In this document: piece by piece, positions 1 through 64,000 of the stretch
How positions within the stretch are numbered: position 1 is the first letter of the stretch
Layout: each line of letters opens with the position of its first letter
DNA from: an uncultured Gemmatimonadaceae bacterium
GTDB taxonomy: Bacteria > Gemmatimonadota > Gemmatimonadetes > Gemmatimonadales > Gemmatimonadaceae
Reading direction: 5' to 3'
DNA length: 64,000 bases
NCBI GenBank assembly: GCA_963740355.1
Contig: CAVUDW010000003.1
Span: forward strand, 2,496,001 to 2,560,000
Notes under the pieces: generated by a model
The model's input: the letters and a program-made list of their open reading frames with translations, nothing else
Databases searched by the model: none
What the model was told of the DNA's origin: nothing
Made by a program: the position numbers and the translations under genes

Positions 1-501
1 GTGGCGGGCGTCGGGACGTATGCGATGGAGCTGTTGCGGGCCGCGCCGGAGCTGAAGACCGTCTATGTCCCCATCGGGCTTGGGTCGGGCGCCTGCGGTG
101 TGATTGCCGCCAAGGCGGCGCTTGGTCATGGCTGTGAGATCGTCGGCGTCGTCTCGACCGAGGCGCCGGCGTATGCGCGGTCGCTCGAACTCGGCACTGC
201 CGTCTCCGCCCCCGTCACCACACGAATCGCCGATGGCATGGCCTGTCGCACCCCCGTTCCTGCAGCGCTCGATGTGCTCGCCGTCGGACTCGCGCGCGTG
301 GTGAGTGTCACCGATGACGAAGTCGAAGCCGCCATGCGCCACCTCTTTTCCGACACCCACAACGCCGCCGAAGGGGCGGGGGCGGCGGCGACGGCGGCCG
401 CGTTGAAGGAACGCGAGACTCTCGCAGATGAAATCGCTGTAATCCTCTGTGGTGGAAACGTCGATCGCGATGTCTTTGCGCGGGTGCTCGCCGCCGGCTG
501 A
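1..501 (+). CDS. PLP-dependent threonine/serine dehydratase family protein (5' truncated by window)
   Basis: Motifs VPIGLGSG, TTRIADGMACR, AEGAGAAA and ILCGGNVD are typical of the fold-type II dehydratase C-terminal half. Confidence 0.85.
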   Translation: MAGVGTYAMELLRAAPELKTVYVPIGLGSGACGVIAAKAALGHGCEIVGVVSTEAPAYARSLELGTAVSAPVTTRIADGMACRTPVPAALDVLAVGLARVVSVTDDEVEAAMRHLFSDTHNAAEGAGAAATAAALKERETLADEIAVILCGGNVDRDVFARVLAAG

Positions 502-605
502 GCAGCGCACGCGTCAGACACGCCTTCGCGCCACGTACACTCCCACGTCCAGCCCGCTCGGACGCCTGCCGATACTGAAAGCCTGATCCGCTGCCCACTC
601 AACCA

Positions 606-2219
606 GTGAGCGGCCTTCCAGGCATTTTCACGGCTGTTTCGCGGCGCTTTCCGGACGTTGTGACCACCCTTTCCCTGCGCGCACGCCTCTCCTTTGCCCT
701 CGTCGCCTCGCTGATTGCGGGGGGCGTGGCGTTGGCAGTTGGTGCGCACCACCTCGAAGCGCTGCATCAGCAGCGGCTCACGGTCTCCGATCGTGCGTTC
801 AGCCGAGCCGTGTGGGCGACGCTGGCGCTGGTCGCACTGGCCGCGAACGTGGGTGGATTGCTGGTGGTCGTGCTCACCACACGGACGCTCTCATCGCGCA
901 TCCTGCGGGTGCGTGACGCCGTTCTCGCGCTCGCGCATTCACACGAGCTTCGCGACACGCAGACGCAACTGCAGCTGATCACCGGTGCCTCGACCGAGGA
1001 TGAGTTCATCCCGCTGCACAACGCGGTCGTCGAGGCTCGCGCCCAGCTCAAGGCCGCGCTGACGCGGGTGCGGATGGAAGCTGATCGCAATCGCGCCATC
1101 GTCGACACCGTCTTTGCCAGCGTCTTCGCGGTGGATGGTGGCGGGCGCATTCTCAGCGCCAACCCTGCCGCGGCGACGATGTTCGGACGGCCGCTGTCCG
1201 GCCTCGTTGGTGCGGTCCTCTCGGATCTGCTCGCGACCGACTCGCTGCACATGACCGTCGACGATCTCGGCACCGTCAGCTTCGCCGGCTCGGAAACCGA
1301 GCGTCGTTTCACCACCCGGGTGCGCCTCTATGGACAGAGCGCGTTCCCGGCCGAAGTCGCAGTCACGCCGCTTGCCCTCGACGGCCAGCGCGCCTGGGCC
1401 GTCTTCGTCTACGACCTCACGGCGCGCTATCAGGCGGATGCCGCATTGGTCGAGGCACGTCTCGCTGCCGAAGTCGCGAACCGGGCCAAGTCGGCGTTCC
1501 TTGCCCGCATGAGCCATGAGCTGCGCACGCCGCTCAACTCGATGATCGGGTTCACGAAGATCGTTCGCCGCAGCAAGAGTTCCGATCTCAGCGAACGGGA
1601 TCGCCACTACCTCGATCGCGTGCAGGTCAGTAGCGAGCACCTGCTGGTGCTGGTGAGCGACATTCTCGATCTGTCGCACATCGAGTCAGGCAAGATCGAT
1701 CTTCAGCCGACCACCACCGACGTCTCGCAGATCGTGACCGCGATCGTGGAGCAGTTCGAGCCGCAGGTGGCAGATCGGCCGGTGGTGCTCGAGGCCAAAC
1801 TCCCCGACGTGCCGGCCATCGTCACGATCGACGCAACCCGGCTGCGGCAGGTGATCACGAACCTCGTCGGCAACGCGATCAAGTTCACCGCCCGCGGTGA
1901 GATCACCGTCAGCGTGCAGCTCAATCACGAAACCGGCCTCGCCAGCGCCATCACGGTGCACGATACCGGCATTGGAATTCCACTCGAACGCCAGTCACAC
2001 ATCTTCGAGTCGTTCGAGCAGGGCGACCTCGAAACCAGCGTCCGATACGGCGGCACAGGACTTGGCCTCGCGCTTTCGTGGCGTATCGCGCAGCAGATGG
2101 GATGTATGCTGAGCGTCGAGAGTATGCCGGGCGCCGGCAGCACCTTCACGCTTGCGTTCGGTCAGGCCGTGTCGCAGGGCGCGACGCTGACGACGCTCTC
2201 GAACAACGACGCCGCCTGA
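606..2219 (+). CDS. Membrane sensor histidine kinase (2 TM, PAS, HisKA, HATPase); true start may be downstream
   Basis: H-box ARMSHELRTPLN, N-box NLVGNAIKFT, G1 HDTGIGI, G2 YGGTGLGL; PAS-like NPAAATMFG. Confidence 0.9.
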   Translation: MSGLPGIFTAVSRRFPDVVTTLSLRARLSFALVASLIAGGVALAVGAHHLEALHQQRLTVSDRAFSRAVWATLALVALAANVGGLLVVVLTTRTLSSRILRVRDAVLALAHSHELRDTQTQLQLITGASTEDEFIPLHNAVVEARAQLKAALTRVRMEADRNRAIVDTVFASVFAVDGGGRILSANPAAATMFGRPLSGLVGAVLSDLLATDSLHMTVDDLGTVSFAGSETERRFTTRVRLYGQSAFPAEVAVTPLALDGQRAWAVFVYDLTARYQADAALVEARLAAEVANRAKSAFLARMSHELRTPLNSMIGFTKIVRRSKSSDLSERDRHYLDRVQVSSEHLLVLVSDILDLSHIESGKIDLQPTTTDVSQIVTAIVEQFEPQVADRPVVLEAKLPDVPAIVTIDATRLRQVITNLVGNAIKFTARGEITVSVQLNHETGLASAITVHDTGIGIPLERQSHIFESFEQGDLETSVRYGGTGLGLALSWRIAQQMGCMLSVESMPGAGSTFTLAFGQAVSQGATLTTLSNNDAA

Positions 2220-2274
2220 CGCGCGGGCCTGACAGCCGCGTCGCGCAGCCTGACGCTGGCGACCTGCAGGTGCT

Positions 2275-4401
2275 TTGTCGTATCGTGAGGCATGCCAATC
2301 GTCGAACGTGCAACACCGGCCACCGCAGCGCACCACTGAACTGCGCCGGTTCCTGCGCGACGACGAACGACGAACACTGACCGCCGCCACCCATCGCATC
2401 GTACTCGATCCGCCGCCGGATCTTGCCGCGAGGGTCGAGGATCGACTGGCCAGGCTGCCGTCCCACAAGATCGACGAAGTGCGCTCCGGCCTGCGGCTCT
2501 TTGGCGGCGCTGCTGCTGCGCTGGTCAGTGTGCAACGTCCCTCGCCATTTCACGCACTGTCCCCGGCGTTGCAGGATCGAATGCTGGCGGCATGGGGTGA
2601 GAGTTCGCTCGCGAAGGCTCGCACACTCTTCCAGCTGCTGCGTCGCGTGGTGCTCGTCACCCACTACGCGGACCCACGCACGCACGCAGCCATTGGCTAT
2701 CGCGGTGCCTTGCACACCCGCGATGTCGCGATGCCGTGGGAAGGCCCTGGACGCCCCCGCGCGACCGCGATATTCACAGAGGGCGACGAGCCAATCCTCC
2801 GCGCGCCGGCCCCCATTCCCGTGACCGCGGCCCGCGCCATCCCTGACGGCGTCGTGACCGCTGCCACCTTCCGCGACGCCGCGGTGATCACGGCTGACGC
2901 GATCGTGATCGGCTCCGGTGCCGGTGGTGGCGTCGCGGCCGCGCGGCTCGCCGAGGCGGGCAAGCGCGTCGTCATCCTCGAGTCGGGAGATTTTGTCCGC
3001 AGTGACGAATTTTCCGAGCTCGAAGGGCCGATGACCGAGCGGCTGTATGCCGATTGCGGGCTACGAGCGACCGATGACCTGGCCGTGTCGATGTTGCAGG
3101 GTACGGCGGTTGGTGGCGGGACGACGGTGAACTGGATGATCATGCTCCGCACCCCCGCGCATGTCCTCGACGAGTGGACGCGTCGCTTCGGACTCGAGGG
3201 CATGACCGGTGCACCGATGGCCGCCGAGTTTGCGCGGATCGAGGCTGAAGTGCACTCGCGGCGTGTGCCGGATGATGCACATTCGCCGAACAACCGCCTG
3301 CTCCTCGACGGTGCGCACATGCTCAACTGGCGTGTCGAGCCGGCGATGATCAACGCCCGCGGTTGCGTGCGGTCGGGGTTCTGCGGGATGGGTTGCCGAT
3401 ACGACGCCAAGCAGGGCACACAACAGACATACCTGCCGCGTGCACTCGCTCGGGGCGCCACGCTATATGCCAATACGCGCGCCGAGAAGATCGAGGTCGT
3501 GAAGGGACGCGACAGTGGTGCGAGGTCGATGCCCACGAAGCGGGTCACGGCGATCGTCAGCGATCCCCGGTCAGGGTCCAGCGGCCGCACCCTCATCCTC
3601 GAGGCACCGATCGTCATCGTCAGCGGTGGTGCGGTCGAGACGCCGTTGTTGCTGCAGCGATCCGGCATGGGCGGCGGCGGCGTGGGCAAGTATCTGCGCC
3701 TCCATCCGACCACCGCGGTGATCGGGGTGCACGACCTCGAGATCTACGGTGCTGCCGGCATCCCGCTCAGCGCGATGTGCGACGAGTTCCTGCGGCGTGA
3801 TGCCAACGGCTACGGCTTCTGGCTCGAGTGTCCACCGCTGCATCCATCCGTCGGCTCGGCCGCGATCTCCGGGTTTGGTGCGGCGCATGCTGCGATGATG
3901 CACCGTTTCCCGCATCTGTCATCCACGATCGCGCTCACGCGTGACGGCAGCGACATCGATCACTCGAGTGGCAGCGTCACGCTCGATGGGAAGGGTCGGC
4001 CGCGCATCCACTACGCGCTCGGTGACAGCGACACCGTCAACGTCATCTCGTCGATCGAAGCCGCGGTTCGGCTGCAGCTGGCGGCTGGTGCACGCGAGGT
4101 GCACACACTGCACAGCACACCGATCGTCATCCGGAACGTCAGTGAGCTCGATCAGATTCGCGCCCGTCGCGTGGATGCCAACCGACTGACGCTCTTCAGT
4201 GCACACGTCAACGGCACCGCACGCATCGGGACCGACCCTGATACCAGCGGCGTCACGCCCACCGGCGAGCGGCATGGCGTGCGCGGCGTGTATGTGTTCG
4301 ACGGGTCGATGCTCCCCACCGGCGTCGGCGTGAACCCGCAGGAAACCATCATGGCCATGACCAGCATGCTCACCGATCGACTCCTCGCGCGCTGGCCCTG
4401 A
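2275..4401 (+). CDS. GMC family flavin oxidoreductase (long-chain alcohol oxidase-like)
   Basis: FAD motif IVIGSGAGGG, GTAVGGGTTVN, Cys cluster CVRSGFCGMGC, C-terminal SAHVNGT and GVNPQETI. Confidence 0.88.
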   Translation: MSYREACQSSNVQHRPPQRTTELRRFLRDDERRTLTAATHRIVLDPPPDLAARVEDRLARLPSHKIDEVRSGLRLFGGAAAALVSVQRPSPFHALSPALQDRMLAAWGESSLAKARTLFQLLRRVVLVTHYADPRTHAAIGYRGALHTRDVAMPWEGPGRPRATAIFTEGDEPILRAPAPIPVTAARAIPDGVVTAATFRDAAVITADAIVIGSGAGGGVAAARLAEAGKRVVILESGDFVRSDEFSELEGPMTERLYADCGLRATDDLAVSMLQGTAVGGGTTVNWMIMLRTPAHVLDEWTRRFGLEGMTGAPMAAEFARIEAEVHSRRVPDDAHSPNNRLLLDGAHMLNWRVEPAMINARGCVRSGFCGMGCRYDAKQGTQQTYLPRALARGATLYANTRAEKIEVVKGRDSGARSMPTKRVTAIVSDPRSGSSGRTLILEAPIVIVSGGAVETPLLLQRSGMGGGGVGKYLRLHPTTAVIGVHDLEIYGAAGIPLSAMCDEFLRRDANGYGFWLECPPLHPSVGSAAISGFGAAHAAMMHRFPHLSSTIALTRDGSDIDHSSGSVTLDGKGRPRIHYALGDSDTVNVISSIEAAVRLQLAAGAREVHTLHSTPIVIRNVSELDQIRARRVDANRLTLFSAHVNGTARIGTDPDTSGVTPTGERHGVRGVYVFDGSMLPTGVGVNPQETIMAMTSMLTDRLLARWP

Positions 4402-5363
4402 TGCCCAAGTCACGCCCTTCGGCGTACCTCACCCGCCGCCACACCGATGCCGTCGAAACCGCCTGGGCGGAGCATTTCGACGTCAGCCTCAACGTCGGCG
4501 ATGTGCCGCGCACGCAGGCGGAGCTGATCATCGCCATGAATCACTGCGATGTGATGGTGCCGATCGTCGGTGATCCGTTCGACGAACAGCTCTTTCATCA
4601 CGCGCCGTATCGCGCCACGCTGATTGCGAACGTTGGTGTCGGCGTCAATCACATCGACCTCAGCGCCGCAGCGCGCGCTGGCATCGCTGTCACCAACACC
4701 CCCGATGTGCTGACCGATGACACCGCCGACATCGCCATCGCGCTGATCCTGATGGCGTCGCGACGGTTGGGTGAGGGCGAGCGTCTCGTGCGCGCCAACC
4801 GCTGGCACGGACTCGCCCCCACGCACCACCTTGGCCACACGCTGCGCGGCAGGACGCTTGGCATCGTCGGTTACGGTCGCATCGGCCGGGCCGTGGCCGA
4901 TCGCGCACGTGCATTCGGACTGAAGGTCCAATGGGTCGGCCGCGCCGGCGGTTCGGTGCCTGCCGATCACGAGATGGCCGCCTCGCTCGACGAACTGCTG
5001 GCCACCAGCGATATCGTCTCGTTGCACGCGCCCGCCACGCCGGACTCCTACCATCTGCTGAATGCGGAGCGCCTGGCATCGATGAAGCCCGGGAGCATCC
5101 TGGTGAACACCGCGCGCGGGGCGCTGATCGATGAGCGCGCCCTGACCGAGGTCCTGCGTTCCGGCCACCTGTTTGCGGCCGGCCTCGATGTGCATGAGTT
5201 CGAGCCGAAGATCAATCAGGGCCTGATCGGCCTCGAGAATGTCGTCCTCCTGCCGCACCTCGGCAGCGCCACCGAGGAGACGCGGACGGCGATGGGACTG
5301 CGGGCGCTCGACAACGCGCTCCAGTGGGTGGCAGGTCGCCCGCCGCGGGATCGCGTCGTCTAG
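4401..5363 (+). CDS. D-isomer-specific 2-hydroxyacid dehydrogenase (glyoxylate/D-glycerate reductase-like)
   Basis: NTPDVLT, GIVGYGRIG (NAD binding), VNTARG, GLDVHEFEP, LPHLGSAT; overlaps the upstream stop (TGATG). Confidence 0.92.
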   Translation: MPKSRPSAYLTRRHTDAVETAWAEHFDVSLNVGDVPRTQAELIIAMNHCDVMVPIVGDPFDEQLFHHAPYRATLIANVGVGVNHIDLSAAARAGIAVTNTPDVLTDDTADIAIALILMASRRLGEGERLVRANRWHGLAPTHHLGHTLRGRTLGIVGYGRIGRAVADRARAFGLKVQWVGRAGGSVPADHEMAASLDELLATSDIVSLHAPATPDSYHLLNAERLASMKPGSILVNTARGALIDERALTEVLRSGHLFAAGLDVHEFEPKINQGLIGLENVVLLPHLGSATEETRTAMGLRALDNALQWVAGRPPRDRVV

Positions 5364-5495
5364 CGCCATCACCGTGGGGGCGCTCCGCCACTCGGCAAAC
5401 TCGACCGTGGTATCAGAGCGGGCCGCGACCTCGTAACTTTCGAGGACTGCGCCGCGCTTTCTGCGCATTTCTGCGTCCTCGTCGCCTGCCATCCC

Positions 5496-7509
5496 GTGAC
5501 CGCCCTCGCCGCTCCAGCGTCGCTCGACCTGCTCGCCATCAACACCATTCGCACACTCGCCATGGACGCTGTGCAGCGCGCGGAGTCGGGACATCCCGGC
5601 ACTCCGATGGCGCTCGCGCCCCTGGTCTATCGTCTCTTCACGACGCACATGCGTCACGATCCCGAAGGCGCCGCATTGGCCCGATCGTGATCGCTTCGTG
5701 CTGTCGGTCGGTCACGCGTCGATGGTGCTGTACGGCGCACTGTACATGAGTGGCTACGGCGCTGACGCTCGACGACATCAAGAACTTCCGTCAGTGGGAA
5801 TCGCTGACACCGGGCATCCGGAAGTGGGTCACACGGTCGGCGTCGAGACGACCACGGGACCGCTCGGCCAGGGTGTGGCGAACGCCGTCGGCATGGCGAT
5901 GGCCGAGGCACATCTCGCCGCGGTCACGAACAGCGCTGATCACACTGTGGTCGATCACTACACCTATTTCATCGCAGGTGATGGCTGCCTGATGGAAGGC
6001 ATCAGTCACGAAGCGGCGTCGCTTGCGGGTCACCAGAAGCTGGGCAAGCTGATTGGCTTCTACGACGACAATCGCATCACGATCGATGGCAGCACCGACA
6101 TCGCATTGAGCGATGATGCGGCGCAGCGTTTCGCGTCCTACGGCTGGCAGGTGTTGCACATCTCGGATGTGAACGACCTCGCCGAGATCGATGCGGCGGT
6201 CGCTGCGGCAAAGGCGGAACATGGTCGTCCGACGATGATCATCACCCGCACCGTGATCGGCTTCGGCAGCCCCAATCGCGCTGGTACGGCAAAGGCCCAC
6301 GGCGAGCCGCTGGGCGCGGAAGAGATCATCAAGTCGAAGGATGCGCTGGGTTGGGTGTCACACGAACCGTTCTTCGTGCCGGAAGAGGCGCGTGCGCACT
6401 GGGCGTCGCTGATCGCCGAGCGCGCGACGACGCATGCCGATTGGGAGGCGCGGTTCGCTGCCTTCACGGCGGCCAATGCCGCGGCGTCGCAGGACTTCAT
6501 CCGTCGCATGTCCGGTGATTTGCCCGCAGGCTGGGACGTGTCGCTGCCGACGTTCACCGCGGAAACCGGCACGGTCGCCAGTCGTGCCGCATCTGGTGCG
6601 GTGCTCAACGCCATCGGTGGCAACATTCCGGAATTGATCGGCGGATCGGCCGACCTCTCCGGCTCGAACCTCACGCTGCGCAAGGGTGACCAGACGTACA
6701 GCGCCACCAATCGCGGCGCACGCTACATCCATTACGGTGTGCGTGAACATGCGATGGGCGCGATCATGAACGGGCTCGCGTTGCACGGTGGCGTGGTGCC
6801 GTACTCCGGCACCTTCCTCGTGTTCAGTGATTACATGCGCCCGGCCATTCGTCTCGCGGCGCTGATGAAGACGCGTGCGATCTATGTCTTCACGCACGAC
6901 TCGATCGGCCTTGGCGAGGATGGTCCGACGCACCAGCCCATCGAGCACCTGTCGGCGCTGCGTTCGATCCCGAACCTGCTCGTCTTCCGGCCGGCCGATG
7001 CGACCGAGGTGTCGGAGTGCTGGCGCGCCGCGATCGAACATCGCACCGGTCCCAGTGCCATCGCGCTGTCACGCCAGAAGCTTCCATTCCTCGACATCCC
7101 GGTCGAGACCGCACGGGCGGGCGTGGCACATGGCGCGTATGTGCTGGCCGATTCGCCGTCCGCTCCCAAGCTGGTGCTGCTGGCGACGGGCAGCGAAGTG
7201 AGCCTGGCGCTCAAGGTGCGTGATGCCCTCGCCACCGCAGGCGTGCCGGCGCGGGTCGTCAGTGTGCCGTCGATGGAGCGGTTCATGGCCACCGACGCCT
7301 CGTATCAGGCGAGTGTGCTTCCGGCCGGCGTTCCGCGCCTTGCCATCGAAGCTGGCCACTCCATGTCGTGGTGGCACCTGATCGCCGGTCAGGGCGATGT
7401 CGTGAGCATCGACCACTTCGGCGCCTCTGCACCCGCAGACAGGCTCTACAAGGAATTTGGGCTCAGCGTGGACGCCATTACGGCCCGCGCTGTTAAAATG
7501 GTCTCATAA
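5496..7509 (+). CDS. tkt: Transketolase (three apparent single-base indels near 5662, 5760 and 5812, probably sequencing errors)
   Basis: SGHPGTPM, (W)PDRDRFVLSVGH, GHPEVGHTVGVETTTGPLGQG, GDGCLMEG, YGVREHAM and GEDGPTHQP are spread over three frames. Confidence 0.95.
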
Positions 7510-7665
7510 TTCACCAAAATTGCTGGGCTGTGGCGGAACGGGTAAAACGTTCCGCCACAGTGATTTACGGCGGGATGGGGTTGACGTTCGGTGGGTAGCT
7601 GATTCGTATTAGCAAGCAAGTCCGACGTCGGACGCCGACACCCGCCGCGCACGTTCCGATCCCCG

Positions 7666-8907
7666 ATGAACACGATCGCACTGGCAGTGCCCGCGGTTGT
7701 TGCGCTGGAGGTCCTGGCTGCCTGGGGACTGGCCTGGCTCTGTTGGCGACTCGGTACCCGTCGAAACCTGCTCGCGCTGCGCGATATATCACGTGCGTTC
7801 ATTGCGCTTGGTGCCGCAGCGCTGGTGCAGCTGATCGATATCGGCGGGCTGTCGAATGTCGAAATCGCCGCCCTCGACATCGCGCGATCAGCATCGATCT
7901 GGATGTACCTCGGCTTCATGGTGCTGGGCGCCGCCGAGCTCTCGACCAACAACTTCGTCACCGACAAGGTCAGGCGAGACGCGGTCTTCGGTGCCACGTT
8001 CGCTGGCTTGATGACTGCGGGCATCAGCCTGGTGGCGGCGCATGATGCGATTGCGCAGGACATGATCCGCAACGCACTGCGCGCCGGTGGTACGGGCGTG
8101 GCATGCCTGATCATTGCGCGAGTCGTGGCGCGGTCCCCATCGCCGCCACAGATGGTGTTGGGTGCGAGCGTAGTGCGTGTCGCACTGGCAATTGTCGCGG
8201 CGCTCGCGATCGTGCGCGCTGGCATCGCCATCTCGCACGGTTTCTCACCGACGGTCGATGGCATCGACTGGCGCCCGCTGCTCACGATTGAATTCCTCGC
8301 GCACTGCACACTCTGCGTGGGGCTCGTGATCTGGATGCTCGATCGTGACTGGGCGTTTGCCGATGCATCGATCATGTCCGCCGAGCATCGGGCCGCCAGT
8401 GATGCCCTCACCGGTCTGCCAAATCGCACGATCGTGATGGATCGACTCGACCAGGCGGTGAGCGCGGCGAAGCGGGCGGGCACCAATGTCGGCGTGTTGT
8501 ACATCGACCTCGATCAGTTCAAGGAAGTGAATGATCGTCATGGGCACCTGGCCGGCGATGATGTGCTGAAGGCGATTGGCGCGCGCCTACAGTCGCTGCT
8601 GCGTTCATCGGACACGGTAGGACGCATGGGTGGTGACGAATTCGTTGCCATCTCCCCATTCCTTCGCAGCAGCTCCGACCTCGAAGTCGTGATCAACAAG
8701 GTGCGCGAGGCTCTGCGGCACGTGGTCGTGCATGAGGGCGTCGAGATCGACGTCGATGGCAGCGTTGGCGCGGCCCTGTTCCCGCGTGACGGCGACACGC
8801 CCACCGCGTTGCTGGCGATCTCCGATAGTGAGCTCTATCGCGACAAGAGTGCCCGTCAGGTCGCGCGCCGATCCACCAGCGCTCGTCAGTCGATTCGACT
8901 GGCCTGA
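7666..8907 (+). CDS. Multi-pass membrane diguanylate cyclase
   Basis: About 7 hydrophobic segments followed by DALTGLPNR, DLDQFKEVND and RSSDTVGRMGGDEF (intact GGDEF with RxxD I-site). Confidence 0.92.
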   Translation: MNTIALAVPAVVALEVLAAWGLAWLCWRLGTRRNLLALRDISRAFIALGAAALVQLIDIGGLSNVEIAALDIARSASIWMYLGFMVLGAAELSTNNFVTDKVRRDAVFGATFAGLMTAGISLVAAHDAIAQDMIRNALRAGGTGVACLIIARVVARSPSPPQMVLGASVVRVALAIVAALAIVRAGIAISHGFSPTVDGIDWRPLLTIEFLAHCTLCVGLVIWMLDRDWAFADASIMSAEHRAASDALTGLPNRTIVMDRLDQAVSAAKRAGTNVGVLYIDLDQFKEVNDRHGHLAGDDVLKAIGARLQSLLRSSDTVGRMGGDEFVAISPFLRSSSDLEVVINKVREALRHVVVHEGVEIDVDGSVGAALFPRDGDTPTALLAISDSELYRDKSARQVARRSTSARQSIRLA

Positions 8908-8961
8908 CGAAACCTGGCGCGACGCAGGAACCGGCACTGCCTCGCGCGGTGTTGACCAGCT

Positions 8962-10581
8962 GTGACGAACGCACCTACCCGATCCACCCCATCATCGAGA
9001 CCTGCTCGCGACACCGGCGCCACGACACTGGTGTTCGTCGCGCCATGGGAGTGTTCTCGCGCCGTCGCACAGCTGCCGCGCACTCCTGACGACTCGATCA
9101 TCGTCTCCTTCATCGAGTCGGTGGACAAGGGGAGCGCGCTTCCCTGGCATCGACAGAAGCTGGTGCTGGTGCTGTCGGCGATGCGCCACTTCGCCGATGC
9201 GCTGATCGCCGCGGGATATCGCGTCGATTATCGCTCTGCGCCGAGTTATGAGGTTGGCATCGCGGCCGCGGCGGCGCAGCATGGCGTACAGCGCGTGGTT
9301 GCCACGGAAGGGCGCGAGCAACAGATGGCCGAAGAGCTGGAGCACGTCGGTTACGCGCTGCAGGCGCTCGGTGTGCCGCTCGAGCTGCGACCTGATCGCG
9401 GCTTCCTCGCCACCCGTGAGGAGTTTTCTCGGTGGTCGAAAGGCAAGAAGGAACTCCGCATGGAGTTCTTCTATCGTGAGATGCGTCGGAAGCATGGCAT
9501 CCTGATCGAGCCGGATGGCAAGCCGACCGGTGGCGAGTGGAATTTTGACGCCGACAACCGCAAGCCGTGGCCAAAGACGCTACCGGTGCCGGAGCGGATG
9601 ACCTTCACACCTGATCAGGTCACGCGCGACATCATGGCGCGGGTGAACGGTTGGAAGGGTCGCTGGGCCTCGAGCGAGGGTTTCTCGCTGCCCGTCACTC
9701 GCGCTGATGCCAAGCTGCTGCTCGAACGCTTCGTGACCGAGCGCCTGCCGCAGTTCGGCCCGTACGAAGACGCGATGCAGCATGGCCACAGCGACTTGCT
9801 GCACTCGACACTCGCGTCCGCGATCAACGTTGGACTGTTGCACCCACTCGAGGTGGTGCAGCGGGCGGAGCGCGCCTACCGCGAGGGCCACGTCGAGTTG
9901 CCGAGCGCGGAGGGATTCATTCGCCAGATCCTTGGCTGGCGCGAGTACGTACGCGGCATCTACTGGCACCAGATGCCCGGCCTGCGCGAGGCCAACGCCC
10001 TCGATGCCTGGCTGCCGTTACCGATGTGGTTCTGGGCACCGGATGGAGAAGCGGGTTACGACGACAAGCCCGCATCAGCGCCCTGCGAGATGCGTTGCCT
10101 CAACGACACGATCCGCTCCGTGCGCGACACGGGTCGAGTGCATCACATCCCGCGCCTGATGGTGCAGGCGAACTTCGCGACGCTGCTCGGTGTCACCCCG
10201 GCCGCCCTCAATCGCTGGTTCTGGGCGGGCTTCACCGACGCCTACGAGTGGGTCACCCTCCCCAACGTCGTCGGCATGGCCACCTGGGGCGACGGCGGCG
10301 TGATGGCCTCCAAGCCCTACGTCGCGAGTGGTGCGTACATCAACCGCATGAGCAACTACTGCGGCGAGTGTCGCTACGACGTGAAGAAGAAGGACGGTGA
10401 CGATGCCTGTCCAATGAACATCCTCTACTGGGACTTCCTCGCTCGTCACCGCGAACGTTTCGCGAATCATCCGCGGATGGCGATGATGATTCGCAACCTC
10501 GATCGCATTCCATCCGCCGAGCTAGTCCAACTCCGCCGCGCCGCAACCACCTTTCGCGACTCGATCAGCTACGACACGTAG
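8962..10581 (+). CDS. Cryptochrome/photolyase family protein, FeS-BCP (PhrB/CryB-like) class
   Basis: HRQKLVLVLSAMRHFA, RMEFFYREMR, GGEWNFDADNR, HHIPRLM, DAYEWV, SKPYVASGAYINRMSNYC; four putative Fe-S Cys (MRC, YCGEC, ACP). Confidence 0.93.
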   Translation: MTNAPTRSTPSSRPARDTGATTLVFVAPWECSRAVAQLPRTPDDSIIVSFIESVDKGSALPWHRQKLVLVLSAMRHFADALIAAGYRVDYRSAPSYEVGIAAAAAQHGVQRVVATEGREQQMAEELEHVGYALQALGVPLELRPDRGFLATREEFSRWSKGKKELRMEFFYREMRRKHGILIEPDGKPTGGEWNFDADNRKPWPKTLPVPERMTFTPDQVTRDIMARVNGWKGRWASSEGFSLPVTRADAKLLLERFVTERLPQFGPYEDAMQHGHSDLLHSTLASAINVGLLHPLEVVQRAERAYREGHVELPSAEGFIRQILGWREYVRGIYWHQMPGLREANALDAWLPLPMWFWAPDGEAGYDDKPASAPCEMRCLNDTIRSVRDTGRVHHIPRLMVQANFATLLGVTPAALNRWFWAGFTDAYEWVTLPNVVGMATWGDGGVMASKPYVASGAYINRMSNYCGECRYDVKKKDGDDACPMNILYWDFLARHRERFANHPRMAMMIRNLDRIPSAELVQLRRAATTFRDSISYDT

Positions 10582-10702
10582 TGCTGGATTGCGTGACGAG
10601 CAAGCGCTGGGAAGCACGACTGCTTTGATCTGGTGCAGTACTGCACCCCCGCGAGTGCATCATTTTCGTCCCGGATAACGCCACGACCGTGTGCAGTACA
10701 CT

Positions 10703-10787
10703 GGGCGAAAGCGCAGCGTCGCCGCGCCGATTGCTGCGCTACTCCGCGGCTCCGCGTCCCCCGCGGCTCCGCGTGAGGACGTGTGGA
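10703..10787. repeat. Repeat family C, single copy
   Basis: GGGCGAAAGCGCAGCGTCGCC and CTCCGCGTCCCCCGCGGCTCCGCGTGAGG blocks recur at 23255-23326 (reverse) and 23537-23612. Confidence 0.85.
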
Positions 10788-10815
10788 AGTCACTCGCCGA
10801 CACGGCGCCAAGTCT

Positions 10816-12060
10816 TCAGTGCTCGGAGCCAGAACTGCGACGTAGCTCTTTCGGCAGCCGTTCCACGACGGAAGGCGAGTCGAGTGCGTCCGCGTTTGCT
10901 GGGCCCGCACCAAGATCGGTGAAGCGGCGCGCGGCGACGAGGACGCGGGCGTCGAACGAACCAACCGCCTTGTTGTAGCGTGTCACGGCTTGATCGAGTG
11001 AGGTGCCGACATCAGCCAGATGTGATGTGAACACGGCCAGTCGTTCCGACAATTCGCGGCCGAGTGCACTCACCTGTGCGGCGCTTTCGGCGACGCGCTC
11101 CTGGCGCCAGCCATAGGCCGCGGCGCGAAGGAGCGCGATCAGCGTGGTTGGTGACGCGATCAGGACACGTTGCGCGACGCCCGCTTCGAGCAGCGATGGA
11201 TCGCGTTCCAGCGCGGCGGCGTGGAAGGCTTCGCCGGGCAGGAACAGCACCACGAACTCCGGCGCATGTTCGAACTGCCGCCAGTAATTGCGATCGCTGA
11301 GCGCGTTGATGTGGCCGCGGAGCTGCTTCGCGTGCCGATCCAGTGCCGCGATGCGCGTCGGTTCGTCGGTCGCGTCCATCGCCGCCAGGTAGCCTTCCAG
11401 CGGGGCCTTTGCATCGACAACGATCGATGAGCCCCCTGGCAGGCGCACCACCATGTCGGGGCGCTGCACACCATCGTCGGTCTGCATCGTGAGCTGCGTC
11501 ACGAAGTCGCAGTACTCCAGCATTCCGGCCAATTCGACCACCCGCTGCAGCTGCAGTTCGCCCCACCGCCCGCGTGAAGACGGTGCACGCAGCGCCTGCA
11601 CCAAATCGCGCGTCTCGCGCCCCAGTCGATCGCTGACGCTGTGCACCTGCAGCAAGCGCTCGGCCACCTGCCCAAGTGCCTCGGTGCGATCGCGATCGAG
11701 TTGTGTCAGTCTCGTGTCATACGACGAAAGCAGCTCTCGCACCGGCTGCAGCAGCATCGCAATCGTCTGCTCACGCTGCTCGGCATGCGCCGCACCATCC
11801 GCCTGCAGCGCGGTGAGCTCGGCGCGCGTCGAGGTCAGAAACGCTTCCTGCGAGTGCCGCAGTGCATCGGCCGCGATCGTCTCGAACGTCGCCCGCATCG
11901 TCTGCTGCGCCTCACCCAGCGCGGCCACCTGCGCGCTATTCGTCGCCACCAACCCCGCCCGCTCCGCCGCCGCCACCCGTCGCGCTGCCACCCACATCAT
12001 CACGCCGCCGAGCACCAGCCCCGCGATGAACACTCCCAGCAGCATCAACGAATCAGTCAC
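10816..12060 (-). CDS. rmuC: DNA recombination protein RmuC
   Basis: N-terminal TM and coiled coil, RGRWGELQL, QRPDMVVRLP, IVVDAKAP, FVVLFLPGE, SPTTLIALL. Confidence 0.95.
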   Translation of the reverse strand: MTDSLMLLGVFIAGLVLGGVMMWVAARRVAAAERAGLVATNSAQVAALGEAQQTMRATFETIAADALRHSQEAFLTSTRAELTALQADGAAHAEQREQTIAMLLQPVRELLSSYDTRLTQLDRDRTEALGQVAERLLQVHSVSDRLGRETRDLVQALRAPSSRGRWGELQLQRVVELAGMLEYCDFVTQLTMQTDDGVQRPDMVVRLPGGSSIVVDAKAPLEGYLAAMDATDEPTRIAALDRHAKQLRGHINALSDRNYWRQFEHAPEFVVLFLPGEAFHAAALERDPSLLEAGVAQRVLIASPTTLIALLRAAAYGWRQERVAESAAQVSALGRELSERLAVFTSHLADVGTSLDQAVTRYNKAVGSFDARVLVAARRFTDLGAGPANADALDSPSVVERLPKELRRSSGSEH

Positions 12061-12082
12061 ACATCACTCGGCCTTGAAGGCG

Positions 12083-12566
12083 ACAGCGAATCGCAGAGGC
12101 GCAAAGGCGCAGAGAGACGCAGAGGAACTGCAACTGCATAACGCAGAACAGAACAGCCGCAGAAGGGAACCGTCGCAGAACCGCAACTGCAACTGCAACT
12201 GCGGAACTGCCTTGACGCAAAACAGCTTGGGGTGCGGCAACAACCGCAAAACTGCGAACAGCCGCAAAACTTCTCGCGTAGGGCGAATCGTCAGTGAGCG
12301 CGAGTCCCAGATTTTTTGGGGGAACAACGCGCCCACCGATCATCCGCTTCCGAAGCCCTTTACCAAAGCAGTGGCAGTTGCTCTTGCCGTTCCTCTGCGT
12401 CTCTGCGCCTTTGCGTTTCGCAGTTGCCGTTTTGCGGCAGTCGGAGTTCCCCGCGGCCGTCGCCGTACCGCAGTCTTCCGTTTTGCGTCAAAGCAGTTCG
12501 CAGGTGCGGTTGCAGTTCTGCGGCTGTTCCGTTCCGCGGCTGTTCAGTTCTGCGTTAAGGCAGTTG
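12083..12566. repeat. Repeat family A copy 1: ~480-bp imperfect palindrome with conserved core (reverse orientation)
   Basis: Left arm GCAGAGGCGCAAAGGCGCAGAG..AACTGC..TAACGCAGAAC..CTTGACGCAAAA is mirrored in the right arm. The core at ~12310-12392 is the reverse complement of the cores at ~21765-21847 and ~26460-26540. Confidence 0.9.
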
Positions 12567-12593
12567 AAGATCTTGAAGCATTGTGGAACAGAA

Positions 12594-13376
12594 CTACTTG
12601 CCGATGTACGGAAGCAGTGCGCCGATCATTGGAACGGCTGCATAGCGACGCTTGCCGAGCACTCCGCCGATGGTCAGGCGGACGTAGGCGCCTTTGAGGC
12701 CGAGTTCGGGGGCGCCGACGACCTGTTCCGGGCCGGAGCGCCACTTCGTGTCGCCGAGCGTCGACATGTAGCCGGCGCGGAGACCGACGGACATCAGCAG
12801 GTTCGGCCACTGCGGCTGGAAGATGCGATCGAGGCCGACACCAACATGGCCTTGATAGCGGCGCGCGGTGATGTCGATGTTGCGGCCACCCACCGACGAG
12901 ATGTCACGGAAATTGGTGATGAAGTCCACCGCACCATTCCGTCGCAGCGTCACCGTCGTGTTGCTGAGGCCAACACCGGCCAGCGGGTAGATCAGCGTCT
13001 TCTTCGCCAGCACGATCGGGATGCCGAGGTCCAGTGCGCCGTAGGCACCGCTCGTCTCCGTCGTGTAGTTCGTCGCCGCGGCGCGGTTGGGGAAATACGT
13101 GTGGCTGCCCGCCAGCACCATGATGCGATCCCAGCGCATCCAGGTCTCGACGCCGAGTGTCAGCAGGTTCTTCTTCAGCAGCCCGCGACCTTGCAGTGAC
13201 AGCTGGTCGTTGAAGGCCTTGCTATCGAAGCCGATTTGGCCGAACTGAATGCTGATGCCAGAAACGGGCGGAAGCACCGAAGTGTCCGCAGAGATCCCCT
13301 GTGCCGCCAGGACACCGGCGGTCGCTGTGAGGGCGAGCACGGTGCCGACGGCGCGGCGGAGCGATGTGGCGATCAT
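12594..13376 (-). CDS. Secreted hypothetical protein, probable outer-membrane beta-barrel
   Basis: Signal-peptide-like N-terminus (MIATSLRRAVGTVLALTATAGVLAAQ) and alternating beta-strand pattern; ATG overlaps the VKOR stop. Confidence 0.55.
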   Translation of the reverse strand: MIATSLRRAVGTVLALTATAGVLAAQGISADTSVLPPVSGISIQFGQIGFDSKAFNDQLSLQGRGLLKKNLLTLGVETWMRWDRIMVLAGSHTYFPNRAAATNYTTETSGAYGALDLGIPIVLAKKTLIYPLAGVGLSNTTVTLRRNGAVDFITNFRDISSVGGRNIDITARRYQGHVGVGLDRIFQPQWPNLLMSVGLRAGYMSTLGDTKWRSGPEQVVGAPELGLKGAYVRLTIGGVLGKRRYAAVPMIGALLPYIGK

Positions 13377-13849
13377 GTCGGTTCTTGAATCGGTTCTTGA
13401 ATGGGGGATCCCGTCCTGGGCAGCGCTCGCACCCGACGCCAGTCGAGTGTGACGAGGATGGCGTCCAGCGTAATCGCCACCGCCGACACGGCACACCACG
13501 GACAGAATGACTTGAGGATGATGAATTCAGCGTACTTCAGCCGCAGCGTGAAAATCACTGCGCTGTAAATCAACACCATCAACACCGTCGTAGGCCACGT
13601 CGCATTCTCGAACGCTTCGGTCGTGCCCGCCAGCGCGACCACCACCACCGTGGCATAGCCGATCGCGCCGATGAGGGCGACGTCCACCCCCATGAACCAG
13701 CCGTAGCGACTGCCCTGCACGTATTCGCACCCATGGCTGTCGCCCACACAGCCCAGTCGGCCCATGTACCCCATCTTCCAGAGCGCCAGATACAGCGCCA
13801 CCATGCAGGAGGCGAGGCTGATGAGGGCGATCAGTCGGCGGTAACTCAT
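13373..13849 (-). CDS. Vitamin K epoxide reductase (VKOR) family disulfide-formation protein
   Basis: Four TM segments, loop Cys pair GCVGDSHGCEYVQGSRYG, active-site FCPWC. Confidence 0.9.
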   Translation of the reverse strand: MSYRRLIALISLASCMVALYLALWKMGYMGRLGCVGDSHGCEYVQGSRYGWFMGVDVALIGAIGYATVVVVALAGTTEAFENATWPTTVLMVLIYSAVIFTLRLKYAEFIILKSFCPWCAVSAVAITLDAILVTLDWRRVRALPRTGSPIQEPIQEPT

Positions 13850-14104
13850 GTCGGGGGGCGGAGGGTCCGGAGGTCGGTCATCGGGGCATGATGTACCGTA
13901 CGAGGTGCGCCCGCTACTCCCGGGGCGTCGCCTGGCGTACCCTTCTGCTGTGGCAGGGATCGCCGGTGGCCTCTCGGATGTCACGTTGGAGGGCTGTAAC
14001 CGTCTTCCAATGGATGAGTCCGGACCCGATCAATAGGTTCGGGTTGGGGTATATCTGCCATCGGGGCCTGGCCCCGCGTTCTTCTCCCTGGAGTCTGAAT
14101 CTCG

Positions 14105-14857
14105 ATGCGCGCTACGAACCCAGTCCTGTCCCGCCTCGCCGAGGCGGCTCGCGACACCCTTTCGACCACCGCACGCGGCGACGCGATGACCCGGGCCGGC
14201 ACCGCCGGCAAGTCCATCGTCCTGCTCGCCTTGTGCGCCTTCTCGGCGTCCTTCACCTGGTCGCAGGTCGCTGCCGGCAACACCGGCATCGTCATGCCGG
14301 CCCTGCTGGTGGGTGGTCTCGGCGGCTTCATCATGGCGATGGTCGTCTCGTTCAAGCCCAACACCGCCCCGATCACGGCTCCCATCTACGCCGTGCTCGA
14401 AGGTCTCGTGCTGGGCGCGATCTCGGCACTCTACAACCTCAAGTACGCGGGCCTGCCACAGCAGGCCGTGCTGCTGACCTTTGCCGTCGCACTCGGTGTG
14501 TTCACGCTCTACCGCATGAACATCCTCAAGGCGACCGAGGGCTTCCGACGGATGGTCGTCGGTGCCACGATCGGCATCGCCGTGTTCTACCTGATCAACA
14601 TCGTGCTCTCGTTGTTCAACGTGAACATGGGTTACACGATGTCGTCGAGCCCGATTGCGATCGGCATCAACCTCGTCATCGCCGGCGTGGCCGCGATGAA
14701 CCTGGTGCTGAACTTCGACGACATCGATCAGGCCGTGCGGATGGGCGCGCCGAAGAAGATGGAGTGGTATGGCGCCTTCGGTCTGATGGTGACGCTGGTC
14801 TGGCTCTATCTCGAGTTGTTGCGACTGCTGTCTCGTATGCAGGGCGGCCGGAAGTAA
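14105..14857 (+). CDS. Bax inhibitor-1/YccA-like membrane protein
   Basis: TNPVL, APIYAVLEGL, LNFDDI and EWYGAFGLMVTLVWLYLELLRLL. Confidence 0.88.
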   Translation: MRATNPVLSRLAEAARDTLSTTARGDAMTRAGTAGKSIVLLALCAFSASFTWSQVAAGNTGIVMPALLVGGLGGFIMAMVVSFKPNTAPITAPIYAVLEGLVLGAISALYNLKYAGLPQQAVLLTFAVALGVFTLYRMNILKATEGFRRMVVGATIGIAVFYLINIVLSLFNVNMGYTMSSSPIAIGINLVIAGVAAMNLVLNFDDIDQAVRMGAPKKMEWYGAFGLMVTLVWLYLELLRLLSRMQGGRK

Positions 14858-14889
14858 TCGCAAGCCGCTCACACGTAGTCGAGTACGGC

Positions 14890-14920
14890 AACGGGCGCTC
14901 CTTCGGGGGCGCCCGTTTTT
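14890..14920 (+). terminator. Rho-independent terminator
   Basis: Stem AACGGGCGCTCC / GGGGCGCCCGTT with a TTCG loop and a T run, 32 nt after the stop. Confidence 0.85.
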
Positions 14921-15041
14921 CCGTGGGGTCTCTGCTTAAAACATCAGAGGTCTTCCGCACGCGACCAAATGGGCGCATCGTCGAAGAGGGCTACTCCGGA
15001 CAATAGGGTCCGAACGCCTGCCGCGCCGAAGCGGAGGACCA

Positions 15042-15515
15042 ATGAATCGTCGATCAATCACCCGGCTGAAGCCACTCCTGATGCCGGGATTCAGTGCCAT
15101 GCTCGCGTTGTTGTCTCTCACCTCCGCGCCGCTCACTGCGCGCGCGATGGGCCACGCACTCGCCAAATGGAGCGCCGAACTCGCGCCGCCCGGCGGTGTG
15201 ATGGGCCCCCATGGTTCGGTCGTCGTCGAACCAGGCAACAAGCCCAATCACACCCGTGTGCGCGTCGTGATCAGCGGTGACACACCCGGTGCGCTCAGAC
15301 CGTGGCACCTGCATTCCGGTGTCTGTGGTGAACAAGCCCCGATCGTCGGCCCCGAACAGTCGTACGCCCGCATCCGCATCAACGCCCGCGGCAACGGCGT
15401 CGCCGTCATCGACCTGCCCATTCCCTTCCCTGAAGCGGGCGCGTTGTTCGTCAACGTGCACGAATCATTGAAAGCGATGGAAAACATCGTGACCTGCGGG
15501 CAATTGGCGCGCTGA
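15042..15515 (+). CDS. Secreted Cu/Zn-SOD-like or CHRD-like small beta protein
   Basis: Signal-like N-terminus; PWHLHSGVCG, VNVHES and VTCGQL motifs. Confidence 0.55.
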   Translation: MNRRSITRLKPLLMPGFSAMLALLSLTSAPLTARAMGHALAKWSAELAPPGGVMGPHGSVVVEPGNKPNHTRVRVVISGDTPGALRPWHLHSGVCGEQAPIVGPEQSYARIRINARGNGVAVIDLPIPFPEAGALFVNVHESLKAMENIVTCGQLAR

Positions 15516-15608
15516 TCTCCTCCGGGTTCTCCGCTGTTCCTCTCGCAGTTGCGGTTCGTGCTCGTCGCGAACTACAACTGCGAATCGTTTCTGGGTACTG
15601 AAGCGGCG

Positions 15609-16300
15609 AACTGCAACTGCGAACTGCAACTGCAACTGCAATGGGGGGGGAGGCCACGGAGCTCACGGAGTGCTCCGGTAGCAACCGTCGTACAACCGCT
15701 GCCTTCCTGGCATTGAAGGGAACTGCAACTGCGAACTGCAATGGGGGGGGAAGGCCACGGAGCTCACGGAGTGCTCCGGTAGCAACCGTCGTACAACCGC
15801 TGCCTTCCTGGCATTGAAGGGAACTGCAACTGCGAACTGCAATGGGGGGGAAGGCCACGGAGCTCACGGAGTGCTCAGGTAGCAACCGAGGTACACCTGC
15901 CGCCTTTCGGGCATTGAGGGGAACTACGAGGTGTGGGTCGGCGGCTGTGGCTGTTCCCTCAACAGCTATGCATCGCGAAGCACAAATGGTTGCCAGCCGA
16001 GCACTCCGTGAGCTCCGTGGCCTCCCCCCCATTGCAGTTGCAGTTGCTGTTCCTCAAAAACTCTCGCGAAGCACCAACGGCCGGAAGCCGAGCACTCCGT
16101 GAGCTCCGTGGCCTCCCCCCCATTGCAGTTGCAGTTGCTGTTCCTCAAAAACGCTCGCGAAGCACTGACGCTCGAATGCCGAGCACTCCGTGAGCTCCGT
16201 GGCCTCCCCCCCATTGCAGTTGCAGTTGCTCTTCCTGAAAATCGCTCGCGAAGCACCAACGGCCGGAAGCCGAGCACTCCGGAAAACCGAATTGCAGTTG
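15609..16300. repeat. Repeat family B: three forward ~100-bp units facing three (plus a partial) inverted 91-bp units
   Basis: Core AACTGCAATG7-8(A)AGGCCACGGAGCTCACGGAGTGCTC at ~15635, 15735 and 15836; its reverse complement starts at 15999, 16090, 16181 and (partial) 16272. Confidence 0.95.
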
Positions 16301-16373
16301 CCGTTTGGTCGCTCCGCTAACTTGAAGTGCGCTGCATCCGGCGCCACGAACCAGAGCCTACAACTGCAGCCGC

Positions 16374-17273
16374 GTGCGATCAGCGTCCCGTTTCGTCTTT
16401 TTGGTCAACGCCGCCGCCGGGACGGGGAAGGCGCCGAAGCGACTGGACGAATTGCTCGGCAAATATCCGGCGATCGCCGCCCGCGCGCGCATCGTCCGCA
16501 GCTCGTCGGCGGCCGAGCTGGATGCGACGCTGCGACTGGATGACGACGAGGTGCCGGTTGCGGTGGGTGGCGATGGGTCGATGAATGCGCTGGTCACACT
16601 GCTCGACCGACGCGGCGAGTTGCAGCGAACGCTGGCGCTGGTGCCATTCGGGACCGGCAATGCGACCGCACACACGCTCGGCCTGCGCTCGGCGGAGATC
16701 GCGTTCGGGGCGCTGGAACGCGGCGTCACCGGCTCGATCGACATCATGCGCACCTCGATCCCCGCAGCGCCGATCGCACTCGTCAGCTGCAGCACCGGCT
16801 TCGAGTCGAACTTCCTCAAGCGCTACGCCGCACTCCGGTACTCATCGAAGCAGTGGGCCGGCGTCAGCGCCTTGATGCTCAACGTGCCGAAGCGATTCAG
16901 CGGCGTGTCACTCTCGATCGACGGCACCGAGTGGGTGCACCCGACCGAGATGATGCACAACGTCGGCGTCTACAACATCCCGCACTACGCCTTCGGCAAG
17001 GTGATGTGGCGCGGCATGCTGGCTGACGATGGTCTCGCCATCGCCGCTGCTGTGACGTCGCCACTCTGGTACTGGAACCTGATGGCGCTCGGCGTCAACG
17101 CACCGCTCGAGCACAACACCTCCGAGACCCGACTGCCGGGGGTGCGCACCATTCGCTGGCACACCGCCGAACTCCGCTCGCCGCTGCGGCTGCAAATCGA
17201 TGGTGAATCGATCGATGCGAACGAAACGACACTGGTCGTCGACTCGCGCGCGGTGACCGCAATTCGCGCATAG
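16374..17273 (+). CDS. Diacylglycerol/lipid kinase (DAGK_cat, YegS-like) family protein
   Basis: LVNAAAGTG, VAVGGDGS, VPFGTGNA, LQIDGE. Confidence 0.88.
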   Translation: MRSASRFVFLVNAAAGTGKAPKRLDELLGKYPAIAARARIVRSSSAAELDATLRLDDDEVPVAVGGDGSMNALVTLLDRRGELQRTLALVPFGTGNATAHTLGLRSAEIAFGALERGVTGSIDIMRTSIPAAPIALVSCSTGFESNFLKRYAALRYSSKQWAGVSALMLNVPKRFSGVSLSIDGTEWVHPTEMMHNVGVYNIPHYAFGKVMWRGMLADDGLAIAAAVTSPLWYWNLMALGVNAPLEHNTSETRLPGVRTIRWHTAELRSPLRLQIDGESIDANETTLVVDSRAVTAIRA

Positions 17274-17280
17274 CTCGGTG

Positions 17281-18948
17281 CTATTTCATGTAGTCGAATG
17301 TGAAGCCTGTTCCGACCACGAAGAGCCAACCCGCAGGCTCACGATCGGTCTTGAACCGCCGCACCAGATCGAACCGTGACGCACCGATGTTCGCCGCCGA
17401 ACGAATCGGGGCAGTACGTAACCCGATGCCCGCATCCTTCCCATCGCGGCGCGGCGAGCCGTTGAACCACGCACCACCGGTCTCGGCGAAGAGCGCCACA
17501 CCGGCCGCGAAACTCTTCGCGATCTGCGGAAAGACCGTCCAGCGATACTCGACCACCGAATACCGCTGACGATCGCCCGTGAAGGCGTGCAGCTGGTAGC
17601 CACGCGGACCTCGCGACAATCCGAGGTCGAACTCTTCGCCAGGATATGGATTCTTGTCCCACCCCAGGCTGCTGAACGCCACCAGCAGATGTTGCGGGTG
17701 CGGCTGCAGCGCGACCGTTCCCGACACGACCGCCGTACCGCTGTCGATTGCGCCAGCACTCGCCAGTCCATTCACACGCGCCGTCAGTTGTGCGAAGCCC
17801 TTGGGAAATCGCAGCCCTGTCTGGGCCGAGATCTCCGGCCCCACGTACGACTTGTCGTAGCCAAAGACACTCGGCGCGACCGCGATGCCGAACCGGATCG
17901 TCGAACTGAGATTGACGTCCTCCGGCTGACCGAGCATGCGGTAGTTGCGAGTCAGCAGATAGTTCGCGCGACTCAGTTCGACGAATGGCGTCACCGCGCC
18001 GGTAACCGTGCGACCGATTGCCACCACGGTGTCTCGCCGCGGCGCGAAGTTGTCTCGACGGACCTGCGCGTCGGCGCCAATGCGCACATAGCCGAGCGGT
18101 GACGCACGTACCGCGTGTGAGATGCTCACCTCACCGAGTGTGTAGCGTCGATCCAGTGAATCGACAGCTCGCGGATCACCGTTGCGGAAGCGCAGGACAC
18201 GTCCGTCCGATGTCACGAATCCGATGCGGGCGGCGTTACGGGACGAGAGCGAGAAATACGGCTGCTCGACGACCGCGCCCGCACTGCTGCCGTCGGAGAG
18301 CCGATTGACGAAGAAGGCAGTCGAGATGCGATTGGAGAAGATGCGTGGTGCACCGAACGCGAGCCGCATCAACGAGCGATCGGGATCCTGCACGAACCGC
18401 GCGTCGAGCGTGGCAGCGAGACCGAGGAAGTTCGTCTCCAGCATGCCGATGCTGTAGAGCTTTTGCCGGCCCGTGCTGCGGTAGGTGGCGTACGGCTTGG
18501 TCGTCCAGCCGTCGCGCGTCGTCACGCGCAGTGTGGTGCGATCGGCGCTGGTATCGACCACCACATCGCGAAACACCTGCAGGCGGCGGAGGTTGCGTCC
18601 CGTCTCCGCCGCACGCGCCGAGTCGAGCGGATCGCCGGGGTGCAGCAACAGTTCACGTTCGACGACGGTGTTCAACGTGCGCACGTGCAGCTTGTTCGCG
18701 AGGCGCGTGTACCAGGAGGTCGCGTCGGTCGAGTCGAAGATGTCGTGACGAACGATGATCACCCGTCGCAGGCGGGGTCCTGAATCGACTGCCGCCTGCG
18801 CGGATGCTTGAGACACTGCCTGCGCGTGCACGGCGACAGGCAGCGCCACCGTGCAGGCGACGAGCATCGCGCGGACCAGCGGCACATGCGACGGCTGCGA
18901 CGGCAGCAAGGAACGAAGCGACGGTCTGGGCGAACGAATCGGCAGCAA
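17281..18948 (-). CDS. Outer-membrane Omp85/BamA-TamA-like protein (POTRA-like N-terminus plus barrel); start uncertain
   Basis: LHVRT..VVERELLLHPGD..AETGRNLRRL (POTRA-like), ETNFLG, GPRGY loop motif, C-terminal GFTF. Confidence 0.7.
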   Translation of the reverse strand: MLPIRSPRPSLRSLLPSQPSHVPLVRAMLVACTVALPVAVHAQAVSQASAQAAVDSGPRLRRVIIVRHDIFDSTDATSWYTRLANKLHVRTLNTVVERELLLHPGDPLDSARAAETGRNLRRLQVFRDVVVDTSADRTTLRVTTRDGWTTKPYATYRSTGRQKLYSIGMLETNFLGLAATLDARFVQDPDRSLMRLAFGAPRIFSNRISTAFFVNRLSDGSSAGAVVEQPYFSLSSRNAARIGFVTSDGRVLRFRNGDPRAVDSLDRRYTLGEVSISHAVRASPLGYVRIGADAQVRRDNFAPRRDTVVAIGRTVTGAVTPFVELSRANYLLTRNYRMLGQPEDVNLSSTIRFGIAVAPSVFGYDKSYVGPEISAQTGLRFPKGFAQLTARVNGLASAGAIDSGTAVVSGTVALQPHPQHLLVAFSSLGWDKNPYPGEEFDLGLSRGPRGYQLHAFTGDRQRYSVVEYRWTVFPQIAKSFAAGVALFAETGGAWFNGSPRRDGKDAGIGLRTAPIRSAANIGASRFDLVRRFKTDREPAGWLFVVGTGFTFDYMK

Positions 18949-19157
18949 CGGATCGGGGAAAACGTGAGAGAACGGGACCTGCCCGCGCTCTGCGGTCAGT
19001 TCTAGCCGACGACCAAATCAGGACTGGCGTCAGCGGGTGAACAAGGCGAACGAGCGGGCCACGCGAAACGGGCGTCCGCGTCGGGGAGCGAAACCAGCCC
19101 TGCAACCCTCGCGTACCCCCTCGTGTCGTATAGCGCCACCACACACTGGAGTTCCCG

Positions 19158-20105
19158 ATGACGTCGCTCTCCCGCATCACCCGCCGGTTCACCTTCGGCC
19201 TGTCGATCGGCGCCCTCGCCGCGGCTTCGCTCAACGTCGGATCACTCGGTGCCCAGGTCGTGGGCCGTTCCGAGTCCACCTGGACGCTGCGCGAGCGTCT
19301 CTCGAGTGGCGACCGGCTCCGTCTCGTCTCGCCGAATGGTGCGATCACCATCGCCCAGGGCGGTGGGTCCGAGGTCGAGATCCGCGCCGAGAAGCGCGCC
19401 GACCGAGGTGCGCGGGTCGAGGACATCGGGTTCGTGGTGCGGAAGACCGCTCGGGGTCTCACGGTCTGCGCCGTCTACGATGACGAAGACGAGTGTGATG
19501 CCGAGGACGGCCAGTCGCGCCGCCGCAATCGCCGCAATCGCGATGGCTGGAACAGCCCGCGCGCCAGCTTCATCGTGCGTATCCCCGCCGGCGTGCTGGT
19601 GAAGGCGACGACCGGCAATGGTGATGTCTCGATCACCGGCGCTGGCAGCGAGGTGATCGCGCACACCGGCAACGGTCGAGTACTGGTCTCCGGCACCGGC
19701 GGCAGCGTGCAGGCGCATACTGGCAACGGCAAGGTGACGGTCGAAGATGCACGCGGCCCCGTCGAGGCGACCACCGGCAACGGTGACGTCCGCGTCGCCA
19801 CCAGCATTGGTCCAGTGACTGCGACCAGCGGCAATGGCGACATCGATGTCACCATGGACCGTATCGAGCGCGCCGAAGCGATGAAGTTCCACACCGGCAG
19901 CGGTCGCATCACGGTCGCGTTGCCGTCGGGTTACAACGCCGACCTCGAAGCCTCCTCGGGCAACGGCACGATCTCCAGCGACCTCCCCGTCCGCATCGAA
20001 GGCCGCCTCTCCCCGCGCCGCATGCGCGGCACCATCGGCTCCGGCGGCGACCTCATGGAGCTCTCCACTGGCAACGGCGACATCGAGATTCGGAAGTCTC
20101 GATAA
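19158..20105 (+). CDS. DUF4097-like beta-strand-repeat secreted protein
   Basis: Signal peptide and repeated (T/S)GNGxV motifs. Confidence 0.85.
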   Translation: MTSLSRITRRFTFGLSIGALAAASLNVGSLGAQVVGRSESTWTLRERLSSGDRLRLVSPNGAITIAQGGGSEVEIRAEKRADRGARVEDIGFVVRKTARGLTVCAVYDDEDECDAEDGQSRRRNRRNRDGWNSPRASFIVRIPAGVLVKATTGNGDVSITGAGSEVIAHTGNGRVLVSGTGGSVQAHTGNGKVTVEDARGPVEATTGNGDVRVATSIGPVTATSGNGDIDVTMDRIERAEAMKFHTGSGRITVALPSGYNADLEASSGNGTISSDLPVRIEGRLSPRRMRGTIGSGGDLMELSTGNGDIEIRKSR

Positions 20106-20108
20106 GTT

Positions 20109-20203
20109 GACAGCGAATCGCAGCCTAGATCTGGCAGTTTTGCGGCCGTCGCTGTTCCCTGCGGCAGGTGCAGTACCCTGAGCAGTTTTGCGTCACGGCA
20201 GTT
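20109..20203. repeat. Partial repeat family A arm
   Basis: GACAGCGAATCGCAG also occurs at 12082 (near-identical at 21640). 20133-20203 is the approximate reverse complement of 21568-21640. Confidence 0.8.
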
Positions 20204-20208
20204 ACGAA

Positions 20209-21534
20209 CTACTTGACCAAGATGATCCGCTGATTGATCGGATACGGCCATTCGACGCCACGGGATGTGATGGTGGCGTCGTCTTCGAGGGGGATGCGCA
20301 ACTTCTTGCCGCCCCATTCGGGGATCGGTGTGTAGGCGAAGAGTTCGATCGAGAAGAGATTGCCGCTGCGCATCTCGTAGGTCAGCCGGCCGGGATTGAA
20401 GAACGCCATCGATGGCCCGATGCCGTGGCCCCAGTCGCCGACGCTGTGGCAGCCGATGATGAACTCGACGCTGGAGTCGGCGCGCGGTTGGTTGAAGCCA
20501 CGCATCTGCAGGATGCCGGCGCGGACGATGGCTGCGTTGATCGTATCCATCATCACTTGTGCCGTGCGACCAGGGCGAGCGGTGCGATGGATCACGTCGC
20601 GCACGCGCACGGCGTTGTCGAAAGCACGCTGGTAACTCTCGGGCAACTTCGTTTCGCCCGGCTTCAGCACGTACGCAATGCGCTTTTGGTCGGTCCACAT
20701 CGTGAGGTAGCCGACGCCGAAGTCGAGCATGATCAGGTCGCCGCGCTGGATGATGCGGTCGTTGCTGGTGGCTTCGATGCCATTCGGGCCGGTGATGTAG
20801 ACCGACGGCACACCGAATGAACTGCCGAGGTGGTGCTCGTATTGCTGCTGCTCGATCCACCACGCCACATCGGCCAGTGTCGTCACCCCTGGGGTGATGA
20901 CCTCATTCGACAGCGCACGCTCGGCGATCTGCCGGCCCATCTCGCCAGCTTCACCGAAGGCGACGATCTCGCTGGCGGTACGGCGTGACGAGAAATCGCT
21001 GACCATCTTTTCGCCGCTCACCAATCGCGCCGCGAACTGGGGGCCAAGCGTCTTCACGATCTGGTCGTGGATCGTCTTCGTCAGGCCGTCGGCCAGGCCC
21101 ATCTCGGTCGACGTATTGATCGCGATCCGCTTCGGATTCCGCGCCTGGACGAACTTCAGCAGGTCGGTGTCACCGTCGGGGATGTCGTATGCGCCGCACA
21201 GTTCCCGGTGATGATCCTCGATCCCCAGCGCCGCCCGCTCGATGCGATCGCCGCCGCGATCCGTGAACACGAAATACCCTACGGTGCCCGTGTACCCGCC
21301 GCCCAGCAACGCCGCCAGCGGATCATCGTGCCCTTCCTTCTGCGCCACGATCCACATGTCGACCCCATTCTCCCGCATCGCCTCGGGCAGGATGTGATCG
21401 AATTTTTCCTTGCGCATCTGGCACATCCGATCCCACCGCACCTTCACCTCCGGCAACACTGCTCTCTGCGCACCTACGCTCAGGGTCAGTGTTAACGTGG
21501 CGATCAGCATCGTTGCAGTGCGCTTTGTCATCAT
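20209..21534 (-). CDS. Secreted M24 family (Xaa-Pro) metallopeptidase
   Basis: GDLIMLDFGV, WTDQKR, CHSVGDWGHGIG, FSIE, LEDD metal ligands. The start was moved to 21534 because the upstream ORF extension lies inside repeat A2. Confidence 0.88.
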   Translation of the reverse strand: MMTKRTATMLIATLTLTLSVGAQRAVLPEVKVRWDRMCQMRKEKFDHILPEAMRENGVDMWIVAQKEGHDDPLAALLGGGYTGTVGYFVFTDRGGDRIERAALGIEDHHRELCGAYDIPDGDTDLLKFVQARNPKRIAINTSTEMGLADGLTKTIHDQIVKTLGPQFAARLVSGEKMVSDFSSRRTASEIVAFGEAGEMGRQIAERALSNEVITPGVTTLADVAWWIEQQQYEHHLGSSFGVPSVYITGPNGIEATSNDRIIQRGDLIMLDFGVGYLTMWTDQKRIAYVLKPGETKLPESYQRAFDNAVRVRDVIHRTARPGRTAQVMMDTINAAIVRAGILQMRGFNQPRADSSVEFIIGCHSVGDWGHGIGPSMAFFNPGRLTYEMRSGNLFSIELFAYTPIPEWGGKKLRIPLEDDATITSRGVEWPYPINQRIILVK

Positions 21535-21560
21535 TTTCGTCGGTGTCGTGGAAGGTCTTG

Positions 21561-22069
21561 AACTGCAAAACTGCCTTGACGCAAAACTGCTCAGGGGTAC
21601 TGCAACATTCGCAGGGAAAGGCGGCTGCCGCAAAACGGCAACAGCGAATCGCAGAGGCGCAAAGGCGCAGAGAACTGCAACTGCTGAACTGCAACTGCTG
21701 AACTGCCTTAACGCAGAACAGCTGAACTGCGATACTGCAACTGCCGCAGAACAGAACAGCCGCAGAACGGCAAGGGCAACTGCAACTGCTTTGGGAAAGG
21801 GCCTTGGAAGCGGAAGGTCGGTGGGCGAGCAGTTCCCACAAGAAATCAGGCTCTCGTGCCTATCGATCATCCGCTTCACGCGCGCAGTTTTGCGGCCGTA
21901 GGCAGTCTTGCGGCTGTTGCTGTATCCGTAAGCAGTTTTTGCGTCAAGGCAGTTCGCAGTTGCTCTGGCAGTTCTGCGGCAGTTCTGTTCTGCGGCTGTT
22001 CACTTCTGCGTTAAAGCAGTTGCAGTTCTCTGCGTCCCTATGCGCCTCTGCGTCTCTGCGATACGCTGT
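21561..22069. repeat. Repeat family A copy 2 (~510 bp)
   Basis: Arms ACAGCGAATCGCAGAGGCGCAAAGGCGCAGAGAACTGC and GCAGTTCTCTGCGTCCCTATGCGCCTCTGCGTCTCTGCGATACGCTGT; core CTGCTTTGGGAAAGGGCCTTGGAAGCGGAAGGTCGGTGGGCG. Confidence 0.92.
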
Positions 22070-23098
22070 TCAGGTTCCGGGCCGAAGATACTTGGCAAGG
22101 AACGCCCAGATTTCTTTTCGTGACTCGCGTGCAAGTCGAGTATCGATGCGATTGAATTCGTGGCCGCCGGGAGCTGCCTGGTAGACCTTGTATTCGAACT
22201 GCTTCCCCGCCGCCTTCAGCGCTTCGATCAGGTGTTCCACTTCCATCACGTTCACATCTTCGTCGATGGTGTTGGTGTGGACGAGCAGTGGGATGCGGAG
22301 TTTGGTGACGGAGTTGACCGGGCTGCGGCGACGGTATTCGTCGGGGTTGTCGACGGCGCTCTTGCCGATGAACTGGGTGAACGTTTCCTGGTAGCCAGGG
22401 CCTTTGTAGCCCATGCGCTGGATCAGGTCACTCACCGGCACGCCGGCGTAGGCGACCTTGTAGGCGTCGGGGTAGTTGAAGGCCTGGAACAGCGTCAGGT
22501 AGCCACCGTGGCTCCAGCCGAGCACACCGACGCGGGCGGCATCGACATTGGGGAGGTTCTCCACTGCCCAGTCGCGCGCAGCCTTCACGTCGTCGATCTC
22601 GCCACCACCGTAGTCGATCGCGTTGTACAGCTCCGAGCCGTAGCCCGTGCTGCCGCGATACTCCGGCGCCACCACCACGTAGCCCTGTTCGAGCAGTTCG
22701 CGCAGGATGTGTGAGTAGTAGCGATCGAACGAACCGTGCACGTAGCCGTGGATCAGGATCAGCAGCGGCGCCTTCTTCGTGCCCACGGACTTCGGCACGA
22801 ACGAATAGACCGGGAAACGCAGCGGTGTCCCCGATCCCTGCCCCGTCGGATTGTTGTTCCGCGCTGGCACCGGACTGGTGATCCACCACTTGTCCATCAC
22901 CGCGATGTCCTCCGTGCGTGCCCGCCACTCGAGGTCATCGACCTTCTTCTCCAACACCTCCATCTGCCGTGCCGAACCCTGCGCGATCTGCCGCGCCTGT
23001 GCCTCTGCGCTCGCCGGCGGCCCACCGCCGCCCTGCGCTCCCGCGCCCTCCGAGTACAACAGAACCGCACCAAGGAGCAACGACAATTTCAAGCGCAT
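22070..23098 (-). CDS. Secreted S9 family (prolyl oligopeptidase-like) serine peptidase
   Basis: Signal peptide, IHGYVHG, EYRGSTGYG, nucleophile GWSHGG, DEDV, GGHEF. Confidence 0.9.
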   Translation of the reverse strand: MRLKLSLLLGAVLLYSEGAGAQGGGGPPASAEAQARQIAQGSARQMEVLEKKVDDLEWRARTEDIAVMDKWWITSPVPARNNNPTGQGSGTPLRFPVYSFVPKSVGTKKAPLLILIHGYVHGSFDRYYSHILRELLEQGYVVVAPEYRGSTGYGSELYNAIDYGGGEIDDVKAARDWAVENLPNVDAARVGVLGWSHGGYLTLFQAFNYPDAYKVAYAGVPVSDLIQRMGYKGPGYQETFTQFIGKSAVDNPDEYRRRSPVNSVTKLRIPLLVHTNTIDEDVNVMEVEHLIEALKAAGKQFEYKVYQAAPGGHEFNRIDTRLARESRKEIWAFLAKYLRPGT

Positions 23099-23254
23099 GG
23101 ATTTGGCTGGCAAAGGCGAGACGAAATGGCGACCCACCATTCTCGCCACGCGCTGCGCGCCGCGAAAGCCTCTCTCCGATCACACATCCCTCCTACGCCT
23201 CGAACTTGGTTGCCCTTCAATCGCGCTCCGGACCTAGGCCGCACATGCTCGCTC

Positions 23255-23612
23255 GCGGCGACGCTGCGCTTTCGCCCTGCGGTCCACACTCCCTCACGCG
23301 GAGCCGCGGGGGACGCGGAGACGCGGGGGACAGCATCGGACGCCTATGGCGGCGGAGGGGTCAAGAGCGGAACAAGAGCAACAGCTCTTTAGGGGTTGGA
23401 TGCGCTCGCGACCTTCATGCCCACAGCCTGTGCAGTTCCCCAACAAAGCAGAGTTTCCGAGCGCCACGCGAACTCCCCTCCGCTGACGAGGAAGAATCAG
23501 CAACCACCTTGGCGAAAGGCGGGTTGCACGAACGCCGGGCGAAAGCGCAGCGTCGCCCCACAGGCCGTTGCTCTCCTCCGCGTCTCCGCGTCCCCCGCGG
23601 CTCCGCGTGAGG
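23255..23612. repeat. Repeat family C: perfect 35-bp inverted repeat pair plus a second inverted block
   Basis: CCTCACGCGGAGCCGCGGGGGACGCGGAGACGCGG (23292-23326) is the exact reverse complement of 23578-23612. GGCGACGCTGCGCTTTCGCCC (23257) pairs with GGGCGAAAGCGCAGCGTCGCC (23537). Confidence 0.9.
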
Positions 23613-23864
23613 AAGTGCAGACCAGCAGGCGACGGATACGGAGCATCAGCAGCGCGGAGTTCCGGCAGTGCGTGCTGGAGGTTCCTCGTTGAGGTTCGCC
23701 AAGGCTGTTCGCGTCACCATCGCTCTTTCGATGTCGCAGGAACGAGCCACCCTTGCGCGCCAGTGACAGTCTTGAAATGAGCCAGATCAATTGACGCGCT
23801 GGGTTCAGTGGATTGATTCAGGGCAGGAGAGGGTTTCCACGACGCCGACCGACGCTGGCCCTGC

Positions 23865-26342
23865 ATGGATGCTACCGACCGACCAGCAAGCGATGTGATG
23901 CCTGCCGCGCATCTCGCGCTCGCAAACCAGATGGCCCTGCTCGAAACGGTCTTCGAGCGCGCGCCCGTCGGTCTCGGCGTGGTCGATTGCGACTTCCGCT
24001 ACCTGCACGTCAACAGCGCGCTCGCCGCCATCAATGGGCTGCCAGCCGCCGACCACATCGGGCGCCGGCCGAGCGAAGTCGTGCCGAAGCTCTGGCCGCA
24101 GATCCAGGCCGTATACAACGCCGTGCTGCGCGGCGAGACCGTCGTCAATCACGAGATCAGCGGTGTCATCGAAGCCGGGCCCGGCGGAAGGGAAACCCGG
24201 CACTGGCTCACCAGCTACTACCCCGTCCGGCAGGGCAACGCAATCATCGGGATCGGCATCGTCGTCAATGATGTGACCGAGATGCGTCGCTACCGCGATG
24301 CCCTGCGGATCCGGACCGATCTCTACGCCATGATCTCGCGCACCAGTCGCGCGGCCGTCGAACGACAGACGCCACTCGAGCTGTACGAGGACATCTGTCG
24401 CGTCGCCGTCGAGACTGGCCACTTCCGCTTCGCCTGGATCGGTGTGCCGGATGGTGATCGCGTAAGCATGATCGCGTCGGCCGGTGACGATCATGGGTAC
24501 ATGTCGGAGCTCGTCATCACACTCGACGAAAACGACCCACGGTCGCATGGTCCCACCGGCACTGCGGCGCGCACCGGCACGTCGTCGGTCGTGAATGTGT
24601 TCCATGCCGAAGATTCAACGCGGCCGTGGCACGACCTCGCCGAAGGCGCTGGCTTTGCGGCATCGGCCGCGTTCCCGCTGTTCGAACGCGGGAAGGTCGC
24701 ATCAGTCATCACGCTCTATGCGTCAACCGCCGGGTTCTTCACCCAGGAGCTCCTCGATACACTGGGCGAGATCAGCCCGATCGTGTCCTTCGGCCTCGAC
24801 TCGATGGCGGCCGAAGCCGCGAAGCGTCGGGACGATGCAGAGCTGCGGTTGCGCGACCGTGTGATCCGCGCCGTCTCATCCGGGATCTGCATCACCGACC
24901 CGACGCAGCGCGACAACCCGATGATCTTCGTCAGTCCCGGCTTCGAAAAGTTGACCGGCTACTCAGCAGCGGAAGTCATCGGACATAACTGTCGTTTGTT
25001 GCAGGGCCCGCAGACCGACGCCGAGGATGTCGCGAAGATTCGTGAGGCGGTGCGGGCCGGGCGTGGGTGCACGGTCGAATTGATGAACTACAAGAAGGAT
25101 GGCACGCCGTTCTGGAACGAGCTCACCATCTCGCCGGTCGCCGACGAACATGGCACGCTGACACACTTTGTCGGCGTGCAGTCCGATGTCACGGAACGCC
25201 GCGCGCTCGAAGCGCAGATGCGTCAGTCGCAGAAGATGGAAGCCGTCGGCCAACTCGCCAGCGGGGTCGCACACGACTTCAACAACCTGCTCACCGTCAT
25301 CGATGTCTGCAGCGAGATGCTGGCGCGCATGCTGCAGAAGCAGCCTGACGCCCTCGAGCTCTGCGTCGAGGTGCAGAAGGCTGGTGAACGTGCCGGCACG
25401 CTGACACGGCAATTGCTCACCTTCAGCCGCAAGCAGGTCGTTGCGCCACGCATTGTCGATGTGAACCTGTTGGTGCGCGATAGCGAGAAGATGCTGCGCC
25501 GCCTGATCGGTGAGCACATCCTGCTCGCGATCAAGCTCGGGCCGACGGTGGGTTCAGTGGTGGTCGATCCAGGCCAGCTTGAGCAGGTGCTGGTGAACCT
25601 CGCCGTCAATGCGCGAGACGCCATGCCGACCGGCGGACGTCTGGCGGTCACCACCAGCAATGTGTCACTCGACGAGGCGCTTGGCCCGCTCGATCCCGGC
25701 CAGTACATCATGCTCGAGGTGAGCGATACCGGCAACGGCATGGACTCGGCGATTCTCTCGCAGATATTCGAGCCGTTCTTCACCACCAAGCCCACCGGTC
25801 ATGGCACGGGCCTGGGCCTCGCCACGGTGCGATCGATCGTTGAACAGGCGCGCGGCCATGTGGTCGTCGAGAGTGCACCAGGACTCGGCACGAAGTTTCG
25901 CGTCTATCTCCCGCGCGACATGACGGAGATGGAAGAGACGACGATCCGTCTCCTACCGGGCAGCATGCCACGCGGCACAGAGACCATTCTCCTGGTCGAG
26001 GATGACGATGCGGTCCGCCTCCTCGGCCAGCGCGCGCTCGCGCAGTGTGGCTACATCGTGCTCCCCGCTGCCGATGGTCACGCCGCGCTCGAATTCGCCC
26101 GCGCCTATCCCAACGACATCGACCTGCTCGTCTCCGACGTCGTGATGCCCCACCTCGGCGGCCGCAAACTCGCCGAAGCCATCGCCAAGATCCGTCCCAG
26201 CACAAAGGTGATGTTCGTCTCCGGCTACACCGACGATCAGGTGCTGCTGCATGGCGTCGTGCACTCCGAAGTCACGATGCTGCAAAAGCCCTACTCCATC
26301 GCGACCCTCGCGCAGACCGTCCGTCGAGTGCTCGATACGTAG
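23865..26342 (+). CDS. Hybrid histidine kinase PAS-GAF-LOV-HisKA-HATPase-REC (putative blue-light sensor)
   Basis: LOV motif ITDPTQRDNPMIFVS..GHNCRLLQGP..NYKKDGTPFWN..FVGVQ; H-box GVAHDFNNLL; receiver LVEDD..SDVVMP..KP. Confidence 0.93.
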   Translation: MDATDRPASDVMPAAHLALANQMALLETVFERAPVGLGVVDCDFRYLHVNSALAAINGLPAADHIGRRPSEVVPKLWPQIQAVYNAVLRGETVVNHEISGVIEAGPGGRETRHWLTSYYPVRQGNAIIGIGIVVNDVTEMRRYRDALRIRTDLYAMISRTSRAAVERQTPLELYEDICRVAVETGHFRFAWIGVPDGDRVSMIASAGDDHGYMSELVITLDENDPRSHGPTGTAARTGTSSVVNVFHAEDSTRPWHDLAEGAGFAASAAFPLFERGKVASVITLYASTAGFFTQELLDTLGEISPIVSFGLDSMAAEAAKRRDDAELRLRDRVIRAVSSGICITDPTQRDNPMIFVSPGFEKLTGYSAAEVIGHNCRLLQGPQTDAEDVAKIREAVRAGRGCTVELMNYKKDGTPFWNELTISPVADEHGTLTHFVGVQSDVTERRALEAQMRQSQKMEAVGQLASGVAHDFNNLLTVIDVCSEMLARMLQKQPDALELCVEVQKAGERAGTLTRQLLTFSRKQVVAPRIVDVNLLVRDSEKMLRRLIGEHILLAIKLGPTVGSVVVDPGQLEQVLVNLAVNARDAMPTGGRLAVTTSNVSLDEALGPLDPGQYIMLEVSDTGNGMDSAILSQIFEPFFTTKPTGHGTGLGLATVRSIVEQARGHVVVESAPGLGTKFRVYLPRDMTEMEETTIRLLPGSMPRGTETILLVEDDDAVRLLGQRALAQCGYIVLPAADGHAALEFARAYPNDIDLLVSDVVMPHLGGRKLAEAIAKIRPSTKVMFVSGYTDDQVLLHGVVHSEVTMLQKPYSIATLAQTVRRVLDT

Positions 26343-26356
26343 ATCCTTCGTGCTAC

Positions 26357-26680
26357 TGCAAATCGCAGAGACGCAGAGACGCAGAGAACTGCAACTGCCT
26401 TAACGCAGAACAGATGAACAGCGGTACTGCAACTGCCGCAGAACTGAACAGCCGCAGAACTGCAAGGGCAACTGCAACTGCTTTGGTAAAGGGCCTTGGA
26501 AGCGGAAGGTCGGTGGGCGAGTCGTTCCCTCAAAGAATCAGCCGCAACCCTCGACCAACCTTCCAGCATTCACACGCAGTTCTGCGGCTGTTCTGTTCTG
26601 CGGCTGTTCACTTCTGCGTTAAGGTAGTTGCAGTTCTCTGCGTCCCTCTGCGCCTCTGCGTTAAAGCAGTTGCAGTTCTC
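26357..26680. repeat. Repeat family A copy 3 (~325 bp)
   Basis: Arms GCAGAGACGCAGAGAACTGCAACTGCCTTAACGCAGAA and TTCTGCGTTAAGGTAGTTGCAGTTCTCTGCG; same core CTGCTTTGGTAAAGGGCCTTGGAAGCGGAAGGTCGGTGGGCG. Confidence 0.92.
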
Positions 26681-27904
26681 TCAGCCGTGTAGAAAAGTCT
26701 CGAGTTTACGCCCGACCGCATCCGCACCGAATCTCGCTCGCACGCTCGCGTCAGCCGCGATACGCCGGGAGTCAGCCTGGGAGTCTGTCAGTGCGAGGGT
26801 GCGCTTGATGGCTGACGCGATGGAGTCGGCGTCGAAGGGATCACAGAGTTCGCCGATGGCACCGTCTTCGAGGATTTCGCGCGGGCCGCCGTGATTCGAG
26901 CCGACCATCAGCAAGCCGCGCGAGGCTGCTTCGGGGAAGACCATGCCGAAGGGTTCGTCCACCGGTGCGAAGGCGAACACGTCACACTCGGCGGACAAGA
27001 CATCCAGCTCCGCCGTCTGCAGGTAGCCGTGGAATTTCACGGCGCCCGGTGCCTCCGATGCGGCGAGTTTCTCCAGCGCCTTGCGACGCGCGCCACTGCC
27101 GACCACGTGCAGGATGGCCTGCTTGTGCACCTTGCGCACGATCGCGAACGCACGAATCAACGTGTCGATGTTCTTTGGAATGCCGAGTCGTGTCTGCACC
27201 AAGATCTGCGGTGCGCCACGACGCAGGCCGTGGCGTGGTGGTGCCGATTCGGCGAAGCGGACCATCGGGTACACCACTTCCGTGTCGGTGCGTCCCGTCG
27301 CTTCGCGCACACAGTCGGCACCGTATTGCGAGAGACTCGCCACCGCATCGAGTGAGCAGACGCCCCGACCGTCGAACGATCGCAGCTCCCGCTGCTGGCG
27401 TTCCTTCCAGGGCAGCATGCGCGCCATCAGGCCACGGCGCATCAGGCGTCGCGCCACCTGCTGCGTCGCGAAGTCGTTCGCTGCGTCGCCCATCATTTCG
27501 GCGTGATGCGCAGCTTTCGGATTTCCCTCGCGCACGTACAGCGAGCGGTACGGCTCGCAGGCGTACCAGACGCGGCGCGCATCGGCGGTGGCAGCCGTCA
27601 GCGGCGCACAGGGGTAGTTGTACGCCATGATCACGTCAGCGTCGCGCAGGAACGGGCGGGCGCGGTCGATCAGTTCCGGCATCATCGCGGTCGTCAGCGA
27701 TTCCATCTTCTTCACGCCCTTCGGCAGCCCGATCTCCTCGACCCTCAGTCCCTGCAGCTGCGTTGCGCACGCCGCCGTATCTGCCCGCAAGGCGACGATA
27801 CGCACCGTGTGCCCAGCGGCAGCCAGCCAGCGCGCCTGCGTCGCCAGCAGGACTTCTGCGCCGCCGAACGAGGTGAAGTGACTGTGGAAGATCGTGACAC
27901 GCAT
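26681..27904 (-). CDS. Glycosyltransferase family 4
   Basis: FGGAE N-terminal motif, RLGIPKNID, DEPFGMVFPEA, GGPREI. Confidence 0.9.
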   Translation of the reverse strand: MRVTIFHSHFTSFGGAEVLLATQARWLAAAGHTVRIVALRADTAACATQLQGLRVEEIGLPKGVKKMESLTTAMMPELIDRARPFLRDADVIMAYNYPCAPLTAATADARRVWYACEPYRSLYVREGNPKAAHHAEMMGDAANDFATQQVARRLMRRGLMARMLPWKERQQRELRSFDGRGVCSLDAVASLSQYGADCVREATGRTDTEVVYPMVRFAESAPPRHGLRRGAPQILVQTRLGIPKNIDTLIRAFAIVRKVHKQAILHVVGSGARRKALEKLAASEAPGAVKFHGYLQTAELDVLSAECDVFAFAPVDEPFGMVFPEAASRGLLMVGSNHGGPREILEDGAIGELCDPFDADSIASAIKRTLALTDSQADSRRIAADASVRARFGADAVGRKLETFLHG

Positions 27905-28135
27905 GATCAAGCCTCGGTCCGGCGAAGAATCTTCGGGCGCTGCGCTACCCGCATGAGACAATCAGGAGTGATATATCTGAATGACAAGGCTTTCCTATTA
28001 TCTCCCGGTTCCGAACCGCGCGGAGCGCCGCAGGGTGCCAGACCGTATCCCATCACCAGAGCAGCAACCGTGCCCTCGTTCAGACGGACACCGATGAGCG
28101 CGTCTTCCCTACCAACCGTTCGGTCCAGCTGACTC

Positions 28136-28642
28136 GTGTGGCATGATCTGCTGGAGTTGCTCCGGAGCGGTACCACCCTCATCGAGCACTCGTCACCGGG
28201 TGTCGCGCTGTCGGTGGCGTTCGCGCTTGGCTTTTTCTTTGGTGCCATCCCCGCGGGCGCGGCCGAACTGCTGGCGCTGGCCGCCGGCACCGTCACGCAG
28301 CGCGAGCTGGTATTCCCTCTGTTGCTGCTGATCACCGCCGGTCACATCCTCGGCAAGCTGCTCTGGTACTGGCTCGGGACGTTCGAGGATCGGGTGACGA
28401 ACGCGAAGGCGCGGGCCTGGATCGAGAAGGCGAACGACCTGCAGGGCCGCCATCCTCGACTTGGCTTCGGCGTGATTCTCAGCTCGTCGTTCGCCAGCCT
28501 GCCCCCGTTTCACCTCTCGACCATCAGCGCCGGCGTCGTGCGGATGCCGCTCGCCAGTTACACAATCGCGGCATTTCTTGGCCGATTGGGTCGATTCGCG
28601 CTGGTAGCGATGGTTCCGGGGATGATGCGATACTTTTTCTGA
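28136..28642 (+). CDS. DedA/VTT (SNARE-associated-like) membrane protein
   Basis: GHILGKLLWYWLG, SLPPF..ISAG..MP..GRLGRF. Confidence 0.75.
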   Translation: MWHDLLELLRSGTTLIEHSSPGVALSVAFALGFFFGAIPAGAAELLALAAGTVTQRELVFPLLLLITAGHILGKLLWYWLGTFEDRVTNAKARAWIEKANDLQGRHPRLGFGVILSSSFASLPPFHLSTISAGVVRMPLASYTIAAFLGRLGRFALVAMVPGMMRYFF

Positions 28643-28697
28643 CGTCGTCCGCCCGAGTTCGCCTGAAGGTGTCCGCTCCCCATTCGTCAGCGACCCG

Positions 28698-29870
28698 ATG
28701 AGCTACACGCCCCCCACCCCCGGCTGGCTGACGCGCACCCTCTGGAAGGCCGCCGGCGCCGACGAGACGCTGCTCCGGCAGTGCAACTACAACGAACATG
28801 TGAAGTTCGTCGGCCTGGGCGGCATTGTCGCGGCGACCGGCGTGCTGGCCGGCCTCGCCGGCGGCTACGCATTCTGGACCATCTTCCGCCCGAAGGGCGA
28901 CACCGGCACCACCCTCGCCGTCGCACTGGCCGCACTCGGCTCGATCGTGATGGGCGCGTTGTGGGGCGCGATCATCTTCAACCTCGATCGCTACATCGTC
29001 GCCAGCACCGGCAAGGGTGACGGCACCGAAGCCATCACCCGCCGCGAGCTGACCAACGCACTCCCTCGCATGGTGCTCGGCGCGATCATCGGCCTGACGA
29101 TTTCGGCGCCGCTCGAAACACGCATCTTCGAGCCTGAGATCAACACCGCGTTGCGACGGGTGCGACAGGAAAAGATCGTCGAATACCGCACCACCACCGA
29201 AGCCAACTTCACCAAGACCTTCGGCGACCTGATCGAGCAGCAGAAGGTGTGGCAGCAAGAGGTGGATGCGCAGCGCCTGCGCGCCGATTCTGCGCAAGCT
29301 CGTGCCACCGCCGAGATGGACGGAAGCGGCGGCAGCAAGTTCCGCAGCCAAGGGCCCATCTATCGCGCGAAGCAGAAGATCGCCGATGACGAGAAGGCGA
29401 AACTCGAGGAAGTGCGCGCGCGGGTGAAGCCGCACATCGATGATCTCGAGACCACCCTCGCCACGCGTCGCGCCGAGCGTGACAAGGAACTCAAGTTCAA
29501 CGAAGAGACCATCGCACGGTTGGATGGTTTGCAGATCCGGATGAAGCTGGCCGAGGAAGTGGCAGGGCCGGGCGTGACCTGGATGATTCGCTTGTTGTTC
29601 CTCGCGATCGAGCTGACGCCGATCTTCTTCAAGCTGATGATCATCAAGGGTCCGTACGACTACCTCGAGGAGAACGCGAAGGAGTTCATCAAGGCCAGCC
29701 GCGGGATCAACACCAAGTATGAGTACGTGCAGGTCGAAGGCACACCGCTGATGTCAGAGCGGACGGTGTTCACGGAGGCCGAACGCGAGCGCGAGCGACT
29801 CGCCCCGCCGAAGCCTGTGGATCCAGTGCTAACGCGCGACGACACCGGATCGCAGCGTGCGCTCACCTGA
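28698..29870 (+). CDS. DUF4407-like membrane/coiled-coil protein
   Basis: WKAAGAD..LL, WGAIIFNLDRYIV, PRMVLGAIIG..ISAPLETRIF, E.DGSGGS..GP, LAIELTPIFFK. Confidence 0.78.
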   Translation: MSYTPPTPGWLTRTLWKAAGADETLLRQCNYNEHVKFVGLGGIVAATGVLAGLAGGYAFWTIFRPKGDTGTTLAVALAALGSIVMGALWGAIIFNLDRYIVASTGKGDGTEAITRRELTNALPRMVLGAIIGLTISAPLETRIFEPEINTALRRVRQEKIVEYRTTTEANFTKTFGDLIEQQKVWQQEVDAQRLRADSAQARATAEMDGSGGSKFRSQGPIYRAKQKIADDEKAKLEEVRARVKPHIDDLETTLATRRAERDKELKFNEETIARLDGLQIRMKLAEEVAGPGVTWMIRLLFLAIELTPIFFKLMIIKGPYDYLEENAKEFIKASRGINTKYEYVQVEGTPLMSERTVFTEAERERERLAPPKPVDPVLTRDDTGSQRALT

Positions 29871-30723
29871 TTCATCGGGCGGCGTGGACGCTTCGGATGC
29901 GCGAGGTGACCGGCTCGAGTTCCTGAGCGGCGTGCTGCGCGCGAAGTTCGAGTCGCGGAGCGAAGTCGGGAATCATTCCGCGCATGGCAAGCTGCGCGAC
30001 ATGCGGCTCGTCGAGCCCATTGTGCGCGAGGCTGTGTGGACTGACGAGCCCGTGGTGCGTGGTGATGACCTGTTCGACGACACGCTCGTCGACGGATTGT
30101 CGGCGGCACGCGTGTTGACCAACGACGGCATCGTGCGCGAGGTCGAGCGTCTCGAGGATGTGCGGCTGTCGCAGGTGTCGCTGACGAATGTGCACAAGCT
30201 CGGCGAGCGTCTGGTCGGTGATATCGAAGCGCGCGTGACCGCGGTACGCCGCATCGTTGTGCCGCCGCCTACGCCACCGCCTGTCGTTCTCGCGCCGTCG
30301 GTGCAGGTGCCCGTGCCGACGCTCACGGCCGAAGTGCAGGAATTTCCAGCGCGTGATTCCTGGAAGACACCGCCCTCGTTGCCCGCCGTCGATCGCGTCA
30401 ACAACTCGGCCCTCGACAATGGTGTCGGCTGCCTGACCAAGTCCACTGAAACCGTGATCGCGATGCTGATCTTCGGCGTCGTGGCACTGGCCGCTTTGTG
30501 GCTTGCGTCGGCCGTGTTTTCGTTCGTCTACGACATCCTCATCGCGGCGTGGGATCGGACTGGAATCGGGAGTGTATCGCCCGATGTCTTTCCGGCACCG
30601 GTGTCAGGTTGGGCGCGGTGGTGGGGGCAGCACATCCATCCGCTGGGGCAGATCCTGATCGTGGTGGTGGCGGCGTATGTGTTGTTCGGGTGGAAGAAGT
30701 TTTCGCGGTGGCGGTGGCGCTGA
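29857..30723 (+). CDS. Hypothetical protein with Pro-rich linker and two C-terminal TM helices
   Basis: ORF overlaps the end of the DUF4407-like gene; hydrophobic C-terminus. Confidence 0.5.
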   Translation: MRSPDSSGGVDASDARGDRLEFLSGVLRAKFESRSEVGNHSAHGKLRDMRLVEPIVREAVWTDEPVVRGDDLFDDTLVDGLSAARVLTNDGIVREVERLEDVRLSQVSLTNVHKLGERLVGDIEARVTAVRRIVVPPPTPPPVVLAPSVQVPVPTLTAEVQEFPARDSWKTPPSLPAVDRVNNSALDNGVGCLTKSTETVIAMLIFGVVALAALWLASAVFSFVYDILIAAWDRTGIGSVSPDVFPAPVSGWARWWGQHIHPLGQILIVVVAAYVLFGWKKFSRWRWR

Positions 30724-30757
30724 CAGCAGGAACGCATCTGCCGCGAACCGCGACTGT

Positions 30758-31240
30758 TCATTCCAACCGGAGCTCTCTCGGTTCATCGTTGCGCGGCGAC
30801 ACGACTGCCATGTCCAGTTCCGGTGCCAGCTCGTCGAGCTCGTGCTCGAGTATCGAGATCTGGAGCATCGAGTTCAGTTGCAACTGAACGACGCCACCGC
30901 TGATCAAGTTGGCTTCATTTGCGGCGGCGTCGAAGATCGCCGGAAACGTCTTGCGCAGCATGGCAATCCGCGAGCCGGTGAGCGGCAGTCGCAGCGATAC
31001 CAGCAGCGACACGTCGGTCACGTCAAACGCGATCAGTCCGCCGACCGTCATGTCTTCGAACAGGACCCTGCGTTCGGCGGCGCAGCGACCGAGTGCTGAT
31101 GCAACCACCATTTGGTCGCGGCCGTCGACGATGAAGACGTGTTTGTCACACTCGTTGCAGTGGCGGGCCCTCTCGGAGTTCGTGGGAGCGAGTTCATCCC
31201 AGTCTTTACCGCAAACGAAGTGAAAGTCGCAAAGGGCCAT
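30758..31240 (-). CDS. Hypothetical Cys-rich protein (CxxxW..RHCxxCxKxV)
   Basis: ORF with a probable metal-binding N-terminus: CGKDWDELAPT..RHCNECDKHV. Confidence 0.55.
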   Translation of the reverse strand: MALCDFHFVCGKDWDELAPTNSERARHCNECDKHVFIVDGRDQMVVASALGRCAAERRVLFEDMTVGGLIAFDVTDVSLLVSLRLPLTGSRIAMLRKTFPAIFDAAANEANLISGGVVQLQLNSMLQISILEHELDELAPELDMAVVSPRNDEPRELRLE

Positions 31241-31409
31241 GGCTGTTTGCTCCGTTCGACGCAGTGGCTGTGACGCAGTGGTGAAGGAAATCTGTCTTCT
31301 GCCACCGACAGCCGAGGTCCGCCTCCCTCCCTCCCCCCGAACTCGCGCAGACTCGCGGCCGCTTCGCCCCTAAGTCTGCGTGAGCAAGGAGATTCAGCTT
31401 TCCGATCGA

Positions 31410-32012
31410 CTACGGATGAAACACCAACCCGAGTGACAACCCACCAGCGCCCAGCGTGTTGTCAGCCACGGCGACCGAATTGCCGTTCAGCTTCGCATCA
31501 TTGATCTTGCCGCCGGCGGCGCTCCAGACGATTTCAAGCGCGACGGCCTTGTTGAAGTGCACCTGTCCGCCGAGTGCGAGGGTCAGCATGCCGGCGCGCT
31601 GTTCGAAGCGGCCGCTGCCGAAGTCGGTGCGTTCGTTGTAGCCCGCGAAGCCCACGTCGAAGAAGGGACGGAACTGGTTCGAGCGGCGGCGGAACGTGTA
31701 GCGGTAGGTGAGGTCGACCTGTGCGAAGTTCGGCTTCGGTGCATCCAGGTCCAGCGTGCCGCCCTGCAGCCGCAGCGCGATGCCGGAATGTTCGTTGAAG
31801 CCGCCGTGCAGCACGATGCCGGCCGAGCTACCGTAGACCGCGTCGTTCTTCTGGCCTTCGACGGTGGACGTGAAGGCACGCGAAGCGCCGAAGACGCCGA
31901 TCGAGAAACCGTCGGCCGTGGACCTGGCCTGGGCGGAGGCGATCTGTGCGGTGGCGAGCGTTGCGAAGGCGTAGACGCCGGCGACGGCGAGCTTACGAAG
32001 ACTTGGGGTCAT
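31410..32012 (-). CDS. Small outer-membrane beta-barrel protein
   Basis: AAGGA RBS before ATG 32012, signal peptide, RPFFDVGFAG strand, C-terminal LGLVFHP. Confidence 0.75.
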   Translation of the reverse strand: MTPSLRKLAVAGVYAFATLATAQIASAQARSTADGFSIGVFGASRAFTSTVEGQKNDAVYGSSAGIVLHGGFNEHSGIALRLQGGTLDLDAPKPNFAQVDLTYRYTFRRRSNQFRPFFDVGFAGYNERTDFGSGRFEQRAGMLTLALGGQVHFNKAVALEIVWSAAGGKINDAKLNGNSVAVADNTLGAGGLSLGLVFHP

Positions 32013-32160
32013 GAATTCCTTGTGTGTGTAGGTGGCAGGAGACTGGTCCAGGAGCGGCGAGGTCACTCGCGCTCGATGGGTTCGCCCTGCAGCCATGTCG
32101 TGTCGAGGCTGCAGGCGCTTCAGCCCATACACCGCTCGCGGCCGTCGGGGTCGGCGAGCG

Positions 32161-33081
32161 CTACCGCCAAGCCGCCAGCGTCGCCCCCGCCGCCTGCTCC
32201 AGCAGTGGCGGCACCAGCGGATGCTGATACTGCCGACGCACGCTGATCGCGTAGAACTCCTCGTAGAGGTGCGGCACCACCGCGTACTCCTCCAGCACCC
32301 CCGACCGCAGCTCGTCGATCACGACCACCGCCGGCACCAGCGCCACCGCATTGCTGTCGCGCGCCAGCAGTCGCAGCATCGCCATGTCATCCACCTCGGC
32401 CGCCACATTCACGCGAATCCCCAGCTGCTCGCAGAGCAGGTCGAAGGCGTTGCGGATGTCGCTGTCCCGGCTCGGCAGGATCAGCGGCACCTCGGCGAGG
32501 TCGTCGGGATACCGAAAAGGCGTGCCATGCCTCGGCGGACCGACCAGACTCACCTGCTGCCGCGCAATCCGTCGGCACCGCCACGCCGTGCCGGCATCCT
32601 CCTGCACTCGACGATTCGACAGCACCAGGTCCAGCGTGTGCGACTCGAGGTTCGCCAGCAGCTCACGAAGTGAGCCCGAATGGAGCACCAGCTCCACATC
32701 CGGCTTGCCCACCAGCGGCGCGAGGAAGCCGCGCTGGAAGTTGCGTGACAACGTCGCCACCGCCCCCACACGCAACACTTCGCGCTCCTGCCGCCGCCCC
32801 TCACGCAGCGTGGCCACCAGCGCGTTGCCGGCGTCGGCGATCGTGTCGGCATAACCCAGCGCAATGCGGCCCGCCTCGGTCAGTGCCAGCGTCTTCCCCT
32901 GCCGACTGAACAGCGGCTGGCCCAGCTGCACTTCCAGCTGCCGGATCTGCGTCGACAGCGCCGAGGGCGCGACGTTCAGCTGCTGCGCCGCACGGGTCAG
33001 GTTCCCCTCGTGGGCCACCGCACGGAAGTAGTGCAGGTGGTGGTAGTTGAGGCGGAGCGGTGTGGCTGCTGACTGTTCCAT
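32161..33081 (-). CDS. LysR family regulator (NhaR-like), divergent from dabBA
   Basis: LNYHHLHYFRAVAHEGNLTRAA..LSTQIRQLE HTH; AEVDDMAMLRLLA. Confidence 0.93.
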   Translation of the reverse strand: MEQSAATPLRLNYHHLHYFRAVAHEGNLTRAAQQLNVAPSALSTQIRQLEVQLGQPLFSRQGKTLALTEAGRIALGYADTIADAGNALVATLREGRRQEREVLRVGAVATLSRNFQRGFLAPLVGKPDVELVLHSGSLRELLANLESHTLDLVLSNRRVQEDAGTAWRCRRIARQQVSLVGPPRHGTPFRYPDDLAEVPLILPSRDSDIRNAFDLLCEQLGIRVNVAAEVDDMAMLRLLARDSNAVALVPAVVVIDELRSGVLEEYAVVPHLYEEFYAISVRRQYQHPLVPPLLEQAAGATLAAWR

Positions 33082-33122
33082 AAAACAGAACGTGATTGAC
33101 TGAAAGATGTATTTTACAGAAC
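33075..33122. promoter_or_regulatory. Putative LysR binding region in the divergent lysR/dabB promoter
   Basis: Dyad GTTC-N9-GAAC (33075-33091, contains T-N11-A) overlaps the lysR start; ACAGAACG is repeated about 31 nt downstream in an AT-rich patch. Confidence 0.55.
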
Positions 33123-33165
33123 GAACATGCATTCCTAGGTTCCGGGTTGTCTACCCCTGCCAGGA

Positions 33166-34785
33166 ATGCCGATGCCAGTCTCGACCGTTCTGCTGCTGCT
33201 GGTCCCGCTCACGTATCTGATCGCCGCGCTGCTCCCTGAGCGTCTCTTCGCCCGGGTGCCTCAGCGCCGTTGGACTGCGTCCCTGAGCGCGACCGCACTC
33301 TGCGCGCTGCTCGCCCTTGCCGCCACTGCGACGCTCATCGCGCGCGGACCGGCGGTCGACAGCCTCGCGCTGCCAGGCTTCGCCGACCTCGAGATCGGAC
33401 TCCGCCTCGACCCGCTCACCGCGGTCATGCTGGTGCTGATCACCGGCGTGGCGGGACTGATTCTCCGCTTCTCCGATCGCTACCTCGCCGGCGAACAGGG
33501 TCGGTCACGGTACGTCCGCTGGTTCCTCGCGACGATGGCCTCAGTCTCGCTCCTCGTCATCACCAACGACCTGATCGTGCTGGCGCTGGCGTGGATGGTG
33601 TCGAGCCTGACGCTGCACCAGCTGCTCGTATTCTACGGTGATCGCGCACCGGCGCTGATCGCCGCCCACAAGAAATTCCTGCTCAGCCGCGTGGCCGATG
33701 TCGTCATCTTCGCCGCGGTCGTGATGATCTGGCGCAGCATGGGCACACAGCGTATCGACGAGCTGATGGCGCAAGCGGCCGCGATGGAGCAGATGCCCGC
33801 CGCGGTGAAGCTGGCTGGCCTGCTGCTCGTCACCGGTGTCGGCATCCGCTCGGCGCAGCTCCCGTTCCACGGCTGGCTGATCCAGGTGATGGAAGCACCC
33901 ACGCCCGTGTCGGCCTTCCTGCACGCCGGCATCGTCAACGTCGGCGGCTTCGTGCTGATCCGGTTGTCAGGGCTGCTCGGCCGACTGGATGGCGCACAGA
34001 CGCTGCTCGTCGTCGCCGGTACCTGCACCGCGGTGCTCGCCGCGCTGGTGATGACGACGCGCGTGAGCGTGAAGGTCTCACTCGCCTGGTCCACCTGCGC
34101 GCAGATGGGCTTCATGCTCCTCGAGTGCGGACTCGGCGCCTACGGCCTCGCCCTGCTGCACCTCGTCGCCCACTCACTCTACAAGGCGCACGCGTTCCTC
34201 TCGTCTGGACGCGCCGTCGAGCAGCAACTTGTTCGCCGCATGACACCCACCGCGACGCGCACCACCGGGTTCCAGTGGGTTTCCGGTGCCGTCGCGGCGG
34301 CGGCCATCGTGCTCACGCTCGGCCACGCTCTGGGGCTGCGAATGGATGGTGAGACAGGATCACGCGCCGCCGCGCTGATCTTGTCGCTCGCACTCGCTCC
34401 GCTCTTCGTGAGCGGCATCTCGAATGGCGGTCGCTCTCTGCTTCGCGCGACACTCGGCGCGGTGATCCTCGTCGCCAGCTACGCACTCGGCCACGAACTG
34501 TTCACGACCCTCGCACCCGACGTGAGCGGCTCTCCAATGATGGACGCCACCCGACTCGCCGTCGTCGCCATCGCATTCGGCGCGCTGTATGTCGTGCAAG
34601 CGACCATCGCGACGCAGCCCAGCGGCCGTCTCGCCCGTGCGCTCTACCCCGCGTGTTTCGCCGGCTTCTATCTCGACGAGATCTGGACGCGCCTCACCTT
34701 CCGCATCTGGCCCCCACGCGCGCTGCCCGTCACGCCACGCGTCGCCACCGCTGGCATGCCGATGCTGCGCGAGGTGCGCGCATGA
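33166..34785 (+). CDS. dabB: DAB inorganic-carbon pump membrane subunit (NuoL/MrpA-like)
   Basis: Polytopic; RSAQLPFHGWLIQVMEAPTPVSAFLHAG, STCAQMGFM, AHSLYKAHAFL; ATGA overlap with dabA and no other nuo genes nearby. Confidence 0.88.
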   Translation: MPMPVSTVLLLLVPLTYLIAALLPERLFARVPQRRWTASLSATALCALLALAATATLIARGPAVDSLALPGFADLEIGLRLDPLTAVMLVLITGVAGLILRFSDRYLAGEQGRSRYVRWFLATMASVSLLVITNDLIVLALAWMVSSLTLHQLLVFYGDRAPALIAAHKKFLLSRVADVVIFAAVVMIWRSMGTQRIDELMAQAAAMEQMPAAVKLAGLLLVTGVGIRSAQLPFHGWLIQVMEAPTPVSAFLHAGIVNVGGFVLIRLSGLLGRLDGAQTLLVVAGTCTAVLAALVMTTRVSVKVSLAWSTCAQMGFMLLECGLGAYGLALLHLVAHSLYKAHAFLSSGRAVEQQLVRRMTPTATRTTGFQWVSGAVAAAAIVLTLGHALGLRMDGETGSRAAALILSLALAPLFVSGISNGGRSLLRATLGAVILVASYALGHELFTTLAPDVSGSPMMDATRLAVVAIAFGALYVVQATIATQPSGRLARALYPACFAGFYLDEIWTRLTFRIWPPRALPVTPRVATAGMPMLREVRA

Positions 34786-37298
34786 CGCCCAACACGATGA
34801 CGGACAGCACGGTTGCGAACAGCACTACCGGCACCAACACCAGCGCCAGCACCATGACGAACGCCACACTCATCTCCGCCGATGTCGAACAAGCGATCAC
34901 GAGCGCCTGTGATCGCATCGCACCATCCTGGCCACTCGATCGCCTCATCGCGGTGAACCCCTTCTGGGGCTTCGTGGACGCGCCGATCGAGCACGCCGCC
35001 GCTCAGTTGTCCGCGCTGTCCGGAGCCACGCTGCTGATGCCTCGCACCTGGTATCGCGAGCAGTTCACTGCCGGGCGATTCAGCGAGCGGCATGTCGCGC
35101 AGGCGATCGCGATCACCGGTGCCACACGGACTGCGGCCGAGGTGCTCGCGACGCTCCAGCGCGACGCGTCGGCGCCGGCGCAGTGGCGATTGATGACCGA
35201 CGCCGCCGACGTTGGTCGTGATCTCGGCCATGCGATGCCGTGGACCGAGTACGTGACGCGTCATGTAAGCCAGACCTGCGCCGCCTACTTCGACGAGGGC
35301 CAGGCACGCTGGACGCCGGTTCGCGCCGAGGGCCTGTATCCACTGTGGCGTGAGCTCTCGATGCATGACGGTGGCCCACGACTGCTGATGGCGTTGCACC
35401 GCTTCCGCGAGGCCGCCGCGACACTGCCCGCCGATCCGCGTGTCTTGATAGCTGAAGCGCTGCAAGCGCTCGAGGTGCGGAGTGAGTTGCGGGATCAGTA
35501 TCTCACCGCGTTGCTGCTTTCGGTGAATGGCTGGGCATCCGTCTGCGCCTTCCGCCGTTGGGAAGCGCGACCCGCGTCGGGTGATGACGACCAGCTCGTG
35601 CACCTGCTCGCGGTGCGTCTTGCGTGGGAGCTGATATTGCTGCGACTCAGCACCTCGACGAAGACGCCCGACGCGTGGCGCGCTGCGAAGGCCGACTGGG
35701 CGTCGGCCGAATCGATGATGCTGCGCGCGCAGGGTGATGAATGGCTGCTGCAGCGGGCGTGCGAGATCGCGTATCAGGAGGGAGTGACTCGCGCACTCAC
35801 GGAGGCGATGCACGCACCAGCCGAGCCGAAGCCCTCGCCCACTGCCCAGGCGGTCTTCTGCATCGACGTCCGCTCCGAGGTATTCCGTCGTTCACTCGAG
35901 CGTGTCGCGCCGTCGGTGCAGACGCTCGGGTTTGCCGGATTCTTCGGCCTGCCCATCGCGTACCAGCCCCTCAGCGGTCCCGCCCGTGCGCAGCTGCCTG
36001 GTCTGTTGTCGCCCGCGATGATCGTGGAAGATGCCGGCGCCGAGCGATCGTCGGCCAGCGCTGACACCCGCCGAGCGCTTGGTGACAGCGCATCGTGGAA
36101 GTCGCTCGGTGCCACTGCGGCGTCGGCGTTCTCGTTCGTCGAAGCCACCGGCATCGCGGCTGCCGCGAAGCTCGTGCGCGATGGATTCGGACTGGGCGCC
36201 AGCACTGGTGACACGCTGCGCTCGCCGTCCACGTCACACGCGACGCTCCGCCCCGAGCTCGCGCGTCGCGCTGACGGCAGCGCCGTGCCACTGGAGGCAC
36301 GTGTTGCGCTGGCTGCGGGCATTCTCGGTGCGATGAGCCTGAAGAGCGGCTCCGCTCCGGTGTTGGCGCTGATCGGTCACGGTGCGTCCACCGAGAACAA
36401 TCCGCTAGCTGCGGGTTTGCATTGCGGCGCTTGTGGTGGCCAGACCGGCGAGGTGAACGCGCGCGCGCTCGCCGCGCTGCTCAATGATGCGGATGTGCGG
36501 GCAGGCCTCGTCACGACGGGCATCGATCTTGGCGACACGCTTGTCGTCGCCGGCTTGCACGACACCACTACGGACGAAGTCACGCTCTACGATCTCGATC
36601 GTGTGCCGGCATCACACACTCCGCTGATCGCCGCGTTGAAGTCGCAGTTCGCCGACGCCGGCATCGGTGCTCGGCGTGAGCGCGCCCAGTCGCTTGGCCT
36701 CGCGCGTGTTGGTGACGATGCCCTCGAGCGCTCCGTCCGTCATCGCTCACGTGACTGGGCCGAGGTGCGTCCCGAGTGGGGGCTGGCCGGCAATGCCGCG
36801 TTCTTCGTGGCACCACGCGAACGTACAGCGTCGATAGACCTGCAGGGTCGGTCATTCCTGCACGAGTACGACTGGCGGCAGGACACTGGGTTCAAGGTGC
36901 TCGAGCTGATCCTCACCGCGCCGATGGTCGTGACGCACTGGATCAACCTCCAGTACTACGCCTCCGTGGTGGACCCGCTCCGCTACGGCAGCGGCAACAA
37001 GGTGCTGCACAACGTGGTGGGTGGTCGAGTTGGTGTGATGGAGGGGGCCGGTGGGGACCTGCGGATCGGGCTGGCGATGCAGTCGGTTCACGATGGGCAG
37101 CGGTGGATGCATGAACCGCTGCGGTTGTCGGTGTTCGTGGAGGCGCCGGCGGAGGCGATTGATGAAATCATCGCGCGGCATGCGGCGGTGCGGAGCCTGG
37201 TGGAGAATGAGTGGTTGTTCCTGCACCGGATTGATTCGGTGACGGGGGGTGTTGCGCAGTGGCGGCGTGGGGGGTGGGTTGAAGGCGTGAACGTGTGA
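34782..37298 (+). CDS. dabA: DAB inorganic-carbon pump beta-carbonic-anhydrase-like subunit (DUF2309/UPF0753)
   Basis: IAPSWPL..AVNP, FCIDVRSE (Cys/Asp ligands), GHG..NNP..CGACGG (His/Cys ligands), DWAEVRPEWGLAGNA, GSGNKVLHN, HEPLRL. Confidence 0.93.
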   Translation: MTPNTMTDSTVANSTTGTNTSASTMTNATLISADVEQAITSACDRIAPSWPLDRLIAVNPFWGFVDAPIEHAAAQLSALSGATLLMPRTWYREQFTAGRFSERHVAQAIAITGATRTAAEVLATLQRDASAPAQWRLMTDAADVGRDLGHAMPWTEYVTRHVSQTCAAYFDEGQARWTPVRAEGLYPLWRELSMHDGGPRLLMALHRFREAAATLPADPRVLIAEALQALEVRSELRDQYLTALLLSVNGWASVCAFRRWEARPASGDDDQLVHLLAVRLAWELILLRLSTSTKTPDAWRAAKADWASAESMMLRAQGDEWLLQRACEIAYQEGVTRALTEAMHAPAEPKPSPTAQAVFCIDVRSEVFRRSLERVAPSVQTLGFAGFFGLPIAYQPLSGPARAQLPGLLSPAMIVEDAGAERSSASADTRRALGDSASWKSLGATAASAFSFVEATGIAAAAKLVRDGFGLGASTGDTLRSPSTSHATLRPELARRADGSAVPLEARVALAAGILGAMSLKSGSAPVLALIGHGASTENNPLAAGLHCGACGGQTGEVNARALAALLNDADVRAGLVTTGIDLGDTLVVAGLHDTTTDEVTLYDLDRVPASHTPLIAALKSQFADAGIGARRERAQSLGLARVGDDALERSVRHRSRDWAEVRPEWGLAGNAAFFVAPRERTASIDLQGRSFLHEYDWRQDTGFKVLELILTAPMVVTHWINLQYYASVVDPLRYGSGNKVLHNVVGGRVGVMEGAGGDLRIGLAMQSVHDGQRWMHEPLRLSVFVEAPAEAIDEIIARHAAVRSLVENEWLFLHRIDSVTGGVAQWRRGGWVEGVNV

Positions 37299-37503
37299 AG
37301 AGGCGGATCATGCCGCTGAGATAAAGGGTTGCCGTAGACCCAGACGGAGACTCGGCGCGTGACCGTGGCTTCGATCGGCGCATAGTCTGGCATCGCGATC
37401 TTGATGACTTGCTGTCCTTGCGCTGCATCGTTGTCAGACCCCGTTGCCAGATTGTACGCAGAGGTTCATTCGGTTAACGCTACTCTCGAGAGTTCGTGCG
37501 CGA

Positions 37504-39267
37504 ATGTACGACCCAACAATTGAGTTGAATCGCTGGCTCGTCCCCGGGACCCCGCTCCAGGCCGGCGAATATCCCGGCGGCAAGGACACCACCGTCGCCC
37601 GCGCCAAGCTCGAGGCGCTGCTGGCGATGGGCACTGACACCATCATCGACCTCACCGAAACGCGCGACAACTTGCGCGACTACCAGGACCTGCTTCGCAC
37701 GTTGCCGAACGGTCGGTTTGTGAAGCTTTTGCGTGCACCGATCGCTGATGTCGGCGTGACCGAGCCCGCGCGCATTCACTTCATTCTCGATGTGATCGAG
37801 GCGGCGCTCGACGCGCAGCAGCGTGTCTACCTGCATTGCTGGGGCGGCGCAGGACGGACCGGAATGATTGCCGGCTGCCTGATGGTGCGACGTGGTATGT
37901 CATCGGACGCTGCGCTGGCCGAGGTGGCGTCAGGCTGGAAGTCGATGCCAAAGTCGAAGCTGCCGCATCACAAGAATCGCACCTCGCCGGAGACCGACGC
38001 GCAGAAGGATGTCGTGCGGAAGTGGGCCGACCATGAAGCCACGCGCCGCGCGCGGCGAGGCGAGAGTGCTCGGATTACCAGTGCAGTGGCGAACGACCAT
38101 AGTCGCGACACACCCGAGCGCGCCGACCTTCGACGCCGCGTGCGCGGCTGCCTGCTGGGCGGCGCCCTTGGTGACGCGCTCGGCCTCCCAGTCGAGTTCA
38201 AGTCGTACGCAGAGATCCAGAAGATTTATGGTCCCGGCGGCGTGCGCGAGCTCGCGCTCGATATGAACCTCGGCGCCGCACCCATCAGCGACGACACGCA
38301 GATGACGCTGTTCACCGCTGAGGGGATGCTGCGCGGCATCAACCGCGGCAATCACAGGGGAGTCGGCGGTCCAAGCAGTTGCATGACGCAAGCGTACCTG
38401 CGCTGGCTCGTGACACAGGGGCACATGTTGCCCAAGGACGGTGTCTTCCCTCCCGATCTCGTGCTTGGCTGGGCCGCCGCGAAGGGGCCGCTCAGCACAC
38501 CCGAGCCTACGGACCTCGTGGACTTCGACGGTCGGCACCCAGGCTGGCTGGTTCGCGTGAAGCGGCTGCACGCGCAGCGGGCGCCAGGCACGACGTGCAT
38601 CGGCTCCCTGCTGAAGGGTGGCATTCAGGGCAATCAGGTCTGGGCGAATGACCGGAAGGGTAACGGCGGCGTGATGCGCATCGCGCCGGTCGGGCTGTTT
38701 CCGAAGGCCGGTGAGGACACCGTGTTCGAGCTTGGGTGCGAGGCGGCGGGGATCACGCATGGGCATCCAACTGGGCGACTCACGGCGGGTGTGTTCGCGC
38801 TGATGATCCTGAAGCTGATCCACGGCCGGACGATTCGTGAGGCGGTGGCGGTTGCGTACGAGCGTGTGCAGCGGGAGGCGGAGCATCAGGAGACTTCGGC
38901 TGCGATGTCTGCTGCTCTCGTGTTGTTCGACTCGGGCGTTCGGCCGACGCCGGCGGTAGTCGAGTCACTGGGCGGCGGGTGGATCGCGGAGGAGGCGCTC
39001 GCGATCTCGATCTACTGTGCGCTACTCGGTGAGGTGGCCGAGGATGCGGAAGCGGCGATGCTGCTGGCTGTCAATCATGGTGGGGATAGTGACAGTACCG
39101 GGAGCATGACGGGGCAGTTGTTGGGGGCGCGGTTTGGGGACGAGGTTTTGCCGGCCCGGTGGAGAGCGGTCGTTGAGTTGCGCGATGTGATCGAGCAGGT
39201 GGCGGATGATGTGGTGACCGAGTGGCGAGAGGATGGGGAGTGGTGGGGGAGGTATCCGGGGTATTGA
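37504..39267 (+). CDS. Fusion of a Cys-based (PTP/dual-specificity) phosphatase and an ADP-ribosylglycohydrolase (DraG/ARH)
   Basis: N-terminal PIAD loop and HCWGGAGRTG (CX5R); C-terminal GDALG, SDDTQMT, GNGGVMR, THGHP, GDSDSTGS; one open frame. Confidence 0.9.
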   Translation: MYDPTIELNRWLVPGTPLQAGEYPGGKDTTVARAKLEALLAMGTDTIIDLTETRDNLRDYQDLLRTLPNGRFVKLLRAPIADVGVTEPARIHFILDVIEAALDAQQRVYLHCWGGAGRTGMIAGCLMVRRGMSSDAALAEVASGWKSMPKSKLPHHKNRTSPETDAQKDVVRKWADHEATRRARRGESARITSAVANDHSRDTPERADLRRRVRGCLLGGALGDALGLPVEFKSYAEIQKIYGPGGVRELALDMNLGAAPISDDTQMTLFTAEGMLRGINRGNHRGVGGPSSCMTQAYLRWLVTQGHMLPKDGVFPPDLVLGWAAAKGPLSTPEPTDLVDFDGRHPGWLVRVKRLHAQRAPGTTCIGSLLKGGIQGNQVWANDRKGNGGVMRIAPVGLFPKAGEDTVFELGCEAAGITHGHPTGRLTAGVFALMILKLIHGRTIREAVAVAYERVQREAEHQETSAAMSAALVLFDSGVRPTPAVVESLGGGWIAEEALAISIYCALLGEVAEDAEAAMLLAVNHGGDSDSTGSMTGQLLGARFGDEVLPARWRAVVELRDVIEQVADDVVTEWREDGEWWGRYPGY

Positions 39268-39363
39268 CTTGCGTTCGAGAAAAGGACTCGTGAGATGCTA
39301 GACGAATGGACCGTTCCTAAATGCGACAGCCAAGCTCTGCGCTGATGCGAGTTGAGTAGAATC

Positions 39364-40715
39364 TCACTTTAAGTGCTTTGATATCTTCGCTGTCATTTCA
39401 AACATCGTCACTGAGCGCTGACCGAATATTGCGAACAATTTATCGTCGGCCAGGATAATCCTCTTATTCGCGGGATCCTGCAATCCGTGCTTCTTCACGT
39501 ATGTCCAGAGAGCAGACGTGACCTCTGTTCGTGGGCGAGGGTCAGCGCCGATGACTGCCGCCAGCTGCGGAGAGATCTTCATCAGCTTATTGAATGAGCT
39601 CTTCGAACGAGCTTCGCCACGTTCTGACATCGTGCCATTTTCTGAGTCCATTCTGCTCGGTAAAATGTCTCTGCCGGCTTGCACGTTTTGCTCGTTCAAG
39701 GTCGCGACGCTGAGACTGTTACGCGACGGAATCAGTGCGATCGTATTCGAGCTATTTCTCGCGCTATGCGGAATTCGCGCCGACCCCAGTCCGAGCGAAT
39801 CAAGAAGGTCCGCATCCATACTGGCGAAAGTCCACACCCCATCTCGCACTCCTGCGAGAATTAATGCTTGAACAAAATCTCGTATCGATGGATAACGGTC
39901 ACTGGGTTCGCGATTTAAGGCCGTGGAAAATACGTGCGTTAAAGCCGGAGCGTGCTCATTGTCAAAATGCAGCTCTCGTTCGTCGAGTACTTGCTCTGAA
40001 ATGCGGAGCTGTTCAGTTTCGTATCGCGACACCTTTGCACCAGGAACATACCCAGTCAGGCATTCCCATAGTGTGAGCGCGAAGGCGTACTGGTCAACGC
40101 TCGGTGTAAGGGCCGCTGATGGGTCAAATTGCTCGGGAGCGAAATAGTAGTATGTGCCAACCACGTAGCCCACGGTGGTGATCCTCGGATCGATTGCGGC
40201 CCGTGAGATTCCGAAGTCGAGAAGTTTTGCGAACGCGGTCTGCCCGTTAGCAAGAATGATGTTCGCAGGCTTGATGTCACGGTGCACAATCGGGGGGTGC
40301 TATCGTGCGCGACGCTAAGCGCGCTGCCAACCGCGATTGCGAGCTCAAGAAAGGCGTCTGAATCGAGACATCCGTCATCTTCAAGCTTATTTAGTAAGGT
40401 AATTCCGCTTACATACTCGAAGACGATGTAGAATGCACCGTGCTTATGTCCGAGCGACGGCAAGGTTTCTTCCTCGCCATAGTCAAGCATGCGGACTATG
40501 TGGTCAGAACGAAGCCGCCTCGATGCGCTAACCTCCGCATTGAACCTGCTCCGTACCTTTCCCTCGCGATCCAACCGGTCCATGGGAATAACTTTCACGG
40601 CGACATTGGAATTATCAGGGGCCAAAGCGCGCCAAACGGTGCTCGTCCCACCGGAGCCGATCTGATCAATCAACCGGTACGCATTTGCGAGCAGGCACAC
40701 CACTGACTCAACCAT
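39364..40715 (-). CDS. Hanks-type Ser/Thr kinase fused to a C-terminal SWIB/MDM2 domain (one indel in the G6 run at 40292-40297; ~450 aa if restored)
   Basis: IGSGG, VAVK and YIVFEY in ORF 40056-40715; VHRDIKPAN, DFG and APE in ORF 39364-40287; tail ISPQLAAVIG..PRTEVTSALWTYVKKHGLQDPANKR.I.ADDKL..MFEM..ISKHL is a typical SWIB domain. Confidence 0.88.
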
Positions 40716-41325
40716 CAGTCTTCAGTCCTCGTGCCGTCATTAGCACTGTCAATTGTTCTTGTACTCCCGAAAGGCTGATGCCTACCTGCGTCGCTGCAAA
40801 GGCAAGCGTAAGTTCGCAGAGGGCTGATCTAAGCGGAGAAAGCAACCGGGATTTATCTGCAACGTCGGTCTCAAGGCTTGGGTGAAAGATAGCGTTACGC
40901 GCCCCATAAAAGAGCGAACCCAAGAGGGCAAAATGTCGCGATTGGAGGCTTCTGCCGATTGCCACTTGCTCCACAAGCTCGACGACTGACGATTTCAGAC
41001 GCTCTATGTCCGATAGTGACGAAAGATTAAACCAAGCTTCGAAATCCTCACGATGAAAGCTTCTCTCAATAGCGCGCAGGGATGAGATGAATCGTTTCAA
41101 GTGTGGAAGATCAGATAGCGCAAATACCCGAAGCACATTCTCTATCGCCAAAGCAACCTTCTTGCGGCCACTCTCTGTCCATGCGGCTGGCCAAGAACTT
41201 TCGAACGCACGCCAAAGAACGAAAATGTCGTCGAGAATCTCTTCGGGAATATCCTTGGGACCTTCACGCGCCAGGACTCGGCCGACGCGACGGAGAATGA
41301 CTACAGATACTTGAGGCGAAGTCAT
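40708..41325 (-). CDS. Putative HEPN-domain protein
   Basis: Helical 205-aa ORF with FVLWRAFE and a C-terminal RNAIFH (Rx4H); stop overlaps the kinase start (ATGGTTGA). Confidence 0.6.
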   Translation of the reverse strand: MTSPQVSVVILRRVGRVLAREGPKDIPEEILDDIFVLWRAFESSWPAAWTESGRKKVALAIENVLRVFALSDLPHLKRFISSLRAIERSFHREDFEAWFNLSSLSDIERLKSSVVELVEQVAIGRSLQSRHFALLGSLFYGARNAIFHPSLETDVADKSRLLSPLRSALCELTLAFAATQVGISLSGVQEQLTVLMTARGLKTDG

Positions 41326-41576
41326 GAGAAAGTCGGCACAATGGTCTCGAGTAGTTCCAGGGTCATCGAAATGCGCCCCACCCGCTTCACGTAGGCTGGG
41401 TTCGAAAGCGCACTAGAGTTCGGATAGGCTAAGTCCTAAAATGGAACTCGCACAGCCGGGGGAATGCATGTGCGCAGCTTCTTCGTCAAGAAAGAGAGGA
41501 ATCAACACGGTTCCAAAGTCTCCTCATAACGCGGGCGCACAACAACTGGTCCAATGCGCCCTTCCACCAGCCATGG

Positions 41577-42473
41577 CTATCGGCGCCCATTGCCCGCGCT
41601 CCGATACTGACCAAATCTGTTGCGCAGATCTGCCAAACCTCTTTCGTTCGGATGGAGCCTGCCCAGTACGCGGTGGCAGTTCGCGCATACAGTGATCAGG
41701 CTTGCCAGCCGAGAGTACTTCAACTTTCGGGTGTGAAGTGCCTGCACGTGATGTGCCTCGAGGCAGCTCTTGCCATCGGCACCGTAGATTGCTTCGGGCC
41801 GAACTCCACAAATCTGACAGGTGAATTTGTCTCGAATCTTTGCGTCGAGCGCCTGTGCCGCACTGCGCTTGAATGCAGTCGCTTTGACGATCCCCTCCCG
41901 CACGAGCAATGGCTTCGATTCACCGCGCAGACGGAAATGCCAAGAGTCAATGGCCGTGAAACATTGAGCAAGGAATCGGCTGGCGATAAGTATCTGACTT
42001 TGACTTGGCCCTGATTTTGTGTGCGGCCCCAGGTACATGCCGATCGTCTTCGTGCCGTTCTCGAATACCTCAACAATCGGAACGCGAAAGTCAGTGCTAG
42101 ACAAAGCTTTTGCGTACGAAGTGAGTGACCCGTCGAATTTCAGATGCTTGTCCGAGTATCGCTTAGGCTTCGCAATGTGCCTTGCGAGGTGCTTTCCAAG
42201 ATGATCGGTTCGTACTGTACCGAGGCAAAAGAAACCTGCCCAGAAATGGTATCTGCCATCGCCTGGAAGCCTATCGAGTTGGATGGTCACACCGCGAATT
42301 CCCGGAACATTCAAGTCTCCTAGTTGCACACACCAGCCGTCAGTTTCTTCGGCAATTTCGACAACTAATCGCTTTTCGGGAACGAAGCTCTCGCTTCCCT
42401 GCGCTAAGAGTACTTCGCGAATGCCGGTCGCCAATCTTCGAGCGCTCGCACGGAGCTCTGTCTTTTTCTGCAC
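41577..42473 (-). CDS. HNH endonuclease (McrA-like C-terminus) with unknown N-terminal domain
   Basis: RDKFTCQICG..CLEAHH..LITVCANCHR. Confidence 0.85.
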   Translation of the reverse strand: MQKKTELRASARRLATGIREVLLAQGSESFVPEKRLVVEIAEETDGWCVQLGDLNVPGIRGVTIQLDRLPGDGRYHFWAGFFCLGTVRTDHLGKHLARHIAKPKRYSDKHLKFDGSLTSYAKALSSTDFRVPIVEVFENGTKTIGMYLGPHTKSGPSQSQILIASRFLAQCFTAIDSWHFRLRGESKPLLVREGIVKATAFKRSAAQALDAKIRDKFTCQICGVRPEAIYGADGKSCLEAHHVQALHTRKLKYSRLASLITVCANCHRVLGRLHPNERGLADLRNRFGQYRSAGNGRR

Positions 42474-42510
42474 TTGTTGTCCCTACGAGAGGGGGGCCGG
42501 GAACGCAGAT

Positions 42511-43226
42511 CTACTCGCGCCAAGTCTGAGCGGTGAGAGGCAGCTCGTTCAGTTCCGCCCGAGCCTCGCGCCAAGTCGGGTAGTGCTTTTCGATCAGTGC
42601 CAGAAAGCGCTCGCTGTGCGTCGGCTCGACAAGGTGAAGCATCTCGTGCACGACCACGTACTCGAGCAGGTCCTTCGGCTTCTTCACCAGCTCGGTGTTC
42701 AGCCGGATGGTCCCCGCCCGGTGGTTGCAGCCGCCCCACTTGGTCTTCATGCGCTGCAGGAAGTAGCCGGACACCTGCACGCCGAGCTTCGGCTCCCACT
42801 TCCGGATCAACTCCGGCACCTCGGCATGCAGCAGCGCCTTGTGCCACTCGTGCATGACCGCGTCCGCTTCGGCCGTGCTGCTGCCGGGGCGCACGGTCAG
42901 CGTGATGCCGCGGTGTCGCAGCCGCACGGACGGCTTCTCGTCCCCTCGACGACCGAGAGCAGATAGCGCCGTCCCCAGAGGTAATGGCTCTCACGCTCGA
43001 CGAACTGGCGCGGCGTCTCCCGCGCCTGCCCCAGCAGCTTCGCCTGCTGATCCCGGATCCAGCCGAGCTTCGAGATCGCATAGGCCCGCGCCACCTCCGG
43101 GCGCGTTCCCGTCGGCGCGACCAGCGTGACGCGCCCGTTCGGCGGGTGCACCGACAGGTGGACGTGCTTGACGTCCTTGCGCGTCACGGCGATGGCGATG
43201 TCACCGAGCTGGATCGTCTCGGTCAT
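42511..43226 (-). CDS. YgjP-like (DUF45/M48-like) zinc metallopeptidase typical of type I R-M operons (frameshifted ~42945)
   Basis: RKDVKHVHLSVHPP, MKTKWGGCN, IRLNTEL, YVVVHEMLH (HExxH). Confidence 0.88.
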
Positions 43227-46200
43227 CAGTAGCCCGGCTGGTTCTTGATGATCTCGAAGAGGGCCAGCGTGGCCTCGCGGTCGCGGTCAGGAGCGGGAAC
43301 AGCGCGTTCAGCACCTGCGCCTCGCGCGCCTGGTCACCCTTCCAGCCTGCCGGCGCCTGCTCGCGCATCACGCGGTCGATCTCCAGCGCCAGCTGCCGCC
43401 TGTCTCCTCGGCACCGGCTCGGGGCACCCGAAGGTCGTCCGCCGGCAGCGAGCCCAGGTTGTTGTAGATCACCGTCGCCTCGCGCTTGCCGTGCAGCGCC
43501 GCCGGAACGCCTTCGCCGGCTGCTTCGCCGCCAGCCGCTTCACCAGCGCCTCGGCCTTCTGCAGGAACTCCTCGTAGGCCGCCGCGTCCGCCCGGCTCTG
43601 CTTGATGAGGTCGTCGAGCAGCTTCGACATCTGCTCGTAGAACCGGGGGTCGGTGAGCTGGTCGCGGATGATGGTCTTGCGGACGTTGTTGATGATCCCT
43701 TCGGCGATGGCGTTCTTCGAGAGCTTGCCCTTCTCGTTGAGCTTCTGGCGATGGCGTCGTGGATGCCGGTCTCGATGATCAGCTCGGTCAGCGACATGCT
43801 CGCCCAGCTCGCCCAGGTCAGCCGCCGGGTCGGCCTGGACGTAGGTGTTGAGGAGGTGGCGCATGTCCGCCTCGTAGGGCTTGATGTCCAGCTCCTCGCC
43901 CGAGTGCTTCTTGATGGCGGAGCGGATCTCGCTGTAGAACTCGACGTCCTTCTGCAGCGCGGCCGCTTCGGCGTCGGAGTAGCCGGCCTCCGTCGAGGTC
44001 CTGCGCGATGGCGGCGTAAGGCCCGCACGAAGACCGCCACGGCCTTGTAGAACGACACCCGCAGCGCCTCGGTCTCGTTCAGCGCGTTCGGGTTGGCGGC
44101 GTCGCCGCAGAAGTAGTGCAGGAACTGCTCCACCTCGCGCGGCTGGGCCACCGGCTCGCACAGGTAGCGCAGCGCCTCGCGGGCCTCGTCGAGCTTCTTC
44201 TTGCCCTCGTCCAGCCAGTCCTTGAGGTGGACGTTGTTGCTCGGCGTCGCCGCCGCCCCGTCGATGTCCAGCTCGTCGGAGCTGTAGACGGCGATCGCCT
44301 CCTGCACCTCGCCGAACAGCTCCTTGAAGTCGACGATGTGGCCGTAGTCCTTGTCGTCGCCGTCGAGCCGGTTGGTGCGGCAGATGGCCTGGAACAGGTT
44401 GTGGTCGCGCAGCTCGTTGTCGAGGTAGATGTAGGTGCAGCTCGGCGCATCGAAGCCGGTCAGCAGCTTGCTCACCACGATCAGCAGCTTCAGTTGGCCG
44501 GCTCCTCGATGAAGCGGCGCTTGGTCTCGTCCTCGTACTGCTTGGTCGTCTGGCCCGTCGCTTGAGGACGTGCTGGGTGTAGGTGTCGAACTTGTAGCGC
44601 TCGTCGCTGTTGGCGGGCTCGCGCGAGATCGCGTTGTGGTTCGGCTCGTACGACGTGATGATCCCGCAGTACGGGCCGAAGTTCGTGTTCTGGAACAGCC
44701 GGAAGTAGTGGCAGGCGTCGTAGATCGAGGCGGCCACCAGGATCGCCGTGCCCCGGTCGTTGTTCAGGCGCGGCTTGAGGCTGAAGTCCTCGATGATGTC
44801 GGCGATGATGCGCTGCTTGCGCTCGCCGGCGCTCATCAGCTCTTCCATCGTCGCCCAGCGCTTGCGCAGGACCGCCTTCTGGAAGTTGTTCAGGCCCTTG
44901 GTCTTCTGCTCGAACCATGCGTCGATGGCGCCCTGGCGACGTGAGCCGCTGCGGCACGTCGCGCGCCTCGTACTTGAGGTCGAGCATCACCGCCGTCGGC
45001 CACGCGCCTCGTGGAACTTGTAGGTGTGGATGTAGGTGCCGAAGACGTCGCGCGTCATCAGCTTGTCCTTGCGCAGCAGCGGCGTGCCGGTGAAGCCGAT
45101 GAAGATCGCGCCCTCCAGCCAGCGCTTCATCTGCTTGTTCATGTCGCCGCCCTGCGTGCGGTGGCACTCGTCCACGAACACGTAGAAGCGGCCGTTCACG
45201 GCGGGGCCGGTCCCTTCAGGTCGGCCGCGTCGAACTTGTGGATCAGCGCGCACAGGAGGCGCGGCGTCGGCTGCGCCGAGCTTCTCCACGAACTCCGCCC
45301 GCGAGGTGATGCGCGGCGACGGCGACTCGGCGCCGATGACCCCGGCGTTCTTCATCACGCCCTCGATCTGCTTGTCCAGCTCGTCGCGGTCGGTGACGAC
45401 GAGGATGCGCGCGTCGGGGTCGTGCTCCAGCAGCCACTTGGCGATCAGCACCATCAGGATGCTCTTGCCGCTGCCCTGGGTGTGCCAGATGACGCCGCCC
45501 TCGCGCTTCGCGATGCGCTCCTGCGCGGCCTTGACGCCGAAGAACTGGTGCGGCCGCGGCACCTTCTTCTGGCCGGCGTCGAAGATGATGAAGTTGCGGA
45601 TCAGGTCCAGCAGCCGCGCCTTGTTGCACAGCTGCGCCAGCGGCCGGTCGAGCAGCGCACCGGCGGCGGGCGCGGCGCCGTCGCCGGCGCCTCGTCCTTC
45701 CACTCCACGAAGAACTGCTCCGGCGTGCCGGTGGTGCCGTAGCGCAGCCCCTGCGAGTCGCTGCCCGCCAGCACGAGCTGCACGGTGCTGAAGAAGCCCT
45801 TGTTGAAGATCTCTTCCTGGTTGGTGATGAGCTGCCGCACGCCGTCGGCCAGCTCCACCGAGCTGCGCTTCAGCTCGATCACCGCGATGGCGAGGCCGTT
45901 GACGTACAGCACGATGTCCGGCCGGCGCTCGTAGCCGCCCTTCAGCGTCACCTCCTCGGCCAGCGCGAAGTCGTTCTGCTCCGGGTGCTCCCAGTCGATC
46001 AGGTGCACCGTCTCGTGCGCCTGCCCCGCCGCGATCTGCACCGGCACGCCATAGCGCAGGAGCTGGTAGGTGCGCAGGTTGGCCTGGTAGAGCGTGATGC
46101 CGGTCGACGTCGGCGGCGGTCTCCAGCTTCTGCAGGGCGGCGGAGATGTGGGCATCGGAGTAGCCGCGGGCCGTGAGGTTGTCGCGCAGTAACGCCGTCT

Positions 46201-46337
46201 CGATGCGCCGGTTGTTCTGACCGCTTGTTCCATTCGCCGAGGTAGCGGTAGCCGAGGCAGTCGGACCGCTTCGCGTCGGTGAACAGGTCGATGACACGGT
46301 TCTGCGTCTCCCGTTCGGAACGCGGTATCTCGGCCAT
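43226..46337 (-). CDS. hsdR: Type I restriction endonuclease subunit R (multiple frameshifts)
   Basis: [15 protein letters not shown] nuclease motif, [42 protein letters not shown] across frames. Confidence 0.93.
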
Positions 46338-48299
46338 CAGCTTCCCGTCGCCGAGGACCTTCGTCAGTCACGTACTCGCCGGAACGGCCGAACCGGTCGT
46401 GAAGCACCGGAACCCCGCCTCGCTGGCCAGCGCCAGGTCGCGGGCTCCTCGTTCAGCAGCACGGCCACGGGCTGGCTCAGCTCCTCCTGCAGCCCGTTCG
46501 GCCACGCCAGGTCGAACACCGCCTGCTGCTCGCCGGTCTCGGGTCCGCGAAGTCGAAGGACATCGTGCCCCGGGGCAGGCCGGCCTGCGCCACCCAGTCG
46601 TTGAGGTCGAGCAACGCCTGCTCCTCCTCCTCGCTGGTGATGCCACCCGTCGTCGTCGCCGCCAGGGGCAACGCCGCCGCAGGGCCGTCCAGCCAGCGGG
46701 TGTCGCCGTGCAGAAGCTCCTCCATCCGGGCGTTCAGCTCGGCCGCCAGCAGCGCCTTGCGGGCCTCCAGGAAGTCGCGGAAGTTCTCGATCTTCCAGAG
46801 TGTCGGGTCCGTCGGGATCCACTGCGAGGCAAGCGCACCGGGGTGGGCGGCCTCGATCTCGGGGAAGTACTCCTCCGGCAGGCGATCGCTGATCTTGAGG
46901 TTGGTGTCCTTGGTGAGGAAGCAGAAGTTGGCCAGGGCATTCACCTCGGGGCGACGGTACTTCCGCTTGTAGAGCTGCGCCTTGGGGAAGATGTGATGCA
47001 CCTCCAGGCGGCTCATCTTGCCGAGCAGGCTGGCCTTGAGCGGCAGCCCGGTGCCCCAGTCGCGCGACTCACCCATGCGGGTCAGCAGGTAGAGCACCGG
47101 ATAGAAGCGCGCGCCGAGGCTCCAGCCGGTGAAGTGCCCAGGCTCCGCACGCAGGCCGCCGTGCCAGAGGCGCAGCTGCTCCAGCAGTCGTCCAGCCCGC
47201 CCTCGTCGCCTTCGAGGGCGGCGAGGTCCTGGTCGATGAACGACTCGGTGGAGCCGGAGAACCGCCCCCACATGCCCGCCTGCACAAACCAGAACAGCAG
47301 CTTGTCGCGCTCCTTCTCATCCATGGGGCCGAGCTTCCGCCTGCGCTGGTCGAGGTAGCGCACCATCACCGGCACGCCGAAGCGCCCGAAGAACACCTGG
47401 TCGTGATCGAGGCCCAGGCGGCCGCCGATCAGGTTCAGGCAGGTGTCGATGTGCTTGGTGGCGCGCTCGAGCGCGTCCTGCACTTCGGCCGCGCTCTTCT
47501 CGTGCAGGTGCAGGAACTTGGCCTCGCCGGTGAGCACCGTGTTCACCGAGCGCAGCAGCCAGTCGAGGTTGAAGTGGTAGCCCGACCTGCTCCCATTCCT
47601 TGAGCTTGGCCTTCATCGCATCACGGCCCTCGGGCCAGTCGGCGCAGATCTTGGCCAGCGCCAGGTCACCCTTGGACAGCTTGGTGCCGCCGCTGTTGAC
47701 GCGGTTGAAGATGTCCACCACCACGTCGAGCGTCTTGTCGGCGCCGGTGACCTCTTCGATGTGCAGGTCGATCTCGGTGATGCCGAGGATGCGCTGAGAT
47801 CCGGCCAGAGTACTTGATCGCCGTTCGGGCCGACGCTCAGGGTGCGCCGCAAGCTCGCGTCCACGAGACTGCCCAGGCCGGCGCTGCCCATCCTGCATCA
47901 GCTCCGTGACGTCGATCCAGAGCGGATCGTCCTTCATCTTCACCGGCTGGTAGAAGTCGAAGGCTCCTCTCCAGGTGAAAGCGGAGCCCGGTGAAGGCCT
48001 GGGCGTTGCCGTCGAAGAACTTGGGCGGCTTGCCGCGCACCACGCCGTAGAGCGAGGTCATGCGCTGCTGGCCGTCGAGCAGCAGCTTCACCACGCCGGC
48101 CGCCAGCGGGCCGTCACCGCGATGGGTGGCGGTCTTGCGATTCCGTGGCCCAGACCAGCAGGCCGCCGACCGGATGGCGGCGGTAGAGCGAATCGAACAG
48201 CCCGCGCACCTGGTCGCGGTTCCAGACGTAGCCGCGCTGGAACTCGGGCAGCGCCATGTGGCCGCTGTCGATGTGGTCGAGGATGGTGGAGATCTTCAT
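46337..48299 (-). CDS. DUF262 (GmrSD-like) protein with HNH/DUF1524-type C-terminus (multiple frameshifts; 3' end approximate)
   Basis: [26 protein letters not shown] (DUF262); [20 protein letters not shown]. Confidence 0.87.
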
Positions 48300-49514
48300 A
48301 CCAGGCGGGTCCTCCCGGTGAGCAGCTCCTGCATCATGCCCTGCTTGAGGGCGCGGGTCTTGTCGCGGCGGGCTTCGAGGGCGGTGAGTTCGGCGTCCAT
48401 GTCGGAGAGGACCGCGGCGATGGCGGTTTGCTCATCCTTGAGGCCTGGAATCCTGGCAGGGGTCAAGTGCTGCTTGGAGATTCGGTATGCGCCGCGTTCC
48501 GCGGTAGCTCCGAAGCTGATGCAGGCCTTATGCCTGTCGTCAGAAAGCGTAGTAGAGGAATCTCGGATTCGACGGCGGCGGGCTTGGGACGAACACTCTC
48601 CGAACCGGTTGGTCGTAAATGCGGATCGTCCGATCGCAGCATCCGCATCCGACTAGTGCCGTGTTCCAGCCTCGTCGATGATCAAGATCGTCTTCGTGAG
48701 CGACATTCTCTGACTCGCGAATGCAGCCCCGGGGATGTGATCGCCTCGCCGTGGCAACAAGCTGGCCACGTGCAGATATCACCGACTCTGGGTGAGGGAA
48801 CGCGCCTCTTGGCTGCTCTTGCCTCGTGCTGCGCACCCAACGCCTGCTTCATGTCGCCGACACGCTGCCCCAACCGCTTCACCTCCCACTCCCCCTGGAA
48901 GCCGGGGAGGCGGGTCTGGCCGGTGAGGAGCTGCTGCATGGCGGCCTGCTTGAGGTCGCGCTTCTTGGCGATGAGCCGATCCAGCCCGCCCAGCAGCGCA
49001 TCCACATCGCTCAACGCCGCCGCGATGGCGCGTTGTTCGGCGTCGGATTCGGGAACGGGAACGCGAGCGGCTTGACGTGTTTGTTGTTGATCTGCGGAAC
49101 GGCGTGGTATCGGCGAATCCTCCAGAGCTCAATGTGACCAAGGGCGTAGTACAGATACTCGGACTCGAGCCCATCCTTAGGCGTTAGCGCCATAAGGTTC
49201 GGTCCATGAACGACGGGCCGATTCTAGAATCCGACCTTGTTCAAGGCGATGGCGGCGCCCCTCTTCGCGAACAGCACGCTCGTTCCGGGGACGCTCACCC
49301 GACATCGAAGGCTACGGGATGTCGGTGGCGTCGAGATACTTCTCGGCATTACTGACTGTCGACTTTGAAGGACGGAATACCGTCGCCCGAAAATCGGAAC
49401 AGCGATGGGCTCCGCCGCTAGTGATGCGCCCAACTTCGCCGAGCGGCTTAACTTCCCAGTCCTCTGGGATGACCCCAGCCGTCGGTCTGCTTGTAGCCCG
49501 GCCTTCACTTCCAT
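48296..49514 (-). CDS. hsdS: Type I R-M specificity subunit S (multiple frameshifts)
   Basis: Starts MEVKAG..IPEDWE; central LSDVDALL..LIAKKRDLKQAAMQQLLTGQTRLPGF; terminal KQGMMQELLTG.TRLV; two lower-GC TRD segments. Confidence 0.9.
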
Positions 49515-51936
49515 GACGCCCCCATCTTCTTCAGGTGCTCGTCCACCCGGGCGGCGAGCGTCTCCACTTCGTCGGTGAGCTTCGGCAGCGGCGTGGCGTA
49601 GCGTTCGGCCAGTTCGCGGATGCGGCCGGTGAGGGTCTGCGAGACGCGGTCGAGCTCGCCCTGCACGGCGGCCGACAGCCGCGCCATCCACTTGTCGTCC
49701 ACCACCAGCGTCTTGATCTCGGCCTCGGTGAGCTTGGGGTACTTGGCGTAGGCCAGCTTGTCGAGCGCGGCCTCCTGCTCCTTCACGGCGCGCTTGAGCG
49801 TCGGTCTCGCGGTCGGCAGCTCCAGCCATCGCTCGAGCACCGCGGCCTCGTCCTTGCGCGTCCTTGTCGCCCTTGATCTCCTTGAGCCGGGCACTGACCT
49901 CGGCCTTGGCGATCTTGTCCAGCTCGCCGAGGAAGCCCTCCTCGCCGCCGTGCTCTCCTCCAGCTCGGCGAGCGTGGCGGTCGCAGCTTCCAGCTCGGCC
50001 TGCGTGCGCCTCGATCGCGGCCTGCTCCTTGGCGAAGTAGCGGGCGACGATCAGCGGCTTGGGGACCAGGTCGCAGGCCCAGCCCTTGTCCTTGCGTCTT
50101 GCCCTTCTTGTCGGTCTCCAGGATGCGCGCCGGTCTTCGCCACCCAGCCGTCGGCGGCGATCAGGTAGGCGTCGTCCTGCATGGTCTCGGCCCAGTAGTC
50201 CATCAGGTGCTGGTAGACGTCGTAGGCGTCGAGCAGCGGCGCCTGGCGTGAAGGCGGCGAGCAGGTCCTCGGCGATGGTCTCGATCAGCGCCTTGGGGTG
50301 GCCGTCCTGGCCGAAGCCGGTGAGGCGCGGCGTCGTGGCCTTGCGCCAGTCGGCGAAGCGCTGTCGTCGCCTGCTGCTGAAGGCGGTGAACTCGGCGTGG
50401 CCGAGGATGGCGGGCTTGACCTCGGCGCAGCGGCAGCTTCAGGCGCGCGTAGCCGGGGCGGCCCGCGCGACTCGAACAGCGCGCCGCGCACGCCGGGCAG
50501 CACCTCCCAGTAGCGCGCCGAGCGCGTCGAGGTCGCGCTCGGGGATGCCGCCGCGCAGGTGGCCGTCGATGTCCTGCAGGTCTTCGGGCTCGGTGCTGTC
50601 GATGTAGCGCGGCAGGTTGAGGTTGAAGTCGTTCTTCGGGTCGGCGATCTCGGCGCAGCGGCACCATGCGGGCGTAGCGCGGGCACGTCGGCCTGCCTGG
50701 TGAAGGTGTCGACGATCCGGTGGATGTCCTGCTCGCGCAGGCGGTTCTTGTTGCCGTCCTTGATGAAGCCCTTGGAGGCGTCGATCATGAAGACGCCCTT
50801 GCGGGCGGCGGCGTTCTCCTTGTCGAGCACCAGGATGCAGGCGGGGATGCCGGTGCCGTAGAACAGGTTGGCCGGCAGGCCGATGATGCCCTTGAGGATA
50901 GCCGGAGCGGACGAGCTGCTGGCGGATGACGGCCTCGGCATTGCCGCGGAACAGCACGCCGTGCGGCAGGATGCAGGCGCCTTTGCCCGTGCTCTTCATC
51001 GAGCGGATGATGTGCAGCAGGTAGGCGTAGTCGCCCTGCTTGGCCGGCGGCACGCCCCAGGCGAAGCGCTGGAACGGGTCGTTCGCCGGCGTGAGGCCGG
51101 TGCTCCAGGTCTTGTCGGAGAACGGCGGATTGGCGACGACGTAGTCGTAGGTGCGCAGCTGCTCGCCGTCCTTGAACTTGGGCTCGGCCAGCGTGTTGCC
51201 CGGCAGGATGTTGGCCGTCGGGAAGTCGTGCAGGATCATGTTCATGCGGGCCAGACCGGCCGTGGTCACGTCCTTCTCCTGCCCTTCGAGCGTGATGTGC
51301 TTGCCCGCCTCGGCCGCCACCTTCAGCAGCAGCGAGCCCGAGCCGCAGGTGGGGTCGTAGGCGGTGGTCGACGCCTTGGTGTTCGTCCGGCGAGATGCCG
51401 ATGACCTTGGCGATGATGCGGCTGACCTCGGCCGGCGTGTAGAACTGGCCCTTGCTCTTGCCGCTCTCGGTGGCGAAGTGCCGCATCAGGTATTCGTAGG
51501 CGTCGCCCAGGATGTCGTCGTTCTCGGCGCGGTTCTGCGAGAAGTCGAGCTCGGGCTTCTGGAAGATGCCGATCAGGTTGGTCAGCCGCTCGACCATCGC
51601 CTGGCCTTCGCCGAGCTTGTTCGGGTCGTTGAAGTCGGGGAAGTCGCTGCGGGCCAGGCGGGCGTTGGCGTCGATCAGCGGCTGGATGATCTGGGTGTTG
51701 ATCTTGTCGCCGATGTCGCTCTTGCCCTTGAGCGCGATCATGTCCTTGAAGCTGGCGCCCTTCGGGATGGTGACCGGCGGGGCGAAGTCGTCGCTGTTGC
51801 CGTACTTGTCGGTGATGTACTTGATGAACAGCATGAACAGGACGTAGTCCTTGTACTGGCTGGCATCCATGCCGCCGCGCAGTTCGTCGCAGGAGGCCCA
51901 GAGGGAGGAGTAGAGGTCGGATTTCTTGATGGCCAT
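49505..51936 (-). CDS. hsdM: Type I R-M N6-adenine methyltransferase subunit M (multiple frameshifts)
   Basis: LWASCDELRGGMD, GDAYEYL, GQFYTP, DPTCGSGSLL, VVANPPF, LPHGVLFRG, NLNLPRYI. Confidence 0.95.
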
Positions 51937-52065
51937 GTGACGCGTGGTGGGCAAGATTGTATTCGCGACTGTCTGTCAGGATAAGCAGACGTCAGTGCGG
52001 GTCGATGCTTAGCCATCGGAGTGTACGGGCGAACTCGGCGCACAGCAACCAGCCCTAGGCAGCTG

Positions 52066-52810
52066 TCAGGCGCGGAGCTTCGCGGCCACGTACGACAACA
52101 GAGTGCGCGCAGCGTTGATCATCAGCATCGCTTCCGGTGCGGCCAAGAGTTCGTCATTCGGGTGCGCGACACTCGCTCTGTTTCGCACCGGATCGAGTTT
52201 CGACACGATCGTAGCCAGAGAAAGCACGATGCTATCGACATCCTCGGCCCGTGGCCCGCGAACCGCGAACGCCGGATGCGCAATGCGAACAGTCTTGAAG
52301 CACTGAGTGAGGCCGGCATCCTTGTCTACGGTAAGCCCCGCTTGCCTGCAGACAGCAATCAGATGTCCATGCAGCGCGGTATGGAGGCGATCGACACCGC
52401 TGGTCGCTCCGCTCTCCCTCAAGAGTGCCTCTGCATCGCCTAACGCTCGAATCACAACTGCGCTTGTTTCCTGAAGGTCTGGGGCTGCGACTGACTCAGC
52501 ATCCAGCAGGATTGATGCTGTCCTCTCAAGCTCGACCCTTAGCCGCTCACCTCTACCGTCGGCGGCGCTCCCATTCCTCCCTCCGCGAAATCTCGCCAGG
52601 ACGCCGCGAATATCGCAGCTTGTTCTCGGGGAGACGCCTGAGACAGGATGGCGATGAATCGATTGCGCGTAGTTTGCGCAGCAAGAGATTCAGGATCGGA
52701 ACCCAGTCCGCAAAATTCGGGGCAGACTCCTTGTGAGTCTTATACGGGAAATCGCCGAGAAATCCTGGGTTCGGCTTCACCGATCGAACGATTTGAATTT
52801 TCAGATGTCC
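52066..52810 (-). CDS. Abortive-infection family protein (Abi_C-like C-terminus); 5' part frameshifted or decayed, start uncertain
   Basis: DAEALL..SGVDRLHTALHGHL..C..LDPVRNRASVAHPN; upstream GFLGDFPYKTH lies in another frame. Confidence 0.65.
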
Positions 52811-53183
52811 CGTTGCGACAGGCCGTTCGCCATCTTCGGCTCCTAAGACATCCAGCAGAATTCGTGGGCGTGGCCAATCAACAGCGGATATCGCGGGGTA
52901 GCAGGTAGCTTCGGGAGTCGTCCGCATTATCCTTGCTCCCGAGGCCTCAAGGTACCGCATCCAAAACGTCTTCAACGCGACTTCGTCGGCTGTACCTACC
53001 TCGGCGTCGAGAGCAACCACACACACGCCTCGCAAGTCGGGAAGCAGCCCATTGATGCGCGGCTCTCAATCCATGCGGCGTTCGGCATTCGTTGCGTCGT
53101 TCCATGTCAAGTTGCGAAGTTGAATGAGCATGTCTGACAGAGTAACGAGCACTGGCGTTCTTCGCGCACCGGAACGGGCGTAG

Positions 53184-53620
53184 TCAGAGGTACGGCGAAG
53201 AAGACCAAGATGTCTGTCGATGTGACCTTCTCATGCCGGCAGTATCTGTCATGCTAGTGGCCTTCATTCGAGCAAAATCCTTGAAGGTCTGCAGCTCCAA
53301 TCGCTCGCGAGTGAATACAGTTGGTGGACGTCGAAGTTGTGGCACGTTCCCACGCCACTCGCGAACCGAGTCTGAGTTCGTGCGGAACGTTTCGATGAGT
53401 GTGATCTCGTCATCGAATGAAAGGCTTTCCACCAGTGCCGCGATGAATACCCGCTATCGCGCATCTGCTGTGGTTTTCGCGATGCCGAGCGGTCGATGCC
53501 AACCATCCAGCGTGTGCTGGCCGGCGACGTCGTCTGAGCACCAAGGCACGCTGGTCCGAGCAGGAGCAGGAACGCGAGTCCCTTTCTCACGACTCGTGCG
53601 AGTATCAACACGAGAATCAT
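53184..53620 (-). CDS. Secreted hypothetical protein with a vWA-like DxSxS motif (frameshifted, extent uncertain)
   Basis: Signal-like segment followed by WMVGIDRSAS; continuation SLSFDDEITLIE in the adjacent frame. Confidence 0.35.
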
Positions 53621-53668
53621 GCGGCTTGAGTCGTGAGCTGATCCGCGATTCTCTCGATTCGATGAGAT

Positions 53669-55253
53669 TCATTTCGGAGCAGTGCCAATTCGTCTCGCGA
53701 CGGAGCGAGGGTTTCGGGTTCCGTATGAGCACGGAATCAGTGAGGTCGTCGAGAGGCATGTGAACTTTCTGCTGGAACGCTGCAATATGCTTTGGGTCAA
53801 TTCCGCGAAGACTTGCGTTTTCTGCACGCCATTTGGGAATGATGCCTTCGAATGCGATCGCTTGGCTTCGATCGTTGCCAGTGGCTTGCTACGCATCAGA
53901 CTGTTCACGCGTGCACAGGGCAGCTTCTCCGAGCCGTACTTGCTCTCTTGCATCCGAGGTGTAGCGGAGGAGTCGCTCTCGATTCGAGAGACACTTTGCC
54001 TTGAGAGGCTGCAGGTCAGGGTGCTCACCGCGAGTTCGTCAATTCTCGTTTGTTGAAAGAAAGCCAATGAGAAATGCGGCCCCAACGATCGCGATGTTGA
54101 GAGAAGAATCGCGAGGTTGTTGTCCTCGACTGTCTGCGCGAAGGCAACGAGATCTCGTTTTGCTTGACGTTCGCGAGCAATCGCTTGACCGCTTTCATGA
54201 TATCCAGCATTTCCGCTTCGTCCTTCAACTGAATCGCCAATGGCCACGCGCCGCGCCTGCTCCCTTGAGAAGAGTGCTTCCGCTTCGTTAAGTCGACCAG
54301 TGGCGACATGATTGGCGTTGTGCCGCGCCATCCAAAGAAAGGTTGTAATCAGAATGGCACAGCCCGCAGCCACCCCAAGTACAAGCCGCTTCTGCCTTTG
54401 CAGCGAGCGAATCGACTGTGCGCTGAATGGATAGTCCTCGGGCTTCAGTGCTGAGAGGACCCGGCCAGCGACACCTGATTCTTTGCCCGCGATAAAGAGG
54501 ACGACAACCACCGCAATCGCAATGAAGGTGGATTCAACGCGCGTTACAATTTCAGATCCCAGCCAGAGACAAGCCAGCCGCGAAGACCCCCTGGGTCGAC
54601 GCGGATTCGATGGCATCAGCGGCACTGCGCTCAATATTCGCACTGAGCGGCCAGATGATTCGGAAGATCGGTTGGTTTGCGATGAACTCTACGAAGATCA
54701 GGAGCACGGTCAGAGTGACTTTCAGCCACGTTGGCATGAACGCGTCGTACTTGACGGGTTGAATCTCTTTCTCCGTCGCTTTCCGAATTTCCTCGATACG
54801 TCGCTCTGCGTCAGCGAGTTCCTCACTCGCGATTTTTGCCTCGGTTACGGACGCGCGGCCGTTTGCAACACGCTGTCCGAGGTCACTCGCTTCTGAATCA
54901 ATCGCATCCTGCATTTTGACCTTAGTTCTCTCCGGCCAGCGCTTCCAAAGTGCTGCGCAAGCGCTTGCCAGTACGCGCTCCGGTGGCAGCTGTTCATCAC
55001 CCAGTTCCGTGATGCCTGGCAGGCCCTTCTGCGCCCAGACCGTAGCGTAGGCTCGAGCCTCAGATTCGATCCCATCAAGTTCGCGCTCAAACCAGTAGTC
55101 GACTTTCTTAAGAACGCTGTGAACGCCCGAGAATTCCTCGGTATCGTCCCATGAAGTTCCAAATGCGGCCGATCCTGCAGAATCTTCCGGATGGCCATTT
55201 GTCCCGGTTTGCTCGCCGATTGAACCTGGACTAGCAGCGAACGGAGTTGTCAT
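53669..55253 (-). CDS. Multi-TM coiled-coil hypothetical protein (probably one gene split by frameshifts)
   Basis: ORFs 54552-55253 and 53669-54643 overlap and alternate coiled-coil and hydrophobic segments. Confidence 0.45.
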
Positions 55254-55669
55254 CGCATCGCGTTGTTGTAGGACGCCGCTGACATAGCACGGTCAGCTGG
55301 CATTTTTTAGCTGCATACGGCAACCCATGAGGCTGCCAAGAAGGTAACGTAGTGTTCCGATTCTGTCGAACGCACTGACGCATTTGGTTGATATATCAGG
55401 CCACAGCATGGCAAGATCGCGTTGCCGATGGCGCTCATCTCCGCCGAACAATTGATAGCATTCCGCGCGCGTGCGTATAGCCCGAAGACGGCGCCGACGG
55501 AGATAGGCTTCGGTTCCGACATGCTCGCGCAGCGGCAGAGCCCTTACGCGTCGCTCCCGCAGCTGAAGGTGGCGACTCAATAGGCGACCCGGCTCTGCCT
55601 GAGCGCGATTCTAAGCGCATGTGCTCGATTGCTCATATCTCGAACTGCTAGGCGATCTCACACAGCTCC

Positions 55670-56248
55670 TTAAGGGCGTTTGCCCGCCGCTTTAGAGCGC
55701 GATTCGAGGTCGCTGACTGTGTCCGCGAGCTGCTGCCACAACGCCTTCGGCGTCCGCTCACTGAATGCATCTGACAGCGCCCGATAGTACCATAGCGTTC
55801 CGTCACGTCCGCCACGGAATCTCGACCAAACCTCCTCGCCAATCTGCTTGTGGTCCGCCAGGATCGAGCTGGCGTTGTGAAGCTTGTCAGCGAGTGATAC
55901 TAGGAGGGCGGCGGAGGACTTGTGCACGATGGAGGCGATGTATGCTTCTTTGCGCTCTCGCCAAGCAGGCTTCGGATCAACGTCAGTGTCGGAGTTTGCT
56001 TCGACGATATCGGCTACCGCGCTTCCGTATCTGTCGCGAATTCGATCGAGCATCATTGCGCCCCCTTGATCCTCCACCGTGTCGTGCAGGAGTGCTGCAA
56101 TGACAGTGTCCTCGTCACCGCCCGCCTCGATCACGATCGCAGCAACGGCGAGAAGGTGCGCGATGTAGGGGATGTCCGTTTCTTTGCGCCGTTGGGCGCC
56201 ATGAATTTCGTTAGCAAATGCCAGCGCTGCAGAGAATCGCGGACCCAA
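55670..56248 (-). CDS. Stand-alone RelA/SpoT-type HD hydrolase (small alarmone hydrolase, Mesh1-like)
   Basis: ALAFA..HGAQRRK..PYIAH..V, AALLHDTVEDQ, VSLADKLHN. Confidence 0.9.
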   Translation of the reverse strand: MGPRFSAALAFANEIHGAQRRKETDIPYIAHLLAVAAIVIEAGGDEDTVIAALLHDTVEDQGGAMMLDRIRDRYGSAVADIVEANSDTDVDPKPAWRERKEAYIASIVHKSSAALLVSLADKLHNASSILADHKQIGEEVWSRFRGGRDGTLWYYRALSDAFSERTPKALWQQLADTVSDLESRSKAAGKRP

Positions 56249-56371
56249 AGTGCGCTCCAGTGTTATGAAGATTCGGTTATTTGCTCATATGCTCTGTGCC
56301 TGACGAGCGTTGTTGCGTCTCCACAGCTCGGCAATGCGCCAACTCGGTGCCAACGTCGGTCATATCCATCA

Positions 56372-57016
56372 TCACGATGCTCTGTGATCGTCGCTGACCA
56401 CGCCACTCCGAGCGAACGAGGTGCGTGCTATCCGTGCCACGGTCGCATTCTGAAGAGGCCATTCGAGCGCAGCTAAGATGATAGGGAAACCACTAGATGC
56501 GGACGCATCGCATACTCTCCAGAAGGATTCTCTCGTGCTCCGCGGCACCGCCTTGCCAGGATTTCCGAAAGGCGCCCAGCTATCCCAATACTCGGTCGGC
56601 GCGAGTACGACCGTCTTGACCGTTTCGGCAACGTCTGCGACACGCTGATCGGGATGACGTCGACTTGCAATCGCAGCGACCTCACTTCGGATGGCACCCC
56701 AGTTCTCCTGAACGGCAATTGCATTTGCAACTCCTTCCATTAGGCATCGCAACGGCGTCTCCCGCGACTGAGCGCGCTTCAACTCGATCACGACTGGATT
56801 GCCCGTTGCATCTAGGCCGAGCAAGTCAATGTGCCCCCAGCCATCGCGGGCGATGTTGTCAAAAAGCGGCACCTGAAACGCAATTAGTCGCCCCCAGATA
56901 GGACTTTCGTGGAAGGATCCTGTCGGCCCGCAGTCAGCATAGATCGCCTGCTCCATGGCCCGCTCGGCACTTCGCTCGGAGTAGTGCTCGAGCTTTTTCC
57001 GCGAATCTTCTGGCAA
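56372..57016 (-). CDS. PD-(D/E)XK nuclease-like protein (true start may be upstream, ~57190)
   Basis: AFQVPL..WGHIDLLGLD..PVVIELK..ETPLR motif. Confidence 0.7.
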   Translation of the reverse strand: MPEDSRKKLEHYSERSAERAMEQAIYADCGPTGSFHESPIWGRLIAFQVPLFDNIARDGWGHIDLLGLDATGNPVVIELKRAQSRETPLRCLMEGVANAIAVQENWGAIRSEVAAIASRRHPDQRVADVAETVKTVVLAPTEYWDSWAPFGNPGKAVPRSTRESFWRVCDASASSGFPIILAALEWPLQNATVARIARTSFARSGVVSDDHRAS

Positions 57017-57072
57017 CGTTGAGATCCTGAACCCCCGCGAATCTCTCCGGGGTACGACTGCACGCGTCGCGG

Positions 57073-58192
57073 CTACAGCGGCCGCGAAGTCGCGTTCGAG
57101 AAGGGAAGAGTGTTGCCCCAGTTTCCTGGCTGCGTCGACTCGTTTCGCAAAACATGAAGGCCGGCAGCGGGTGCCACTTCGATGTCAGTCATACGGTGCT
57201 CGGAGTATCGTTTGGTGCCACACGACTGTTTGCCCGAAAACGCCGACTGACGCAACCCGCGCGTATCGTATCCCAGTGTCTTGGTGTCGAGGTATGTCAC
57301 GAGTGCTGCTCTCTGTCCATCAATGGTCGTAGAGCGGCAGAAGTCGCGGACCTCCTCCCACGTGTGACGGACAAATCGGCGATCGTCGGATGTGTAGTAG
57401 GTGCCCACCGAATCGCGCCTCTATGCCTCATGATTCTCCCGCCGCCGCACAAAGACTGACGAGCACAAACCTCTTCCCCGCCTGCTTCGCCATCCACGTT
57501 CCAAGCAACCAGAGCCGCATCAGCTGATACAGCGCCTGCTCGACGGCAACCGTTTTCGCATCCGACGAGAACACTTTGGAGTACCATCCGTCCACCGCTA
57601 CCGTGTACGTATGTAGACTGCTCTCATGCGTCGGCGTGGTCTCGTTCTTCGACCCAAGCTTCGCCTCGATCAGAAACAGCGTATCGTCGCTGTCGATCAG
57701 CACATCCGGCTCCGTGCCGCGGGCCTCGACTTCGCGGAACGCGTCGCGCGCCTCGGCGAGCCTCGAGTCGGGCTGACCTGTCTCAGAGTTGAGTGACCAA
57801 TACGACGGCACCGCGCCAGTGACCTGCCGCCCGACGATCGAAGACAGTACCGAGTTCAGAAGATCTGAGCGCTCGAGAGCGCGGATGACATTGAACGTCA
57901 GCGCATCCTCACTCCGCTCCCGGCCCAATTGCTCCGTCTCGCGCTTCTGGTCGAGGAGCCGGTGCAGCAACGCACGATCGTCAGCGTCCGACGACAAGAG
58001 GTTGTCAGTGTACGCGCCGTGATCGTAGGTACTCGCCGAGATGTAGATGTCATGCTCAGGACAGCGGAACTGCTCTTCCCGCCGGAACGTCTTCCGCTGC
58101 CGCACAACACGGTGTTTGCACCCGAGCACCGGGCACTCGACGGTGGCCTCGTCGAATTCAATCCGCGGCTTCAGCGTTCGAGAGTCGTACAT
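57073..58192 (-). CDS. PD-(D/E)XK nuclease-like protein with N-terminal Zn-finger (57073-57408 is probably its frameshifted C-terminus)
   Basis: CPVLGC..CPEH, RSEDALTFN, TEPDVLI..IEAKLGS, YQLMR; downstream FVRHTWEEV. Confidence 0.7.
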
Positions 58193-58330
58193 GCGGCTTT
58201 CCGCGTCAGAATTCTGAATTCGACCCGAGAGCACTATGCACCCGGGACCAGACCCCGTCGAGTCTGTCTCTGAACGCTACCATTCCGGTCTGACACCGCC
58301 GTCCTAATACATCAGCGCCGACGCGAAACA

Positions 58331-58364
58331 GGGCGGGACGCAACCATCTGGTCGCGTCCCCGCC
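58331..58364 (-). terminator. Imperfect hairpin next to the att scar
   Basis: GGCGGGACGC..ACC / GGT..GCGTCCCCGCC stem. Confidence 0.4.
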
Positions 58365-58386
58365 TCGGTTTGCATGCAAACTTTTG

Positions 58387-58426
58387 TGGCGAGGGAGGTA
58401 ATTGAACCCCCGACACCCGGATTTTC
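58387..58426 (-). repeat. Duplicated 3' half of tRNA-Phe (att-site scar)
   Basis: TGGCGAGGGAGGTAATTGAACCCCCGACACCCGGATTTTC aligns to 62233-62271 with a few differences and stops exactly at the anticodon. Confidence 0.88.
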
Positions 58427-58523
58427 GGAACTTCTGACGGCTAATGCCCCCGAGCACGCACCGTCCGCAGCCCTCGACCGACCTGTGGCCGACCGTGGGC
58501 AACTCTTGCTCTTATTCGCCGTG

Positions 58524-59527
58524 CTACGCGCCCCCTCGTCGCCACGGGGACGGTCCGACGACCCTTCGCCGACCGGCGCGTCGCGTGTCGTGCCGAAGTA
58601 CAGATGCGTCCCATCCGACGAGAGCGACGGGCGCGTCTCCGGCGCCGCGCTGTTCACGTTCGGTCCCAGATTCGACGGAGCACCCCACGCATCGCCTGGA
58701 CCTCCTCCTCGAGGCGACCCAGATGTCGTTACCACCCTGACCACCCGGTCGGTTGCTGTAGAAGAACAGTTCGCGCGAATCATCACTGAGGAACGGCTGC
58801 CCGTCCTGCGCGTCCGAGTTGACGCCGGGCACCAATTCCGGCGCCTGGAAGCCACCGGCGCGCCAGCTGGTGACGTAAAGATCAAAGTCCGGTGCCACGC
58901 CCGGTGCCTCGGCTGCGAATCCGCCCGGCCGAGCGCTGGAGAAGTAGAGCACCACCCCACGCCTCGCCTCGATCCCCGGCACCGGCCCCTCTTCGTTCCC
59001 CGCGCTGTTCACCGAGCAGCCCAAGGGCTTCCTCGGCGCCGTGAATGAGCCGTCCCGGTTGCGGCGCGCGACATAGATGTCGGTGCCGCCGCAGCCCCCT
59101 GGGCGATCGCTGACGAAGAAGAATGTTTTCCCATCGCCGGCGAGCATCGGACAGAAGTCGTTGTACACCGTGCTGATCGGCTCACCCACCAACGTAGGCT
59201 CGCCCCATGGACTGTTCTCTGATGTCCGTGCGCTGACCCGGATGTCGCGACCACCAACCCCGCCTGGTCGAGTGGACGCAATGAAGAAGAGCTTTCCGTC
59301 ACGCGACGGCATCGGGCATCCATCCAGTGCCGCGGTATTGAAGTTCGGCTGGCACCCGGTCGCGCGAGTTCGATCGACATCGCCTCGCTCCATTCCGGTG
59401 TCGAGGGAGTCCTTTGGCCATGCAAGGAGATGTCGGGGGTAGTCTGCGAGCCGGTGGGTGACTCCGACACACAGGCCGCTAATCCGAGCACCAGCAGGGC
59501 CACACTGCGAGAGCAGAACGATCGCAT
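58524..59527 (-). CDS. Lipoprotein with PD40/WD40-like (TolB-type) beta-propeller repeats (frameshifted; 3' end uncertain)
   Basis: Lipobox-like GLAAC; repeated P.xSxDG..LFF.S.RPGG.GG.DI units. Confidence 0.82.
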
Positions 59528-59640
59528 GAACGTCTCCGAAGGGGGTGAAATGGCTTGCCCACCTCTGTGGGTGAGCCTACCATGACCCGAGGGAGTGAAC
59601 GCTCCCTGTGAAGCGAGTGAACTCCGGCGCGTGTGCCTGC

Positions 59641-62071
59641 ATGCTGCGACTTTTGCTGCTGGGTGGTGCGACGATCGAGCGTGATGACGGGGCGCCGCTC
59701 ACCGGTCGCGCCGTGCAGCGGCATCGGGTGGCCATCCTTGCGCTGCTCGCGACCGGCCCGTCAGGTGGGATCAGCAGGGACAAGCTGCTCGGACTCTTGT
59801 GGCCTGACAGCGACACGGATCGCGCCAGGAACCTGCTCAACGTTGCGCTCTACGAACTCCGGAAGGCGCTTGGCGACGGCACCATCGTCTCCGCCGGCGA
59901 CGACCTCCGCCTCGACCGGGCACTGTTGACGGCCGATGTGAGCGAGCTCGAGACTGCGGCCGCCGCCGGCGACCACGCCATGGTCGTGGCGCGGTATCGG
60001 GGACCATTCCTCGACGGCTTGCTCCTGTCCGGTGCGCCCGACTTTGAGAAATGGCTCGACGGTGAGCGGTCACGGCTGGCCGCCGTCGTCGCGCGGTCGA
60101 TCGAGGCACTTGCCGCGGCGGCGTCTGAACGCGGCGTCCACGTCGAGTCGGCGGACTGGTGGCGGCGGCGCGCAGCGCTCGACCCGCTCGATGCGCGCGT
60201 GGCGCTGCGTCTGATGCAGGCACTGGAGGCTAGTGGCAATCGCGCTGCGGCGCTGCAGCATGCGCGTGTGCATGCCAGACTGCTGGAATCGGAGATCGGG
60301 CTTGGCCCGGACAGCGGTCTCGAGGCCTATGCTGCCGCACTTAGCCGGCTGCCGGCGTCACCCCCGGACGCAACACGCCGCGGGGACGATGCCAGCACAG
60401 GTCGAAACACCGGCCGCGTCGCCCGACAGTGAGGCCGAGGAACCAGCGATCTCCGGTCCGCAGCGTACAGCTCCGCGGAGTCGCACACACCCGACCCGAT
60501 GTCGCCGGCGTCACGCTGGCCACGACGCGTCATGCTGCCGGCAATCCTCGCCATGGTCGCCGTGGTGACGACGCTCGCCGCAGCACGATGGAAGGGGGTG
60601 GATCGCGTCGTCGATGCACCACGATCCATCGCTGTGCTTCCCTTCGTGAACCTGGGCGCTGATCCCAACGACAACTATCTTGGTGACGGATTGACCGAGG
60701 AGCTCACTGCTCGACTCTCCACCGATTCGTCGTTGCGTGTCGTTTCCCGAACGTCGTCGAGTCGGTTCCAGAAGGCCGCGCAGAGTATTCCGGAGATTGC
60801 GCGGGCGCTCGATGTCACGGCCGTGCTCGAGGGGAGTGTGCGGCGAGTCGGCTCGCGATTGCGCGTCACGGCACAACTCATCGATGCACGCGACGATCGG
60901 CATCTCTGGGCGGCGACGTACGACCGTGAACTCGGTGACGTGCTCGCCATGCAGGATCAGCTGGCCCGCGAAGTCGCGCGTGCGCTCGAACCGGCGCTGG
61001 GCAGGACGAGCGATGGCGTCGCGCTTCCGTGGCACGCGTGACGCCGAGGCGCACGATCTGTATCTGCGTGGCCGGTGGCACTGGAAGCGCAGGACTCCCG
61101 AGGGACACGCCCTCGCGATCAACTATTTCCGCGAAGCGATCGCGCGCGACTCCAGCTACGCCGACGCGTACGCGGGTCTCTCCGACGCGGTGTTCACTGC
61201 GTATGTCCTTGGCCACGAGCCGTGGGCCAGCGACGAAGCCGGGACTTTCGCTGCGATGCGGACCGCGTCGGAACGCGCGGTCATGCTCGACCCGGCCTCA
61301 TCTGCTGCACACACATCACTCGCCATCGTACGATGGGCTGAAAGCGACTTGCCTGCCGCCGAGCGATTGCTGCAGCGGGCAATCGATCTCAATTCTGGCA
61401 ATGTCTTCGCGCACAGCTGGTACGGACGGTTGCTCGACATCACCGGCCATCCGAATGAATCGATGATGGAAAGTCGCGCGGCGTGGGAGCGCGAGCCGTT
61501 CGATCTCACGGCAAGTCACAACTATGCGGTGGAGCTCGCAGCGTCTGACAGTGTGCAAGCCTCCAGACGACTATTTCAGCGAACGCTCGATCTCGACTCG
61601 ACGTTCTATCTCTCCCGCGTTGGCTACGCGATTCTGCTGGTGAACACCGGCGATACGCTGCAAGGCGCGCAGCGGCTGATTCGTGTGGCCGGGGATGGGA
61701 AACCGACGGTGCAGGCGCTGGCGAATCTCGCCTGGGCACTCGCGATGCTCGGACGCGCGGACTCGGCCACACGCGTGCTGAACACCGTCAAGTCACGGCT
61801 CACCACTACGACAGCTGCCCGCAACGCCTTCGTGATCGCGCGAGCGTACACTGCACTGCGGCAGCGTGACAGTGCGTTTGCATGGCTCGATCGTGCCGAT
61901 TGGCGTTGGCCCCCTTGGGGCAAGGTGTACGCGAGGGAGCTGTCCCCACTCTGGTCAGACCCGCGCTACGCCATTCTCACTCGCCGCGTCGGTCGTGCGC
62001 TGCATGCTGACGCGACTCGCTACGGGTGGGCAAACCTCACACCACCCCGGGCGCTGGTGATGAGGCCGTGA
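59641..62071 (+). CDS. SARP-type regulator: wHTH-BTAD, TM, TolB-N-like and TPR domains (two frameshifts ~60400 and ~61020)
   Basis: SRDKLLGLLWPD, YRGPFLDG..FEKW, DPLD; SIAVLPFVNL..YLGDGLTEEL..VVSRTSS..LEGSVRR; TPR tail. Confidence 0.88.
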
Positions 62072-62182
62072 CGACACGCGCGTCGCGCGCTGCGCTCATA
62101 CGCCAATCCGGACGTGTCCACCGGCGCGTCACCGACCCTCGGTGGACAGGACCGAACTGTCGACTGCAGTGGGTGGGTGTAC

Positions 62183-62217
62183 GAAAAGCAAAGCGCCCGG
62201 CTCATCACCGGGCGCTT
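62183..62217 (-). terminator. Terminator hairpin downstream of tRNA-Phe
   Basis: AAGCGCCCGG / CCGGGCGCTT 10-bp stem (62191-62217) followed by TGCTTTT on the minus strand. Confidence 0.75.
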
Positions 62218-62232
62218 CGTTGTTTCTGCAAG

Positions 62233-62304
<72 letters not shown>

Positions 62305-62639
62305 AGACCTCTCACTTCGCACCACCCGCACCACCTTCAAGCCGCGCACACTCGCGAGTGCGAGCCAGCGCTCTCTGCGCCCGCGCCAACCGCAGGAGTC
62401 GCGCCACGCCAGCTCCGCAGGTCTCTCGTTGCTAGCCCCATTCCACGCCGTGGCAGACACCCCCGCCTCGATAGCGCGAATTGCCCGTCTCTTGCCCATG
62501 GCACGTTCGCGAATCATGACGCCCCCGCTGAACCCCGGCGGCATCAGCTCGAGCGCAGGTCGTTCAGCTTCGCGAACGGACCGAACCATGCCTTCAAGCG
62601 CCGCGCGGCTCCGGAAGCGGAACTGGAGCTCTAGTGATT

Positions 62640-63085
62640 GCCCGCATGTCAGTGAGGACTGAATGCCCTCGGCGCCGAAGTCGATGCAATCATCAGGATC
62701 GACCGGATGCTTGTCGATGTCGTAGCGTGCCAGTTCGGCCTCAGGGAAATCCTTCAGGTTGAACGTGACGATCGCCTGTGCGCCGGCGCGAACGACCGCG
62801 GCCAGCACATGTCGATCATCAGGATCTGGTAGCGAGATGCCGGTGATCAGGCTCTCAAAATCCTTCACGCTCGCGGCGGGAAGCGCCTTGGTCATCAGCT
62901 CACGAGTGCGCAGGAGCGCCGTCGGATCCAGGTCGGCCTGTTCGCTCGGATGCTGCTGAAGACCTCGTCCAGTATCCGATCCGACCAGCGCGCCTGTACG
63001 TGCCAGTGCGCGCAACGCGTATCAGCAGATCGCGCAGTGAACTCGGATACAGCACGCACGCGTCATAGACGACGGAGAACGGCAC
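62640..63085 (-). CDS. PIN-domain toxin (frameshifted; C-terminus uncertain)
   Basis: VVYDACVLYP..LRDLL, WSDRILDE, LPDPDDRHVLAA..IVTFNLKDFP. Confidence 0.85.
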
Positions 63086-63091
63086 CGTGAT

Positions 63092-63547
63092 TCAAAGCTC
63101 GAAACCGAGATCCTGCGACTGCTGCGAAAGCTCCGCAACGGCTCGGCGCGACTCGGCGTCCTGCTTCTGCCGGTAGGCCGCCAAATCTGCGAAGAGCACT
63201 CGGCGATGCGTCCCAACCATGCGGAAAGGCAGCGCCGCTGACTTGAGCAACGACACCAGGTGTGGTCGCGATACGTTCAGCAGATCTGCCGCCTGTTGCG
63301 TCGTCAGCTCAGCATGCACGGGGACGATTGTCACCGCGTTGCCGTTCGCCATCTGACCGAGAATCTCGAGGAACAGGTCGAAGGCAGCACGAGGCACCGT
63401 CACCGAAGCGTGCTCCGCGCCATCAACCTCGAGGCGGACATGCCGCTCAGCAGCAGCCGAGAGCCGGCTCAGGCCTCGGTGCGCCTGCTGGGCCTCCCGG
63501 GCGGTCTCTTCTGTGGGCAGTTCAACGAGGGATTGCATAGGGGTCAT
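63092..63547 (-). CDS. Excisionase-type HTH antitoxin partner of the PIN toxin
   Basis: ELTTQQAADLLNVSRPHLVSLL..VGTHRRV..DL. Confidence 0.9.
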   Translation of the reverse strand: MTPMQSLVELPTEETAREAQQAHRGLSRLSAAAERHVRLEVDGAEHASVTVPRAAFDLFLEILGQMANGNAVTIVPVHAELTTQQAADLLNVSRPHLVSLLKSAALPFRMVGTHRRVLFADLAAYRQKQDAESRRAVAELSQQSQDLGFEL

Positions 63548-63560
63548 GGTATCCACCAGA

Positions 63561-63593
63561 CGAAACAACCGCAACAACCGAAACAAACGAAAG
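63561..63593. promoter_or_regulatory. 9-bp direct repeats upstream of the HTH-PIN operon (putative operator)
   Basis: CGAAACAAC-CGCAACAAC-CGAAACAAA-CGAAAG, 13 nt upstream of the ATG at 63547. Confidence 0.55.
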
Positions 63594-63654
63594 GTTTCGG
63601 AACGACAGTTGTTAAACCCTGAACACCGCTCGCGGTGCCCCGTTACCGCACCAG

Positions 63655-64000
63655 CTACACCCCGGCCGGCCTCACCCCATACCGAGCCGTAATCACCGAC
63701 TTGATCCCCCCCCTTACCGCAAAATCACCCTTCACCTCGAAAAACGTCGGCTTGGTCAACTTCACCAGGTCATCGAGAATGTGGTTCACCGCCCGCTCAT
63801 AAAAAATCCCGTCGTTCCGGAAGCTCCACAGATACAGCTTGAGCGACTTGAGCTCCACGCAGAACTCGGCCGGCACATACGTCAGGTACATGGTCGCAAA
63901 GTCCGGCGCCCCGCCCTGCAACAAGCTCAACTCCGCCGCATCCGTCTCCACCCCGCCCAACGGACACAGGCTGGTGAACTCGGGACAGATCATGTGGATC
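63655..64000 (-). CDS. queF: NADPH-dependent preQ0 reductase QueF (5' truncated by window)
   Basis: PEFTSLCP..PDFA..Y.P..CVELKSLKLYLWSFRN.GIF.E..RGGI. Confidence 0.95.
   Translation of the reverse strand, partial: IHMICPEFTSLCPLGGVETDAAELSLLQGGAPDFATMYLTYVPAEFCVELKSLKLYLWSFRNDGIFYERAVNHILDDLVKLTKPTFFEVKGDFAVRGGIKSVITARYGVRPAGV

Follow-up and report, generated by a model that had tools for sequence, protein, structure and literature searches.

A candidate two-gene module pairing a HEPN-like protein with a Hanks-type kinase of variable C-terminal tail in Gemmatimonadaceae

Within the 64,000-nucleotide stretch of Gemmatimonadaceae DNA analyzed here (the window), two adjacent genes encode a small helical protein carrying an R-x4-H motif (ORF A) and a Hanks-type Ser/Thr kinase that ends in a SWIB domain (Table 1). 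The reading that we favor, with modest confidence, is that they form an uncatalogued two-gene module in which a kinase regulates a HEPN RNase, a candidate conflict system of the abortive-infection or toxin-antitoxin type. The original prediction for this DNA had joined a HEPN-like gene and a kinase-SWIB fusion into one unit; the HEPN-kinase pair proved to be conserved, but SWIB is only one among several interchangeable C-terminal modules. As judged from the sequences of the loci compared below, the conserved unit is the HEPN-like protein together with a kinase with a variable tail. That the module has a defense phenotype, specifically an anti-phage function, is something we infer.

Table 1. 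Positions of the module's features in the window
Feature	Position	Strand	Basis
HEPN-like gene, ORF A (205 aa, P0001), first of the pair	40708..41325	-	ORF; homologues; AF2 model
Codons of R143-N-A-I-F-H148-P-S-L-E-T153, predicted RNase active-site motif and invariant Thr	40867..40899	-	Family-wide motif
Gene overlap, 8 nt, ATGGTTGA	40708..40715	-	Read directly from sequence; translational coupling
Kinase N-lobe (intact-protein residues 1-141)	40293..40715	-	Pfam Pkinase, E 1e-12; identical to P0002 1-141
G6 run (intact allele: G7), sole frame break of the kinase gene	40292..40297	+	Comparison with P0002
Kinase C-lobe (HRD, DFG, APE) and ~85-aa linker	39589..40291	-	Pfam Pkinase, E 1.2e-17
SWIB/MDM2 domain, divergent copy of the standalone SWIB of the host genus	39370..39588	-	Pfam

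The two genes are arranged as originally described, with the kinase start at 40715 and the stop codon of ORF A at 40708-40710. The Hanks kinase motifs listed in the original prediction were all found (IGSGGTS, VAVK, HRDIKPAN, DFG, and APE), and K41, E61, H145-R146-D147, K149, N152, and D167 are invariant in an alignment of 16 kinases (alignment A3). The maximum Kyte-Doolittle hydropathy over 19 residues is 1.31 in the intact kinase, which therefore has no obvious transmembrane segment, again as first stated. That intact kinase is P0002, a 450-aa protein from another assembly that reads HDSTPPIVHRDIKPAN across the break point. The N-terminal part of the window's kinase is identical to the first 141 aa of P0002 and the C-terminal part to its last 310 aa, confirming that one missing base is the sole break; a real frameshift in a gene without homologues, the concern attached to the prediction, did not materialize, as the intact allele exists. 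Because this allele is otherwise identical, an error in the assembly or a recent lesion at the strain level is a likelier cause of the split than long-standing decay. Homopolymers are a classic site of long-read consensus errors.

The local copy of the module may still be dead, given that its kinase is frameshifted and that neighboring genes are also in pieces within the next 10 kb (YgjP in 2, hsdR in at least 3 frames, hsdM in 2), with the YgjP break not located at a long homopolymer. On this account the G6 run reflects a genuine frameshift, the island is in decay, and what this genome carries is a defunct relic of the module. We consider this somewhat unlikely. Apart from the one base, both kinase halves are 100% identical to P0002, so the kinase has not decayed further; the break lies in a homopolymer, in a genome assembled in only 5 contigs; and the account concerns the local copy alone, not the nature of the module.

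The pair lies in a low-GC block, as predicted, with a GC content of 0.54 at 39-42.5 kb versus 0.63-0.68 in both flanks. Its description as part of a defense island was borne out in part: YgjP, type I restriction-modification genes (hsdR and hsdM), an HNH gene, Abi_C, and an HD protein are nearby. A scan of the flanks for repeats and tRNAs detected a single tRNA-Phe gene (62232-62305) and, around the low-GC block, just short, chance-level repeats. The HNH gene (41577-42473) was considered as a third component and ruled out, because the remaining four loci at which the pair could be read gave no match to it at E ≤ 1.

The family of ORF A is rare and is labeled "hypothetical protein" by its sources. 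A full HMMER search of 1.8 billion representatives, needed because a word-indexed protein search returned only ORF A itself, identified 27 further clusters, whose homologous representatives are ~170-230 aa long. The RNAIFH motif of the original prediction is present as R143 to H148 and extends, across the family, to R-x4-H-x4-T in 30/31 members, the lone exception being a 122-aa fragment. R39, E42, W98, W127, Y140, R143, H148, T153, and R166 are nearly invariant. The residue following the motif Arg, usually Asn, Asp, or His, is Asn in the window's protein and in 9/30 members, Cys in 20/30, and Ser in 1. The module is sporadic, occurring in 3/401 genomes of the family Gemmatimonadaceae, and a pattern scan for the ORF A family on viral contigs gave no confirmed member in 99 stretches.

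The AF2 model of ORF A is all-helical (pLDDT, 93.4; pTM, 0.90). Helix 129-146 has R143 at its end, H148 lies in the loop that precedes helix 159-181, and E42 (≥90% conserved) lies within helix 27-43. In HEPN proteins, R-x4-H is described as spanning the junction between a helix and the loop that follows it; an acidic residue is conserved in the N-terminal hairpin helix, and a helical insert is present (PMC3710099). The layout of ORF A fits this description, as the motif site, E42 in an N-terminal helix, and the insert between them all correspond. In a VIA-align comparison with 48,161 chains, all ten matches at Z ≥ 5 were HEPN proteins (1wwp, 1jog, 8xdj, 7ae2, 1ylm, 5yep, 6of2, 9bj5, 2hsb, and 8jbc), although their Z scores of 5.0-6.8 are modest, in a range that helical bundles often reach by chance according to the tool's own warning. 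In a second structural look, AbiV (9bj7) was the best match.

Profile and database searches did not lend further support. Foldseek found no match to ORF A in the PDB at E ≤ 0.001, and a profile search of solved-structure sequences returned noise, the best hit (E 0.049) being a plant homeodomain protein. No HEPN match was detected by Pfam at E ≤ 1 for any of the 28 family members, for which only subthreshold noise such as UBA_N4BP1, RNPP_C, and MauJ appeared. Local hhalign against 14 HepT-like proteins from relatives aligned the Rx4H stretch alone (P 0.059) and gave no sequence-profile link to PF01934, and PADLOC models produced no match for 4 family members. The nearest named-Pfam cluster in a protein-atlas search was HEPN_RiboL-PSP (score 0.82), which we treat as no more than a lead. 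The claim that the upstream protein is HEPN-like was supported in part, by the HEPN-type bundle in the model and the family-wide R-x4-H, although it gained no profile support and the structural scores are modest. ORF A is probably a HEPN-type RNase.

The closest points of comparison among known HEPN proteins are HepT, AbiV, and the KEN domains of Ire1 and RNase L. HepT/MntA likewise consists of a small HEPN RNase gene and an adjacent enzyme gene, and HepT structures (8xdj, 7ae2, and 5yep) are among the best ORF A matches. Its published criteria are an RX4HXY toxin motif and an adjacent MNT with GSX10DXD (PMC7641770), whereas ORF A is partnered by a Hanks kinase rather than an MNT nucleotidyltransferase. 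The motif is R-x4-H-x4-T, and the residue at H+2 is Ser, Arg, Asn, Gly, or Thr throughout the ORF A family, never Tyr. The HEPN gene also comes first here, and its product carries a ~70-aa helical insert. AbiV, a lactococcal standalone helical HEPN defense protein of similar size, aligned with ORF A over the greatest length (9bj7; Z 6.1, 130 aligned residues; 9bj5, Z 5.2), but at 11% identity there is no sequence similarity. AbiV has no kinase partner and, according to PMC3710099, typically lacks the motif His. In Ire1 and RNase L, a protein-kinase fold occurs together with a HEPN RNase and with a distinct sensor module, and the state of the kinase (or pseudokinase) domain controls the RNase. 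They are, however, single polypeptides with KEN at the C terminus, rather than two genes with HEPN upstream. PMC3710099 classes KEN as HEPN and lists these proteins only for eukaryotes, and KEN structures are absent from the 50 best structural matches of ORF A. We regard the likeness to Ire1 and RNase L as analogy rather than demonstrated homology.

Pairing of the two genes, the co-occurrence asked of the original prediction, was observed at all five readable loci, each with the HEPN-like gene followed by a same-strand Hanks kinase; this count leaves ~23 other family clusters outside it. No other gene is common to the five loci in an all-against-all comparison of ORFs of ≥100 aa. The junction varies, with a 4-nt overlap at L017 and gaps of 23-30 nt at G525 and G047. 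The kinase tails vary as well: two are SWIB domains, one is a NACHT/AAA_16 STAND NTPase with a long C-terminal region (a 1578-aa protein), and two contain no Pfam domain. Among 122 kinases, P0158 and P0156 were the best two matches of the P0002 kinase domain, and the window's kinase is the top-scoring locus of its own genome for 3/4 partner kinases. The pair at G047, which carries the second SWIB fusion, adjoins a ResIII helicase, GmrSD_N, and a DNA methylase, and that at L017 adjoins IS21 IstB; no clear defense neighbors were seen at G525 and L018 (2/5 loci). Pattern scans of genome contigs for more loci confirmed none of 38 stretches and then 1 of 18, which was the G525 contig.

The SWIB domain of the window's kinase is complete, as first reported, covering positions 1-74 of the 74 in PF02201 (E 1.4e-26; 92.5 bits versus a 25-bit cutoff). 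It is 77% identical to the standalone SWIB protein of its own genome and 48% identical to the other kinase-fused SWIB, and the two fused domains are each 77-78% identical to the standalone SWIB of their own host. In the phylogeny, each tail nests inside the clade formed by the standalone SWIB proteins of its host genus, the window's among the proteins of genus g1 with support of 100/99. The HEPN partners of the two SWIB kinases are only 28% identical and fall in different well-supported subclades. Since the SWIB domains follow the host genus and the HEPN partners are so distant from each other, this pattern indicates that SWIB was captured from the host independently, twice, in an analysis of two fusions and 74 alignment columns with long terminal branches (0.31 and 0.25). 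The standalone protein has an AKKA-rich (Lys/Ala-rich) tail, and the fused copies consist of the globular domain without it. A search with the SWIB region for other kinase-SWIB proteins gave 5 matches among 46 candidates, with a kinase only in P0002; its sensitivity was low, as it missed the fusion in G047. SWIB domains were also found in a ParB-SWIB protein in G047 and in topoisomerase-SWIB matches of the same search. A literature search found no report on SWIB together with a kinase and anti-phage activity.

In the mechanism that we propose, the cytoplasmic HEPN-fold protein would be a probable metal-independent RNase using R143 and H148, and the same message would also yield an active Hanks Ser/Thr kinase. 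This enzyme would set the activity of the RNase, by binding or by phosphorylation, in a direction that is so far presumed. A plausible phospho-acceptor is the invariant Thr five residues past the catalytic His, proposed by analogy with the AMPylation by MntA of the Tyr in the HepT RX4HXY motif. Precedent for enzymatic modification next to an Rx4H motif as a control on a HEPN toxin comes from HepT/MntA, in which MntA modifies the adjacent hydroxyl residue and silences the RNase (PMC7641770), and a kinase is reported to act as an antitoxin in TakA/TglT (PMC7205606). The interchangeable C-terminal module of the kinase (SWIB, STAND NTPase, or another domain) may serve in sensing or targeting and would couple kinase control to a signal of infection, presumably by sensing phage. 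In the SWIB versions, the host nucleoid-type SWIB could be bound by a protein from phage (or another source) that serves as the signal, or the signal could be the SWIB partner itself.

Much of the same evidence could describe a selfish, type VII-like toxin-antitoxin addiction module, in which the kinase constantly neutralizes the HEPN toxin by phosphorylation with no phage sensing. The pair would then stabilize mobile low-GC islands, and the C-terminal domains would merely localize or regulate the kinase. The translationally coupled two-gene operon, the low-GC or mobile contexts (GC 0.54 versus 0.65 here; IS21 IstB at L017), the sporadic distribution (3/401), and the HepT/MntA and TakA/TglT precedents are in keeping with such a module. 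Large sensor-type tails, such as that of the 1578-aa kinase-STAND protein, and the repeated capture of host domains are hard to explain in this way and are typical of immune sensors, and a HEPN gene in first position is an unusual toxin-antitoxin order. We therefore judge a purely selfish role unlikely, while noting that it overlaps with the favored explanation because the boundary between toxin-antitoxin and abortive-infection systems is blurred.

A further alternative is an ordinary signaling pair. The helical protein would then have no catalytic role and would serve as a regulator, scaffold, or substrate of a Hanks kinase of the housekeeping type, which SWIB would anchor to the nucleoid for the phosphorylation of chromosome proteins. 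Gemmatimonadaceae are rich in Hanks kinases (20-41 matches per genome, with about 40 in this lineage), the HEPN assignment was not confirmed by the Foldseek, solved-structure, and hhalign searches, and bacterial SWIB is found on chromosome proteins (the AKKA-rich tail, ParB-SWIB, and topoisomerase-SWIB). A signaling pair of this kind would not be expected to be rare, patchy, low in GC, and adjacent to restriction-modification and Abi genes, nor to have R, H, and E nearly invariant at the exact HEPN catalytic positions. The tails are also swapped between close relatives of the module, unlike those of core signaling kinases, and we consider this alternative quite improbable.

The catalogued defense kinases (Stk2, PD-T4-6, PglW, and mad6) share with the window's gene a Hanks-type Ser/Thr kinase, a defense-island setting, and PADLOC models that match the kinase domain. 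The matches are generic, none of these systems has a SWIB tail, and a HEPN-like partner is absent from them as represented in PADLOC. It is very unlikely that the kinase is a catalogued single-gene PD-T4-6 (or Stk2-like) system with ORF A as an unrelated neighbor: the PD-T4-6 models do match P0002 (E 1.7e-55; 186.8 bits), but the match spans the generic kinase domain alone, ORF A homologues lie beside the kinase at 5/5 loci, and PD-T4-6 membership was rejected because three other, unrelated kinases of the same genome reach 284-303 bits on the same models. With the HEPN-like protein lacking a PADLOC model and the PD-T4-6 match of the kinase being generic, no catalogued system was found to account for the pair, in agreement with the original suggestion of novelty. 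The HEPN-like/kinase pair is likewise not described in the accessible portions of PMC3710099, PMC13092281, and 10.64898/2026.01.04.697583.

A more specific version of the kinase-regulated HEPN RNase module is that of an integrated-decoy immune kinase: the captured host SWIB would bait phage proteins, whose engagement would switch the kinase and release the HEPN RNase. Host-domain copies in immune proteins have been discussed as possible pathogen targets, and a decoy has been proposed for bNACHT11 (PMC11702601). As in plant NLR integrated decoys and the bNACHT11 proposal, an immune-type protein here carries a copy of a host domain, with the fused SWIB tracking the host genus; unlike in plants, the carrier is a kinase rather than an NLR, and the decoy role is suggested by phylogeny. 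We regard this version as speculative and improbable at present.

If the pair is indeed a kinase-regulated HEPN RNase module, it would constitute a new architecture in bacterial immunity, in which a Hanks kinase with swappable sensor tails controls a HEPN RNase, and would offer a prokaryotic parallel to the way in which kinase and RNase are coupled in Ire1 and RNase L. Should the SWIB tails prove to be decoys, the integrated-decoy logic of plant NLRs would be joined to that of Ire1 and RNase L in one prokaryotic system. The host-tracking SWIB offers a concrete, testable case of a host domain copied into a candidate immune protein, and it points to the little-studied bacterial SWIB proteins as likely nucleoid factors and possible phage targets. 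The HEPN-like family now labeled as hypothetical would, if the module is confirmed, gain an annotation.

The HEPN-like gene of the window (ORF A, product P0001) overlaps the kinase gene by 8 nt (ATGGTTGA), both genes lying on the minus strand. Pkinase was matched on both frames of the kinase gene (Pfam). An intact 450-aa allele, P0002, is carried by a 25,986-bp contig of another assembly; its first 141 and last 310 residues are identical to those of the window's protein, and its sequence spanning the break point reads ...HDSTPPIVHRDIKPAN... Because P0002 otherwise matches exactly, the sole lesion in the kinase is one G lost from a run (G6 at 40292-40297). The window's copy of the pair may be broken or mis-assembled. 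The overlap and the single missing base had been read correctly in the original prediction, as had a complete SWIB/MDM2 domain at the kinase C terminus (profile positions 1-74 of 74, E 1.4e-26, Pfam), the lack of a membrane segment (none indicated by hydropathy, maximum 1.31 over 19 residues), and the low GC of the block (0.54 at 39-42.5 kb versus 0.63-0.68 around it).

The setting is a defence-type island, as foreseen, given the R-M, Abi_C, HD, REase-ARP, HNH, and YgjP neighbors, though a battered one. The breaks over 42511-51485 reflect either error-prone local assembly or real island decay; the YgjP gene is interrupted away from any long homopolymer, and long, intact ORFs occupy the window's left 37 kb. 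The phosphatase part of the 607-aa fusion is of the "Swiss Army Knife" and polymorphic-toxin PTPase families, and the second low-GC block holds several further ORFs without a Pfam match.

Coordinates of the gene pair, its neighbors, and SWIB-related genes elsewhere (positions in the window unless another locus is named)
Feature	Position	Strand	Remarks
ORF A	40708..41325	minus	205 aa; TGA stop within start of kinase gene
Hanks kinase gene, two frames	40056..40715 and 39364..40287	minus	directly after ORF A
DSP-type phosphatase + ADP-ribosylglycohydrolase fusion	37444-39267	+	607 aa; adjoins pair on left; normal host GC
298-aa protein	41577-42473	minus	weak C-terminal HNH match (E 4.7e-4), N-terminal part unassigned; in the pair's low-GC block, on right
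YgjP-like metallopeptidase	42897-43226 and 42511-42927		split in two; right of pair
Type I R-M hsdR	43469-46452		split into at least 3 frames; right of pair
Type I R-M hsdM	50285-51485		split into two; right of pair
Second low-GC block	52000-58300		GC 0.56-0.59; further right
Abi_C protein	52066-52689		second low-GC block
HD_4 protein	55670-56284		second low-GC block
REase-ARP	57428-58276		weak match; second low-GC block
Standalone SWIB protein of the window's genome	G000:C3:2419338-2419586		short; AKKA-rich (histone H1-like) N-terminal tail, then SWIB domain
ParB_N + HTH_ParB + SWIB fusion (Pfam)	L031 (G047:C1:534054-537272), ORF 1486-3219	minus

Including the window's genome (G000), the pair could be read at five loci, and at 5/5 a Hanks kinase gene is next on the same strand after the HEPN-like gene. 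An all-against-all comparison of every ORF of at least 100 aa found only the HEPN-like protein and the kinase common to the five; the HNH protein, considered as a further component, was rejected, as none of the other four loci encodes a match to it at E <= 1. The pairing is conserved and the tail is not.

The five readable loci of the gene pair
Locus	HEPN-like protein	Kinase	Junction	Neighbors
G000	P0001, 205 aa	450 aa, SWIB tail	8-nt overlap	HNH, YgjP, type I R-M
G047 (same family, another genus)	P0153	P0154, 468 aa, SWIB tail	30-nt gap	ResIII helicase, GmrSD_N protein, DNA methylase
G525 (MAG titled Gemmatimonadaceae)	P0160	P0159, 386 aa, tail without Pfam domain	23-nt gap	not clearly defence
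L017 (metagenome)	P0155	P0156, 1578 aa, NACHT/AAA_16 STAND tail	4-nt overlap	IS21 IstB
L018 (metagenome)	P0157	P0158, 496 aa, unassigned tail	overlapping	not clearly defence

When the P0002 kinase domain was compared with 122 kinases, P0158 and P0156 were the two best matches and P0154 was 11th. Among the loci of G000, the window's kinase scores best for P0156 (100 versus 89 bits) and P0158 (120 versus 110), and for P0154 only with its two frameshift pieces summed (123.7 versus 88.2); P0159 did not match it at E <= 1e-8. The kinases look active, judging by the invariant catalytic residues in a 16-kinase alignment. The module is rare: it occurs in 1/41 relatives (E <= 0.001), 2/401 genomes sampled phylum-wide, and 3/401 family-wide, and none was confirmed on viral contigs.

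Three other features of these loci were recorded. By eye, P0154 (about residues 315-365) and P0159 (about 318-375) share a Trp-rich stretch after the kinase domain (W..EDNR...G.FW ... W.Y ... W.T.D), absent from the window's kinase, that may be a further small module. The long C-terminal region of P0156 (L017 6579-11315) contains near-identical short, EPMDGEVVS-like peptide repeats. Immediately upstream of the HEPN-like gene of G525, and overlapping its longest frame, a 159-aa ORF (L027 2044-2523) weakly matches the DUF2204 nucleotidyltransferase (E 0.0035), recalling MNT-HEPN pairs.

A word-indexed search with ORF A returned nothing besides ORF A itself. A HMMER search of 1.84 billion representatives added 27 clusters (122-233 aa), with 13 proteins, query counted, at E <= 1e-10. 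Ten clusters looked up were "hypothetical protein" or unnamed, the closest being from Gemmatimonas sp. By these sequence searches, the family is real and rare. Its alignment has nearly invariant R39, E42, W98, W127, Y140, R143, H148, T153, and R166, and R-x4-H-x4-T is present in 30/31 members, the only member lacking it being a 122-aa truncated entry. The motif Arg is followed by C in 20 of the 30, by N in 9, and by S in one.

The original assignment of ORF A as HEPN-like held in part. The Rx4H is kept family-wide, and the AlphaFold2 model built from a 28-sequence alignment is all-helical and confident (pLDDT 93.4, pTM 0.90). A search of 48,161 chains independent of Foldseek gave ten matches at Z >= 5, all HEPN proteins (MNT-associated HEPN/HepT toxins, YutE, Las1, AbiV, AF_0298, and the Csm6 HEPN domain), with scores of 5.0-6.8 that lie under the tool's safe level for helical bundles. 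HEPN is stated in the entry titles of 8xdj, 7ae2, 9bj5, and 2hsb; 1jog, 5yep, 6of2, and 8jbc are HEPN proteins as well. The available portion of PMC3710099 lists 1wwp and 1ylm as HEPN. In a second structural look, AbiV ranked top, with 130 residues aligned at Z 6.1 and rmsd 4.5, followed by an unrelated apolipophorin (Z 5.5). Support was not obtained from Foldseek (no match at E <= 0.001), from HEPN Pfam families (none matched by any of 28 members), or from profile-profile comparison with 14 HepT-like proteins, where the aligned stretch was Rx4H only (P 0.059, not significant). In the model, R143 ends helix 129-146, H148 starts the next loop, E42 is within the N-terminal hairpin, and a helical insert separates two hairpins, a layout described for HEPN in the same portion of PMC3710099. 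Based on the consistent hit list and this motif geometry, ORF A is probably a HEPN member.

The kinase matches the PADLOC kinase models PD-T4-6, mad6, PglW, and MkoA. The match is unspecific, since three other G000 kinases get far higher scores from those models, and membership in PD-T4-6 was rejected. No PADLOC model was matched by the four ORF A family members scanned. The portion of PMC3710099 consulted gives a kinase-KEN fusion for eukaryotes only and does not mention a bacterial operon of HEPN and Hanks kinase genes, nor do the consulted parts of two recent papers on defence discovery mention a HEPN-kinase pair. No publication was found combining SWIB, kinase, and anti-phage. The HEPN-like protein and a kinase with a variable tail form a candidate new two-gene system, the core of which is supported; SWIB, part of the system as originally predicted, is not a fixed component. 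A defence function of the pair is putative.

The genes for the HEPN-like protein and the active-looking kinase form an operon, with exchangeable tails and in island settings. In the proposed mechanism, the HEPN-like protein would be an RNase effector or toxin controlled by the kinase, with the tail supplying the input. The invariant T153 (H+5) and a Ser at H+2 (17/30 members), both in a loop modelled with less confidence, are candidate phosphoacceptors. According to the accessible parts of two reports, MntA AMPylates a Tyr within the RX4HXY motif of HepT (PMC7641770) and TglT is neutralised via phosphorylation by TakA (PMC7205606). By analogy with these precedents, enzymatic control beside the catalytic His would be plausible.

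SWIB was matched in 17/21 genomes of genus g17, to which G047 belongs, and in 0/14 control genomes of well-known organisms; the standalone SWIB protein is conserved in the lineage. Compared with six further species of the genus, the G000 standalone domain shows 94.6-97.3% identity, and the protein looks like a conserved nucleoid protein. The fused domains are 77% (G000) and 78% (G047) identical to their own hosts' standalone copies, versus 48% between the two fused domains and 60% between the two standalone copies. In a 28-row SWIB tree, the G000 fused domain falls inside the standalone clade of its genus, g1 (support 100/99), and the G047 fused domain lies within the g17 group, where the nested nodes have supports of 100/99, 91/92, and 90/77; both are on long branches. 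The HEPN partners of these two systems share only 28% identity; each belongs to its own supported subclade, and systems lacking SWIB lie between the two. The simplest reading of these sequences is that a host SWIB domain was captured twice independently or converted repeatedly by the host copy. As judged from GC3 in G000 (0.64 for the fused SWIB versus 0.92 for the standalone gene) and 67% nucleotide identity, the capture is not recent, implying that protein similarity has been kept by selection. Homology starts right after the Lys/Ala-rich tail, so the globular SWIB domain alone would have been taken.

SWIB is also joined to ParB domains in G047 and has been found joined to topoisomerase domains, which fits a nucleoid-associated interaction module. 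The 713-aa database protein P0125 has ParB_N, HTH_ParB, and SWIB as in the G047 fusion. In the SWIB versions of the kinase, the domain might serve as a decoy or tether the kinase to the host's own SWIB protein or a partner of that protein, and either role would explain why the domain tracks its host. This independent, host-tracking capture of SWIB is the most surprising result of the analysis.
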